From Gaiellaceae bacterium (GTDB lineage Bacteria; Actinomycetota; Thermoleophilia; Gaiellales; Gaiellaceae): a DNA stretch of 49,665 bases. The stretch spans positions 1 through 49,665 of the forward strand of contig JBARRS010000116.1 of the NCBI GenBank assembly GCA_049644345.1, in the 5' to 3' direction. The position numbers and the translations under genes were made by a program. Positions 1 through 49,665 of the stretch are shown piece after piece (position 1 is the first letter of the stretch; each line of letters starts with the position of its first letter). Under the pieces are notes generated by a model. It had not been told where the DNA came from. It searched no databases and was given only the letters and a program-made list of their open reading frames with translations.

Positions 1-29
1 ATCCGACCGACACGCTAGCGTTGCCTGCG

Positions 30-476
30 ATGGACTCGGACGCGATCGAGCGGGCGCGCGCGAGGCTCCAAGAAGCCGCCGAGGGGCGGCCCGACCAGGC
101 CGCGGTCGACGCCGCGCTCGAGCGGGCACGCGACCAGGTCGAGGCGCTTGCCCAGACAGCCGCGGAGCTCGAGTCGACGCTGCCCGGCAAGGTCGAGGGT
201 GCCGTCCAGGAGGGTCTTCGGGAGCAGGTGCTCCCGGTCGCACGGCACCTCGCCGAGGTGCGCGGATTGACGGCGCAGGCGATTCGCCGGCTCGAGCGCC
301 TCGAGGGCGACCTGCTCGCCGAGCGCCACGCCCGCGTCGACGACCTGGCGATCCTCGTCGACCTCGTCTCCTCCGGCTGGAAGAGCGTCGACGAGCGGCT
401 CGCGAAGATCGAGCATCACCTCGCCGGATCGGAGGGCGCCGTCGTCTACCGGATCGAGGAACGCCGCTCCGGCTAG
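30..476 (+). CDS. hypothetical coiled-coil protein (Ala/Glu/Arg/Leu-rich)
   Basis: Track ORF 21..476 (TTG at 21, first ATG at 30: MDSDAIERARARL...). Third codon positions are mostly G/C in this frame. The overlapping minus ORF 15..419 reads as antisense junk. No recognisable domain. The 3' end overlaps the convergent kinase stop by 4 nt. Confidence 0.5.
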   Translation: MDSDAIERARARLQEAAEGRPDQAAVDAALERARDQVEALAQTAAELESTLPGKVEGAVQEGLREQVLPVARHLAEVRGLTAQAIRRLERLEGDLLAERHARVDDLAILVDLVSSGWKSVDERLAKIEHHLAGSEGAVVYRIEERRSG

Positions 477-1885
477 AAGGGGGGCCCCGTCGGGAGCACG
501 AGCTCGAAGCGACTGCCGCGGCCGCGCGCGCTCTGGAGCTCGATCCGGCCCCCGAGCGCCAGCGCCAGCTCCTGAGCGATCGCGAGCCCAAGCCCGGTCC
601 CCCCGCCGTCGCGCGACCAGAAGGGCCGGAAGATCCGCTCGCGCTCCTCCTGCGTGATCCCCGGTCCGTTGTCGTCGACTGCGACCCGCACCGAGCCGTT
701 CGCCGAGCGCAGCTCCAGCGAGACCCGGCCGCCGTCGGGCGTCCAGCGGAACGCGTTGGCGAGCAGATTGGAGATCACCTGGAGCACTCGGTCGCCGTCG
801 GAGACGATCACCGGCTGCGAGGAGACGTCACGGGTGTAGTCGATTCTCCGCCGTCGCGCCTCCTCGCTGAAGGCGCCGAAGGCGCGGTCCACCAGGCGCT
901 CCATGTCGACCTCCTCCTCGACCACGGTGAACTTGTGTGCATCGAGCTTTGCGAGATCGAGGACGTCGCCGACGAGCCGCTCGAGCCGCGATGCCTCGGC
1001 GGCGATCACGTCGAGCGACGACGCCTGCGCCTCGGGATCGTGGGCGACACCCTCCCGCAATGCTTCGACATGGCCGCGGATCGCCGTCAGCGGCGTCCGC
1101 AGCTCGTGCGAGACCGTCATCAGGAAGTGGCGCTCGCGCTCGTCGGCCTCGCGCAACCGCTCTGCCATCTCGGCGAAGCGGCTCGACAGGTGCCCGATCT
1201 CGTCGCCGCCGCGGACTTCCGGAACCTCGACCTCGTACCGGCCGGCGGCTACCTCGTCGGCCGCGGCCGAGAGCGCGAGCACCGGCCGCGTAAGCCGCCG
1301 TGAGAGGTACCAGCCGAAGGCTCCGGCGACAAGCACGCCGCCGAGGAAGGCAAGCGCAAGCCGTTCGATTAGAGGCACCCACCTCGCGCGCAGGCTGCTC
1401 GTGGGACGCCCAACCACAAACGCACCGAAGACATGGCGGCCGAGCTTCGCAGGATGCGCAACCGCGAGATAGCGCTGCTTGGCACCGGGAGGCTTGAGCT
1501 CGAAGGTGATGATTCGGTTCCGCTCGATCGCACGCCAGTCGACGGAGCGGCGAGAGAGCAGAGTGAAGCCGGCGTTCTGATGAGGGAAGAGCGGCAGGCC
1601 GACGTAATAGATGTGGTCTCCCGTGGCCTTCTGGAGCTTGGCGGGGGCGATTGTCAGCGGCGCCTTGCCCTCGTCGACCGCCTTGATGGCCTGATCCTCG
1701 TAAAGGCTCGCAAGCCCCGTCGCCTCGCGGCGCAAATCGCCGACCGCGCGAGCTCGGGTGTAGCTCTGGAACAGACGGACGGCGATCGCGGTCGAGACGA
1801 GCCCGGAGAGGACGATCCCGAGGAGGAACAGGGCCGGCAGCCGGAACCGGAGCGAGCGAAACACGCGCGCCTCGCGGCTACGCAC
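473..1885 (-). CDS. sensor histidine kinase (2 TM, HAMP, HisKA, HATPase_c)
   Basis: 470 aa. H-box FLMTVSHELRTPLTAIRGH. N/G boxes (ISNLLANAFRW, DDNGPGI, GGTGLGLAIA). N-terminal TM segment LPALFLLGIVLSGLV and a second TM before the HAMP-like region. GTG start at 1885 overlaps the response regulator stop by 8 nt. Confidence 0.9.
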   Translation of the reverse strand: MRSREARVFRSLRFRLPALFLLGIVLSGLVSTAIAVRLFQSYTRARAVGDLRREATGLASLYEDQAIKAVDEGKAPLTIAPAKLQKATGDHIYYVGLPLFPHQNAGFTLLSRRSVDWRAIERNRIITFELKPPGAKQRYLAVAHPAKLGRHVFGAFVVGRPTSSLRARWVPLIERLALAFLGGVLVAGAFGWYLSRRLTRPVLALSAAADEVAAGRYEVEVPEVRGGDEIGHLSSRFAEMAERLREADERERHFLMTVSHELRTPLTAIRGHVEALREGVAHDPEAQASSLDVIAAEASRLERLVGDVLDLAKLDAHKFTVVEEEVDMERLVDRAFGAFSEEARRRRIDYTRDVSSQPVIVSDGDRVLQVISNLLANAFRWTPDGGRVSLELRSANGSVRVAVDDNGPGITQEERERIFRPFWSRDGGGTGLGLAIAQELALALGGRIELQSARGRGSRFELVLPTGPPF

Positions 1886-2585
1886 TGACGGTGTCCCGCG
1901 CGGGCGCGACCTTGTAGCCGACGCCCCACACGGTCACGATCGGCGACGCCTCACCGAGCTTGCGCCGCAGCTGCCTCACGTGCACGTCGACGGTGCGAGT
2001 GTCGCCGGCGAAGGTGTATCCCCAGACCCGCTCGAGCAGCTGGTCGCGCGTCAGCACGACGCCGCGATGGTCGAGCAGCTCCCAGAGCAGATCGAATTCC
2101 TTGGGCGCGAGCTGGACCTCCTCCTTGCCCACACGGGCCTCGCGCCGCCCGGCGTCCACGAACAGGTCGCCGTGGCGAATCTGCCGCGTCTCGGCGCCGC
2201 GGCGCTCGGGAGCCGCCCTCCGGAGGATCGACTTGACGCGCGCGACGAGCTCGCGGGGGTTGAACGGCTTCGTCAGGTAGTCGTCGGCGCCGACCTCGAG
2301 CCCGATGATCTTGTCGATGTCCTCGTCGCGCGCGGTCAGCATCAGGATCGGAACGTCGGAACGCTGGCGGATACGGCGGCAGACCTCGATCCCGTCGACA
2401 TCCGGCAGCATCAAATCGAGGACGATCAGCGCCGGGTCCAGCGATTCGTTCTGCGCAAGCGCGTCGGCACCGGTTCCGACAGCGCGCACGTCGTAGCCGG
2501 CGTTCTTCAGGTACAGCGCGACGAACGAGGCGATCGAGCTCTCGTCCTCGACCACCAGGATGGTCTTGACCTGAGCTCCCGCCAT
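1878..2585 (-). CDS. OmpR/PhoB-family response regulator
   Basis: 235 aa. Receiver domain (ILVVEDE..., LDLMLPDVDG, LTARDEDIDKI, ADDYLTKPF). C-terminal winged-helix trans_reg_C (LAPKEFDLLWELL..., VWGYTF..., TRTVDVHVRQLRRKL, TVWGVGYK). Confidence 0.92.
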   Translation of the reverse strand: MAGAQVKTILVVEDESSIASFVALYLKNAGYDVRAVGTGADALAQNESLDPALIVLDLMLPDVDGIEVCRRIRQRSDVPILMLTARDEDIDKIIGLEVGADDYLTKPFNPRELVARVKSILRRAAPERRGAETRQIRHGDLFVDAGRREARVGKEEVQLAPKEFDLLWELLDHRGVVLTRDQLLERVWGYTFAGDTRTVDVHVRQLRRKLGEASPIVTVWGVGYKVAPARDTVSA

Positions 2586-2610
2586 GGCCTCAGGATGCCA
2601 GAGACTCCTG

Positions 2611-3123
2611 TCAGCCCCCGGCCGGTGCCACGAGCGGATACGTCTTGGGGTAGTCGGGCAGCGACTGGTAGGGCGCGTCGTTCAGCGAGAAGGACCCGTC
2701 GGGGATCCCGGCGGCGGCGTCGCCGGTGCCGTTCAACGTGACCTTCCCCTGGCCGACGGCCGAGACGTAGATCCCGATTCCGGTGATCCTGATGAAGTAG
2801 AAGCCTCCGATCAGGCGGAAGCGGAGGTTGGTGCCGGAGCACACGACCTTCTTGCCATTCGGGTTGGGTGTCGAGTCGGAGAGGTCGGCAAAGTAACCGC
2901 AGTTCTTCAGGATCGGCCCACTGCCGTCGGAGGTGTCCGGGTCGTACGCGCGGATCGTCCCCCTGGCCAGCTGCCCGATGATCGACCCGTTGACGCGAAG
3001 CCAGACGAGCCCTTTGCCCCGTTTGACCGACAGCGTGCCGTCGCCTGCATCGCTGGTGAGCGCGAAAGCAGCCGCAGGCAACGCAAGGAGCGCAACGAGA
3101 CACACGAAGAGAAGCCGCCTCAC
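2611..3123 (-). CDS. secreted hypothetical protein, first gene of the two-component operon
   Basis: Track ORF 2611..3222 trimmed to GTG at 3123 (VRRLLFVCLVALLALPAAAFA|LTSD), a classic signal peptide. Codons upstream of 3123 lose the G/C third-position bias. Stop lies 25 nt before the response regulator start. No domain recognised. Confidence 0.6.
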   Translation of the reverse strand: MRRLLFVCLVALLALPAAAFALTSDAGDGTLSVKRGKGLVWLRVNGSIIGQLARGTIRAYDPDTSDGSGPILKNCGYFADLSDSTPNPNGKKVVCSGTNLRFRLIGGFYFIRITGIGIYVSAVGQGKVTLNGTGDAAAGIPDGSFSLNDAPYQSLPDYPKTYPLVAPAGG

Positions 3124-3224
3124 GACGAGCGAAGTATCGGTGCCGCAGTTGTGCTGTGGATAAGCGGATTGTAAGGGAACCGTTAGCGCAGAAACCCGTT
3201 TCGGAGCGGGGACAATTGGCACCC

Positions 3225-4223
3225 TCAGCCGGCCGTCAGCTTGTGGATGAACGCGTCTTCGGCTTGGTAGTCGAAGTCGTCCTTCATCAGCTCGGCGGCC
3301 CGGGGCAACGCCTCACGCCAGGGCCGGTCCCGCGTCGCCTCCACGAGCCACTCGACCGTCTCCGGCACCGCTCTCTCGTACGTCGTCACCGGCCGGTAGC
3401 GAAGCTCGAGCTCGGCCTCCGTCATGTCGAGCACGAATGGGTGCGGTACGGACCACGGTGTCTCCCCGACTCCGAGCTGGTCACCGACGAGCACCTCGGC
3501 CCACTCATTGCCGAGCACCCCGGCGATCGCGCGGGAGATCTCGAGCACGGTCGGAGCGTTCGGGTCGCCCGCGTTGAGGACGCGCCTACCCGGCCGCTCC
3601 GCAGCCAGCCGGATCAGCTCCGCGAGGTTGTGGACCGAGACGGGATGGAAGCGGCTCTCACCACGGTAGGAGAGGACGACGACCCGCCGGCGGTCAAGCG
3701 CGCGCTTGACGAAGTACCACTCACGCGCGCTCGACCATGGGCCGTAGATCGCACCTGCGCGGACGAATGTCGCCGGCAGCTCGTCTTGGGCCAGCAGCTT
3801 CTGCTCGATCGCAGCCTTCTTGGTCGCGTAGCTCTCGGGTCCCGGCGATGCGATTGGGCTGCGTTCGGAGATCGGAACCGGCAGCCGCGGAAATTGCGAA
3901 TCATCCCCTTTCGCTGTCTCGAAGTAGACGGCCGCGCTCGAGATAACCACGACCGAGCGGACGAGGTCCTGTAGCGCCAGCAGCTGGTCTGCGTGCTCGG
4001 GCTCGAAGGCGACGAAGTCGACGACCACGTCGGCGCCCTCGCCGAGCGCCGCGCGCAGAGCCCCGCTGTCGGCGCGGTCGACCTCGACGTGCTCGACGCC
4101 CTCGGGCACGGGGCGCTCACCGCGGCTGGCGACGACGACGTCCCAGCCACGCTCGAAGAGGCGCGGGACGAGCGCGCGACCGGTTTGGCCGGTGCCTCCG
4201 AGGAGAAACGCGCGCCGGGCCAT
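3225..4223 (-). CDS. NAD(P)-dependent epimerase/dehydratase family (Rossmann) protein
   Basis: Track ORF 3225..4400 trimmed to ATG at 4223 (MARRAFLLGGTGQTGRALVPRLFERGWDVVV). This is a glycine-rich GxxGxxG dinucleotide fold at the N-terminus. The upstream extension is Arg/Ser-rich junk overlapping the divergent gene. Confidence 0.8.
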   Translation of the reverse strand: MARRAFLLGGTGQTGRALVPRLFERGWDVVVASRGERPVPEGVEHVEVDRADSGALRAALGEGADVVVDFVAFEPEHADQLLALQDLVRSVVVISSAAVYFETAKGDDSQFPRLPVPISERSPIASPGPESYATKKAAIEQKLLAQDELPATFVRAGAIYGPWSSAREWYFVKRALDRRRVVVLSYRGESRFHPVSVHNLAELIRLAAERPGRRVLNAGDPNAPTVLEISRAIAGVLGNEWAEVLVGDQLGVGETPWSVPHPFVLDMTEAELELRYRPVTTYERAVPETVEWLVEATRDRPWREALPRAAELMKDDFDYQAEDAFIHKLTAG

Positions 4224-4232
4224 GGCGCCGAC

Positions 4233-4257
4233 GATATCAGCCTGATATCTTGATATC
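4233..4257. promoter_or_regulatory. three GATATC palindromes in the 37-bp divergent spacer (candidate operator / leaderless promoters)
   Basis: GATATC at 4233-4238, 4244-4249 and 4252-4257, between the ATG at 4223 (minus) and the ATG at 4261 (plus). On the minus strand, TATCGT (TANNNT type) ends 7 nt before the ATG at 4223. Confidence 0.45.
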
Positions 4258-4260
4258 GCA

Positions 4261-4626
4261 ATGGAGCAGCAGCGTGGCCTCTTCGTCCGTCTCCCAGCAA
4301 CCGCAGCCGAGAAGCTGGACCGCGCGTCCTTCGAGCTGAAGACCCCTAAGCGGGAGCTCGTCGCGAGCCTCGTCGAACGGCACCTCGGCGCCGACGACAT
4401 CGTGGTCGGGCGCGCGGCCGTCTCGGCGACAGAGCCCGATGTCCTGACCGTCGAGCAGCTCGCCGGGCTGCTTCAGATCGACGAGAAGACGGTGCGGTCG
4501 CTCGCGGCGGCCGGGGAGATTCCGGGCCGGAGGCTCGGGCGCCACTGGCGTTTCTCGCGACAGGCCGTGCTCGATTGGCTCGCGACGCCGGAGCGCCGCA
4601 AGGGAACCGCGGGCTTCCAGACCTAG
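4261..4626 (+). CDS. excisionase/MerR-type helix-turn-helix DNA-binding protein
   Basis: 121 aa. The C-terminal LTVEQLAGLLQIDEKTVRSLAAAGEIPGRRLGRHWRFSRQAVLDWL matches the excisionase-family HTH pattern. No integrase or recombinase nearby. Confidence 0.7.
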   Translation: MEQQRGLFVRLPATAAEKLDRASFELKTPKRELVASLVERHLGADDIVVGRAAVSATEPDVLTVEQLAGLLQIDEKTVRSLAAAGEIPGRRLGRHWRFSRQAVLDWLATPERRKGTAGFQT

Positions 4627-5198
4627 GCCCAGGGCAATCGGGTCCAGGTATCCGGCCGCTCAGGCTGCCAATGAGGGAACGATGCGTAGGCTTCGGAGGG
4701 CGAGCTCGTCTGCGCCTCGACGCCCGCGCGGTAGCGGCGGGCCAGCTCCGACAGCGGATAGAAGATGTCCCTTTCCCTGCTTCGTCCGCCCGTCATGAAG
4801 ATGACGCACGGACCGTCTCCGGCGCCGACGAAGACGTGCGCGGTGCCGGGCGGGCAGTGCACGAAGTCCCATGCCTGAAGCGGCCGCTCCTCGCCTTCGA
4901 CGAGCAGCAGGCACTGGCCGGCGAGCACGAGAAAGTCCTCTTGGTTGGACTCCGCGTGGTACATCCCGCTCGGCTGCCCGGGCGCAAACACCGCGAGAGT
5001 GAATCCGACATCGGCGAACTTGTGAACGGGTAGATCAGGACGCCCGCGAAGGACGGGGGTGTCGCCCTCGAAGACGCATCTGGCTCCGAAAGCGTCGTTT
5101 GTGAGCCACGCAGCGTCACGGACGTTGACGACGAACCAGCCGTCAGTCACGGGTGCAAGGCCGGAGTCCACCTCCTCGAGCGGTGCTTCTTCGACCAT
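4623..5198 (-). CDS. cupin-domain protein
   Basis: 191 aa. Cupin-like core (MYHAESNQEDFLVLAGQCLLLVEGEERPLQAWDFVHCPPGTAHVFVG). Strong SD GAGAGGAGAA upstream of the ATG at 5198. Lies 24 nt downstream of hbd. Confidence 0.75.
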   Translation of the reverse strand: MVEEAPLEEVDSGLAPVTDGWFVVNVRDAAWLTNDAFGARCVFEGDTPVLRGRPDLPVHKFADVGFTLAVFAPGQPSGMYHAESNQEDFLVLAGQCLLLVEGEERPLQAWDFVHCPPGTAHVFVGAGDGPCVIFMTGGRSRERDIFYPLSELARRYRAGVEAQTSSPSEAYASFPHWQPERPDTWTRLPWA

Positions 5199-5222
5199 CG
5201 TTCTCCTCTCTTTTGGCAGCCC

Positions 5223-6086
5223 CTAGTACTCGAAGAAGCCCCTGCCGCTCTTGCGGCCGAGGCGACCTTCCTTCTGCATCGCGAGCAGGCGTTCGGGCGG
5301 CGCCATCCGCTCCTCGCCGAGCTTGAGGTGCAGCGCTTCCGACGCGTGCACGTGAACGTCGATTCCGATCAGGTCGATCAGCGCGCACGGGCCCAGCGGC
5401 CAGCCGGCCCCGTTCGTCATCGCCTTGTCCATGTCCTCAGGGGTCACATCCGCCTCGTCCAGGACTCGGACACAGTCGTTCAGGAGCGGAATCAGGATCC
5501 GGTTGACGATGAATCCGGGCGTGTCCTTGCAGCTGACGGGCTGCTTGCCCGCGCGGTCGGCCCACTCGTAGGCGGTGCGGACCACCTCGTCGGAGCTCTC
5601 GCGGCCGCGGACGATCTCGACCAGCGGCAGCACCGGCGCCGGATTGAAGAAGTGCATGCCGACGACGCGCTCGGGGTGCTCCGTTGCCTCGGCGATCTCG
5701 GCAACCGACAGCGCCGACGTGTTCGTGGCAAGGATCGCGCCCGGCCTCGTGATCCGGTCGAGCTCGGCAAAGACCTCGCGCTTGAGCTCCAGCTCCTCCA
5801 GCACGGCCTCGATCACGAGGTCACAGCCGGCGATGTCGCCGAGCTCCGTCGTCAACGTGAGCCGACCGAGCGCCGCCTCCCTCTCGTCTGCCGTCATCCG
5901 CCCCTTCTCGACGGCCCGGCCGAGATAGTGCTCGATCGTGGAACCACCGCGCCCGGCGAGCTCGTCGTTCACCTCACGGCCGACCGTCTCGAAGCCCGCC
6001 TGCACGGCGACCTGAGCGATTCCCGCCCCCATCGTCCCCAGCCCGACGACTCCGACCTTCCGGATCTCGGACAGAGTGGCCGCCAC
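5223..6086 (-). CDS. hbd: 3-hydroxyacyl-CoA / 3-hydroxybutyryl-CoA dehydrogenase
   Basis: 287 aa. N-terminal VGVVGLGTMGAGIAQVAVQAGFETV Rossmann motif, NTSALSV, HFFNPAPVLPLVEIV, GFIVNRILIP. Typical of the 3HCDH family. GTG start at 6086. Confidence 0.88.
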   Translation of the reverse strand: MAATLSEIRKVGVVGLGTMGAGIAQVAVQAGFETVGREVNDELAGRGGSTIEHYLGRAVEKGRMTADEREAALGRLTLTTELGDIAGCDLVIEAVLEELELKREVFAELDRITRPGAILATNTSALSVAEIAEATEHPERVVGMHFFNPAPVLPLVEIVRGRESSDEVVRTAYEWADRAGKQPVSCKDTPGFIVNRILIPLLNDCVRVLDEADVTPEDMDKAMTNGAGWPLGPCALIDLIGIDVHVHASEALHLKLGEERMAPPERLLAMQKEGRLGRKSGRGFFEY

Positions 6087-6109
6087 GGGGGCGGAATTCT
6101 AGTCGTCGC

Positions 6110-6232
6110 TCAGCGGGTGCCCGGCCACCACGGACGCCGGTCTCGCGGGTCCCGTGCGTGGGAATCCGCGCCGTAGAGGAGGGCGACCGGCCCGATGACG
6201 ACCAGGAAGACGACTGCGAGAGCAATTCCCAT
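6110..6232 (-). CDS. candidate small membrane protein (40 aa; 49 aa if ATG 6259 is used)
   Basis: Not in the ORF track (too short). MGIALAVVFLVVIGPVALLYGADSHARDPRDRRPWWPGTR* hand-translated codon by codon. One hydrophobic helix plus a charged tail. Strong G/C third-position bias. Ends 23 nt upstream of the hbd start on the same strand. Confidence 0.35.
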   Translation of the reverse strand: MGIALAVVFLVVIGPVALLYGADSHARDPRDRRPWWPGTR

Positions 6233-6291
6233 GCCCACAGGGTGCCTCGTCGACCTCATTAGCGCAAATCAATGTATCGTTCGAGTCGATC

Positions 6292-7239
6292 ATGGAACCT
6301 GATCGCTGGCTCGGTGTCGAGCTCCGCCATCTCGCCGCGCTCGAAGCGGTCGCCGAGGAGCGCTCGTTCGGCCGCGCCGCCGAGCTCCTCGGCTACACGC
6401 AATCGGCGATCAGCCAGCAGATCGCGACGCTCGAACGGATCGTCGGCGTCCAGTTGATCGACCGGCCGGGAGGACCGAAGGCCGTCTCGCTCACGGAGGC
6501 CGGCGAGCTGTTGCTGCGGCACGCGAACGCGATCGTCGCGCGACTGCAGGCTGCGGAGGCGGACCTCGCGCGCTACGCAGAAGGGCGCGGCGGCACTCTG
6601 CGGATCGGAACCTTCCAGTCGGTCGGGGCGCGGGTCCTCCCCTCCCTGATGCGTGCCTTCGGCGACTCCTGGCCTGACGTTCGGATCGCGCTGACCGAGT
6701 CGTCGTCGGACGAAGACCTCGCGGACGAGGTCGAGCGAGGCGAGCTCGATCTCGCGTTCGTGATGCTGCCGCCGCCGGAGGGCCCGTTCGAGCTCGTGGA
6801 GCTGATGGACGATCCTTATGTGCTGGTCGTCCCGGCTGACTCGCCTCTCGGCGAAAGGCGGCAGCCGCTCAAGTCTCGCGACCTCGAAGGGCTGCCCTTG
6901 ATCAGCAACCGCCTGTGCAGGTCCACTGTGCTGGCCGAGAACCAGCTCCGGGCGCGCGGCGTCTCCTGCGACGTCGTCTTCCGCTCCGACGACAACGGGA
7001 CTGTCCAGGGAATGGTCGCAGCAGGCGTCGGGGTTGCGCTCGTCCCGCTGCTCACGGTCGACGAGGGCGACAGTCGGGTGCGGATCCTCGACCTGGGTCG
7101 CCGCTTTCCGCCCCGCCGCATCGCGATCGCCTCGCACCGCGACAGGCAGCAGGCTCCCGCCGCGCGAGCCTTCGTCGAGACGGCACGCGAGCTCTGCGCC
7201 GGGCTCCAGCAGCGCCTCGCTGCGGCAGCCGTCGCCTAG
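6292..7239 (+). CDS. LysR-family transcriptional regulator
   Basis: 315 aa. N-terminal HTH LRHLAALEAVAEERSFGRAAELLGYTQSAISQQIATLERIVGVQLIDR plus a LysR substrate-binding domain. Divergent from the hbd string and directly upstream of the aldehyde dehydrogenase. Confidence 0.9.
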   Translation: MEPDRWLGVELRHLAALEAVAEERSFGRAAELLGYTQSAISQQIATLERIVGVQLIDRPGGPKAVSLTEAGELLLRHANAIVARLQAAEADLARYAEGRGGTLRIGTFQSVGARVLPSLMRAFGDSWPDVRIALTESSSDEDLADEVERGELDLAFVMLPPPEGPFELVELMDDPYVLVVPADSPLGERRQPLKSRDLEGLPLISNRLCRSTVLAENQLRARGVSCDVVFRSDDNGTVQGMVAAGVGVALVPLLTVDEGDSRVRILDLGRRFPPRRIAIASHRDRQQAPAARAFVETARELCAGLQQRLAAAAVA

Positions 7240-7249
7240 ACTCCTCGTC

Positions 7250-8668
7250 ATGGCGACAACGCTCGCGGAACGGAAGCTGCTCGTGGGCGGCGAATGGATC
7301 GAGACCGGCGACTGGGTCGAGGTCCGGTCGCCTTACTCGGGCGAAACCGTCGCCCGCGTGGCAAAGGCGAGAGCCGGAGAAGTGCGGCGTGCGATCGACG
7401 CCGCCGAACAGGCGATGCGCGACCCGTTGCCCGCGCACAAGCGGGCTGAGATCCTCGTCCGCGTCGCCGCCGCGCTCGGCCGTCGCCACGACGAGGTCGC
7501 ACAGCTGATCTCGGACGAGGCCGGCAAGCCGATGAAGGCCGCCCGCGTCGAGGCCAGGCGCGCGATGTCGACCTACACGTTCGCCGCCGTCGAGGCGCGC
7601 AAGCTCGTCGGAGACGTGATCCCCATGGACGCCTCCCAGGCCGGCGAAGGCAAGCTCGCGTTCACCCTCCGCCGCCCTCGAGGGATCGTCGGGGCGATCA
7701 GCCCCTTCAACTTCCCGCTCAACCTCGTGGCGCACAAGCTCGCCCCGGCGCTCGCGGCCGGTTGCGCGGTCGTGCTCAAGCCTGCGAGCCAGACGCCGCT
7801 CTCTGCGCTTCTGCTCGCCGAGCTCGAGGAGGACGCGGGCCTTCCGCCCGGGTGGCTGAACGTCCTCGTCGGCCCCGCTGCGGAAATCGGCGACGTCCTC
7901 GTCGAGGACGAGCGCGTGAAGGCGATCACCTTTACCGGCTCGAGCGGGGTCGGCTGGGGCCTCGCCGAGCGCGCCTCGCGCAAGCACGTCGCGCTCGAGC
8001 TCGGCAACTCGACGCCCGTGATCGTGGCGTCGGACGCGGACGTCGAGGAGGCGGCCGAGAAGCTCGCCGCCAACAGCTTCTCGTTCGCGGGCCAGAGCTG
8101 CATCTCCGTCCAGCGGATCTACATCGAGCGGCCGGCCTACGACGGCTTCCTCGAGCGCTTCCTGCCGCGCGTCGAGGCGCTCAAGGTCGGTGATCCCGCC
8201 GAGGAGGACACAGACGTCGGCCCCGTGATCGACGAGGACGCCCGCGAGCGGATTCTCGAGTGGATCCGCGAGTCGAACGGCCAGGTGCTCACGGGCGGCG
8301 ACCTCGACGGTGAGCTGATCCGGCCAACGGTGATCGCCAACCCCGATCCGGCAGACAAGGTCAGCTGCGAGGAGGTGTTCGGCCCCGTCGTGACCGTCAG
8401 CGCATGCGAGTCGCTCGACGAAGCGGTCGAGCTCGCGAACGGGACGAGGTACGGCCTGCAGGCGGGGATCTTCACGAACGACCTTCGCGCAGCGCTGCAT
8501 GCAGCTCAGGAGCTCGAGTTCGGCGGCGTCACAGTCAACGAGGCGCCGACCTTCCGCGCGGACCAGATGCCCTACGGCGGCGTCAAGGACTCCGGGAACA
8601 CGCGGGAAGGGCCTGCTTACGCCGTCCGCGAGCTGACCGAAGAACACCTCGTCGTCATCGACCTCTAG
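7250..8668 (+). CDS. NAD(P)-dependent aldehyde dehydrogenase
   Basis: Track ORF 7034..8668 trimmed to ATG at 7250 (MATTLAERKLLVGGEWIE...). Motifs FNFPLNL, VLKPASQTP, ITFTGSSGVG, ELGNSTP, FSFAGQSCISVQR (catalytic Cys), EEVFGPV. The upstream extension overlaps the lysR 3' end. Confidence 0.9.
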   Translation: MATTLAERKLLVGGEWIETGDWVEVRSPYSGETVARVAKARAGEVRRAIDAAEQAMRDPLPAHKRAEILVRVAAALGRRHDEVAQLISDEAGKPMKAARVEARRAMSTYTFAAVEARKLVGDVIPMDASQAGEGKLAFTLRRPRGIVGAISPFNFPLNLVAHKLAPALAAGCAVVLKPASQTPLSALLLAELEEDAGLPPGWLNVLVGPAAEIGDVLVEDERVKAITFTGSSGVGWGLAERASRKHVALELGNSTPVIVASDADVEEAAEKLAANSFSFAGQSCISVQRIYIERPAYDGFLERFLPRVEALKVGDPAEEDTDVGPVIDEDARERILEWIRESNGQVLTGGDLDGELIRPTVIANPDPADKVSCEEVFGPVVTVSACESLDEAVELANGTRYGLQAGIFTNDLRAALHAAQELEFGGVTVNEAPTFRADQMPYGGVKDSGNTREGPAYAVRELTEEHLVVIDL

Positions 8669-8700
8669 CGGCCGGTTTTCGGGCTAGACTCGGGAGTCTC

Positions 8701-9252
8701 GTGCGCTTCCCGCTGTTCGGTCGCTTCCGAGGGGAATCCGGCACTCAGGCGACACAGGCGTCGCCCTCCTTCGGGCGCCGCGCCCCATCGCCGGGAGCGC
8801 TCCGGCGCGAGCGACGTGCGATCCTTCGGGCGCGGGAGGAGCTGATCCGCGACGTCGGCGGGCTCGCCCTCGAGATGTACCGGCGCGACCAGTTCCGTGA
8901 GGATTTGCTCGCCGAGCGCTGCCGCGACATCGTCGATCTCGAGGTACGCCTGTCAGAGCTCGACTCGATGCTCGCGGCCGCCGCCGCAGGCCGTCGCGCC
9001 GCCGGGCGCTGCTCGTGCGGCGCACCGATCCTGTGGGGGTCCCACTTCTGCGGCAACTGCGGTCGACCGGTCGGAGCGGAGCCTGTCGTCGCCTGCAGGA
9101 GCTGCGGCCATCCGCTCCCGGCGGACGCGGAGTTCTGTCCGAGCTGCGGAACGGCGGCAGAAGAACCGCCGGCGCCGGAGGAATCCGCGAGCGGCGAGTC
9201 GGATGCGACCGTCGTCAGGCCTGGAACCGGGGCGCTGCCCTGGGAGAGCTGA
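8701..9252 (+). CDS. coiled-coil protein with two C-terminal zinc-ribbon motifs
   Basis: Track ORF 8404..9252 trimmed to GTG at 8701, which has GGGAG 5 nt upstream. CSCGAPILWGSHFCGNCG and CRSCGHPLPADAEFCPSCG are CxxC...CxxC ribbons. The part upstream of 8701 overlaps the aldehyde dehydrogenase. Confidence 0.65.
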   Translation: MRFPLFGRFRGESGTQATQASPSFGRRAPSPGALRRERRAILRAREELIRDVGGLALEMYRRDQFREDLLAERCRDIVDLEVRLSELDSMLAAAAAGRRAAGRCSCGAPILWGSHFCGNCGRPVGAEPVVACRSCGHPLPADAEFCPSCGTAAEEPPAPEESASGESDATVVRPGTGALPWES

Positions 9253-9917
9253 CGCCGCCGCCTGGGCGCGCCTGTCCTCGCTGCGGCACCGCCTACGAGC
9301 CGGGACAGGAATACTGCCTCGAGTGCGGCCTTCGGCTGCCCACTGAGCGCGGCCTGATCGCGAAGCTCGGCGCCGGCTGGCGCCGCCGACTCGCCTGGTA
9401 TCCCGGAGACTGGGTCTGGCCGGCGCTGCTCGCCGCCGTCGTCGCGGCGCTCTCGGGCGGCGGGGCGGCGGCCTGGGTAGACCGCTCGAACGAATCTGCC
9501 TCTCCGACTGTGGTCGGAACGACGAAGCCGCAACCAGTGCCGACGGCTTCGACGCCGATCGCACCGCGCCAGACGACGCCGATTGCCCCGCCGTCGCCGG
9601 GGGCAACGACGACGCCTCCCTCACCCCGGTCGGCTCCGATCTCATGGCCTGCCGGAAGAAGCGGTTGGACCGTCGTCCTCGCCTCTGTCCCCGCGACGTC
9701 GGGACGCGCGTCCGCTCTCGGGCAGGCGCAAAGGGCACTCCAGGCGGGGTTGACCCAGGTTGGGGTGCTCGACTCGTCGGGCTTCTCGAGCCTCCATCCC
9801 GGATACCTCGTCATCTTCACAGGCGTCTACGTCTCGGAAGACGACGCGCGCCGCGGCGAGTCGATCGCGCACTCCCACGGTTACCCCGCCGCTTACCGCC
9901 GTCCAATCACGCCGTAG
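9249..9917 (+). CDS. zinc-ribbon / TM / Pro-Thr linker / SPOR-like peptidoglycan-binding protein (start codon unresolved)
   Basis: Sensible protein begins about LTPPPGRACPRCGTAYEPGQEYCLECG, followed by TM WVWPALLAAVVAALSGGG, a P/T-rich linker, and then GWTVVLASVP...PGYLVIFTGVYVSEDDA...GYPAAY (SPOR-like). No ATG/GTG/TTG lies between 9033 and the ribbon. CTG codons are at 9240 and 9249. The track start at 9015 would overlap the previous gene by 238 nt in an Arg-rich frame. Confidence 0.6.
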   Translation: MTPPPGRACPRCGTAYEPGQEYCLECGLRLPTERGLIAKLGAGWRRRLAWYPGDWVWPALLAAVVAALSGGGAAAWVDRSNESASPTVVGTTKPQPVPTASTPIAPRQTTPIAPPSPGATTTPPSPRSAPISWPAGRSGWTVVLASVPATSGRASALGQAQRALQAGLTQVGVLDSSGFSSLHPGYLVIFTGVYVSEDDARRGESIAHSHGYPAAYRRPITP

Positions 9918-10061
9918 ACGTTTACTCGAGAGAAAACACGGCGCGGGACTTTGTAACAGGCGCTGGGCGTAGTAGACTGCCCGCGGCCCAGAACCGGCGA
10001 GATGGTTTTAACCCCCCGTTAACAAAGCTTTGCGGGGGATTAATAGGAGCGGTAGATACTG

Positions 10062-10514
10062 GTGACCGACCAGCGAACGCTTGAGTTGCAGGGGTTCATG
10101 TATCAGTACTCGCGAGCCATCTACCGCTCAATCAAGGACCTGATCGACCCCTATGTCGATCCGTATACGCGACTCGAGTACCGCCGCGAGGTGCTGACCG
10201 CATGCGAGCAGACGATGGAGCGGCTGGCGACCGACCCGCTGTACTTCGCCAAGCCGGAGCGGGCCCTCTTCCAGGACATCCGCCGCTATTTCCCGATCAC
10301 CTGCCAGGCGCAGGTCGCCTGGACGGTGCGGGAAGGAGTGCTCGCAGCAGTCGCCTTCGTCGAGAGCCAGATCGAGGCGGGCGCATTCGACGGCGGCGTC
10401 GCCCGCTGCCGCGCGACTACACGCAAGGGCAAGCCTTGCCAGCGCACGCCGCTGCCTGAACGGGATTACTGCCCCTCGCACCAGCATCTCGAGCGCGCCA
10501 AAGTCGCCGCATAG
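10062..10514 (+). CDS. hypothetical protein with C-terminal C-x9-C-x10-C-x2-H motif
   Basis: 150 aa. GTG at 10062 has AGGAG 12 nt upstream (an alternative ATG is at 10098). The C-terminus is CRATTRKGKPCQRTPLPERDYCPSHQH. No family recognised. Confidence 0.55.
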   Translation: MTDQRTLELQGFMYQYSRAIYRSIKDLIDPYVDPYTRLEYRREVLTACEQTMERLATDPLYFAKPERALFQDIRRYFPITCQAQVAWTVREGVLAAVAFVESQIEAGAFDGGVARCRATTRKGKPCQRTPLPERDYCPSHQHLERAKVAA

Positions 10515-10558
10515 GCTCGCCGCTCCATCACCGAATTCCAGCCCGCGCAGACTCCGCG

Positions 10559-10577
10559 GCGCAGTCTGAGACTGCGC
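10559..10577 (+). terminator. hairpin downstream of the 10062 gene (8-bp stem GCGCAGTC / GACTGCGC, loop TGA), no T-tract
   Basis: Read directly. It is preceded by a second overlapping hairpin, CCGCG(10543-47)/CGCGG(10555-59). Confidence 0.3.
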
Positions 10578-10601
10578 CGCTCCGCTTCACGCTCCGCTTC
10601 A
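10578..10601. repeat. perfect tandem 12-mer CGCTCCGCTTCA x2, 40 nt upstream of the pafBC-like start
   Basis: 10578-10589 and 10590-10601 are identical. Read directly from the sequence. Confidence 0.6.
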
Positions 10602-10640
10602 TAGAGTCGCTGAGGCAGTTCGACTAAGCTCGCTTCCATC

Positions 10641-12659
10641 GTGAGCCACGACACGGACAAGCTCATCCGGCAGCTCTCCTTGGTCGCGTTCCTCATGGCC
10701 GAGCGCCGGCCCGTCACCGCGCGCGACATCAAGGGCAGCGTTGAGGGCTACCAGGAGATGTCCGACGAGGCGTTCGCCCGGCGCTTCTATTCAGACCGGG
10801 CGGAACTGCACGCGCTGGGCGTCCCGCTCGCGTCCCAGCGCGACGAGTACACCGGCGAGGAGCTGTACACGATGCTCTCGGAGCGCTACTTCCTGCCAGA
10901 GCTCGAGCTGGAGGACGACGAGCTCGCGGCACTCCAGACCGCGCTCTACCTGCTCGAGGGCAAGTTCGCCTACGCGGAGCCGCTTCGGCTCGCGCTCCAG
11001 AACCTCGCCTTGGGCCGGCCTGGCTTCGCGGAGGCGCCGACCGACACCGCGGTGCGCGTCGAGGTGCTCGACCCCGACTACTCGCCCGAGCTCGCAGGCC
11101 GGCTGGGGAAGCTCGAGACGGCGATCTCGAAGCAGCGAACGGTCAAGTTCACGTATTGGTCGATTGCGCGGGACGAGACCGAGGAGCGGACGCTCAACCC
11201 GTACGCGCTCTTCCAGGACAACGGCGCCTGGTACGTCGTCGGCCACGACCTCGACCGCGACGACATGCGCACGTTCCGCGTCTCACGCATCCGTGGCGAG
11301 ATCCGCTTCGCAACCCGGCGCGAGCGCGATTTCCGGCTGCCGCCCGAGTTCGAGATCGACCCCTACCGGGGCCGCCCGCCGTGGCAGATCGGCGAGCTCG
11401 TAGGCGAGGCGCGGATCGAGGTCGCGGGCGACACCGCCTGGTGGGTCCAGCGCACCTACGGGCACCGCGGCCGGCTCGAGGACGGCGTCTTCGTCACCGA
11501 GTACGCGAACCTGGGCCAGCTCGCGGCATGGATCCTCCGCCAGGAGGGACGCGCGGTCCCGCAGGCGCCGCCAGAGCTGCGCCGTGAGGTCGCAGACGGC
11601 CTCGTGCGCGTGCGCGAGCGCCACGAGGGCGAGCCGCCGAAGCTGGCGAAGGAGGCGAAGCCCGAGCCGGAGGAGGACGCCGAGCGTCCCGCGGGCCCGG
11701 TCGCCCCGGAGCGCTTTGCCGTGCTCCAGGCCCTCCTCGCCTACCTGCTCGCCCGCTGCGGCGACCAGACGGAGGCGGTGATCGAGGCAAGAGAGCTCGT
11801 CGAGCGCTTCAACATCCCGTCCGACCAGCTCGAGGAGCACTTGTCACTGCTCAACCTCGTCAACTTCGGCGGCGGCTGTTACGCCGTCTACGCGGAGCTC
11901 GACGACGGGCAGGTGCGGGTCGACAAGGAGCTCTTCGGCGACACCTTCCGCGCTCCGCCGCGGCTGACGCCCCTCGAGGCGCGGGCGATCCGGCTGGCGC
12001 TCGAGTTCGTCGGGCCGATGATCGCCGCAGACGCACGCACTCCGCTCGAGCGCGTGCGGCGGAAGCTCGAGGAGACGTTCGGCGAGTTCGAGCTCGTCCA
12101 GACCCCCGAGCCTCACGTCCGGCCCGCCGAGGAGCAGCTGATCCGGACGCTCAGCGACGGGACTCGACAGCACCGTCTCGTCGAGCTCGAGTACCTGAAG
12201 GAGGCGGAGGAAGCCCCGACCGTACACCTGGTCGAGCCGTACGCGCTCGAGCGCCGCCTGCCGTACTGGTACGTCCACACCTGGGACCGAACGCGCGACG
12301 GAGAACGCTCGTTTCGCCTCGATCGGATGCGGAGCGCGCGCCTCCAGCGACAGCGGTTCGAGCCGCGTGAAGGATTTCACCCCGGCGAGCTGCACAGCGC
12401 GATAACCGCAACGATCTGGTACGACGCGGACGTCGCCCGCTGGGAGGTCGAGCGGGGCGCCCGCCCGCTCGCGGACGGCGCCGCGGTCGCCGAACGGGCG
12501 GTCGGAAGCATCGAATGGCTCGAGGGCGAGATCCTCGCGCACCGCGGGCACGCGGTCGTGGTCGAGCCCCAGGAGCTGCGAAAGCGGATTGCCGGACGGG
12601 CGCGCTCGCTCCGGCGTGAGCTGAAGCTCGCTAGGCCTCGGCCGGCAGCGAGAGCGTGA
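10641..12659 (+). CDS. pafBC: fused PafB-PafC type transcriptional regulator (two HTH-WYL-WCX modules)
   Basis: 672 aa, GTG start. Module 1: wHTH (LIRQLSLVAFLMAERRPVTARDI) and WYL (VKFTYWSIARDETEERTLNPYALFQDNGAWYVVGHDLDRDDMRTFRVSRI). Module 2: HTH (FAVLQALLAYLLA...) and WYL (LVELEYLKEAEEAPTVHLVEPYALERRLPYWYVHTWDRTRDGERSFRLDRM). Confidence 0.85.
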   Translation: MSHDTDKLIRQLSLVAFLMAERRPVTARDIKGSVEGYQEMSDEAFARRFYSDRAELHALGVPLASQRDEYTGEELYTMLSERYFLPELELEDDELAALQTALYLLEGKFAYAEPLRLALQNLALGRPGFAEAPTDTAVRVEVLDPDYSPELAGRLGKLETAISKQRTVKFTYWSIARDETEERTLNPYALFQDNGAWYVVGHDLDRDDMRTFRVSRIRGEIRFATRRERDFRLPPEFEIDPYRGRPPWQIGELVGEARIEVAGDTAWWVQRTYGHRGRLEDGVFVTEYANLGQLAAWILRQEGRAVPQAPPELRREVADGLVRVRERHEGEPPKLAKEAKPEPEEDAERPAGPVAPERFAVLQALLAYLLARCGDQTEAVIEARELVERFNIPSDQLEEHLSLLNLVNFGGGCYAVYAELDDGQVRVDKELFGDTFRAPPRLTPLEARAIRLALEFVGPMIAADARTPLERVRRKLEETFGEFELVQTPEPHVRPAEEQLIRTLSDGTRQHRLVELEYLKEAEEAPTVHLVEPYALERRLPYWYVHTWDRTRDGERSFRLDRMRSARLQRQRFEPREGFHPGELHSAITATIWYDADVARWEVERGARPLADGAAVAERAVGSIEWLEGEILAHRGHAVVVEPQELRKRIAGRARSLRRELKLARPRPAARA

Positions 12660-14427
12660 ACATCGCCCCCCGCTCGGGGACCGAGGTGACTTCGAGCGAG
12701 CCGCCGTGCGCCTCGGCGATCGACCGGGCGATGAAGAGGCCCAGTCCGGTGCCCGGCTTGGCGACCCCGGGCGCGTCGACGCGCCCGAACTTCTCGAAGA
12801 TCAGCTTCTGATCCTCCTTCGCGATTCCGGGCCCCTGATCACGGACCGCGATCAGCACCTTCGTGTCCTCCCCGTAGGCGCGAACGGCGACCTCGCCACC
12901 GACTGGCGAGTACTTGACTGCGTTGTCGATCAGGTTCGTCAGGACCTGCCGCAGGCGCGACGGGTCGCCTCGTACGACGGGGAGCGCCGGCGGCACCTCG
13001 GCCTGCACGTGAACCTCGTCCTGGGAGAGGCCGGCCGTGGCCACGGACTCGTGCACGAGCTCGCCGACGTCGACGTTCGTGAAGGTGTAGCCGAACGTCC
13101 CCGCGTCGATGCGTGACGTATCGAGGACGTCGCCGACGAGGGCGGCGAGCCGGGCCGTCTCGTCCGCGATCAAGGCGAGAAAGGCATCTCGCTGCTCGGG
13201 CGTCAGCTCGCGCCAGCGTTGCTGGAGCGTTCGGGCCGATCCGATCACGGACGCCATTGGCGTCCGCAGCTCGTGCGAGACGAGCGCGACGAAGTCCGCC
13301 CGGAGCGCCGATAGCCGGCGCAGCTCCTCGACAGTCCTCCGCTCAGACTCATACGCGCGAATGTTCTGGACGGCGCTCCCGACGAGCCGGCCGAGCAGCC
13401 CCACGAGCTCGATCTCGTCGGGCGCGAAAGAGCCGGGCTCCGCCCGGACGATCGAGACCATTCCGATCGCGCGCGGCCCGACGAGGAGCGGCGCGGCGAC
13501 CCTGCAGCGTAGGCCCAGGGCGGCGAACTCGCCCTCCTCGGGAAAGCGTTCGTCGCTCATGTCCTCGCGGTAGGCGGTCTGGGCCGAAGCAAGCACTTGC
13601 TCGAGGAGCGAGCCCGAGAACGGCCTGCTCGTCCCCGGCGGGAAGAGCTCATCCGCGCCCCTTCCGGCGACCGCCATCACCTGGGCCCGTCCGTCGTCCG
13701 AGAGCACGATCGCCATCCGCTCGAAGAGAATCACGCCGCGGAGCTCACGGATGAACGCCGCGAACGCCTCGTCGAGCTCGAGCGAGGAGTTGAGCGCGCG
13801 GGCACAGCGGCTGGCAGCGTCGAGCGCGTCGGCGCGACGGCCGAGCTCGTCGCGGAGCCCTTCTGCTTCCACCGCTCGGAGCTCGGCGACCGCCGACTGC
13901 GTCCGCAGGCGCGCAACGAGCCAGCCGACGATCGACCCTGTGAGCAGATGGATTCCTGCGGGGAACGACACCCGGTCGTCGAGGAAGCTTGGCGGGCCGA
14001 ACCTGTGCGCCCGCCACCATTCGAGGAACGTGAAGAAGGGAACGAGCGCGATCGGCATCGCGATCCCGCCGACCAGGCCGTACCGCAACGCCGCCTCGAC
14101 CACGACGAGCATCAGCGCCCAGCGCGTCGGGCTCCCGTACTCGTAGGAGAAGATCGTCGCGTAGGCGGCGATGACCGCCGTGTCGAACGCGAGTGCCGTG
14201 AAGCCGAGGATCCGAAGCTTCGCGGTGCCGAGCCACCGGCCGAGCCAGAAGATCACCGTCGCGCCGGCGCCGAACGCGGCCGTCGTGATCCACGCGTAGC
14301 GCTCGTAGCCCGGCGGATACGGCTGCGTGAACACCGTCAGCTCGAAGACCGCGAACGCAACGCCGGCGACCCGGACCCAGGCGATCCAAACCTCGACCTC
14401 GCGGAGTTGTCGGAGATCCGGGTTCAC
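12631..14427 (-). CDS. multi-TM GAF-domain sensor histidine kinase
   Basis: Track ORF 12631..15270 trimmed to GTG at 14427 (VNPDLRQLREVEVWIAWVRVAGVAFAVF...). About 6 TM helices, a GAF-like region, H-box FVALVSHELRTPMASVIG, and HATPase (LTNLIDNAVKYS, DQGPGI, GTGLGLFIA). The GTG overlaps the queG TGA (GTGA). The 3' end overlaps the convergent pafBC by 29 nt. Confidence 0.85.
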   Translation of the reverse strand: MNPDLRQLREVEVWIAWVRVAGVAFAVFELTVFTQPYPPGYERYAWITTAAFGAGATVIFWLGRWLGTAKLRILGFTALAFDTAVIAAYATIFSYEYGSPTRWALMLVVVEAALRYGLVGGIAMPIALVPFFTFLEWWRAHRFGPPSFLDDRVSFPAGIHLLTGSIVGWLVARLRTQSAVAELRAVEAEGLRDELGRRADALDAASRCARALNSSLELDEAFAAFIRELRGVILFERMAIVLSDDGRAQVMAVAGRGADELFPPGTSRPFSGSLLEQVLASAQTAYREDMSDERFPEEGEFAALGLRCRVAAPLLVGPRAIGMVSIVRAEPGSFAPDEIELVGLLGRLVGSAVQNIRAYESERRTVEELRRLSALRADFVALVSHELRTPMASVIGSARTLQQRWRELTPEQRDAFLALIADETARLAALVGDVLDTSRIDAGTFGYTFTNVDVGELVHESVATAGLSQDEVHVQAEVPPALPVVRGDPSRLRQVLTNLIDNAVKYSPVGGEVAVRAYGEDTKVLIAVRDQGPGIAKEDQKLIFEKFGRVDAPGVAKPGTGLGLFIARSIAEAHGGSLEVTSVPERGAMFTLSLPAEA

Positions 14428-15437
14428 GACAAAGGCTCCCGTTCTCGCATCCGCCCGAGCGCCCAGCCCGCGTGCTCGCGCAGCAACTCGTCGTCGGAGT
14501 CGAGGTAGCGCTCGACGGCGCCGGCCGCCGACTCGTCGCCGACGTTCCCCGCCGAGATGAGCGCGTTCCGGCGCAGATAGCGCGAATCGTTGCGGGGAAC
14601 GAACAGGCGGTCGTAGCGCCGGCCGAGCTCCGTGTCGTCCGCTTCGAGCCAATCGACGAGCGAGACATGCGGCTCGGCTCCGTCCGGAAGCGGCTCCCCG
14701 GCGCGCCGCTTCTCGATCCCCCGGTTCCAGGGACAGACGTCCTGGCAGATGTCGCAGCCGTACACCTGAGCGCCGAGCTCGGCGCGGTATTCCTCCGGGA
14801 AGGGGCTCGAAGACTGCGTCCAGTACGACAGGCAGCGAGTCGAGTCGAGCACCCCCGGCTCGTCGAGCGCGCCCGTCGGACAGGCCTCGATGCAGAGCGT
14901 GCACGAACCGCAGTCGAGCTCGAGGCGTGGCGTCGGCTCGACCTCGACGTCCGTGACCAGGGTGCCGAGCACGACCCAGGAGCCGTGCCGGCGGGTGATC
15001 ATCATCGTGTTCTTGCCGTAGAAGCCGACACCCGCACGCGCGGCCGCCTCGCGGTCGACGTGCTGGTTCTCGTCGACGAGAACGCGATAGGCGCCGCCTA
15101 GCTGACACCCCAGCTCGTCGAGCTTCTCCCGCAGGGTTGCGTACGCGTCGAACCACGTATACCGGGGCAGCCGGCCGTGGTTGGCGGGTCGTTCCGGCTC
15201 GGGCGCGTAGTAGCAGAGCGCCGCGGAGACGACGGTGCGCGCGCCGGCGACGAGCTGTTCTGGATGGCACGAGACCTCCGGTTGCGCCATCGTGAAGCGC
15301 ATGTCCGCGAACAGACCGAGGGCGGAGCGCTCGCGGATGTGCCCCTCCGTGTCCTCGTACGGCTCGGCGGGCGCGGCGCCGATCGCATCGATGTCGAGCT
15401 CCTCGGCCAGGCGCGCAAGCTCCGCCGCGGTGGTCAT
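14424..15437 (-). CDS. queG: epoxyqueuosine reductase
   Basis: Track ORF 14424..15740 trimmed to ATG at 15437 (MTTAAELARLAEELDID...). Ferredoxin-type CGSCTLCIEACP and CDICQDVCPWN clusters. C-terminal HEAT-like DDELLREHAGWALGRM. Layout is typical of QueG. Confidence 0.88.
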   Translation of the reverse strand: MTTAAELARLAEELDIDAIGAAPAEPYEDTEGHIRERSALGLFADMRFTMAQPEVSCHPEQLVAGARTVVSAALCYYAPEPERPANHGRLPRYTWFDAYATLREKLDELGCQLGGAYRVLVDENQHVDREAAARAGVGFYGKNTMMITRRHGSWVVLGTLVTDVEVEPTPRLELDCGSCTLCIEACPTGALDEPGVLDSTRCLSYWTQSSSPFPEEYRAELGAQVYGCDICQDVCPWNRGIEKRRAGEPLPDGAEPHVSLVDWLEADDTELGRRYDRLFVPRNDSRYLRRNALISAGNVGDESAAGAVERYLDSDDELLREHAGWALGRMREREPLS

Positions 15438-15455
15438 ATGGGAGATTGTGCCCGC

Positions 15456-16412
15456 ATGAAGGCGATTCGGATACACAAGGACGGGGGCCCGGAGGTGCTT
15501 CGCTACGAGGATGCGCCCGACCCTTCGCCGGCCCCCGGCGAGGTCCTGGTCGAGCTGCGCGCCGCGTCGCTGAACCACATCGATCTCTGGGTGCGCAAGG
15601 GGCAGCCTTCGGTGCCGAAGCCGCGGATCCTCGGATCGGACGGCGCCGGCGTGCGTGTGGACACCGGCGAGCGCGTCGTGATCAACCCCGGCCTCGACGG
15701 AGGCGCCCGGGTGGTCGGCGAGCACCTCGACGGGACGCACGCAGAGCTGATCGCGCTCCCGGAGGAGAACGTCTACCCGCTACCTGATTCGCTCTCGTTC
15801 GAGGAGGCCGCGGCGTTCCCGCTCGTGTTCGAGACCGCGTACCGGATGCTCGCGGCGAAGGCGGGCTTGCGCGAGGGCGAGTGGGTGCTCGTCTGGGGCA
15901 TCGGCGGCGGGGTCGGAACAGCTTCGCTCGCGCTCGCCAAGGCGCTCGGTGGACGGGTCATCGCGACCTCTTCGAGCGACGAGAAGCTCGCGCGGGCACA
16001 AGAGCTCGGCGCGGACGCCGTCATCAATCACGCCGAGGAGGACGTGGTCGCAGCGGTCAAGGAGGCGACAGGCGGCGCAGGCGCGGACGTCGTCGTCGAG
16101 CACGTCGGCGAGGCGACGTGGGCGCGCTCACTCCAGGCCGCCCGGGCCGGCGGACGAATCGTCGTCTGCGGCGCCACGAGCGGGCCGAACCCACCGGCCT
16201 CGCTGCACCGGATCTGGTGGAAGCAGCTGACGATCTACGGCTCGACGATGGGGACGCGCGAGGACTTCGAGGGTGCGTTCGAGCTGGTCAAGAGCGGCCG
16301 GGCAAAGCCGGTGATCGACGAGGTGCTCCCTTTGAGCGAAGCGCGAGCCGCCCACGAGCGCCTGGAGGCCGGCGAGCAGCTCGGGAAGATCGTGCTGCGG
16401 ATTCCGGAGTAG
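15456..16412 (+). CDS. zinc-type alcohol dehydrogenase / NADPH:quinone oxidoreductase family (MDR)
   Basis: Track ORF 15177..16412 trimmed to ATG at 15456 (MKAIRIHKDGGPEVLRYED...). An in-frame ATG at 15438 is also possible. GEVLVELRAASLNHIDLW, VWGIGGGVGTASLALAKALGGRVI nucleotide fold. Confidence 0.85.
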   Translation: MKAIRIHKDGGPEVLRYEDAPDPSPAPGEVLVELRAASLNHIDLWVRKGQPSVPKPRILGSDGAGVRVDTGERVVINPGLDGGARVVGEHLDGTHAELIALPEENVYPLPDSLSFEEAAAFPLVFETAYRMLAAKAGLREGEWVLVWGIGGGVGTASLALAKALGGRVIATSSSDEKLARAQELGADAVINHAEEDVVAAVKEATGGAGADVVVEHVGEATWARSLQAARAGGRIVVCGATSGPNPPASLHRIWWKQLTIYGSTMGTREDFEGAFELVKSGRAKPVIDEVLPLSEARAAHERLEAGEQLGKIVLRIPE

Positions 16413-16476
16413 GCGAAAGGATCCGGCGCACCGACCATCTTAGGTCGATGCAGCTGCATATATCTCTCCCCCTCGT

Positions 16477-16522
16477 GAGAGCGGCGTTCGAGCGGCGCGC
16501 AGCGCGTCGGAACGCCGCTCTC
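16477..16522. terminator. 13-bp perfect-stem hairpin between convergent genes (GAGAGCGGCGTTC ... GAACGCCGCTCTC)
   Basis: Arms at 16477-16489 and 16510-16522, with a 20-nt GC-rich interior. It lies between the dehydrogenase stop (16412) and the MFS gene stop (16536). No T-tract. Confidence 0.5.
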
Positions 16523-16535
16523 CCTCCCACCTCCT

Positions 16536-18191
16536 TCAGCGAGGTGAGGAACGATCGCGGGCTCGCGGAGCTACCGTGAGTCGCGCCTCGACGACTGCCT
16601 GCCCGGCGGCGTGCGCGGCTCTATGTCCGGTGACCGCGGCTAAGAAGTCGTCACGTTCCAGTGCATACAGGTGCGAGTCGACCAGGGCCCTGACAGTTGC
16701 TGTCCGCGGCACGTCCCGGAGCAGCGCGATCTCGCCGAAGTAGTCTCCTTGCTGCGCGGTCGCATGTGGGCCGTCCGCCACGATCTCCAGCTCGCCGTCG
16801 CCGACGATGTAGAAGCGATCTCCGGCATCACCCGCGCGAATCACAAGCTGGCCGGCGGCGACAGAGACGGGGATGAGGCTGGCGGCCACTCGTTCCTTGG
16901 CGGCGACCGATAGCGGTTCGAACATCGGTACTCGCTCGATGAGCTCGAGCTCTGGGCCGGGCGGGGAGACCGTCCTGTCTATCTCGACGAGCCGCCGGTA
17001 GGTCATCAGCGTCAGCAGCGGCAGGATCGCCCCGACGACGACGAAAGCCGGACGCGCTCCGAGGCCCGCGACGATCGCCGGCGCCGCGATCGAGCCGAGC
17101 GCCACGGCGCCCATCACGCAACCCCAGAGAAGGCCGAGGACGCGGGTCAAAAGGTGATCGGGAATGATCCGCTGGAGCAGCGTGAAGGCAGCGACATCCT
17201 CGACGCTGTTGGCAGCACCGACAACGGCGAGGAAGAGGGCGGCTGTCGCCAGGTACGGCCAGGGGGCGACGAGTGCGATCGGCCCACCCCAGAACACGAG
17301 CGCAAGGCCGAATGGGACGGCGAGTCGTCGGCCTTCAAGCGTCATCGCCCCGAGCGCTCCGATCAGACCGCCGACGCCGAGCGCCGCGGTCAGGTAGCCG
17401 ACCGCGCCCGGTCCTGCGTGGAGAATGCGGAAGACGGCGACCACGATGAGGACGTTCAGGCAGCCGCGGACAAACGCCTGAGCGACCATCAGCCCGATGA
17501 CCAGACGAGGTTTTGGTGCCCGCGCGACGGCCCGAAACCCAGCCGAGATCATTCGCCGAGTGCTCTCGCCGCCGGCCGCAGTGAGGTGAACGCGACCCTC
17601 GACCCTGACGCCCGCGAGGAGCGATGCGGCCGCCAGCAACGCCCCGGCTCCGACGGCGAAAACGAGCCCGACATCGGCGACAGCGATGAGCACCCCCGCG
17701 AGCAGCGGCCCAACGAGAGTGCCAAGACTTTCGATCGTCGACGTTGCACCGTTCGCTGCAATCAGTTCCTCAGGAGTTCGTGCCAGTGAGGGCAGGAGCG
17801 CCTGCAGCGCAGGTCTGACGAGCGTCGACGCGAGCCCGACTACGCTGGCGAGCGCGAACACGAAAACGTCGCTCTTGCCCGCAAAGAACGCCGCCGCTGA
17901 GCCGGCAAGGGCGGCCGACCCGACCAACGTGACCGCAAGGAGGAAACGCTCGCGGCGGAATCGGTCGCCCAGCGACGCTGCAAACGGCGCCACAATCGCC
18001 GCCGGCAACAAGCGCACGAGTCCCGCGATCCCAACGGCTGAGGTGCCGCCTGCCTCGAACGCGAAGATGCCGAGGGCGACGAAGTGCGCCCACTCGGCGG
18101 CAATCGCAGCGCCCCACGCGAGCTCGACGCGCCGGACGTTCGGGTTACGAAAAGCGGCGCCTAGAGTCGAGACCGCGCGAGCGGAACGCAT
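16536..18191 (-). CDS. MFS transporter fused to a C-terminal cyclic-nucleotide-binding domain
   Basis: 551 aa. About 12 hydrophobic helices (residues ~20-400). Then VPMFEPLSVAAKERVAASL...GQLVIRAGDAGDRFYIVGDGELEI...GDYFGEIALLRDVPRTATVRA, which is the cNMP-binding beta-barrel signature (FGE...RTA). Confidence 0.85.
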   Translation of the reverse strand: MRSARAVSTLGAAFRNPNVRRVELAWGAAIAAEWAHFVALGIFAFEAGGTSAVGIAGLVRLLPAAIVAPFAASLGDRFRRERFLLAVTLVGSAALAGSAAAFFAGKSDVFVFALASVVGLASTLVRPALQALLPSLARTPEELIAANGATSTIESLGTLVGPLLAGVLIAVADVGLVFAVGAGALLAAASLLAGVRVEGRVHLTAAGGESTRRMISAGFRAVARAPKPRLVIGLMVAQAFVRGCLNVLIVVAVFRILHAGPGAVGYLTAALGVGGLIGALGAMTLEGRRLAVPFGLALVFWGGPIALVAPWPYLATAALFLAVVGAANSVEDVAAFTLLQRIIPDHLLTRVLGLLWGCVMGAVALGSIAAPAIVAGLGARPAFVVVGAILPLLTLMTYRRLVEIDRTVSPPGPELELIERVPMFEPLSVAAKERVAASLIPVSVAAGQLVIRAGDAGDRFYIVGDGELEIVADGPHATAQQGDYFGEIALLRDVPRTATVRALVDSHLYALERDDFLAAVTGHRAAHAAGQAVVEARLTVAPRARDRSSPR

Positions 18192-18312
18192 TGGGCACCG
18201 ATTGAACCCCAGTTCTCCGCCTCGTACAAGCGCGCAGCAAGGAGAGACAGGCCGACTCTCGTAGCGACAGACGTCCTACCTCAGCCGGCGCGGGATTGAG
18301 GCTCAGGAACCG

Positions 18313-18612
18313 CTATCCAAAACCAAGAATGAACTTGGCGTCTTCGGACATCTTTTCCGGCGACCAGGGCGGATCCCAGGTCAGCTCGGTCTCGACGTCC
18401 TCGACCCCGGGCAGGGCGCGGACGACCTCGTCCACGTTCGCCTGGATCAGCGGCCCGACCGGGCAGCCCATCGATGTGAGCGTGTGGATCACCTTCACGC
18501 GCGGGCCGTCGACCTCCACGTCGTAGAGCAGGCCGAGCTCGACGATGTCCATCCCGAGCTCCGGGTCCTCGACCTGGCGCAGCGCCTCCATGACGTCCTC
18601 GCGGGTAGCCAC
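18313..18612 (-). CDS. DUF59 / SufT-like metal-sulfur cluster assembly factor
   Basis: Track ORF 18313..18678 trimmed to GTG at 18612, 10 nt after the glpX stop (an alternative ATG is at 18591). VMEALRQVEDPELGMDIVELGLLY...TLTSMGCPVGPLI is the DUF59 signature. Confidence 0.75.
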   Translation of the reverse strand: MATREDVMEALRQVEDPELGMDIVELGLLYDVEVDGPRVKVIHTLTSMGCPVGPLIQANVDEVVRALPGVEDVETELTWDPPWSPEKMSEDAKFILGFG

Positions 18613-18622
18613 GCGCTCGATG

Positions 18623-19636
18623 CTAGCCGAGGAGGCGCACTTCCTCGCGACGCTCCCTCGCGAAGAAGTGGATCCCATCGACGAATCGGACCCAGTTGCA
18701 GCGCGTGCACATCACGAGCGAATGCGTGCGCGCCGAGTCGGCGAGGAAGCGAACGCCCCTGAGCAGGTCGCCGTTCGATACCCCGGTCGCCACTGCGATC
18801 ATCTCGCCCGGCGCAAGCTCCTCGGTCGTGAACACCTTGTTTGCATCCTCGATGCCGGCTTCGTGTGCCTGCTCGATCTCGAGGCGCGAGGTCGGCCACA
18901 GCTGCGCCTGAATCTCGCCGCCCAGACAGCGCAGCGCGGCGGCCGACATCACAGCCTGCCGGGTGCCCCCGATCCCGATCGCGAGGTGATCGTTCGTCCC
19001 GCGGATCGCGGCGGAGATCGACGCCGTGACGTCGCCGTCCTGGATCAGCTTGATCCGGGCTCCCGCAACGCGGATCTCCTCGATCAGGTCGTGGTGACGA
19101 GGCCGGTCGAGGACGATCGTCGTCACGTCGTTCGGCATGCGCCCGAACGCCTCCGCGATCGCGCGGATGTTGTCGTTGATCGGCTTCGTGAGATCGATCG
19201 AGCCCCGCGCGCGCGGACCGACGGCCATCTTCCGCATGTACATGTCCGGCAGGGCCTGGAACGAGCCGGGCTCGCCGACCGCGACCATCGACATCGCGCC
19301 GTGACCGCCGCGTGCGACGACGCCGCTGCCTTCGATGGGGTCCAGCGCGAGATCGAAGCGCGTTCCACCGGTCCCGATCGTCTTTCCGATCGCGAGCGCC
19401 TCCGTCTCGTCGCTCGATCCGACCACGATCCGTCCGTCGATCGGCAGCTGCTCGAGCGCGACGCGCATCCCCGTCGTGGCCGCCTCCTCCGCCCCCTCCT
19501 GATCTGCGCGCCCGAGCCAGCGCGCGCCGGCGAGCGACGCCCGCTCGGTCACACGGGCGAAGCTCTCGCAGAGGCAGTACTGCCGTGCTGCGACGGGCTG
19601 CTGCTGCTGCTGGATCTCCTCCGCCGTCTCCGTCAT
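18623..19636 (-). CDS. glpX: class II fructose-1,6-bisphosphatase
   Basis: 337 aa. Collinear with E. coli GlpX from memory: RVTERASLAGARWLGR, DPIEGS, PDMYMRKMAVGP, RPRHHDLIEEIR, QDGDVTASI, IGIGGTRQAVMSAAALRCLGG. The ATG overlaps the upstream stop (ATGA). Confidence 0.92.
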   Translation of the reverse strand: MTETAEEIQQQQQPVAARQYCLCESFARVTERASLAGARWLGRADQEGAEEAATTGMRVALEQLPIDGRIVVGSSDETEALAIGKTIGTGGTRFDLALDPIEGSGVVARGGHGAMSMVAVGEPGSFQALPDMYMRKMAVGPRARGSIDLTKPINDNIRAIAEAFGRMPNDVTTIVLDRPRHHDLIEEIRVAGARIKLIQDGDVTASISAAIRGTNDHLAIGIGGTRQAVMSAAALRCLGGEIQAQLWPTSRLEIEQAHEAGIEDANKVFTTEELAPGEMIAVATGVSNGDLLRGVRFLADSARTHSLVMCTRCNWVRFVDGIHFFARERREEVRLLG

Positions 19637-20547
19637 CCGCCGACCACCTCGACTTGCGCAGCGCTTTCGAGCACGAGCTCCATCGCCTGGCCGATCGCCT
19701 CTTCGATGTTTCCGTTCTCGATCACGGGTACACCCGCCCTTCGCGCGCGCTCGACGATGAAGTCCTGCACGAGGCGGATATTGCCGAGCGAGTCGAGGTA
19801 GCGCTCGAACGGGCGTACGCCGGCCGAGGCGCGGTCACGGATCCAGAAGTGGCTCGCGTGCGCTTCGAGATCGCGTATCGCGAGCACGAACTGAACGACG
19901 AGCGCGCCCTCGATCGCGGGCGGCACCATCCCCGGCACGAGGTGAACGCCCTCGAGCACCATCGACCAGCCCTCCTCGAGCGCGCGGTCGATCGCCGCAT
20001 CGACGCCGACGAGCACGTTCCGCGTCTGGTCGAGGAACCCGTGCAGGACCGGGTCGCCCGGCTCGCCCGTCTCGAGCGCAGCCCGTCCGGCCTCGAAGCT
20101 CGAGTAGTGAATCGAGGGCATGAAGTCCTTCGAGAAGAACGCACGCATGGTCTGGCGGACGAAGTCCGTCGAGGTGACGCGCGTGATCCCGAGCCGGTAC
20201 GCGATCTCGGTGGCCACCGTCGACTTGCCGGTGCCGGTCGCGCCGCCGACGAGCAGGATGATGGGCAGGTCGAGGTCGGCGATCCGGCGATGGAGGCGGA
20301 GCCGGCGTGCGACCTGGCCACCCTCGTCTTCGCCGAGAATTCTTGCAGCGAGCTCCTCGAGGCGCTCGAGGCTCAGCGTCGAGCGGCCGCTCTCGTTCAG
20401 GTCCGCCTCCGCGGCGATTGCCAGCTCGTACGAGCGCTCCGAGGGAACACCGGTCGCGATCAGGGCGCGTGCGAGCAGGCCCTTCGAGAAGGGCAGCCCG
20501 TCCTCGCCGCCGAGCGGCAGCGGCTCGCGATGGCGGCGCTCGGTCAC
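19633..20547 (-). CDS. pgk2: 2-phosphoglycerate kinase-like protein
   Basis: 304 aa. P-loop ILLVGGATGTGKSTVATEIAYRLGITRVTSTDFVRQTMR. The N-terminal ATP-cone-like region and overall layout match archaeal 2PGK as I remember it. The GTG at 20547 overlaps the upstream stop (GTGA). The stop overlaps the glpX ATG. Confidence 0.8.
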   Translation of the reverse strand: MTERRHREPLPLGGEDGLPFSKGLLARALIATGVPSERSYELAIAAEADLNESGRSTLSLERLEELAARILGEDEGGQVARRLRLHRRIADLDLPIILLVGGATGTGKSTVATEIAYRLGITRVTSTDFVRQTMRAFFSKDFMPSIHYSSFEAGRAALETGEPGDPVLHGFLDQTRNVLVGVDAAIDRALEEGWSMVLEGVHLVPGMVPPAIEGALVVQFVLAIRDLEAHASHFWIRDRASAGVRPFERYLDSLGNIRLVQDFIVERARRAGVPVIENGNIEEAIGQAMELVLESAAQVEVVGG

Positions 20548-21800
20548 GACGCGACCCTCTCCGCCGTCAGCGTCCGCAGCTGATCGTCGAGATCCGCCCC
20601 CGGTAGGGGCAGGACCTCGTTGTCCGCGAAGACGACGTCGAGCCCCCGGGCGGCAGCCGCTTCAGCGACGACGTCGATAGCCGCCGCTTTGATCTCGACG
20701 AGGTAGACGTCCACGTCGAGCCCTTCGAGCTCCGCCTCGAGCACGTCGCGCCGGGCGAGGTTGCCGGAGACGTGGACGACATCGGCTCCGTACTGCTCCC
20801 GCAGGTGCCGTTCGAGCAGCGGCAGCGCCTCGGGAGACGCAGTCGAGAAGTAAGCGACGCGACGCCCACCGATCGCACCGAGCGGCCGCGGCCGTAAGAC
20901 GACGGGCACGACCGGCAGGTCCTTGACCTCGCGCACCGCGGCGGCCACCCGCTCGTGCGGCGTCCCTTCCTCCGCCATCGTCAGCACCACGAGGTCGGAG
21001 ATCAGGATCCGATATGCGTTGAGGTAGCCGGTAACGAGCTCGGGCGCCTGGCTCGCCCCCGCGACGAGCACGCGAGCGCCCGTGGCGACGGGCGGGATCG
21101 CGGCTCCGCTCCCGTCGAGAACGACGAGATCGGGCGAGAGATCGAGCGCGAGCGCGAGGCCCGCGCCCACGTTGGAGACCGCCGGCGCGCCCGCGAGGCC
21201 GCCGCCGCAACGCGTGCAGCCGATCGTCGGAACGCCCGCGAGCGCCGCGGTCTCGAGGTGATCCGACGCAGCGTGCCGACCGTCGCGGGAGAGCTCGAGC
21301 AGCCGCTCGAGCGTCGGCGGCAACTCGACGAGCTCGGGCTCAGGCGGCCCGCCCCGCCCCATCGCGACCACGACCACACGCCGCTCTTCGCCGAGCAGAC
21401 GCGCGATGTGTCCGGTGAGCGCGGTCTTGCCGATCCGCTTCCCGGTCCCGATCACGCCGATCGAGGGGATCGGGCACGGCAGAAACTCGGGCGCGTCGAG
21501 GCGGAAGTCCGCGCCGACGTACGGCACGCCGGCGGCGAGCACGCTGCTTGCGAGCCGGAAGCGCCGCACAGGCCCGAGCACGGGCTCGTCGGAGAGATCG
21601 ACGACGACCTCCGGCTCGAGCTCCGCAAGCGCCGTCTCGAGGTCGGCGGCGAGCGGGACGCCGTAATCCGCGCCCGGCCGCAGCTTCTCCGTCCCGCCGA
21701 CGAGCAGCGCGCCGACGAACTCGTACGGGAGCTCCTCGAGCGCCGCACGCACGACCGGCGCGTAGTGCTCCCCGTCGATCAACGCCAAAGCTCGAGTCAT
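20544..21800 (-). CDS. cpgS: cyclic 2,3-diphosphoglycerate synthetase-like protein
   Basis: Track ORF 20544..22472 trimmed to ATG at 21800 (MTRALALIDGEHYAPVV...), which overlaps the upstream TGA (ATGA). Blocks LIDGEHY.PV, GGTEKL, DLSDEPVL, RFRLAS, GTGKRIGKTA (P-loop) and VVAMGRGGPPEPE match my recollection of Methanothermus fervidus CpgS. Confidence 0.8.
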   Translation of the reverse strand: MTRALALIDGEHYAPVVRAALEELPYEFVGALLVGGTEKLRPGADYGVPLAADLETALAELEPEVVVDLSDEPVLGPVRRFRLASSVLAAGVPYVGADFRLDAPEFLPCPIPSIGVIGTGKRIGKTALTGHIARLLGEERRVVVVAMGRGGPPEPELVELPPTLERLLELSRDGRHAASDHLETAALAGVPTIGCTRCGGGLAGAPAVSNVGAGLALALDLSPDLVVLDGSGAAIPPVATGARVLVAGASQAPELVTGYLNAYRILISDLVVLTMAEEGTPHERVAAAVREVKDLPVVPVVLRPRPLGAIGGRRVAYFSTASPEALPLLERHLREQYGADVVHVSGNLARRDVLEAELEGLDVDVYLVEIKAAAIDVVAEAAAARGLDVVFADNEVLPLPGADLDDQLRTLTAERVAS

Positions 21801-22603
21801 GACGACCGCGCCCGCACCTCGCCCTCGATCCGCGCCGTGTACTTCTCGTACGCGCGCGTCTCGATCGAGAACTGGATGATCCGCTCCTGCCCGTAGAACG
21901 GATACTTGCGCCAGACGTCCACGTGACGGTCGGTGATCTCGATCACGTTGTAACAGGGCCGCGTCCTCCCACGCAGGCGCTGAGACGAGACGGTGCCGGC
22001 ATTGACGACGAAGAGGTCCTCGAGCCGCCAGGCGTAGGGCACGTGCTTGTGGCCGGAGAGAACGAGGTCGACGCCGGCGCGCTGGAGGCACTCGATCGCA
22101 TCGCCCGCGTCGTAGACGACGTTGCGCTCGCGGCCCGTCCCCGGCACCGGCAGCAGGTGGTGATGGAGGACGAAGACCTTGAGATCGGCGGGTTCCGCGA
22201 ACTGCTCCTCGATCCAGCGGTAGCGGCCGCGCCCGATCACGCCGTGGTCGAGGTCGGGCTCGGTGGAATCGACCGCGACGACGGTGACCCCGCCCACACG
22301 AAGCACTCGGTTCCGCTCCCCGAACATGTCCTCGAAATGGACATAGCCGACGTTGCGCGAGTCGTGGTTGCCCGGAATGACGACGATCGAGGCGCATGCG
22401 ATCCGATCGAGATACTGCTTCGCGAGCGCGTACTCGTGCTTGTAGCCGAACGTCGTCAGATCCCCCGAGCACACGACGATGTCGGGGCCCATGTCGTTGA
22501 TCTCGTTGATCGCCCGTTCCATCAGGCCCGCCACGAAGTACGGCCCCCCGCAGTGGAGGTCGGAGATGTGGGCAATCGTGAACTCGCCGTTCGCCGCGGC
22601 CAT
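21797..22603 (-). CDS. calcineurin-like metallophosphoesterase
   Basis: 268 aa. Motifs ISDLHCG, CSGDLT, GNHD, VLHHHL, SGHKHV (the DxH / GD / GNHD / H / GH pattern). Lies 23 nt downstream of the PiT stop. The TGA overlaps the cpgS-like ATG. Confidence 0.85.
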   Translation of the reverse strand: MAAANGEFTIAHISDLHCGGPYFVAGLMERAINEINDMGPDIVVCSGDLTTFGYKHEYALAKQYLDRIACASIVVIPGNHDSRNVGYVHFEDMFGERNRVLRVGGVTVVAVDSTEPDLDHGVIGRGRYRWIEEQFAEPADLKVFVLHHHLLPVPGTGRERNVVYDAGDAIECLQRAGVDLVLSGHKHVPYAWRLEDLFVVNAGTVSSQRLRGRTRPCYNVIEITDRHVDVWRKYPFYGQERIIQFSIETRAYEKYTARIEGEVRARSS

Positions 22604-22626
22604 GCTCGAAGTCTAGAGCGGCCTCG

Positions 22627-23610
22627 CTAGAAGACGGCCACGACGGGCCAGTAGAACGCCGCCGCGACGAGAGCCGCGGCGGGCAGAGTCAGCAGCCACG
22701 CCACGACGATGTTTCCTGCCACGCCCCAGCGTACGGCCGAGAGGCGCTTCGTCGCGCCCGCACCTATCACCGCGCCGGAGACGACGTGGGTCGTCGAGAG
22801 CGGGTAACCGAAGTGCGTTGCGACGTAGATCGTCGCTCCCCCCGCCGCCTGCGCGGCAAATCCGCTCGCCGGCTCTATGCTGAATACACGCTGGCCCACC
22901 GTCCGCATGATCCGCCAGCCGCCGACGTACGTGCCAGCCCCGATCGAGATGCCGGCCGCGACCTTGACCCAGGTCGGGATGTAGAAGGTGTGGATGTGGC
23001 CGCTCTCGAAGAGTGCGAGCGCGATTACACCCATCGTCTTCTGCGCGTCGTTCGCTCCGTGGGTGAACGCGACCCACGTGCCGGAGAGCAGCTGCCCGAG
23101 CCGGAAAGTCCGGTTGCCGACGCCCGGCGTCATCCACTGAAAGAGCCAGTAGATGACGAGCAGAAGTGTGAACGCGACGAGAAACGCGGCGACCGGGGCG
23201 ATGCCTGCCGGTATCAGCACGTTGTGTGTGACGCCGTGCCATTTCACGCCCTTCGAACCCGACTGCACGAGCGCCGCTCCGATCAGACCGCCGATCAGCG
23301 CATGCGAGGAACTCGACGGCAGCCCGAGCCACCATGTGAGCAGGTTCCAGACGATTGCGCCGATCAGCGCCGCCAGCACCGTCTTTTCGTTCGCCAGGCC
23401 GGTGTCGATGATCCCCTTGCCCACGGTTTTCGCGACCGCCGTCGTCACGAATGCGCCGCCGAGATTCGCAACTGCCGCGACGAGGACGGCCAGCCGCGGC
23501 GAGACGGCCCGGGTCGAGACGGAGGTCGCGACGGCGTTCGCAGTGTCGTGGAAGCCGTTGGTGAAGTCGAAGAAGAGCGCGACCGCGACGACGGTCCAGA
23601 GCAGGATCAC
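22627..23610 (-). CDS. PiT-family inorganic phosphate transporter
   Basis: 327 aa, GTG start. FDFTNGFHDTANAVATSV and FTHGANDAQKTMG are the duplicated PHO4/PiT signatures. Polytopic membrane protein. Confidence 0.92.
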   Translation of the reverse strand: MILLWTVVAVALFFDFTNGFHDTANAVATSVSTRAVSPRLAVLVAAVANLGGAFVTTAVAKTVGKGIIDTGLANEKTVLAALIGAIVWNLLTWWLGLPSSSSHALIGGLIGAALVQSGSKGVKWHGVTHNVLIPAGIAPVAAFLVAFTLLLVIYWLFQWMTPGVGNRTFRLGQLLSGTWVAFTHGANDAQKTMGVIALALFESGHIHTFYIPTWVKVAAGISIGAGTYVGGWRIMRTVGQRVFSIEPASGFAAQAAGGATIYVATHFGYPLSTTHVVSGAVIGAGATKRLSAVRWGVAGNIVVAWLLTLPAAALVAAAFYWPVVAVF

Positions 23611-23613
23611 GGC

Positions 23614-24234
23614 CTACCGGTTCTTGACGAGGATCGCCTCGAGTACATCGGCGGCGTTCTCGAGGGCATCGACCGCCTCCTCGAGCCGCTCGTGGATGTC
23701 CTTCCAGCGTACGAGCGAGATTGCGTCGCGTTCGGTCTGGAAGAGTTCGCCGACGGCATCGCGGACTAGCCGGTCGCCTTCGTCCTCGAGCGCGCGCAAC
23801 TGGTTCAGCTGCTGGCTTGAGTCGCGGAAACCCTCGAGGCGGCACACCGCCTCGTCGAGCTTCGTTGCCGCGCTCATGATCACCTGGGCCTGCTCGCGCG
23901 CCTTGTCGGGTACGCGGCGCGCACCGTAGACACCGAGATTGTCGGCCGCCTCGTCGATGTTGTCGCAGATGTCGTCGATCGCCCCGGCGAGGCGGTACAT
24001 GTCGTCGCGATCGAAGGGCGTCACGAACGTTCTGTTGAGCAGGTCGACCACCTCGTGCGTCAGCCGGTCACCTTCGTGCTCGCACTGCTTGATCCGCGCG
24101 ATCAGCTCGGTGCCGTCCGGAAACCGCTCGAGCAGCTCGACGAGTAGGCGCGAGACCTCGACGACGTTCGCCGAGGCCTGCGCGTAGAGGTCGAAGAACT
24201 CGCCTTTTTGGGGCGTGAGCCTGACGCGGACCAC
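23614..24234 (-). CDS. DUF47 (PhoU-like) Pit accessory protein
   Basis: 206 aa. All-helical, EGDRLTHEVVDLLNRTFVTPFDRDDMYRLAGAIDDICDNIDEAA pattern typical of the DUF47/TIGR00153 partner of PiT. Its stop lies 3 nt before the PiT start. Confidence 0.85.
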   Translation of the reverse strand: MVRVRLTPQKGEFFDLYAQASANVVEVSRLLVELLERFPDGTELIARIKQCEHEGDRLTHEVVDLLNRTFVTPFDRDDMYRLAGAIDDICDNIDEAADNLGVYGARRVPDKAREQAQVIMSAATKLDEAVCRLEGFRDSSQQLNQLRALEDEGDRLVRDAVGELFQTERDAISLVRWKDIHERLEEAVDALENAADVLEAILVKNR

Positions 24235-24299
24235 CTGCGCGCGGTCGTATATCAGGTCTCAATCCAGGCCGCGTCCGCCGTCGCTGCTACCGTGTTGGC

Positions 24300-24668
24300 G
24301 TGGCGGTGGAAACACCCGTTTTCCAGGCATATCGGGGCGAGTCCCCGCCGCGGTTCGCGAACCTCGCGGAGCTCGAGTGCGCGAAGATCCTCGACTACCA
24401 CGGCGTCCCGTGGGCGTACGAGCCGCGGACGTTCGCGCTCGAGGAGGACGAGCACGGCCGCGTCACCGAGGCCTTCACGCCCGACTTCTACCTGCCCGAG
24501 CAGGATCTCTACCTCGAGATCACGGTGATGCGGCAGCCGCTCGTCACGCGTAAGAACCGCAAGCTGCGCAAGCTGCGCGAGCGCTATCCCGAGATCCAGA
24601 TCAAGCTCTTCTACAAGCGCGATATCGCGCGCCTCGCGCAGCGCTACCGGCTCGACCTGGCCTCGTGA
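24300..24668 (+). CDS. hypothetical protein, translationally coupled to hpt (possible PD-(D/E)xK-like core)
   Basis: 122 aa, GTG start. FTPDFYLPEQDLYLEITVMRQ followed by a basic helix KNRKLRKLRERYPEIQIKLFYKRD. The stop overlaps the hpt GTG (GTGA). The nuclease-fold idea is weak inference. Confidence 0.55.
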   Translation: MAVETPVFQAYRGESPPRFANLAELECAKILDYHGVPWAYEPRTFALEEDEHGRVTEAFTPDFYLPEQDLYLEITVMRQPLVTRKNRKLRKLRERYPEIQIKLFYKRDIARLAQRYRLDLAS

Positions 24669-25198
24669 GCCAAGATCCGGTCGGCGCTGTCTACCTCAGC
24701 GCCGAGGAGATCGAAGCGCGGGTCTGCGAGCTTGGCCATGAGATCGCCGCCGACTACGCGGGCCGGCCGCTGCTGCTCGTTGCGCTGCTGAAAGGGAGCT
24801 TCGTCTTCCTTGCCGATCTCTCGCGAGCGATCCGGATTCCGCACGAGCTGGACTTCGTCGAGCTCGCAGGCTACGGCGGCGCCTCGACGGGCGGGCACGC
24901 GAGCATCCGGCTGCTCAAGGACCTTGTGCTCACCGCCCAAGACCGCGATCTGCTGCTCGTCGAGGACATCGTCGACACGGGGCTGACGCTCAACTACCTC
25001 CGGAACCTGATGCTCCTGCGCAAGCCGCGTTCGCTGGCGATCGCGACGCTGCTCGACCGCCCGTATCGGCGACTCGTCGAGGACCTGCCGGTTCGCTACG
25101 TCGGGTTCACCGTCCCGGACGAGTACTTCGTCGGCTACGGGTTCGACCTGAACGAGCGCTACCGCAACTTGCCCGATCTGCGCCTCGCACAGGTTTAG
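24665..25198 (+). CDS. hpt: hypoxanthine-guanine phosphoribosyltransferase
   Basis: 177 aa. PRPP-binding motif LLLVEDIVDTGLTLNYL, LLKGSFVFLADL, FVVGYGFDLNERYRNLPD. Classic Hpt. Confidence 0.9.
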   Translation: MSQDPVGAVYLSAEEIEARVCELGHEIAADYAGRPLLLVALLKGSFVFLADLSRAIRIPHELDFVELAGYGGASTGGHASIRLLKDLVLTAQDRDLLLVEDIVDTGLTLNYLRNLMLLRKPRSLAIATLLDRPYRRLVEDLPVRYVGFTVPDEYFVGYGFDLNERYRNLPDLRLAQV

Positions 25199-25227
25199 CC
25201 ATGCCTAACTCTCGCTAGACTGTCGAC

Positions 25228-26496
25228 ATGCCGGAGGTCGTCGGCGGCACGGCCGCCGCTGCTGGACGCGTGCTGCGGGGTCACCCGCAGCGCTTCCGGG
25301 TCCTCCCGTTCCTCGGCCCCGCCTTCGTCGCCGGCGTCGCCTACATCGACCCGGGCAACTTCGCGACCAACATCGCGGGCGGCTCGAAGTACGGCTACAC
25401 GCTCGTCTGGGTGATCGTCAGCGCGAACTTGATGGCGATGCTGATCCAGACGCTCTCCGCGAAGCTCGGCATCGCCACCGGGCGGAACCTGGCGGAGCTC
25501 TGCCGCGAGCACTTCTCACCCCGAACCTCACTCGGCCTCTGGGTCCAGGCGGAGGCGATCGCGATGGCGACCGACCTCGCCGAGTTCCTCGGCGCTGCGC
25601 TCGGCTTCCACCTGCTGCTCGGGATCGGCCTGTTCCCGGCGGCGATCATCACGGGCGTCACAGCCTTCCTCATCCTCGGGCTCCAGCGCTTCGGCTTCCG
25701 GCCCTTCGAGGCGCTGATCACGGCGGTCGTCGGCATGATCGGCGTCTGCTACGTGGCGGAGCTCTTCTACGCGAAGCCGCCCTACGGCACCGTGGCGAAG
25801 CACGCGTTCGTGCCGCAGTTTGCCGGCGGCGACTCGGTCCTGCTCGCCGTCGGGATCATCGGCGCGACGGTAATGCCGCACGTGATCTATCTGCACTCGG
25901 CGCTGATGCAGGGCCGCGTGCTGCCCGAGACGCCCGAGCAGGGGCGCCGGCTCTACCGGTACACGCGCGTCGACGTGCTGATTGCGATGTCGATCGCAGG
26001 CCTGATCAACGTGGCGATGCTCGTGATGGCCGCGAGCGTCTTCTACAAGAGCGGCCTGCTGCACGTGGAGTCGCTCGAGACGGCGCACAGGACGCTGAAG
26101 CCGATCCTCGGCTCCGCCTCGAGCACCCTGTTCGCGCTGGCGCTGCTCGGCAGCGGGCTCTCGAGCTCGACCGTCGGAACGCTGTCCGGACAGGTGGTGA
26201 TGCAGGGCTTCATCCGGCGCAGCATCCCTGTCTTCGTGCGCCGCTTCGTGACGATGCTGCCGGCCCTGGTCGTGATCGGCATAGGCGTCGATCCCTCGCG
26301 GACGCTTGTGTTCAGCCAGGTCGTGCTCTCGTTCGGGATCCCGTTCGCACTGATCCCGCTCGTCGTCTTCACGAGCCGCCGCGGCGTGATGGGAGAGCTC
26401 GTCAACCACCGCGTGACGACGGCGGTCGCAGTGGTCGTCGCCGCCCTGATCTGCTCCCTGAACGTCTTCCTGCTCGGGCAGACCTTCGGGCTCTGA
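25228..26496 (+). CDS. mntH: Nramp-family divalent metal (Mn2+/Fe2+) transporter
   Basis: 422 aa. VAYIDPGNFATNIAGGSKYGY (DPGN motif), GATVMPHVIYLHSAL, about 11 TM segments. Confidence 0.92.
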   Translation: MPEVVGGTAAAAGRVLRGHPQRFRVLPFLGPAFVAGVAYIDPGNFATNIAGGSKYGYTLVWVIVSANLMAMLIQTLSAKLGIATGRNLAELCREHFSPRTSLGLWVQAEAIAMATDLAEFLGAALGFHLLLGIGLFPAAIITGVTAFLILGLQRFGFRPFEALITAVVGMIGVCYVAELFYAKPPYGTVAKHAFVPQFAGGDSVLLAVGIIGATVMPHVIYLHSALMQGRVLPETPEQGRRLYRYTRVDVLIAMSIAGLINVAMLVMAASVFYKSGLLHVESLETAHRTLKPILGSASSTLFALALLGSGLSSSTVGTLSGQVVMQGFIRRSIPVFVRRFVTMLPALVVIGIGVDPSRTLVFSQVVLSFGIPFALIPLVVFTSRRGVMGELVNHRVTTAVAVVVAALICSLNVFLLGQTFGL

Positions 26497-26503
26497 AAGA
26501 CAC

Positions 26504-26533
26504 GTCGGCCGCCCCTCGGAGCGGGCGGCCGAC
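26504..26533. terminator. 11-bp GC hairpin after mntH, between convergent genes
   Basis: GTCGGCCGCCC (26504-26514) pairs with GGGCGGCCGAC (26523-26533), with an 8-nt loop. A second hairpin, CGTAAGAG/CTCTTACG, is at 26551-26572 in an AT-richer stretch. Confidence 0.5.
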
Positions 26534-26614
26534 GCCGTCGGGAGACGATGCGTAAGAGATCAAACTCTTACGACTTTCATGTCATAAACGTACGACGCGA
26601 AGAACGGGTTACGG

Positions 26615-27817
26615 CTACAAGTACGCCAGCGGATCGACAGGCTGACCGTTGATGCGCACCTCGAAGTGCAGGTGCGGGCCGAAGCAGTGCCCCGTGCAGC
26701 CGACGTAGCCGATCACCTGGCCCTGCGCGACGGTCTGGCCGTTCGAGACGCCGATCTGCGACTGGTGGGCATAGGCGGTCGCCAGGCCACGGCCGTGGTC
26801 GATCACGACGAGGTTGCCGTAGCCGCCCATCCAGCCGGCGTAGATGACCGTGCCGGCGGCGGACGCGCGGATCGGGGTTCCGTATGGAACGCCGATGTCG
26901 ATCCCGGTGTGCATCCGGCCCCAGCGCATCCCGAAGGGGCTGGTGACTGGGCCGTTGACCGGCCAGATGAGTCCGCTCGCCGACGGCGTCGAGTCGGCCG
27001 GTCCGGTGGAGGCGGAGCCCTGGGCCGCCTGGATCTGCGCCGTCAGCCGAGCGCTCACCGACTCGAGCGCCTGCGCCTCGCCGACCTCTTGCCGGTCGCT
27101 CGCCTTTACGTGCGCGAGGCTGACGCGCTTGCGGCTGCGCGCCGAGGCGAGCTGCTGCTCCCCGGCGAGCAGGTTGTCGCGCAGGGCGCGCACCTGTTCG
27201 GTGCGGACGGCGACCGTCTGGGTCTCCGCCACGACCCCGGCCCGAACGTGTCTCGTCCGCTCGCGAGCGCGGTGGGCCTCGACCTTGGCCTCTCCGACCG
27301 CGCGGGCGATCCGCCGGTCCTGCGCGTTGATCTCGCGGGTGTAGTCGACGCCGTCGAGGATTCCCGAGAGGCTGTCGGAGCTGAGGACGACGTCGAGCGT
27401 ATTCGGCTCGCCGTCCTCGTAGATCGCAACGAGCCGCGCTGTCAGCCGTTGCAGAGAGGTCGCGTACTGACGGCGCAGGAAGAGGTAGCGCCTTGTCTCG
27501 ACTCGATAGAGGTCTGTGAGTCGCGCGAGCTTCTCGCGATGAAGAGCCAGATCGCGCTCGAGCGTGCCGAGCCGGACGGTCACGTCGACGACGCGCGCCT
27601 GGAGACCCTGGATCCGATCCGTGACCGACGCGATCTCGGCCGTCAACGCCTGCTCCTGCCGCTGCGCTCCGGCGATTTGCTCGTGCAGCCGCGCCAGCCG
27701 AGAGTCGACGGATTGCTTCTGAGAGGTGATGTCTCCGGCGAGCGCCGGAGCGCAAACAAACAAGCCGAACAGAAGCGCGAGGAGCAGCTTGCGCCGCATT
27801 TGCGGGTATTTTCGCAT
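26615..27817 (-). CDS. coiled-coil M23-family (LytM/EnvC-like) peptidoglycan endopeptidase
   Basis: 400 aa. Signal peptide (RRKLLLALLFGLFVCAPALAG; alternative ATG at 27799). A long coiled coil. C-terminal HTGIDIGVPYGTPIRA...GNLVVIDHG...GHCFGPHLHFEV, which carries the HxxxD and HxH metal ligands. Confidence 0.9.
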   Translation of the reverse strand: MRKYPQMRRKLLLALLFGLFVCAPALAGDITSQKQSVDSRLARLHEQIAGAQRQEQALTAEIASVTDRIQGLQARVVDVTVRLGTLERDLALHREKLARLTDLYRVETRRYLFLRRQYATSLQRLTARLVAIYEDGEPNTLDVVLSSDSLSGILDGVDYTREINAQDRRIARAVGEAKVEAHRARERTRHVRAGVVAETQTVAVRTEQVRALRDNLLAGEQQLASARSRKRVSLAHVKASDRQEVGEAQALESVSARLTAQIQAAQGSASTGPADSTPSASGLIWPVNGPVTSPFGMRWGRMHTGIDIGVPYGTPIRASAAGTVIYAGWMGGYGNLVVIDHGRGLATAYAHQSQIGVSNGQTVAQGQVIGYVGCTGHCFGPHLHFEVRINGQPVDPLAYL

Positions 27818-27847
27818 CCCCCGCGGGCAACCCTGCCGGTTGATGCG

Positions 27848-28531
27848 TTACTGGGGCTCGGGTGGCACCGGCGGCGGGCTCGGCTCGGGGCTCGGCTCTG
27901 GGACCGGCACCGGTCCGGGCGGCTCCGACGGCACCGGGGACGGCTCGGGCACGATCACGGGCCCGGGCGGCTCTCCCGGCGGCGGATACGGCTCCGGCAT
28001 AGGCGGCGTCTCGACCGCCACCGTCGAACGTACCTCGAGGTGCGCCTGCTCGATCCGCTTCCTTGCGCGAGTTGCCGTACTCGTCATCTCTGCCTCCTTC
28101 GCCGCGATCCGAGCGTCCAGCTCTTCGATGCGCCTGCGCGCGCTCTCGGCCGCCTGCGCGTCGTCACCGTACACCGCTTCCCCGAGCCCTCGCACGGCGT
28201 CGGTGCGCTCGCCCAGAAGCTCGGCGCGCGCGTGCCGGAGGCCGACGAGCTCGCGGCGGGCGGCGGATTGCGTCGCAAGCGCTCCGACCGCGAAACCGGC
28301 CCGCGCCCGGAGCCCTTCCACGACGGAGGCCGATTTTCGCGCCGCTTCTCTCAGCAGCTCGAACGCGGGCGGCCGGGCCTGCAGCATGTGCACCGGGACC
28401 GGGCCCGTCTCAGCGGGCGGGAGCGGTTCGACGGCCGTGGCCGCCTCCGCGACACGGCTCCCGCATTCGGGGCAGAAGCGGCTCCGCGGCCCGAGCCGCG
28501 TGCCGCAGTTGGCGCAACTACGCCGCGCCAC
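27848..28531 (-). CDS. zinc-ribbon / coiled-coil / proline-rich protein
   Basis: 227 aa, GTG start. N-terminal CANCGTRLGPRSRFCPECG ribbon. Central helical region. C-terminal PEP/PVP low-complexity tail. Overlaps the upstream gene by 14 nt. Confidence 0.65.
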   Translation of the reverse strand: MARRSCANCGTRLGPRSRFCPECGSRVAEAATAVEPLPPAETGPVPVHMLQARPPAFELLREAARKSASVVEGLRARAGFAVGALATQSAARRELVGLRHARAELLGERTDAVRGLGEAVYGDDAQAAESARRRIEELDARIAAKEAEMTSTATRARKRIEQAHLEVRSTVAVETPPMPEPYPPPGEPPGPVIVPEPSPVPSEPPGPVPVPEPSPEPSPPPVPPEPQ

Positions 28532-28826
28532 GCCGCTCCCTCGCGTCGAGGGCCCGCAGCGTCTCCGCAGCCTGCCGCCGGAGCGGTCCGACCTGTTCGC
28601 GGTAGTCGTCGTCTGAGACCTTGCCGGTACGGTGGTCGAACTCGAGCTCCTTCAGCGCCGAGAGCGTCCGGTCGCGCTCCTCGGCCAGCTCGAGCCGCCG
28701 CCGGTCTTCGGCGTCGAGGTCGTCGAGTCGATCACCCCCGGCTGCGGGTTCGCGGAGGAACGGCCGCGCGACGAACAGCACGCACAGCACCGCGAAGAGC
28801 GCGCCGAGTGCGAGTCCAACCTCCAC
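28518..28826 (-). CDS. small N-terminally membrane-anchored protein
   Basis: 102 aa, GTG start. TM LALGALFAVLCVLFVA, then a charged helical region (ELEFDHRTGKVSDDDYREQV). No family assigned. Confidence 0.55.
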   Translation of the reverse strand: MEVGLALGALFAVLCVLFVARPFLREPAAGGDRLDDLDAEDRRRLELAEERDRTLSALKELEFDHRTGKVSDDDYREQVGPLRRQAAETLRALDARERRGAA

Positions 28827-28878
28827 GCCAGGATTATCGCCCCCAGCATGGGGGAGCCCGCTCGAGCACGGGAGTGCG

Positions 28879-29121
28879 CTAGAGCTCGGCGGCGGGCTCG
28901 GGGCTGCGCGCCGGGATCCGGTAGCCGTGCTCTTCGCAGAGGCTGCCCGGGGAGTCCTCCGTCAGCGCGTCGCAGTACCCCTTGCCGTAGGCGGCGCGCA
29001 TGAACGCCGCCACCACCTCGAGGTTCCACTCGGTGATCTCGTGCGCCTCGCGCCAGAGGTCGGCGAGACGCAGGTCGATATCGAGCTCGAGGAGGTCGAT
29101 ACGAGATGGGCGCTTGGCCAT
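28879..29121 (-). CDS. hypothetical 80-aa protein
   Basis: Track ORF 28879..29349 trimmed to ATG at 29121 (MAKRPSRIDLLELDIDLRLADLWREAHEITEW...). The upstream extension overlaps the divergent gene. No domain recognised. Confidence 0.45.
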   Translation of the reverse strand: MAKRPSRIDLLELDIDLRLADLWREAHEITEWNLEVVAAFMRAAYGKGYCDALTEDSPGSLCEEHGYRIPARSPEPAAEL

Positions 29122-29186
29122 GCGGAAAGCGTAGGTAGGGGTTCGGACGACATCGGCTCGGGCGGCGTTACCCTGCGTAGCCGAGC

Positions 29187-30035
29187 ATGAGCGAGCTTCG
29201 GTTTGGACCGGCACGCGTGCCTTCGCGCGAGAGTCCGGCGGCAGCCGTCGACCTCCTCGTCGAGCGCGGTTACACGGCCTGCGAGATCGACTTCGCGAGT
29301 GGGTTCTGGATGGAGTACCCATGGGCCCAGGAGTTCGGCAAGCTCGCACGTCGTCGGCGAATCGCCCTGTCCGTCCACGCGCCGATCGCAGGTTTCATGG
29401 GGCATGTCGAGCGCGACAAGAAGCACGCGATGGCGGTCGGGATGCTCGATCACTCCGCCGGGATCGCCAAGGTCGCCGGGGCCGAGCCGGTCGTCTTCCA
29501 CCCGGGGTTCCTGCTAGGCCGCACCCGCAAGCGCGCACTTGCCCAGGTGGTCGAGCAGCTCGCCGATCTCCGGGCGCGGCTGGAGGCGAAGGATCGCGCG
29601 GTCCCCTTCGGCGTCGAGGTCATGGGCCGCGTGCAGGAGCTCGGAAGCCTCGAGGATGTCCTCCACATCTCGGAGCGCCTGCGCTGGGTGCGGCCCGTCA
29701 TCGACTTCGCGCACCTCCACGCGGTGACCGACGGCGCGTTCACGACGACCAAGGCGTTTCGCGACGCGCTCTCGGCCGCCAACAAGGTTCTGCCCCGGGC
29801 GGCACCGTTCCACATACACATCTCGGATATCGCCTACGCGAACAGGAATGAGACGCGGCACCTGCCGTACGGCGAAGGCACGCTTCGAGTCGAGCCTCTA
29901 GGCAAGGCGCTCTCCCGCTTCGCGCGTCCGGCGACGGTGATCAGCGAGTCGCCGGACGAGGAGTCGCATCAAGCGATCCGGGCGGCGCTCCTCTCGGCCG
30001 GTGCCGGCGTCAGCTCCGCGAGCCGGCGCTCGTAG
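29187..30035 (+). CDS. xylose-isomerase-like TIM-barrel protein (AP endonuclease family 2 / endonuclease IV-like)
   Basis: 282 aa. Metal-ligand-like pattern SVHAP, VFHPG, GVEVMG, IDFAHLH, FHIHISD, HLPYGEG. The last 67 nt overlap the convergent cyclase gene. Confidence 0.7.
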   Translation: MSELRFGPARVPSRESPAAAVDLLVERGYTACEIDFASGFWMEYPWAQEFGKLARRRRIALSVHAPIAGFMGHVERDKKHAMAVGMLDHSAGIAKVAGAEPVVFHPGFLLGRTRKRALAQVVEQLADLRARLEAKDRAVPFGVEVMGRVQELGSLEDVLHISERLRWVRPVIDFAHLHAVTDGAFTTTKAFRDALSAANKVLPRAAPFHIHISDIAYANRNETRHLPYGEGTLRVEPLGKALSRFARPATVISESPDEESHQAIRAALLSAGAGVSSASRRS

Positions 30036-32932
30036 AGCTCGGCCTCCTGCGTCCGGCCCTGGTCGCGGAGGAACACCGTGAGCGCCTCGAGCGGCTCCCT
30101 CAAGTGGCGGAGCGAGTCCGTCCCCTCGAGGATCTCCACCGCTTCGCGCAGAAGCGTCTCCGCCTCCTCGGGCCGGCTTTGCTCGGCCCGGACGAGCGCG
30201 AGCGCGAGCCGCGTCGTCGCGCGTGAGGTCACGTCCGTCGCCCCGACCGTCTCCCGGGACTCGAGCGCGAGGCGCTCGGCCTCGTCGAGGCTGCCCTTCT
30301 CGAGCAGAACCTGGGCGAGCATCCGCTGGCTCTCGACCAGGACGCCGCGGTCGCCGAGCGGCTTCAGCGTTCGGATTGCCTCCCGCAGCAGCTTCTCAGC
30401 GCGCGCGAGATCGCCCTTCTTGAGCGCGATCATCGCAAGGAAGTTCTCGGTGCGGGCAGCCTGGAGCGCGACGCCGATCTCCGAATACAGCGACGCCGCC
30501 TCCTCGTACGCCCGTTCGGCCTCGTCCATGTCGCCGCGCTCATCGGCCAGCTCGCCCGTCACTCGCGCCGCGTATGCCCGTGCGCCGATGCTTCCGCTCT
30601 CCACTGCGAGCTCGTGCGCCCGGAGGATCAGGGGCTCCGCTCGGTCGAGCTCCAGGCGGCTGAGATAGACGGCGGCGAGCTCGGCCAGCGCGCCGACCTC
30701 GAGATCCTTCCGCTTGAGCCGCCGGGCGATCTCGAGCTTCTCGTTCACGATTTCCTCGGCCCGCGACATGTTCCCCTCCCACCATGAGACCAGCGTCAGC
30801 TTCTCGAGGGCGTCGTAGCGGCCCATCTCGTCGTCCTCGTCGAGCACCGAGAGCGCCTGCTCGGCCAGCTCGCGCGCGGCGCGCGGATCCGCGTCGCGGT
30901 AGACCGCGACCTCCGCCAGCGCGATCAGGGCACGGCCTTCCAGGCGGCGATCGTCCGCGTCTCGCGCCTCCTCGAGCACGCGGCCCATCTCGACCGAGAC
31001 CGTGGGAATATCGGTCAGCCGCCAGGCGGCGCGCGCGGCTTGGTAGCGCCGCTCGAGAGTGGGCTCGAGCTCGACCGCGCGCAGCAGCAGCCGGCGCGCG
31101 CTCTGGTTCGCCTCGCGGGCCAGCGCCCGGCGCCCGGCCTCCTCGAGGGCTTCGGCGGCCTGCTCGGCGAGATCCTGTGGCGGCGCGCCGTCCAGCTCCG
31201 CGAGCAGTGCCGCCGCGTGGTCGAGGTGGTAGGCGCGGATCTCGAGCAGCTCCTCCCCCGCACGCTCGGCCAGCCACTCGGCAAATCGGAGATGCAGGTC
31301 GGCCCGCATCGACTTCGTGAGACCTCGGAAGGCGACCTCGCGAATCAGGATGTGCTTGAAGCGATAGGCGCGCTCGCCGGAGATCGAGGAGCGTGGCTCC
31401 TCGGCCACGAGCTCGCGCACGATCAAATCCTGGAGCAACGGCTCCAGCTCGCCGCACTCCGGCGCCAGGTGGGCGACGGCGCCTTCCCAGAAGATGCGCC
31501 CGACCACGGACGCCCGTTGGAGCAGCGTCTTCTGCTTCGCCGGCAGCCGGTCGATCCTCGCCCCGATCAGCGCCTGGAGCGTATCCGGAATCTCGGCGGC
31601 GAACTCGGACAGGGGCCGCCCCTCGCACTCGAGGAACATCCGCACCGTCTCTTCGACGAACAGCGGATTCCCTTCGGTCTTCTCGAGCAGTGCCGCGCGC
31701 ACCTCGTCCGAGAGCGCCCCGTCGGCGGCGAGCGCGCTGACGAGCGCTCCGCTGTCCTCGGGCGTCAGCGGCTCGAGCTCGATCGCGGTCGCGCGGGCCA
31801 TACCGCCGCCCCAGCTCGGCTTGACGTCGAGGAGCTCAGGGCGGGCCAGGCAGATGATCAACAGCGGCGCATCGCGAACCCAGGAGGCGAGGTGCTCGAT
31901 CAGGTCGAGCAGCGACTCTTCCGCCCAGTGGATGTCCTCGAAGACGAGCACGAGCGGCTGGTCGCGCGCGAGCCGCTGAGCCCACCCACGTGCGGCCCAC
32001 GCGATTTCCTGCTGGCTCCGCTCGCCGCGGACCGCCTCGAGCAGACCGGTTGCGAGCCCGATCAGGTCGGCGATGGCCTCGTCCTCGCAGAACGCGCGCA
32101 GCTTCTCGACGGCGACGTCGAGGGGGTCGTCGTCGGCGATACCCGCGGCCGTCTTCACCATCTCCGCGAGCGGCCAGTACGTGACGCCCTCCCCGTAGGG
32201 CAGGCAACGGCCCGCCACGACGGTCGTCCGCTCGAGCGTGGCGGCGAACTCGCGGGCGAGCCGACTCTTGCCGACGCCCGGCTCGCCGTAGATCGTGACG
32301 ATATGGGCGCGCCGCTGCTTGATCGCGCGCTCGTAGGTGTTCTCGAGCAGGTCGAGCTCGAAGTCGCGGCCGATGAGCGGCGCCTGGATCGAAGCGGGAG
32401 GAACGGCGCCGTCCCCGCGGAGGCCGACCGCGCGCCACGCCCAGACTGCCTCGGCGAGGCCCTTCAGCTCGAGCGGACCGAGCTCCTCGGCCTCGATCCG
32501 GCCGCCTGCAAGCCGCTGCGCGCCCGGGCCGAGCAGGATCTGACCGGGCTCGGCGGCCTGCTGGAGCCGGGCGGCCACGTTCACAGCCTCGCCCGTCGCA
32601 AACGTCGAGTCGTCCTCGTCGACGAGGATCTCGCCCGACTCCATTCCGACGCGCACCTCGAGCTCGAGCTCGTGGACGGCGTCGAGAAGGGCGAAGCCGG
32701 CCCGAACCGCACGCTCGGCATCGTCCTCGTGCGCCTGAGGCATTCCGAAGACCGCCATGACGGCGTCTCCGGCGAACTTCTCGACCAGACCGCCGTGCTG
32801 CTCGATGCCCCGCTTGGCGCTCTCGAAGTACCGCGTCAGACGGCGGCGGACGACCTCCGGATCCTGAGCCGCGACAAGCGCGGTGGAGCCAACGAGGTCG
32901 ACAAAGAGCACGGTCGCCAGCTTGCGCTCCAT
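29969..32932 (-). CDS. class III adenylate/guanylate cyclase - AAA/STAND ATPase - TPR multidomain protein
   Basis: 987 aa. Cyclase domain (ATVLFVDLVGSTAL..., KFAGDAVMAVFG, VRVGMESGEI). P-loop IYGEPGVGKSRLA. Walker B LVLVFEDIHWAE. The C-terminal ~400 aa are TPR-like helical repeats. Confidence 0.9.
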   Translation of the reverse strand: MERKLATVLFVDLVGSTALVAAQDPEVVRRRLTRYFESAKRGIEQHGGLVEKFAGDAVMAVFGMPQAHEDDAERAVRAGFALLDAVHELELEVRVGMESGEILVDEDDSTFATGEAVNVAARLQQAAEPGQILLGPGAQRLAGGRIEAEELGPLELKGLAEAVWAWRAVGLRGDGAVPPASIQAPLIGRDFELDLLENTYERAIKQRRAHIVTIYGEPGVGKSRLAREFAATLERTTVVAGRCLPYGEGVTYWPLAEMVKTAAGIADDDPLDVAVEKLRAFCEDEAIADLIGLATGLLEAVRGERSQQEIAWAARGWAQRLARDQPLVLVFEDIHWAEESLLDLIEHLASWVRDAPLLIICLARPELLDVKPSWGGGMARATAIELEPLTPEDSGALVSALAADGALSDEVRAALLEKTEGNPLFVEETVRMFLECEGRPLSEFAAEIPDTLQALIGARIDRLPAKQKTLLQRASVVGRIFWEGAVAHLAPECGELEPLLQDLIVRELVAEEPRSSISGERAYRFKHILIREVAFRGLTKSMRADLHLRFAEWLAERAGEELLEIRAYHLDHAAALLAELDGAPPQDLAEQAAEALEEAGRRALAREANQSARRLLLRAVELEPTLERRYQAARAAWRLTDIPTVSVEMGRVLEEARDADDRRLEGRALIALAEVAVYRDADPRAARELAEQALSVLDEDDEMGRYDALEKLTLVSWWEGNMSRAEEIVNEKLEIARRLKRKDLEVGALAELAAVYLSRLELDRAEPLILRAHELAVESGSIGARAYAARVTGELADERGDMDEAERAYEEAASLYSEIGVALQAARTENFLAMIALKKGDLARAEKLLREAIRTLKPLGDRGVLVESQRMLAQVLLEKGSLDEAERLALESRETVGATDVTSRATTRLALALVRAEQSRPEEAETLLREAVEILEGTDSLRHLREPLEALTVFLRDQGRTQEAELYERRLAELTPAPAERSAARIA

Positions 32933-32950
32933 CCCTGAATTCTACGGAGT

Positions 32951-32980
32951 CGGGGCCGGGCCGCCGAAGGCCCGACCCCG
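32951..32980 (-). terminator. 12-bp stem (one mismatch) hairpin just after the BNR gene stop
   Basis: CGGGGCCGGGCC (32951-62) pairs with GGCCCGACCCCG (32969-80), loop GCCGAA. Lies 11 nt from the stop at 32991. Confidence 0.45.
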
Positions 32981-32990
32981 CTCACAAGCG

Positions 32991-34766
32991 CTACGGCGTC
33001 GCGATCCTCGCGACGATCTGCTGCTGGTGGTACTTCGGGTTCTCGCCCGCGTAGTCGAAGGTCGAGACCGACGTCGTATAGGCGTAGCCGGTGCTGCCGA
33101 AGTCGAGCCCGAAGTAGTCCCCGATGAATCCGGCCGGGCTGCAGATGCAGCTCACGTGCGCCGTCGAGAGCTGAGGATCCCAGCTGTGCGCAGAGAGGCG
33201 GACGTTGTGCCCGATCGGCGTCAGGTTGGGCCGGTAGAACTGGATCGCGGTGTCGATGCAGTAGTTGGCCCGTCCCCACGGAGTCCCGGGCGAAGACGAG
33301 GTACCCGGGTCGAAGACGATCCCCGAGCCGGCGGCCTCGGAGCTCGTGGAGGTCGGGCAGGGCAGGCGCCGGTCGTAGAACGTCACGCCCACGGTGCCGC
33401 TCGGCGCGACCGAGACGGTCGGCTGCAGGGCCTCGCCCGGTGTGCCGTCGCTCGCATCGCCGTCGTCGACTTGCACCGGCGACGTCCAGCTGTGACCGCC
33501 ATCGTACGAGGCGATCAGGTAGACGTGGGACATGCCCGTGCTCTGGTCCTCGTAGGTCACGTAGAGCGGGTAGCTGCCGGCGAACTTCGTCTTGCCCACG
33601 GCGAACGAGTTCACGATGCCCTCGCGGAACGTCGTGTTCAGGTAGGTGGGCACGCGGATGTTCGCGGCCACCGGGAGCGGATCGCTCCACGTCGCGCCGC
33701 CGTCGGTCGACTTCGTGATCGTGATGTCGGCGACGGTTCCGCCCTGCTTCGGATTGGCCAGCGTCGACGTCGTCCACACGGTCCCGTCTCCGTCCACGTG
33801 CGGAAGCAGATACTGGTCGAAGGGATAGCCCGAGATCGAGGCCAGCTCGACCGGTGTCGACCACGGAGTGTGCGAGCCGTCTCGGTTAGCGCGTGCCCAC
33901 GAGACGAACGGGTGGTCGGAGTTGAACGAGTTGTAGACCACCCACATCGCGTAGACACGCCGGTAAAAGGGGCTGCTCGGGTTGGTGTCGATCGCGATCC
34001 ACTGCTTGTCGACGTCATGCGTGACCGCCTGCGGGCTGTCGAACACATGGTCGTTCGCGCGCCAGTTGCGTGCGGTCTGGCTCAGCGCCGCGGGATGGAC
34101 AGCGACCGTGATCGCCTCTCCCGGCAAGGTCGGGTTCGGGAGATTCGCTCCGTTCGAGTACTTGTGGTTGCCGTCCTTGTCGTAATAGAACATGTACGGC
34201 AAGAGCAGGGCGTAGTAGTTGCTCCAGGGGTCGAAGGCGCCGACCGGGTCGGTGTTGTCGGTCCAGCCTTCGTAGCCCGGCACGTGGCCTTGCACGCTCC
34301 ACGTCTTGCCGCCGTCCCACGACTCGTAGATCCCGAGCAGATGGTTGTAGCCCTGCCCGTTCACGAACCACTTGCTCTGCCCGATCAGGTGGTTCGGGTT
34401 GTTCGGGTCGACGCGGATGTCCGATTCAGAATGATCCTTCACGAGCAGCGGATCGTTCGTGACGTCCTGCTGCGCGTAGGGCCCGATGTCTTCGCCGGTG
34501 TTGACGGCGCCGCTGCAGAGCGTGCCGCCGCCGTCGGCGTAGCCGGGGAAGCCGGCACCGGCCAGGTATTCGACCTCGGGCGTGTAGCAGCTCGTCTTCT
34601 GCGTCGTCGCCGAGACGTTCGTCACGCCGCTCGTCGCATAGCTCGCCGCGAAAGCCGCGTCTGACTGCGTCCCCTGCGGAGGCCCGCTCGTGCCTGCGCC
34701 CGCCCCGGCGACAAGGGCGGCGGCAGCGACGACGAAGGCGGCAAGCGCTGCCGTCCATCGGTTCAC
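32991..34766 (-). CDS. secreted BNR/Asp-box beta-propeller protein (sialidase/glycosidase-like)
   Basis: Track ORF 32991..34823 trimmed to GTG at 34766, which has a strong SD GGAGGAGG upstream. Signal/anchor WTAALAAFVVAAAALVAGAGAG. Asp-box repeats SWDGGKTWS, STDGGATWS, SYDGGHSWT. Confidence 0.8.
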   Translation of the reverse strand: MNRWTAALAAFVVAAAALVAGAGAGTSGPPQGTQSDAAFAASYATSGVTNVSATTQKTSCYTPEVEYLAGAGFPGYADGGGTLCSGAVNTGEDIGPYAQQDVTNDPLLVKDHSESDIRVDPNNPNHLIGQSKWFVNGQGYNHLLGIYESWDGGKTWSVQGHVPGYEGWTDNTDPVGAFDPWSNYYALLLPYMFYYDKDGNHKYSNGANLPNPTLPGEAITVAVHPAALSQTARNWRANDHVFDSPQAVTHDVDKQWIAIDTNPSSPFYRRVYAMWVVYNSFNSDHPFVSWARANRDGSHTPWSTPVELASISGYPFDQYLLPHVDGDGTVWTTSTLANPKQGGTVADITITKSTDGGATWSDPLPVAANIRVPTYLNTTFREGIVNSFAVGKTKFAGSYPLYVTYEDQSTGMSHVYLIASYDGGHSWTSPVQVDDGDASDGTPGEALQPTVSVAPSGTVGVTFYDRRLPCPTSTSSEAAGSGIVFDPGTSSSPGTPWGRANYCIDTAIQFYRPNLTPIGHNVRLSAHSWDPQLSTAHVSCICSPAGFIGDYFGLDFGSTGYAYTTSVSTFDYAGENPKYHQQQIVARIATP

Positions 34767-35023
34767 CGTTGGTTCCTCCTCCCCCTTGTGTCTGACCCAC
34801 CTCGTGGAGGGGTGGTGTATCACAGCTGTCCGCGGCCGTCCGTGAGCGAGCGTATCCGTCGAGCCGTCTCCTCCGTTTGCGCAACGTCCGTTCTTACCGT
34901 GGGTCGGAAGGGAGGCAGGCGATCGCAGAGGGCCAGTAGGTCTTCGGGCACGGCCGCCGTCTACGGCTGCCGCTTATTGGGAGAAGGCGAGCCCGACACG
35001 GGCTCAGACGCAGGGGGACGAAA

Positions 35024-35881
35024 ATGAAGAGACTGCTCGCGCTGTTCGCGACGGCCGCATTCACAACGGCTGTCGCGCTGCTCTTTGGCTCGGCAACACC
35101 GGCGGCGGCCGATGGCACACCGCAGTTGGGTGTACTCGCGACGCTCAACCTCTCGACCCTCATCCCGGCCGACGATCCGATCGTGACCGATCCGGCCGCG
35201 AACGATCCGGCGACCACCGACCCGGCTCACCTGCCGCCGGGCGGGAAGTTCAAGCTGTTCGGCACAGCGAAGGACGACACGGATCCGGAAAACCCATTCA
35301 ACGAGGTCATCTCATTCGACACGACCGATCCGAATGCGATCGCCGGCGCGATCAAGCTATTCGGCGACCACGTCAAGATCGACATGCTCGACAACCAGGT
35401 CGAGACCAAGTACTACTACGTCGGCCGCACGTGCGGCGGGGGTTCGACCCGGATCCAGCTCGGGATCTCCGGCGACGGCGACAGCAAGTTCAACCAGTTC
35501 CCAGGTGGGCCAGACCAGAACGCGTTCGGCTACCTCGGCAACATGCCGTTCGGCGGCGGCTGCCTGATGAACCAATGGGTCTACGAAGACATGACCAACA
35601 ATGCGCCCAAGTGGGATCTCAGCCAATATGCCCCCTTCGGCTCCGGTGCCTTTTGCACCGGTGGCAACCCCATGACCTGCACGTGGGCACAGATGGAGGC
35701 GTTTCTCGACACGGTGTTTCCCAACCACCGAGTGTTGAATGAGGTCCTGGTCGACGACTCGGGCAGCTTCTTCGCGCCCGACCGGGGCTGCGCCTACTTC
35801 GACCTCCTCAGCGCCGGCGCGCGCACGCTGACCCGGCACGACGACACGAGCGGCAATGGGACGGGCCCGAACAACTGCTAG
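35024..35881 (+). CDS. secreted cysteine-containing protein of unknown function
   Basis: 285 aa. Signal peptide MKRLLALFATAAFTTAVALLFGSATPAAA|DG. A DPxxxDP repeat linker. 8 Cys in the mature part, including the C-terminal residue. Visibly less GC-rich than its neighbours. No family recognised. Confidence 0.7.
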   Translation: MKRLLALFATAAFTTAVALLFGSATPAAADGTPQLGVLATLNLSTLIPADDPIVTDPAANDPATTDPAHLPPGGKFKLFGTAKDDTDPENPFNEVISFDTTDPNAIAGAIKLFGDHVKIDMLDNQVETKYYYVGRTCGGGSTRIQLGISGDGDSKFNQFPGGPDQNAFGYLGNMPFGGGCLMNQWVYEDMTNNAPKWDLSQYAPFGSGAFCTGGNPMTCTWAQMEAFLDTVFPNHRVLNEVLVDDSGSFFAPDRGCAYFDLLSAGARTLTRHDDTSGNGTGPNNC

Positions 35882-35933
35882 GCGACAACGGACGGAGGCG
35901 GTTGACCCGCCTTGCCGCTCCGGCGTTAGTTGT

Positions 35934-35969
35934 GGAAGAGGGGCGGAGCGTTGGCTCCGCCCCTCTTCC
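35934..35969. terminator. 16-bp perfect-stem hairpin (GGAAGAGGGGCGGAGC GTTG GCTCCGCCCCTCTTCC)
   Basis: Arms at 35934-35949 and 35954-35969. It sits between the convergent Cys-rich gene (stop 35881) and the small ORF (stop 36049). Confidence 0.6.
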
Positions 35970-36048
35970 CAACACCAGATCAACGTTTCTGAAGGCTCAA
36001 TAAGCGCTTGACAGCGTCGCCGCCGGCGGCGAGCGGCCACTGCCCCGG

Positions 36049-36156
36049 CTAGCGCTGCGGGATCGATTGGGTGAAAGTCGGCGGCCGGGCGGTCGAGGAT
36101 GCGCAGAGCGGCGCAACGAGCGTGATCGTCGCCGCCAGGAGCAGCGCCTTCTTCAT
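36049..36156 (-). CDS. candidate 35-aa secreted micro-protein
   Basis: MKKALLLAATITLVAPLCASSTARPPTFTQSIPQR*. GGAGG lies 6 nt upstream of the ATG at 36156. Signal-peptide-like N-terminus. It shares third-codon positions with the plus-strand ORF 36071.., so GC3 cannot discriminate between them. Confidence 0.4.
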   Translation of the reverse strand: MKKALLLAATITLVAPLCASSTARPPTFTQSIPQR

Positions 36157-36223
36157 CTCGACCTCCTGTTCGCTACCAGTGCTACACGGCGACGCTCCCG
36201 GGGGTTCCCATAGCATCCGCCGA

Positions 36224-37567
36224 GTGCTTGATCCCAAGGTCTTCAAGGCCTACGACGTGCGGGGCATCTACCCGACCGAGCTCGACGAGGATGGCGCTTA
36301 CGCGATCGGGCGGGCGTACGTCGAGCAGTTCGAGCCTCGGCGGATCGCGGTCGGGCGGGACATGCGCCTGTCGTCACCGGCGATGTCGCGTGCGGCGATC
36401 GACGGCGCCGCCGACGGCGGCACGGATGTGCTCGACATCGGGATGGTCGGCACCGAGATGCTCTACTTCGCCGTCGGCGAGCTCGGCCTTGACGGCGGCG
36501 TCCAGATCACCGCCTCGCACAACCCCAAGGAGTACACGGGGATGAAGATCGTCCGCCGCGGGGCTCTTCCCGTCGGCGGCGAGTCCGGGCTACTGGATAT
36601 CCGCGACCGGGCGCTCGCGGGCTTCGACGACGCGTCGGGGCGCGGCGAGGTCCAGGAGGAGGACATCTGGCCGCTGTACGTCGATCGCGTGCTCTCGTTC
36701 ATCGATCTCGAGGCGATCCGTCCGCTCAAGATCGTGATCGACGCGGCCAACGGAATGGGCGGCGTGATGCTGACGCCGGTGCTCGAACGCCTTCCGGTGA
36801 AGGCAGTGCGTTACTTCTTCGAGCCGGACGGCACCTTTCCGAACCACGAGCCGAATCCGCTCCTGCCCGAGAACCGCGAGTTCATCGTCCGCAAGACGCT
36901 CGAGGAGGGCGCCGACCTCGGCGTCGCGTTCGACGGCGACGCCGACCGCTGCTTCTTCATCGACGACACCGGCGAGTTCGTGCCCGGCGACTTCGTCACC
37001 GCGCTGCTCGCCGAGGCGGTGCTCGAGAAGGAGCCCGGCGCCAAGATCATCTATGACGTCCGCGCCAGCTGGGCCGTTCCGGAGGCGATCGAGCGCGCCG
37101 GCGGGACGCCGCTCGTCAACCGCGTCGGCCACGCCTTCATCAAGGACCGGATGCGCAAGGAGCACGCAGCCTTCGGCGGTGAGGTCTCGGGTCACTATTA
37201 CTTCCGCGACTTCTCGCAGGCCGACTCGGGCGTCGTCCCCTTCCTGCTCATGCTCGAGCTCGTGTCCAAGAGAGGCGAGAAGCTGTCTGAGATCCTGCGC
37301 CCGTACCGGGAGCGCTACTTCCTGACGGGCGAGCTGAACACACCTGTGCCCGACGTCGCGCTCAAGCTCCAGGAGCTGAAGGAGCGGTTCGGCCGTAACG
37401 GCGTCAAGGTCTCGCACCTCGACGGGATCTCGATCGAGGCGGAGGACTGGCACTTCAACGTCCGCCCGTCGAATACGGAGCCGCTCCTGCGCTTGAACCT
37501 CGAGGCCCGCTCACCCGAGCTGATGGAGCGAAAGCGCGATGAGGTCCTCCAACTGATCCGCGCATGA
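36224..37567 (+). CDS. phosphomannomutase/phosphoglucomutase (alpha-D-phosphohexomutase)
   Basis: Track ORF 36071..37567 trimmed to GTG at 36224 (VLDPKVFKAYDVRGIY..., the family-typical N-terminus). Active-site TASHNPKEYTG. Metal loop FDGDADR. GEVSGHYYF. Confidence 0.9.
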   Translation: MLDPKVFKAYDVRGIYPTELDEDGAYAIGRAYVEQFEPRRIAVGRDMRLSSPAMSRAAIDGAADGGTDVLDIGMVGTEMLYFAVGELGLDGGVQITASHNPKEYTGMKIVRRGALPVGGESGLLDIRDRALAGFDDASGRGEVQEEDIWPLYVDRVLSFIDLEAIRPLKIVIDAANGMGGVMLTPVLERLPVKAVRYFFEPDGTFPNHEPNPLLPENREFIVRKTLEEGADLGVAFDGDADRCFFIDDTGEFVPGDFVTALLAEAVLEKEPGAKIIYDVRASWAVPEAIERAGGTPLVNRVGHAFIKDRMRKEHAAFGGEVSGHYYFRDFSQADSGVVPFLLMLELVSKRGEKLSEILRPYRERYFLTGELNTPVPDVALKLQELKERFGRNGVKVSHLDGISIEAEDWHFNVRPSNTEPLLRLNLEARSPELMERKRDEVLQLIRA

Positions 37568-38586
37568 AGGCGCGCGAGCTCGGGATTGAGATCGGCGCGC
37601 TCGAGCCGGGGCCGCTGGACGCGATCACCGACGTGGCGGGGGTCCGCGTAGGTCACACGACCCTGATCGAGGGCGAGGACGTGCGGACCGGCGTCACGGT
37701 GATCCTCCCCGGAGCAGCCGACGAGCGCTGGTTCGCCGCGCCCCACCGGCTGAACGGCAACGGCGAGGTGACGGGGCTCGAGTGGATCCGCGAGTCGGGC
37801 TTCCTGACGACGCCGATCGCCATCACGAACACCTTCTCGGTGGGAGTCGTCAGAGATGCCCTGATCACGGCGGCCGAGAAGGAAGATGGCCAGTGGCACC
37901 TGCCTGTCGTCGGCGAGACCTACGACGGGCTCCTGAACGACATCGCGGGGATGCACGTCCGGCCGGAGCACGTCTTCGCCGCGCTCGAGTCCGCCACCGA
38001 CGGACCGGTGCTCGAAGGGGCCGTCGGCGGCGGCACGGGCATGATCTGCCACGGCTTCAAGGGCGGGATCGGGACAGCGTCAAGGGTCGTCGACGGCTTC
38101 ACCGTGGGCGTCCTCGTCCAGGCGAACCATGGTCGCCGCCCCCGCCTCCAGATCGACGGCGTGGCGGTCGGCCGGGAGCTCGGCGAGCACGTCGTTCCGC
38201 TGCCCCCGTGGCCCGACGACGAGCGCGACGGATCGATCATCGTCGCCGCCGCGACCGACGCCCCGCTGCTCCCGCACCAATGCGCGCGGCTCGCCCAGCG
38301 CTGCGCGCTCGGGATCGCCCGAACCGGGGGCGCGGGCGAGAACTCGAGCGGCGACTTCGTCGTTGCGTTCGCGACCGGGAACGGCGGCCTCAGCGCGTAC
38401 GAGGGGACGGTGCCGCTCACGATGCTGCCGAACGATCGGATCGACGGCCTCTTCTATGCCGCGATCGAGTCGACCGAGGAGGCGATCGTGAACGCGCTCC
38501 TCGCCGCGGAGACGATGACCGGCCGCGGGGGAGCGACGGTCTACGGCCTCGACCCGGAGTCGCTGCTCGAGGTGCTCGGGCGGTGA
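37564..38586 (+). CDS. DmpA/P1 (S58) family aminopeptidase
   Basis: 340 aa. AITDVAGVRVGHTTL...TGVTVILP, GGTGMICHGFKGGIGTASR. The ATG overlaps the upstream TGA (ATGA). Confidence 0.85.
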   Translation: MKARELGIEIGALEPGPLDAITDVAGVRVGHTTLIEGEDVRTGVTVILPGAADERWFAAPHRLNGNGEVTGLEWIRESGFLTTPIAITNTFSVGVVRDALITAAEKEDGQWHLPVVGETYDGLLNDIAGMHVRPEHVFAALESATDGPVLEGAVGGGTGMICHGFKGGIGTASRVVDGFTVGVLVQANHGRRPRLQIDGVAVGRELGEHVVPLPPWPDDERDGSIIVAAATDAPLLPHQCARLAQRCALGIARTGGAGENSSGDFVVAFATGNGGLSAYEGTVPLTMLPNDRIDGLFYAAIESTEEAIVNALLAAETMTGRGGATVYGLDPESLLEVLGR

Positions 38587-39050
38587 CGCTCGAGCTCGGC
38601 CACGAGAGCGCCCGGAAGCCGCCGTTCAAGTACGCCGCCTATACGCGCGTCGGCTTCTCGGACACCGACGCACAGGGGATCGTCTACTACGGCCGCTACC
38701 TGCCGTACTTCGACCTCGCGCGCGTCGAGTACCACCGCCACCTGGACATGCTCAGCCTCGACGAGGAGCACGAGCTCGTGATGCGGGCCTCCAACGTCGA
38801 GTACCTGGCGCCGGCGCGGTTCGACGACCTGCTCGAGATCTTCGTGCGGGTGAGCCGAATCGGCCGCACGAGCGTCACCTACGAGTGTCACGCCTACCGG
38901 GTCGAAGACGACGTGCTGATGGTGACGGCGACGCAAACGCTCGTCTTCGTCGACCTCGAGGAGCGGCGGGCGCGGGCGATCCCCGAAGGCTTCCGCGAGC
39001 GGATCCGCCGCTTCGAGGGCGAGGACTGCGAGGTCGCGGCCCTGCGGTGA
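38583..39050 (+). CDS. YbgC/4HBT-type acyl-CoA thioesterase
   Basis: Frame of track ORF 37782..39050, starting at GTG 38583 (GTGA overlap). VGFSDTDAQGIVYYGRYLPYFDLARVEYHRHL is the hot-dog thioesterase signature. Confidence 0.85.
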   Translation: MTLELGHESARKPPFKYAAYTRVGFSDTDAQGIVYYGRYLPYFDLARVEYHRHLDMLSLDEEHELVMRASNVEYLAPARFDDLLEIFVRVSRIGRTSVTYECHAYRVEDDVLMVTATQTLVFVDLEERRARAIPEGFRERIRRFEGEDCEVAALR

Positions 39051-39541
39051 GCGCAGACGTCTACCGCGGGGCGTTGGAGGCGATCGAGCGCGTTCTCAAC
39101 CGCGGCGGCGACCCTGACGACGTCCTCCGCGACGCCGTCTCGATCCTGCACGACCGCGTCGCGCACTACTCCTGGGTCGGGATCTACCTCGTCGAAGACG
39201 GCGAGCTCGTGCTCGGGCCGTGGAAGGGGCCGCAGCCGACGGAGCATGTCCGCATCCCCGTCGGGCAGGGGATCTGCGGCGCGGCTGCCGCGAGCGGCCA
39301 CACCGAGGTCGTGGACGACGTCAACGCGGATCCGCGCTACCTCGCCTGCTTCGCGTCGACACGGTCCGAGATCGTCGTGCCGATCTCCTACGAGGGCCGA
39401 GTCGTCGGCGAGATCGACATCGACTCGGACGAGCCTGCCGCCTTCGGCGAGGCGGACCGCGAGTTCCTCGAGCGCGTTGCGCTGTTGATCTCGCCGCACT
39501 GTCTGGTGGGATGGGACACCGGCGGGGAACCTTGGAGGTAG
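39047..39541 (+). CDS. single GAF-domain protein (free methionine-R-sulfoxide reductase-like)
   Basis: Frame of track ORF 38885..39541, starting at GTG 39047 (GTGA overlap). YSWVGIYLVEDGELVLGPWKG...IPVGQGICGAAAASG...YLACFASTRSEIVVPI...GEIDIDS matches the fRMsr/MsrC-type GAF pattern. Confidence 0.85.
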   Translation: MSADVYRGALEAIERVLNRGGDPDDVLRDAVSILHDRVAHYSWVGIYLVEDGELVLGPWKGPQPTEHVRIPVGQGICGAAAASGHTEVVDDVNADPRYLACFASTRSEIVVPISYEGRVVGEIDIDSDEPAAFGEADREFLERVALLISPHCLVGWDTGGEPWR

Positions 39542-39562
39542 CCAGCGAAGGTCCAAGTGCCG

Positions 39563-39598
39563 GGCGCCCACCCGCCGTCCTCGTAGCGGGCGGGCGCC
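39563..39598 (+). terminator. 13-bp stem (one A.C mismatch) hairpin 22 nt after the GAF gene stop
   Basis: GGCGCCCACCCGC (39563-75) pairs with GCGGGCGGGCGCC (39586-98). No T-tract. Confidence 0.4.
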
Positions 39599-39691
39599 GC
39601 AGCTCCTGGAACCCCCTCCCCTCTACACGTTGTAGTTGGGCCCGCCGAAAGCGCCATCCCTCGTCCGAGCTACCCCGCCCGTCCGAGTGAT

Positions 39692-39718
39692 GATCCCTCG
39701 GTCGAGGGATCCGTTTTT
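39692..39718 (+). terminator. canonical intrinsic terminator (GATCCCTCG..CGAGGGATC + TTTTT)
   Basis: Stem 39692-39700 / 39703-39711, followed by CCG TTTTT (39714-39718). On the minus strand there is no U-tract after the stem, so it reads as a plus-strand terminator. Confidence 0.6.
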
Positions 39719-39862
39719 CGACACGGTCTCGACACGTTTTCGCTGCACACCGGCACATTTTTCCGAATTAGAATCGACGGTGGGTGGTGGGCCGGGGTGC
39801 CCCGGGCGCTCGCGGCCGCGCCGGCGCCCGTCCCCCAAAAGGGTGATGCGGACTAAACGGCT

Positions 39863-42070
39863 CTAAGACGGCGTAACGCGGTAGGCGTCGAAAACCGCGT
39901 CGACGTTGCGCAGGGCCGTCAACAGCGCGCGCAGCGACTTCACGTCCCCCACCTCGGCGACGTACCAGTTCTTCGCCATCTGGTCCTCGACGTGACCGCC
40001 GTACTCGACGATGTTCGCGCCGTGCTCGGCGAACGTCCGCGCCACGTCCTCGAGCAGGCGCGGACGGTCCCACGAGTCGACCGCGATCTGAACCCGGAAG
40101 CTCTGCGTCGCGCCCCCGTCCCACTCGACCGGAGTGAACCGCTCCGGGTTGCGCTGGAGTGCCTTCACGTTCGTGCAGTCGCCGCGGTGGATCGTGATCC
40201 CCTTGCCGAGCGAGATGTAGCCGACGATCTCGTCGCCGGGAACCGGCGTGCAGCACCGTGCCAGGCGCACGAGGACGTCCTCGACGCCCGCGACCCGGAT
40301 CCCGAGCGTGTCGCCCGCGACTGCGTGCCGCGCCTTCGGAGCCTTCGGGACGGCCTCCTCCTCGGCGACCTCCGCCGTCTTCAGGCCCTGGAGCACCTTC
40401 TTGACGATCTGCGAGGCGGCAAGCTTGCCGGAGCCGAGCGCGACGTAGAAGTCCTCCGCCTTCTTGAAACCGGTCTCGCGGATCACCTGCGCGAGCAGCG
40501 GCGAGCCGGCGAGCTTCTTGTAGGGCAGCTTCTGCTTCTTCAGCGCTTCCTCGAGCGCGTCGCGACCCTTTTTCTCCGTCTCCTCGCGCGTCTCGCGCGA
40601 GAACCACTGGCGAATCTTGTTCCTCGCCCGTGAGGAGGCCGCCAGCGACAGCCAGTCGCGAGAGGGGCCGCGGCCCGACTTGGAGGTCAGGATCTCGACC
40701 CGGTCGCCGCTCTTCAGCCTGTAGTGGAGCGGAACGATCCGACCGTTCACCTTCGCGCCGACGGTGCGGTGACCGACGTCCGTGTGGACCGCGTAGGCGA
40801 AGTCGATCGGCGTCGCGTTCAGCGGAAGCGTCTTCAGCTCGCCTTTCGGGGTGAAGACGAAGACCTCCTCGTCGAAGAACTCGCGTTGCGAGGTGCGCCA
40901 GAACTCGCGCGCGTCGTCCTCGTCCTTGTGGATGTCCATCAGGTGCTTGACCCACTCGGCCCAGCGCTCGTCGATCTTGCCGCCGCGACCGGGCTTGTAG
41001 ACCCAGTGCATCTGGGCTGCGATCCCGTACTCGGCGAGGTCGTGCATCTCGCGGGTCCGCACCTGGATCTCGAGCGGCACGCCGCCCGGCCCGATCACGG
41101 TCGTGTGCAGGGCGCGATAGCCGTTCACCTTCGGCATCGCGATGTAGTCCTTGAACCGGCCGGGCATCGGCTTCCAGAGCGAGTGGATGAGGCCGAGCGC
41201 GCCGTAGCAGTCGCGCGTGCCCTCGTCGCCGAAGCGCTCGACGATCACGCGCATCGCCGTGAGGTCGTAGATCTCGTTGAACTCGCGGCCCTTCTTCGCC
41301 ATCTTGTCGTAGATCGAGTAGAAGTGCTTCGCACGGCCGGAGATGTCGGCCGGAATGTCGACCTTGTCGAGCTCCGCCTGCAGGACGACGGCCGCTTCGT
41401 TGACACGTTCTTCCCGCTCGACGCGGCGCTCGGCGACCATCGCCGTGATCTCGTCGTACTTGCGGGGGTGCAGTCGCTCGAAGGCGAGGTCTTCGAGCTC
41501 CCACTTGAGCTTGTGAATTCCGAGCCGGTGGGCGAGCGGCGCGTACACCTCGAGCGTCTCCTTCGCCTTCTGGAGCTGCTTCTGCTTGCCGAGGTACTCG
41601 ATCGTCCGCATGTTGTGGAGGCGGTCGGCGAGCTTGATCAGGATCACGTCCTTGTTCTGCGCCATCGCGACGATCATCTTCCGGTAGTTCTCGGCCTCCG
41701 CCTGCTCGCGGCTCTGGAACCGGATCCGGGTCAGCTTCGTCACGCCTTCGACCAGCTGCGCGACCTCGTCCCCGAACTCCTCGCGCACCTCGTCGATCTC
41801 GGATTCGGTGTCCTCGACCACGTCGTGGAGCAGCGCGGCGGCGATCGCCTGCTCGTCGAGGCGAAGCTCGGCACAGATCTTCGCGACGCCCCATGGGTGC
41901 TGGATGAAGTCCTCGCCTGAGCGACGCTGCTGGCCCTCGTGGGCGCGCGCCGCGAACCGGAAGGCCCGCGCCAGCAGGTCCCGGTCGACGTCGGGCTTGT
42001 AGGCGACAACGTCGGCCAGCAGCTCTTCGAGCAGCTCTTGATGCTTTTCGGGAGCCTGGAGGACGGTCAC
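39863..42070 (-). CDS. rel: bifunctional (p)ppGpp synthetase/hydrolase
   Basis: 735 aa, GTG start. HD hydrolase (HPWGVAKI..., LLHDVVEDT), synthetase (YRALHTTVIG, LEIQVRTREMH), TGS (VFVFTPKGE), ACT-like C-terminus. Confidence 0.95.
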   Translation of the reverse strand: MTVLQAPEKHQELLEELLADVVAYKPDVDRDLLARAFRFAARAHEGQQRRSGEDFIQHPWGVAKICAELRLDEQAIAAALLHDVVEDTESEIDEVREEFGDEVAQLVEGVTKLTRIRFQSREQAEAENYRKMIVAMAQNKDVILIKLADRLHNMRTIEYLGKQKQLQKAKETLEVYAPLAHRLGIHKLKWELEDLAFERLHPRKYDEITAMVAERRVEREERVNEAAVVLQAELDKVDIPADISGRAKHFYSIYDKMAKKGREFNEIYDLTAMRVIVERFGDEGTRDCYGALGLIHSLWKPMPGRFKDYIAMPKVNGYRALHTTVIGPGGVPLEIQVRTREMHDLAEYGIAAQMHWVYKPGRGGKIDERWAEWVKHLMDIHKDEDDAREFWRTSQREFFDEEVFVFTPKGELKTLPLNATPIDFAYAVHTDVGHRTVGAKVNGRIVPLHYRLKSGDRVEILTSKSGRGPSRDWLSLAASSRARNKIRQWFSRETREETEKKGRDALEEALKKQKLPYKKLAGSPLLAQVIRETGFKKAEDFYVALGSGKLAASQIVKKVLQGLKTAEVAEEEAVPKAPKARHAVAGDTLGIRVAGVEDVLVRLARCCTPVPGDEIVGYISLGKGITIHRGDCTNVKALQRNPERFTPVEWDGGATQSFRVQIAVDSWDRPRLLEDVARTFAEHGANIVEYGGHVEDQMAKNWYVAEVGDVKSLRALLTALRNVDAVFDAYRVTPS

Positions 42071-42103
42071 ACTGAAAGTGTAGACCCGGCCTCTGTCGCC
42101 AAC

Positions 42104-43984
42104 TCAGGCCGCGCGCGGGAGCGGCATCTCCTCGCGCTCGAGCAGCGCCCGGAAGCTCGCAGACTCGAGCAAGTGCCGGCGAGAGCTTGCCTCACCCGGT
42201 TCGAGCTCGAGCTCCGCAAAGACCGACGCCGCCTCGGGCGGCCATGCCTCGGGCCCCTGGTGCCACAGGGCGGCGAGCCACTCGCGGAGCTGGAGGTAGC
42301 GCTCGTCGGCGTCGAAGACCCGCCGGACGACGAGTTGCGGAGCCACCGTCCCGTTCCAGTGGTTCTCCTCGAGCCGGAACGCGACGTCGAAGCGGCCCTC
42401 GCGCCGGAGCCGGTCGAGCTGCCGTCCTTGCCCGAACGCGATCGCCGAGCCTGCGTCCTGGCGGCCGTCCCGGACGCGGAAGCGCAGATGCTTCCCGTCA
42501 CCGACCGGCTGCAGCTCGGCGAGCTCGCAGCCGGCGAGCAGCAGCGTTACGTTCGGGTTGCCGAGGCCGAACGGCGCCAACCGCGCGAGCTCGGCGCACA
42601 GCTCGAGCGTCAGCTCGGAGCCGTGCGCGACGGCGTCGATCACGGTCGAGGGCCGCAGGTCGTCTTCCTCGATCGCCCCGTCGGCGTACGCGGCAAAGGC
42701 CTCGGCGAACGCCTCCAGCCGCTCCGGCGCGATCGTCAGCCCTGCGGCCGCGCGGTGGCCGCCGAAGCGCTCGAGGTGGCTTGCACAGGCGGCGAGCCCG
42801 GCATGGAGGTCGAACGACGCGATCGAGCGGCCGGATCCCTTCCACTCGCGCTCACCGCGCGCGATCAGCACGACCGGCCTGTGGTAGCGCTCCGCGAGCC
42901 GCGACGCGACGATCCCGATCACGCCCTCGTGCCAGTGCTCGTCGGCAAGGACGTAGCCGCGCCGGCGCCGGCGCTCCTCCGGCCACGACTCGATCTGTTC
43001 GACCGCCTCGCGCACGATCCGCTCCTCGACCTGCTGCCGGTCGCGATTCAACTGCTCGAGGTCGCCCGCGAGGCGCGCCGCGGTCTCCTTCTCTTCCGTG
43101 AGGAGGAGCTCCAGCGCTGCCTCCGGCCGGCACAGGCGCCCCGCAGCGTTCAGCCGAGGCGCGAGCCGGAAGCCGACGGCTCCGGCGTCGACGGCGGCGG
43201 GGTCGGTTCGCGCAACCCGCATCAGCTCGCGGAGCCCGGGCTTCTGTGTCCGCTGGAGCTCGCGCAGACCCGCGATCGCGAGCGCACGGTTCTCGTCGAG
43301 CAGTGGGACGACGTCCGCGATCGTCGCAAGCGCAACCAGGTCGAGGTGCGGCTCGAGCGCCTCCTCGCCGACGAGTGCCCGCCCGAGCGTGTAGACGACG
43401 CCCGTACCGCAGAGGTCGCCGAACGGATACGACGAGAGGTAGGGGCCGACGACAGGGCAGTCGGGAAGCGTCTCGCCCGCGCGGTGGTGATCCGTGATGA
43501 CGACCTCGAGACCGAGCTGCCGCGCCCGCGCGACCTCCTCGACCGCCGTGACTCCGCAGTCGACCGTCAGCACCAGCCCGCAGCCCTCCTCGGCGAGACG
43601 CTCGAGTGTCTCGACGCGCAGGCCGTAGCCCTCGTCGAACCGGCTCGGCAGGTGCCACGAGACGTCGGCGCCGAGCCCGCGGAGTACGAGCACGGCGAGG
43701 GAGGTCGCGCAGATGCCGTCCGCGTCGTAGTCGCCGTGGACGCAGATCCGCTTTCCCGCCGAGATCGCCCCGCGGATCGCAGCGCACGCGCCGGAGACGT
43801 CGCCGAGCCCTTGTGGATCGTAGCCCGGACGCTCGCCGGCGAGAAACCGTGCCGCCTCGGTGGGATCGGTATGGCCGCGGCGGACGAGCACGTTCGCCGT
43901 CGTCTCGCTCAGCGAGAGCGCCTGCGCGAGCGCGAGCGCGTCAGCGCGTGAGCATTGTTCGATCTTCCAGCTGCCCTCGGACAC
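42104..43984 (-). CDS. recJ: single-stranded-DNA-specific exonuclease RecJ
   Basis: 626 aa, GTG start. DHH motifs (ICVHGDYDADGICA, TVDCG, VVITDHH), DHHA1 (GGHRAAAGL), C-terminal OB-like region. Confidence 0.92.
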   Translation of the reverse strand: MSEGSWKIEQCSRADALALAQALSLSETTANVLVRRGHTDPTEAARFLAGERPGYDPQGLGDVSGACAAIRGAISAGKRICVHGDYDADGICATSLAVLVLRGLGADVSWHLPSRFDEGYGLRVETLERLAEEGCGLVLTVDCGVTAVEEVARARQLGLEVVITDHHRAGETLPDCPVVGPYLSSYPFGDLCGTGVVYTLGRALVGEEALEPHLDLVALATIADVVPLLDENRALAIAGLRELQRTQKPGLRELMRVARTDPAAVDAGAVGFRLAPRLNAAGRLCRPEAALELLLTEEKETAARLAGDLEQLNRDRQQVEERIVREAVEQIESWPEERRRRRGYVLADEHWHEGVIGIVASRLAERYHRPVVLIARGEREWKGSGRSIASFDLHAGLAACASHLERFGGHRAAAGLTIAPERLEAFAEAFAAYADGAIEEDDLRPSTVIDAVAHGSELTLELCAELARLAPFGLGNPNVTLLLAGCELAELQPVGDGKHLRFRVRDGRQDAGSAIAFGQGRQLDRLRREGRFDVAFRLEENHWNGTVAPQLVVRRVFDADERYLQLREWLAALWHQGPEAWPPEAASVFAELELEPGEASSRRHLLESASFRALLEREEMPLPRAA

Positions 43985-44017
43985 GGGCAGCCAACGTTAG
44001 GTCCGGCGTCGGACGGC

Positions 44018-44139
44018 GTACTAGCGGCCGCACCGGCAAAGCCGGCACGGCCTTTTGCGGTCGGCGTCGCAAGCGAGCGTACTAGCGGCCGCACCGGCAA
44101 AGCCGGCACGGCCTCTTACGGTCGGCGTCGCAAGCGAGC
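44018..44139. repeat. 2 x 61-bp tandem direct repeat, each unit carrying a hairpin
   Basis: Unit 1 (44018-44078) and unit 2 (44079-44139) differ at 2 positions (GGCCTTTTGCGG vs GGCCTCTTACGG). Each has GGCCGCACCGGC AAA GCCGGCACGGCC (9 bp plus a 2x2 internal loop). A partial, degenerate copy of the unit tail is at 44000-44017. Lies between the methyltransferase stop and the recJ start. Confidence 0.85.
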
Positions 44140-44142
44140 GCC

Positions 44143-44772
44143 TTAGTAGAGGTAGGGAACGATTCGGAAGCGCACGCGCCGCCGGTAGTCCCGATACTCC
44201 GGGTCGGCGGAGAGGCACTTCTCCTCCTCGCCGATGCGGATCACCTGCGCCGCGGTGACCGCCCCGAGGATGACCACGTTTCGAACCGAGGGGTTCTCGA
44301 ACAGATATCCGGCCATCGTGACCAGGTAGGCGCCGTAGAGCGGATGGCGAACGATGCCGTACGGTCCGGTGGTCTTCAGGCCGCGGTTTGCGGCCACGAT
44401 CCCGAACGAGCGTCCGAGCGTCAGCAGCGTCAGCATCGCCGCCCCCGCACCCCCGAGCTGGAGCACGAAGTAGAGCGGCTCCAGCCCGCCGACAGGCTCG
44501 TATGCCGGCCGGGCGAAGAGCATCCCGGTGCAGGCAACTGCTGCCGCGCTCCACGCGAGCGGCGCACGGCTGACCGAGATCGGCTGCCGCCTGATGATGT
44601 AGAGGATCGCGATCACCAGCTCGAGCTCCATCGGCCCGAGCCCGACGGGACGACCAGTCGGGGCCCACTGGCGGAGGTTCGCAACGAAGAAGTAGGCCCA
44701 AAGGGTGCCGAAGACACTCGTCGAGAGCACCCAACCCCACCCCGCGCGGCGGCGACGCAGTCGTTCTCTCAC
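44143..44772 (-). CDS. isoprenylcysteine carboxyl / phospholipid methyltransferase-family membrane protein
   Basis: Track ORF 44143..44964 trimmed to GTG at 44772, the only canonical start after the upstream gene's stop. Multi-TM. C-terminal signature TTGPYGIVRHPLYGAYL...EEEKCL...YRDYRRRV. Confidence 0.7.
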   Translation of the reverse strand: MRERLRRRRAGWGWVLSTSVFGTLWAYFFVANLRQWAPTGRPVGLGPMELELVIAILYIIRRQPISVSRAPLAWSAAAVACTGMLFARPAYEPVGGLEPLYFVLQLGGAGAAMLTLLTLGRSFGIVAANRGLKTTGPYGIVRHPLYGAYLVTMAGYLFENPSVRNVVILGAVTAAQVIRIGEEEKCLSADPEYRDYRRRVRFRIVPYLY

Positions 44773-44834
44773 ATCAACGGGATCGGAAGTCCACCACCGG
44801 GCCTTAACTGCCGGACGGGGGATCGGGTTCCGAT

Positions 44835-45116
44835 CTACTCCCGCGGGAGCTGGACGCCGAGCACGGTCAAGCCTGCGATCAGCGCCGCCACCGCGATGCC
44901 GATCCCGGCGAGCAGGTACGGCCGCCGCTGGCCCCTCAGCGACTCGAGCAGGATCCGCGTCCACAGAACACCGAGGCCGACGATCGCGCCGGCACCGGTG
45001 ACGAGCACGGGGGCGAGCAGCACCGCCCGTCCCAGCGGCAATTCGAGCAGCCAGACCGCGAGCGCGACGAGGCCGCCGGTCGCAAGCGCCGAGAGCGCCG
45101 CGGCGCGAAGACTCAC
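44835..45116 (-). CDS. hypothetical 93-aa three-TM membrane protein
   Basis: Track ORF 44835..45677 trimmed to GTG at 45116 (VSLRAAALSALATGGLVALAVWLLE...). Beyond 45116 the frame runs antisense to the better plus-strand ORF 45144..45599. Confidence 0.45.
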   Translation of the reverse strand: MSLRAAALSALATGGLVALAVWLLELPLGRAVLLAPVLVTGAGAIVGLGVLWTRILLESLRGQRRPYLLAGIGIAVAALIAGLTVLGVQLPRE

Positions 45117-45143
45117 GTACGGGATGCTAGTTATCCTCGCCTC

Positions 45144-45599
45144 GTGCCCGAGGCGAACTACACATCCGGCGAGGACTACGTCGTGGAGTTCCTTCGCTAC
45201 CGCTTCGGCTTCAACGCCACCGACTTCGCCGAGCGGGTCACCGCTGCGGCCGTAAGGCTCGGGCTGATCGGCGTCAACGAGCTGGACGACGACGAGACGG
45301 CCGACCTCGTCGAGCTCGTCGCCGACGGCCGGATCGTCGAACCGCGCAGCGGCCTCGGACAGTACCTCGTGCGTCATTGGGAACGCCTGTCGCTCGTCGG
45401 CGGCGAGTCGCTCGTCTACTGGCTGCGCAAGCTCGTCTTCCGCGGCGCCTGGCTCGACCACTGGGTCAAGGACGGGCGGCTCGAGGTCTCGTGGGAGGAC
45501 GAGTCGGGCGAGTTCGCATACCTCGACCCGCGCGGCGAGCGCGTGCTGCTCGAGCTCGCGCCGCATCCTTCGTGGCACGAGCTCCAGTTCAGGCGCTGA
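45144..45599 (+). CDS. hypothetical protein
   Basis: 151 aa, GTG start. Balanced, protein-like composition (EDYVVEFLRYRFGFNATDFAERV..., HWVKDGRLEVSWEDESGEFAYLDPRGE). No family recognised. TAGTTA lies 10 nt upstream of the start. Confidence 0.55.
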   Translation: MPEANYTSGEDYVVEFLRYRFGFNATDFAERVTAAAVRLGLIGVNELDDDETADLVELVADGRIVEPRSGLGQYLVRHWERLSLVGGESLVYWLRKLVFRGAWLDHWVKDGRLEVSWEDESGEFAYLDPRGERVLLELAPHPSWHELQFRR

Positions 45600-45601
45600 C
45601 C

Positions 45602-45767
45602 TAGGAGGGTTTGGCGGAACGGTGCTCGTCGTCGGGGTGCGATGCTCGTTCCGAGGCAAGGACGCAGGGAGCGTCAATAGCCAAAGCTATTGACGCGACT
45701 GAGGACGCAGCATCGGGGCGAGCAGCGCGGCACGACGACACAGACTCTGTTTCGTCAAACCCTCCTA
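45602..45767 (+). repeat. ~166-nt concentric imperfect palindrome (long stem-loop) filling the convergent gap
   Basis: Outer arms TAGGAGGGTTTG (45602-13) / CAAACCCTCCTA (45756-67) extend to 21 pairs using 3 G.U-type pairs that are valid only in the plus-strand RNA. Inner blocks: GTG/CAC + TCGTCGT/ACGACGA, then GATGCT/AGCATC. The apical perfect 11-bp hairpin is GCGTCAATAGC CAAA GCTATTGACGC (45671-96). Confidence 0.8.
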
Positions 45768-46955
45768 ACCCAGCCCGCTGCTCGAATAGGGGAAGCCGGC
45801 CGGAGCATGGGCGCCTCTGACGACGTGCCTGCGCATCGCGGTGTCGCAGATCGCGTAGCCCCAGTTGATCAAGCGCTCTTGCTGGACGTCGCCGAGCGAT
45901 CCCAGCCGCGTCTTCACCTCCGCCAGCCGCAGCGTCGCCTCCTCCGGACACCGAAGCGCGTCCGGCAGCCCGTAGTCGCGGACATGGCTGCGGATCCCCC
46001 AGTACGTTCCGTTCCTGAGGTGCGCCTTGAAGCCGTCGATCGCCTGCCGTTTCCGCAAACTCCGAACCTGATTGTCGATGACGCCGAGTACCCGGTAGAG
46101 CTGGAGAGGCCAGAAGCGGTGCGGCCGCCGCTCCGGCTTCATGTGGCCGCCTGCGTCACTGACGAGCACTGTGCGGAAGCCCTTCCAGGCCGGCTCGAGA
46201 CCGAGGTTGTCGTAGACACCCCCGTCGGTGAGCACGACCTCTCGGCGGAAGGACTCGTTGTTCAGATCGTCGCCCGAGCCCGGCACGAACTGCGAAGGCT
46301 CGAACTTCAGGACGATCGGCGAGAGGAAGGGCGGAAACGCCGAAGAGGCGGCGACGGCGAGCGCCAGCTGCGTGTGGGGATGTCGGATCTCGCCGACGCG
46401 GTAATCCCAGAGGTACGGCTTCGAGAAGCGCCAGAGCACGCCTGACTGGAGGCTCGTCGCGTTGAACACGAACCGTGGCCGCGTCGGGAGGTCGTGCAGC
46501 GTCGCCTCCCTGAATAGATGCCGTCGGTACGACGCCGTGATGCGGTTCCCGATCGATCCCGGCAAAAGGATGCCGAGCAGAATCGCCGGGTAGTCGATCG
46601 TGTGCCGGGCGAGAGCGCGGATGGGCGCAACGAGCTCGTTGCCGAAGTTCTCGGCCACGCCCGCGCGGTCGAACCGAAGCGCTTGCCAGTGATGGGCCAG
46701 CACGCCGGCCGTGATCGAGCCGCCGGAGACGCTTGAGACGCAGTCCAGCCGAGGCAGCCAGCCGAGCTCGTTCAGGCGCCAGAGGGCGCCCAGATGGAAC
46801 AGCATCGCGCGGTAACCGCCCCCCGACAGACAGAGCGCGACGCGGTCCTCGGGCTCGTCGACACGTTCCTTCTCGCCGGGCGCGGCGGGCACGGCGGCAT
46901 GGACGGGCGCAGCTGCACGCTCGAGCGCTTCACGGCGGCTCGGTTCTGACGGCAC
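45765..46955 (-). CDS. patatin-like phospholipase
   Basis: 396 aa, GTG start. Oxyanion CLSGGGYRAMLFHLG, nucleophile elbow VSGGS, catalytic Asp motif TDGGVYDNLG. Confidence 0.88.
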   Translation of the reverse strand: MPSEPSRREALERAAAPVHAAVPAAPGEKERVDEPEDRVALCLSGGGYRAMLFHLGALWRLNELGWLPRLDCVSSVSGGSITAGVLAHHWQALRFDRAGVAENFGNELVAPIRALARHTIDYPAILLGILLPGSIGNRITASYRRHLFREATLHDLPTRPRFVFNATSLQSGVLWRFSKPYLWDYRVGEIRHPHTQLALAVAASSAFPPFLSPIVLKFEPSQFVPGSGDDLNNESFRREVVLTDGGVYDNLGLEPAWKGFRTVLVSDAGGHMKPERRPHRFWPLQLYRVLGVIDNQVRSLRKRQAIDGFKAHLRNGTYWGIRSHVRDYGLPDALRCPEEATLRLAEVKTRLGSLGDVQQERLINWGYAICDTAMRRHVVRGAHAPAGFPYSSSGLG

Positions 46956-46982
46956 GCGTCAACTATGAACGATGAGCGGGGC

Positions 46983-47034
46983 TTGACACTCGACCCAGCG
47001 TAAGCCTAGACTTACGTAAGTGATGGCTTACGTA
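46983..47034 (+). promoter_or_regulatory. consensus-like promoter (TTGACA-18-TAGACT) with overlapping 12-bp palindrome ACTTACGTAAGT and repeated CTTACGTA
   Basis: -35 at 46983-88 and -10 at 47007-12. The perfect palindrome at 47010-47021 overlaps the -10 and the GTG/ATG at 47020/47023. CTTACGTA recurs at 47027-34, and an inverted CGTAAG is at 46999-47004. Confidence 0.5.
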
Positions 47035-47337
47035 GGCGCAATGGACGCGTTGGGCGATGCGACGAGGCGGGCGATCTTCGAGCGCCTGCGAGAGGGCCCG
47101 CTCGCAGTCGGCGAGATCGCAGCGGGCCTTCCTGTCAGCCGCCCGGCCGTCTCCCAGCACCTGCGCGTGCTGAAGGAGGCGGGGCTCGTGACCGAGCGTC
47201 GCGAGGGGACGCGGCGGCTCTATCGGCTGGACCCCGGCGGTCTGGCGGACCTCCGCGGTTACTTCGACCAGTTCTGGACGGCCGCCCTCGACGACTTCAA
47301 GGCGGCGGCCGACATGCAAGAGAGGAGGAAGCGATGA
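47020..47337 (+). CDS. ArsR/SmtB-family transcriptional regulator (probably leaderless)
   Basis: 105 aa. LGDATRRAIFERLREGPLAVGEIAAGLPVSRPAVSQHLRVLKEAGLV...GTRRLYRL is the ArsR wHTH. The start is GTG 47020 or ATG 47023, 8-11 nt after the -10. Confidence 0.88.
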   Translation: MMAYVGAMDALGDATRRAIFERLREGPLAVGEIAAGLPVSRPAVSQHLRVLKEAGLVTERREGTRRLYRLDPGGLADLRGYFDQFWTAALDDFKAAADMQERRKR

Positions 47338-47786
47338 GCGCACAGGCGCAGGATCTGACCGTCCGAAAGAGCGTGACGGTGAACTGCCCACCCGAGCAGG
47401 CGTTCGAGCTCTTCACCGATGGGCTCGACACCTGGTGGCCGTTCGAATCGCACTCGGTCACCGACGAGCGGCCCGAGAAGGTCGTATTCGAAGGTCGTGA
47501 AGGCGGGCGCGTCTACGACCGTCTAGGTAGCGGCGAGGAGCACGACTGGGCGACCGTCTCTGCGTGGGAACCGCCGAAACGGCTCGTGATCGACTGGCGT
47601 GTGAACCCCAAGAACCCTTCGACGGAGCTGGAGGTGCGCTTCACGGCCGCGGGCGACGGGACCCGTGTCGAGCTCGAGCACCGCGGCTGGGAGCGGTACG
47701 GCGAGCAGGCGGGCGCGTCGTACGACAGCTACAACGGCGGCTGGGACACCGTGCTCGGCCGGTACGTCGAGGCCGGGAGCCGCTAG
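47334..47786 (+). CDS. SRPBCC / Aha1-like (AHSA1) domain protein
   Basis: 150 aa. LTVRKSVTVNCPPEQAFELFTDGLDTWWP..., GWDTVLGRY. ATGA overlap with arsR. This is the common ArsR-SRPBCC pair. Confidence 0.85.
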   Translation: MSAQAQDLTVRKSVTVNCPPEQAFELFTDGLDTWWPFESHSVTDERPEKVVFEGREGGRVYDRLGSGEEHDWATVSAWEPPKRLVIDWRVNPKNPSTELEVRFTAAGDGTRVELEHRGWERYGEQAGASYDSYNGGWDTVLGRYVEAGSR

Positions 47787-48103
47787 CTTGATTCGGGGAG
47801 GGCGAAGCCGAACGAGACGTGCTCTTCGGCCTCGCGCAAGACGATCCGCGCGATCGAGCCGACGGGGACGATCCACTCCTCGGCATCGCCCTCCTCCTCC
47901 GGATGGGGCCGCAGCGAGACGAAGCCGTAGCCCGGCTCAGCAGAGATGGTCTCGAGCATCGCCTGAGGCCCTTCCCGCAGCTCGATCTCGACGACGGCGG
48001 TCCGCCCGGGATGCTCGCGACCGAAGCCTTCGATCAGCCGGTGAACGGCGTCGACGAGCTGATCCTGCGGTCCTGCGGTGCCCGGCAGCCAGAGCCCGGA
48101 CAC
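47783..48103 (-). CDS. hypothetical acidic protein downstream of ruvB
   Basis: 106 aa. The GTG at 48103 shares 1 nt with the ruvB TAG. No domain recognised. The frame has better composition than the overlapping plus ORFs. Confidence 0.5.
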   Translation of the reverse strand: MSGLWLPGTAGPQDQLVDAVHRLIEGFGREHPGRTAVVEIELREGPQAMLETISAEPGYGFVSLRPHPEEEGDAEEWIVPVGSIARIVLREAEEHVSFGFALPESS

Positions 48104-49122
48104 TAGAAGAGGCGTGAATCGTCGCGAGTCGCGCCCAGCGCCTCGCGGCCGAGCTCGGTGACGACTCGCCCGCGCGGGGTGCGCTGGAGGTAACCGAGCT
48201 GCAGCAGGTACGGCTCGTAGACGTCCTCGATCGTGTCCGGCTCCTCGCCGAGCGCGACCGCGAGCGTCGAGAGACCTACCGGGCCGCCGCCGAACTTCTC
48301 CGCGATCGCGCGCAGGAGCGCGCGATCGGTGCGCTCGAGGCCGTCCCCGTCTACCTCCATCAGCTCGAGCGCCTCCCGCGCGATCTCGATCGTGATCGCT
48401 CCCTCGTGGCGCACCTCGGCGACGTCGCGGACCCGCCGCAGGATCCGGTTCGCGATCCGCGGAGTGCCTCGTGAGCGGCGGGCGATCTCCTCCGCGGCGT
48501 CTTCGGACATCTGGACGCCCAGGATCCGCGCGGAGCGTCGGGCGATCAGCGCGAGCTCTTCCGGCTCGTAGTGCTCGAGGCGGAACGTCATGCCGAACCG
48601 GTCGCGGAGCGGCGTCGTCAAGAGGCCGGTGCGCGTCGTCGCGCCCACGAGCGTGAACGGCGGCAGGTCGAGCGTCAGCGTCCGAGCGGCCGGGCCCTGG
48701 CCGACGACGATGTCGAGCCGGAAGTCCTCGAGCGCCGGATAGAGGATCTCCTCGACCGCCGAGCTCAGACGGTGGATCTCGTCGACGAAGAGGACATCGC
48801 GCTCCGAGAGCGCGGTCAGGATCGCGGCGACGTCGCCCTTTCGCTCGAGCGCGGGCCCGGCGACCGAGCGGAAGCCGACGCCGAGCTCCTCGTGGACGAT
48901 GTGGGCAAGGCTCGTCTTGCCGAGGCCCGGCGGGCCGATCAGGAGCAGGTGGTCGAGCGCGTCCCCGCGCGAGCGCGCGGCGGTGAGCGCGATCGCGATC
49001 TGCTCCTTGACGCGCTCCTGCCCTACGAACTCCTCGAGGCGACGCGGCCGCAACGAGCGCTCGAGCTCGTCCTCCTCCGGGCGAGTGGTCGGGGCCAGAA
49101 ACTGTGTCTCGGCGGCGCTCAT
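48103..49122 (-). CDS. ruvB: Holliday junction branch migration helicase RuvB
   Basis: 339 aa. [17 protein letters not shown], Walker [12 protein letters not shown], Walker [11 protein letters not shown], sensor [19 protein letters not shown]-terminal winged helix. Confidence 0.95.
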
Positions 49123-49665
49123 GCCGCCCTCAACGCCTCGCGGACGCGCTCCTCCGGCGGCAGGTCGGGATCGGTGGCGGCGAGCGCCTGCTCGGCCTCG
49201 ACGATCGAGTAGCCGAGCTCGACGAGCGCCTCGCGGGCGACGACGTGAGGCGCCGTGCCGATCTCGGTCACCTCGGCGACCGAGTCCGCGAGCTTCTCCT
49301 TCAGCTCGAGCACGACGCGCTGCGCCGTCTTCTTGCCGATGCCGGGGATCGCCTCGAAGCGTTTTGTGTCCTCGAGCACGATCGCGCGCCGGAGCTCCGC
49401 CGGAGGCGAGCCGGAGACGATCGCGAGCGCCACTTTCGGACCGACGCCGGAGACGGAGAGCAGCTGCTCGAAAAGCTCGCGCTCGGCCGCCTCGGCGAAG
49501 CCGTAGAGCTGAAGGGTGTCCTCCCGCACGTGCAGGTACGTCTCGAGCGTCACCTCGTCACCCGGCTCCGCGAGCGCGCTCTGCGTCGCCGCGACCGCGT
49601 AGCCGACGCCGCCGACGTCGACGACGACGCCGCCGGCGCGACGGCCAGCGACGGTGCCACGGAGG
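49119..49665 (-). CDS. ruvA: Holliday junction DNA-binding protein RuvA (5' end cut by the window edge)
   Basis: The frame stays open to the window end: ...[49 protein letters not shown]..., HhH motifs [12 protein letters not shown] and [17 protein letters not shown]. The stop overlaps the ruvB ATG (ATGA). Confidence 0.9.

What the first reader, a model, noticed from the sequence alone, without database searches (positions are those of the whole stretch)
19633..21800. Bacterial gene pair for the archaeal solute cyclic 2,3-diphosphoglycerate (2PGK-like + cDPG synthetase-like)
Two translationally coupled genes (GTGA overlap at 20544-20547) look like the two dedicated enzymes of cDPG biosynthesis.

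- The upstream protein carries blocks I remember from Methanothermus fervidus CpgS: LIDGEHYxPV, GGTEKL, DLSDEPVL, RFRLAS, P-loop GTGKRIGKTA, VVAMGRGGPPEPE.
- The downstream protein has the 2-phosphoglycerate kinase P-loop region: GGATGTGKSTVA..RLGI..V.STD..R..MR.

Established knowledge: 2PG is converted to 2,3-DPG by 2PGK, then to cDPG by cDPGS. cDPG accumulates to very high levels as a thermoprotectant and phosphate/carbon store in hyperthermophilic and thermophilic methanogens. To my knowledge, production has been shown biochemically only in archaea. A functional copy in a high-GC Gram-positive-type bacterium would extend the pathway's phylogenetic and physiological range.
Basis: partly seen in the sequence, partly recalled or inferred. 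Interest (0 to 1): 0.8.

Follow-up and report, generated by a model that had tools for sequence, protein, structure and literature searches.

The report
Bacterial cDPG synthesis gene pair
A soil-type actinobacterium (order Gaiellales) carries intact, operon-linked copies of the two enzymes that heat-loving methanogens use to make cyclic 2,3-diphosphoglycerate; databases already name the genes, but the solute has not been reported from any bacterium in the literature I could search.

Summary
On the minus strand, a 418-aa gene (20544-21800) and a 304-aa gene (19633-20547) overlap by GTGA.

[quoted passage not shown] The PDB match has E=5e-85, with 43% identity over 394 residues. Eleven of the 12 published ligand-contacting residues are identical. 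The AlphaFold model superposes on 8ORU at TM 0.94.
- **Second gene.** It matches both NCBIfam 2-phosphoglycerate kinase (2PGK) models end to end, but below their curated cut-offs.
- **Distribution.** The window is Gaiellales-like. At least 557 stretches in the species-representative genome collection encode cDPGS relatives. The pair is also adjacent in other Actinomycetota, another bacterium and Thermococcus.
- **Wider operon.** The run of genes is PhoU_div–Pit–metallophosphoesterase–cDPGS–2PGK–GlpX–FeS protein. The metallophosphoesterase–cDPGS–2PGK triad was present in all 82 Gaiellales-type loci, allowing for two loci that are cut inside or before 2PGK.
- **Novelty.** JGI names both genes and NCBI names the synthetase, so this is a new bacterial member of a known kind, not a new system. 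No paper in the held library reports cDPG or these genes in bacteria, and a 2023 paper calls cDPG exclusive to hyperthermophilic methanogens.

Function in a bacterium remains inferred. The linked phosphoesterase is a speculative candidate for cDPG turnover.

The parts
20544..21800 (-). cDPGS-like gene (cyclic 2,3-diphosphoglycerate synthetase homologue), 418 aa. The ATG start overlaps the stop of the upstream phosphoesterase gene (ATGA).
   Evidence: - PDB phmmer: 8ORU/8ORK E=5e-85, residues 4-397 against 6-431.
- 42.6% identity over 394 positions, with E45, K46, K145, R146, K149, T150, D208, E305, T353, E404 and K406 all identical.
- AlphaFold pLDDT 96.9. Foldseek best hit 8ORU, TM 0.94, rmsd 2.0 A; the next fold, LpxK, has TM 0.48.
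- Precomputed Pfam PF27272 CpgS_N on the window's own protein.
19633..20547 (-). 2PGK-like gene (2-phosphoglycerate kinase homologue), 304 aa. It has an N-terminal ATP-cone-like region plus a P-loop kinase domain. The GTG start overlaps the cDPGS stop (GTGA).
   Evidence: - NCBIfam PRK04220: E=2e-82, residues 17-298 against profile 14-294 of 306, 277 bits (cut-off 343). PRK12337: 285 bits (cut-off 603).
- 38 invariant columns along the whole length among 10 cDPGS-linked kinases from bacteria and Thermococcus.
- All 10 match the two 2PGK models far better than the related models.
- No PDB relative beyond the P-loop.
21797..22603 (-). Calcineurin-type metallophosphoesterase (MPE), 268 aa, no signal peptide evident. 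It lies immediately upstream of cDPGS and is translationally coupled to it. Candidate turnover enzyme (hypothesis).
   Evidence: - Pfam Metallophos E=3e-21.
- Nearest solved structures are Rv0805 (E=4e-11) and the phosphohydrolase of 2zo9/2dxl (E about 2e-8).
- Adjacent to cDPGS in 82/82 Gaiellales-type loci and in 5 of 7 more distant bacterial loci.
- Invariant block LHHHL.PVPGTGRERN and seven invariant arginines.
- Reverse test: 74 adjacent plus 4 nearby out of 83 informative contigs.
18623..19636 (-). Class II fructose-1,6-bisphosphatase GlpX, 337 aa. The ATG start overlaps the 2PGK stop (ATGA).
   Evidence: - Pfam FBPase_glpX E=2e-105.
- TIGR00330 281.7 bits, above the cut-off of 259.3.
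- Present directly downstream of 2PGK in most, but not all, Gaiellales-type loci.
18313..18612 (-). Small Fe-S cluster assembly protein (DUF59/FeS_assembly_P). Probable GTG start at 18612, 11 nt after the GlpX stop. It is the last gene of the co-directional run.
   Evidence: Pfam FeS_assembly_P E=1e-21. Start position. Found downstream in nearly all related loci. Probably conserved synteny rather than pathway membership.
22627..23610 (-). PitA-type inorganic phosphate transporter (PHO4 family), 327 aa, 23 nt upstream of the phosphoesterase gene.
   Evidence: Pfam PHO4 E=1e-92. Present at this position in only 6 of 82 related genome or assembly loci, and in about 10 metagenome contigs.
23614..24234 (-). 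PhoU_div/DUF47 protein, the usual partner of Pit. First gene of the co-directional run.
   Evidence: Pfam PhoU_div E=1e-24. Co-occurs with Pit in the same 6 loci.

Best explanation
The two genes are bacterial orthologues of the archaeal cDPG pathway enzymes.

Proposed mechanism:
1. The 304-aa kinase phosphorylates 2-phosphoglycerate with ATP to give 2,3-diphosphoglycerate.
2. The 418-aa synthetase works as a dimer whose N-terminal domain supplies E38/K39 to the partner's active site. It uses ATP to close the intramolecular phosphoanhydride, giving cyclic 2,3-diphosphoglycerate.

The genes are co-transcribed and translationally coupled. They sit in an operon that also carries a cytoplasmic metallophosphoesterase and the gluconeogenic FBPase GlpX. 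In this lineage the operon also carries a Pit phosphate transporter with its PhoU-like partner.

The host is a Gaiellales-type, probably mesophilic, actinobacterium. The product is therefore more likely a carbon/phosphate/energy reserve or an osmo-/desiccation protectant drawn from the gluconeogenic 2PG/3PG pool than a thermoprotectant.

Shown: homology, fold, conservation of catalytic residues, gene linkage and wide conservation. Inferred: the substrates, the product and the physiological role.
For: - **cDPGS homology.** End-to-end homology to the crystallised M. fervidus enzyme.
- **Ligand residues.** Eleven of the 12 ligand-binding residues named in PMC10690619 are identical here. They are also invariant or nearly so across 54 diverse family representatives. 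The 12th, P335, could not be placed (see evidence against).
- **Fold.** The AF2 model (pLDDT 96.9) superposes on the 2,3-DPG/ADP-bound structure at TM 0.94. This includes the N-terminal domain, which has no other structural relative (PMC10690619).
- **Kinase.** Its best full-length matches are the two 2PGK models. The cDPGS-linked kinases form a coherent group.
- **Adjacency of the pair.** It recurs in unrelated surroundings:
  - Gaiellales (82 loci);
  - other Actinomycetota, between the thr genes and rho;
  - Acidimicrobiales;
  - a bacterium with the gene order reversed;
  - Thermococcus, with a 4-bp overlap.
- **Neighbouring genes.** They point to the 2PG/3PG node: GlpX here; apgM-type phosphoglycerate mutase in L084, L091 and L092; TAL/FSA in L084, L087 and L091; PPDK in L092. 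PMC1224877 describes cDPG synthesis as a branch of gluconeogenesis and cDPG as a carbon and phosphate store.
Against: - No biochemical or metabolite evidence exists for any bacterium. Six literature searches that bear on it found no report.
- The 2PGK-like protein is below both NCBIfam equivalog cut-offs.
- The 2PGK family includes kinases with other substrates, such as mevalonate-3-phosphate 5-kinase.
- I could not compare the kinase directly with the characterised M. fervidus 2PGK sequence, and no 2PGK structure exists.
- Position P335 of the paper did not map in my reconstruction (F at 335), although the neighbouring RPxP motif is conserved.
- The physiological role is a guess. Pit/PhoU_div linkage is confined to close relatives (6 of 82 loci) and may be incidental.
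Confidence: 0.78

Rival explanations
1. The same two enzyme folds act on different substrates in bacteria. The kinase would phosphorylate another small phospho-acid, and the synthetase would cyclise or ligate a different bisphosphate, so the product is not cDPG.
For: - The kinase scores below NCBI's equivalog thresholds.
- Its family contains functionally diverged members, PRK12339 mevalonate-3-phosphate 5-kinase and PRK12338 'hypothetical'.
- Sequence identity to the archaeal proteins is only about 37-43%.
- The carriers are mesophiles, for which a hyperthermophile solute is unexpected (PMC6741124).
Against: - All residues that contact 2,3-DPG in 8ORU (E45, K46, K145, R146, and the Mg ligands T150 and D208) are identical.
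- The kinase scores 277-285 bits on the 2PGK models against 86-128 bits on the diverged ones.
- Neighbours such as apgM, GlpX and PPDK fit a 2PG/3PG substrate pool.
Confidence: 0.12
2. The pathway stops functionally at 2,3-diphosphoglycerate, or cycles through it. The operon would serve to make or regulate 2,3-DPG, for example as a cofactor or regulator. Alternatively, the synthetase would run mainly in reverse to regenerate ATP, so cDPG never accumulates as a solute.
For: - M. fervidus cDPGS is reported to be reversible (PMC1224877).
- A phosphoesterase is tightly linked and could remove product.
- Nothing in the sequence indicates solute-level accumulation.
Against: - A dedicated ATP-consuming cyclase conserved in hundreds of species is hard to explain if its product has no role.
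- The cDPGS and 2PGK genes are kept together in every lineage examined.
Confidence: 0.08
3. The genes are a non-functional or decaying relic of horizontal transfer from archaea.
For: The family is shared between archaea and a restricted set of bacteria.
Against: - The reading frames are intact, codon usage matches the host (GC3 0.88) and the genes are translationally coupled.
- Catalytic residues are invariant across 54 representatives.
- The genes are conserved across at least 557 stretches in species-representative genomes, and the triad across all 82 related loci.
Confidence: 0.02

Closest known systems
Methanothermus fervidus cyclic 2,3-diphosphoglycerate synthetase (CpgS; PDB 8ORK/8ORU)
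   Same: - Same two-domain architecture over the full length.
- Same Walker A motif, GTGKRIGKT.
- Eleven of the 12 published ligand-contacting residues are identical.
- The predicted fold superposes at TM 0.94.
   Different: - 43% identity.
- About 40 residues shorter, because loops in the N-terminal domain and near residues 305-330 are trimmed.
- 70% GC bacterial gene in a probable mesophile.
- Embedded in an operon with a phosphoesterase and GlpX.
Thermococcales cDPGS-2PGK pair (T. paralvinellae locus L085; the related structure 9SXB)
   Same: Same gene order (synthetase, then kinase) with a 4-bp overlap. The kinase has the same ATP-cone-like N-terminus plus P-loop domain.
   Different: Archaeal and hyperthermophilic. 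No adjacent phosphoesterase. It lies next to a mannosylglycerate-synthase-type glycosyltransferase gene rather than gluconeogenic genes.
2-phosphoglycerate kinase family (NCBIfam PRK04220 / PRK12337; COG2074)
   Same: End-to-end profile match covering both the N-terminal domain and the kinase core.
   Different: Scores 277 and 285 bits, below the curated equivalog cut-offs of 343 and 603. NCBI therefore leaves Gaiellaceae copies as 'hypothetical protein' while JGI names them 2PGK.
Class III cyclic-nucleotide phosphodiesterase-type metallophosphoesterases (Rv0805, GpdQ, SpdA, CpdA)
   Same: The linked 268-aa phosphoesterase has the full set of metal-binding motifs (DxH, GD, GNHD, HHH, GHxH). 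Its nearest solved or curated relatives are these enzymes.
   Different: The relationship is only distant (E about 1e-11). It has its own invariant block HHHL.PVPGTGRERN. No substrate is known. A sister clade sits next to CofC-like genes instead of cDPGS.

Membership tests
cDPGS (CpgS) family | Full-length homology including the family-specific N-terminal domain, which has no structural relative outside the family | tested here: met
   - phmmer E=5e-85 over residues 4-397 of 418.
- Pfam PF27272 CpgS_N precomputed for the window's protein.
- Foldseek TM 0.94 to 8ORU against 0.48 for the next fold.
cDPGS (CpgS) family | Walker A GxxGxGK[T/S], and the 2,3-DPG/Mg/ADP ligands E45, K46, K145, R146, K149, T150, D208, E305, T353, E404 and K406 | tested here: met
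   All eleven are identical, at window residues E38, K39, K121, R122, K125, T126, D180, E277, T320, E369 and K371. The paper's P335 could not be placed exactly; the adjacent RPxP motif is conserved.
cDPGS (CpgS) family | Catalyses the ATP-dependent cyclisation of 2,3-DPG to cDPG | not testable with these tools
   Needs a recombinant enzyme assay.
2-phosphoglycerate kinase family | End-to-end match to the curated 2PGK profiles, not only the P-loop | tested here: met
   PRK04220: residues 17-298 against profile positions 14-294 of 306, E=2e-82. PRK12337: residues 15-296 against 182-470 of 492.
2-phosphoglycerate kinase family | Score above NCBIfam's curated equivalog cut-off | tested here: not met
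   277 bits against a cut-off of 343, and 285 against 603. Family membership is clear, but strict functional equivalence is not certified by this criterion.
2-phosphoglycerate kinase family | Genomic linkage to cDPGS, as a functional-partner criterion | tested here: met
   4-bp overlap here. Adjacent in every locus examined with enough sequence, in both bacteria and Thermococcus.
2-phosphoglycerate kinase family | Direct similarity to the biochemically characterised M. fervidus 2PGK, and activity on 2PG | not tested
Activity needs an assay.
cDPG-accumulating organisms | Detectable intracellular cDPG | not testable with these tools
   No report for bacteria in the held literature.
Calcineurin-like metallophosphoesterases | Metal-binding motifs DxH / GD / GNH[DE] / H / GHxH | tested here: met
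   The motifs SDLH, SGDL, GNHD, HHH and GHKH are all present and invariant in 6 orthologues.

The most novel reading that the evidence does not exclude
cDPG, thought to be confined to hyperthermophilic methanogens, is a widespread metabolite of mesophilic soil and groundwater Actinomycetota (Gaiellales and relatives).

In these bacteria the invariably co-transcribed metallophosphoesterase would be the long-missing cDPG hydrolase (or a 2,3-DPG phosphatase). It would return the solute to the 2PG/3PG pool. The operon would then be a complete make-and-break cycle for a phosphate/carbon/energy reserve. In some lineages this cycle is wired to Pit phosphate uptake.
Probability: 0.25. Interest if true: 0.75.

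Novelty: new member of a known kind. Interest (0 to 1): 0.5.

Why it matters
- **The current view.** The extremolyte literature treats cDPG as a curiosity of a few hyperthermophilic methanogens and explains it by thermoprotection.
- **What would change.** Many Gaiellales species, and some other Actinomycetota, carry an intact pathway. If they really make cDPG, its physiological meaning has to be rethought as a phosphate/carbon/energy store or a desiccation protectant.
- **Soil phosphorus.** A new intracellular organic-phosphate pool would enter soil phosphorus budgets.
- **Biotechnology.** Mesophilic, high-GC enzymes would become available for cDPG production, which at present relies on the poorly expressed M. 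fervidus enzyme (PMC12136491).
- **The linked phosphoesterase.** It offers a concrete candidate for a cDPG-degrading enzyme. As far as I know (my own knowledge, not checked here), the gene for that enzyme has never been identified.

Tried and rejected
1. **Local Pfam and NCBIfam scans of the cDPGS-like protein.** They gave no hit. The family model PF27272 is newer than the local copies, so this is a library gap, not evidence against membership.
2. **Phylogeny to find the direction of inter-domain transfer.**
   - I built an NJ tree of 54 representatives plus M. fervidus, with 100 bootstraps.
   - Only shallow pairs were supported (window + P0241, 99%).
   - Archaeal and bacterial sequences interleave without support.
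   - The result is inconclusive. No maximum-likelihood program was available.
3. **Confirming the genes in the cultured Gaiella occulta.** The genome paper does not mention them and holds no supplement text. A homologue search seeded with a Gaiella sp. MAG protein, and a cluster look-up, returned no entry named G. occulta. This is unresolved.
4. **Single-sequence AlphaFold of the phosphoesterase.** It gave pLDDT 44, which is unusable, so no fold search was run.
5. **Promoter/terminator scan of 17900-24700, and Rfam and tRNA scans of the whole window.** Nothing above background was found.
7. **The phosphoesterase as a dedicated cDPG enzyme.**
   - I considered this and downgraded it.
   - A sister clade with the same signature motif lies next to ABM/CofC-like/PIG-L genes or RNase E/G, with no cDPGS nearby.
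8. **Matussek et al. 1998 (PMC107676).** The paper is not held.
Full report
**1. What is in the sequence**

The finding's coordinates hold two minus-strand genes.
- The upstream gene runs from ATG 21800 to the stop at 20544 (418 aa).
- The downstream gene runs from GTG 20547 to the stop at 19633 (304 aa).
- They overlap by GTGA at 20544-20547.

The ORF listing also shows a 642-aa reading of the first gene. This is an artefact: in a 70% GC genome the open frame continues upstream into the neighbouring gene. The public gene call for this contig starts six codons later, at a TTG (P0001, 412 aa). An 85%-identical homologue (P0002, 418 aa) and the alignment to the archaeal enzyme both support the ATG.

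**2. The first protein is a full-length cDPG synthetase homologue**

[quoted passage not shown] - 9SXB gives E=2e-81. 9SXB is a Thermococcales-type enzyme.
- I rebuilt the M. fervidus sequence from the printed alignment. Its numbering reproduces 11 of the 12 residues named in the structure paper (PMC10690619).
- Pairwise identity is 42.6% over 394 positions.
- The following ligand residues are all identical in the window protein:
  - the 2,3-DPG ligands contributed by the partner subunit (E45, K46);
  - the P-loop residues K145, R146, K149 and T150;
  - the Mg ligand D208;
  - the nucleotide contacts E305, T353, E404 and K406.
- These residues are also invariant or nearly so in an alignment of 54 diverse representatives of the family.
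- An AlphaFold2 model built on that alignment has mean pLDDT 96.9.

**3. The second protein is a 2-phosphoglycerate kinase family member**

- Pfam sees only weak P-loop hits.
- NCBIfam's two 2PGK models match end to end:
  - PRK04220, residues 17-298 against profile 14-294 of 306, E=2e-82, 277 bits;
  - PRK12337, 285 bits.
- The related models for a hypothetical protein and for mevalonate-3-phosphate 5-kinase score 128 and 86 bits.
- Both 2PGK scores are below NCBI's curated equivalog cut-offs (343 and 603). This explains why NCBI labels the Gaiellaceae copies 'hypothetical protein' while JGI calls them 2-phosphoglycerate kinase.
- I aligned ten kinases that sit next to a cDPGS gene in different bacteria and in Thermococcus.
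  - They share 38 invariant columns spread over the N-terminal (ATP-cone-like) region and the kinase core.
  - All ten match the two 2PGK models far better than the related models.
- No solved structure of this family exists.
- I could not obtain the characterised M. fervidus 2PGK sequence, so a direct comparison is missing.

**4. Who carries it**

- The closest proteins are from metagenomes and from MAGs named Gaiellaceae, Gaiellales, Thermoleophilia or Actinomycetota.
- The best species-representative genome is only 70-71% identical. The window therefore comes from a Gaiellales-like actinobacterium without a close sequenced representative.
- Its flanking genes match the synteny of Gaiellales contigs. 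These include Nramp, a phosphoribosyltransferase, an M23 peptidase, QueG and a PafBC-like WYL protein.
- The family is not rare:
  - more than 8000 clusters at 90% identity share words with the query;
  - 286 clusters at 50% identity reach E<1e-30;
  - at least 557 stretches in the GTDB species-representative collection encode a relative.
- Named members outside Gaiellales include Acidimicrobiales, other Actinomycetota, Thermococcus and an Asgard archaeon.

**5. Gene neighbourhood**

- In the window, seven co-directional genes run as follows: PhoU_div (23614-24234), Pit (22627-23610), a calcineurin-type metallophosphoesterase (21797-22603), cDPGS, 2PGK, GlpX (18623-19636) and a small Fe-S assembly protein (18313-18612).
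- Three successive junctions are 4-bp start/stop overlaps: ATGA, GTGA, ATGA.
- In 82 Gaiellales-type loci, phosphoesterase–cDPGS–2PGK is present in all; the kinase hit is absent in L024 and only partial in L041, the two loci that are cut there.
  - GlpX follows in roughly two thirds.
  - The Fe-S protein follows in nearly all.
  - Pit/PhoU_div precede in only six, all close relatives.
- More distant bacterial loci keep the pair in quite different surroundings:
  - between the thr genes and rho-rpmE-prfA, again with the phosphoesterase in front, and with an apgM-type phosphoglycerate mutase and/or a transaldolase/FSA gene alongside (L084, L089, L091);
  - with the phosphoesterase visible at the cut contig end (L083, L087);
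  - without it in an Acidimicrobiales locus (L090);
  - in reversed order, next to apgM and downstream of PPDK, in another bacterium (L092).
- In Thermococcus the pair has the same order and a 4-bp overlap, but no adjacent phosphoesterase.
- The recurring partners are GlpX, apgM, PPDK and TAL/FSA. All act around the triose-phosphate/2PG/3PG part of gluconeogenesis. This fits the textbook description of cDPG synthesis as a branch from 2PG (PMC1224877).

**6. The linked phosphoesterase**

- It has all metal-binding motifs. Its nearest solved relatives are Rv0805 (E=4e-11) and a phosphohydrolase I take to be GpdQ (2zo9/2dxl, E about 2e-8).
- It is better conserved than its neighbours: 51-64% identity in distant loci, against 41-52% for cDPGS and 37-43% for the kinase.
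- It carries an invariant block, LHHHL.PVPGTGRERN, and seven invariant arginines.
- As a reverse test, I scanned metagenome contigs for that block.
  - Among 120 contigs, those whose phosphoesterase is at least 57% identical to the window's have cDPGS immediately downstream in 74 cases.
  - In 4 cases cDPGS lies within 4 kb, and in 5 cases it is absent. Sixteen contigs were too short to judge.
  - The more divergent phosphoesterases (below 57%) are adjacent in only 4 cases and not in 11.
  - Those unlinked copies sit beside ABM, CofC-like guanylyltransferase and PIG-L genes, or RNase E/G.
- There is therefore a cDPGS-linked clade within a broader actinobacterial phosphoesterase subfamily.
- A role in cDPG or 2,3-DPG turnover is attractive. 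PMC1224877 records a cDPG hydrolase activity in M. thermautotrophicus, and to my knowledge no gene has been assigned to it. The role remains a hypothesis.
- A single-sequence structure prediction failed (pLDDT 44).

**7. Most likely mechanism**

- The steps are 2PG + ATP to 2,3-DPG (kinase), then 2,3-DPG + ATP to cDPG + ADP + Pi (synthetase, by the two SN2 steps proposed in PMC10690619).
- The pathway would be fed from the gluconeogenic pool.
- Cultured Gaiella grows best at 35-37 C (PMC6741124). I therefore infer a storage or osmo-/desiccation-protective role rather than thermoprotection.
- The Pit/PhoU_div genes in this lineage hint at a phosphate connection, but this is weak evidence.

**8. 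Novelty**

- **Annotation.** JGI names both genes and NCBI names the synthetase, and a Pfam family exists for the synthetase's N-terminal domain. The homology itself is therefore not new.
- **Literature.**
  - Searches of the held literature found no report of cDPG, or of these genes, in bacteria.
  - The 2023 structure paper states that cDPG is found exclusively in hyperthermophilic methanogens.
  - The G. occulta genome paper, from a compatible-solute laboratory, discusses solute genes without mentioning these.
  - Homologues outside methanogens have been noted before only in archaea: Pyrococcus yayanosii (PMC4890121) and Nitrosocaldus-type ammonia oxidisers (PMC7554672).
- **Verdict.** I classify this as a new bacterial member of a known kind, with moderate interest. 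The claim is sound at the sequence level, is widespread and is directly testable. It rests on already-annotated homology and lacks any biochemical support.

**9. Limits**

- Phylogeny was unresolved.
- Presence in the cultured type strain was not confirmed.
- The kinase's substrate is inferred from family and linkage only.

Noticed in passing
L158:6001-8570, L204:3438-5172, L176:7061-8840, L098:1970-4482: A sister clade of the operon's metallophosphoesterase (50-54% identical, same HHHL.PVPGTGRERN block) is not next to cDPGS. It lies beside an ABM monooxygenase-like gene, a CofC/FbiD-like guanylyltransferase (F420 biosynthesis; from my own knowledge, its substrates are phosphorylated C3 acids) and a PIG-L deacetylase. 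Both contexts may involve phospho-C3 acids, which could hint at the phosphoesterase's chemistry.
   Followed up: partly
L084:1577-2752, L091:2691-3878, L092:6413-7747: An archaeal-type cofactor-independent phosphoglycerate mutase gene (Pfam Metalloenzyme + PhosphMutase) lies beside or near the cDPGS/2PGK pair in three independent bacterial contexts. This fits a supply of 2PG from 3PG.
   Followed up: partly
L085:4467-8171 (Thermococcus paralvinellae contig): The archaeal cDPGS-2PGK pair sits about 400 bp downstream of a mannosylglycerate-synthase-type glycosyltransferase (MGS_GT). This looks like a small compatible-solute gene island.
   Followed up: no
window 24300-24668 (+): A 122-aa gene with no Pfam hit is transcribed divergently from the operon and is followed by a phosphoribosyltransferase gene (24665-25198). 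The same small gene occupies the same position in L001 and L002, whether or not Pit/PhoU_div are present. Function unknown.
   Followed up: no
window 16536-18191 (-): An MFS transporter fused to a C-terminal cyclic-nucleotide-binding domain (551 aa) lies just downstream of the operon.
   Followed up: no
window 29969-32932 (-): A 987-aa protein combines an adenylate/guanylate cyclase catalytic domain with an AAA_16 ATPase and MalT-like TPR repeats. Together with the cNMP-binding MFS protein and an Rv0805-like phosphoesterase, the window is rich in cyclic-nucleotide-related domains.
   Followed up: no
window 20544-22472 (-) and 21782: The mechanical ORF for cDPGS extends to 642 aa, through the upstream gene. 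The public gene call starts at a TTG six codons inside the gene (412 aa). The ATG at 21800, which forms an ATGA overlap with the upstream stop, is the better start.
   Followed up: yes
window 39863-43984 (-), 10641-12659 (+): Housekeeping genes typical of Actinomycetota are present: RelA/SpoT, RecJ and a PafBC-like double WYL regulator. They are consistent with the taxonomic placement.
   Followed up: no
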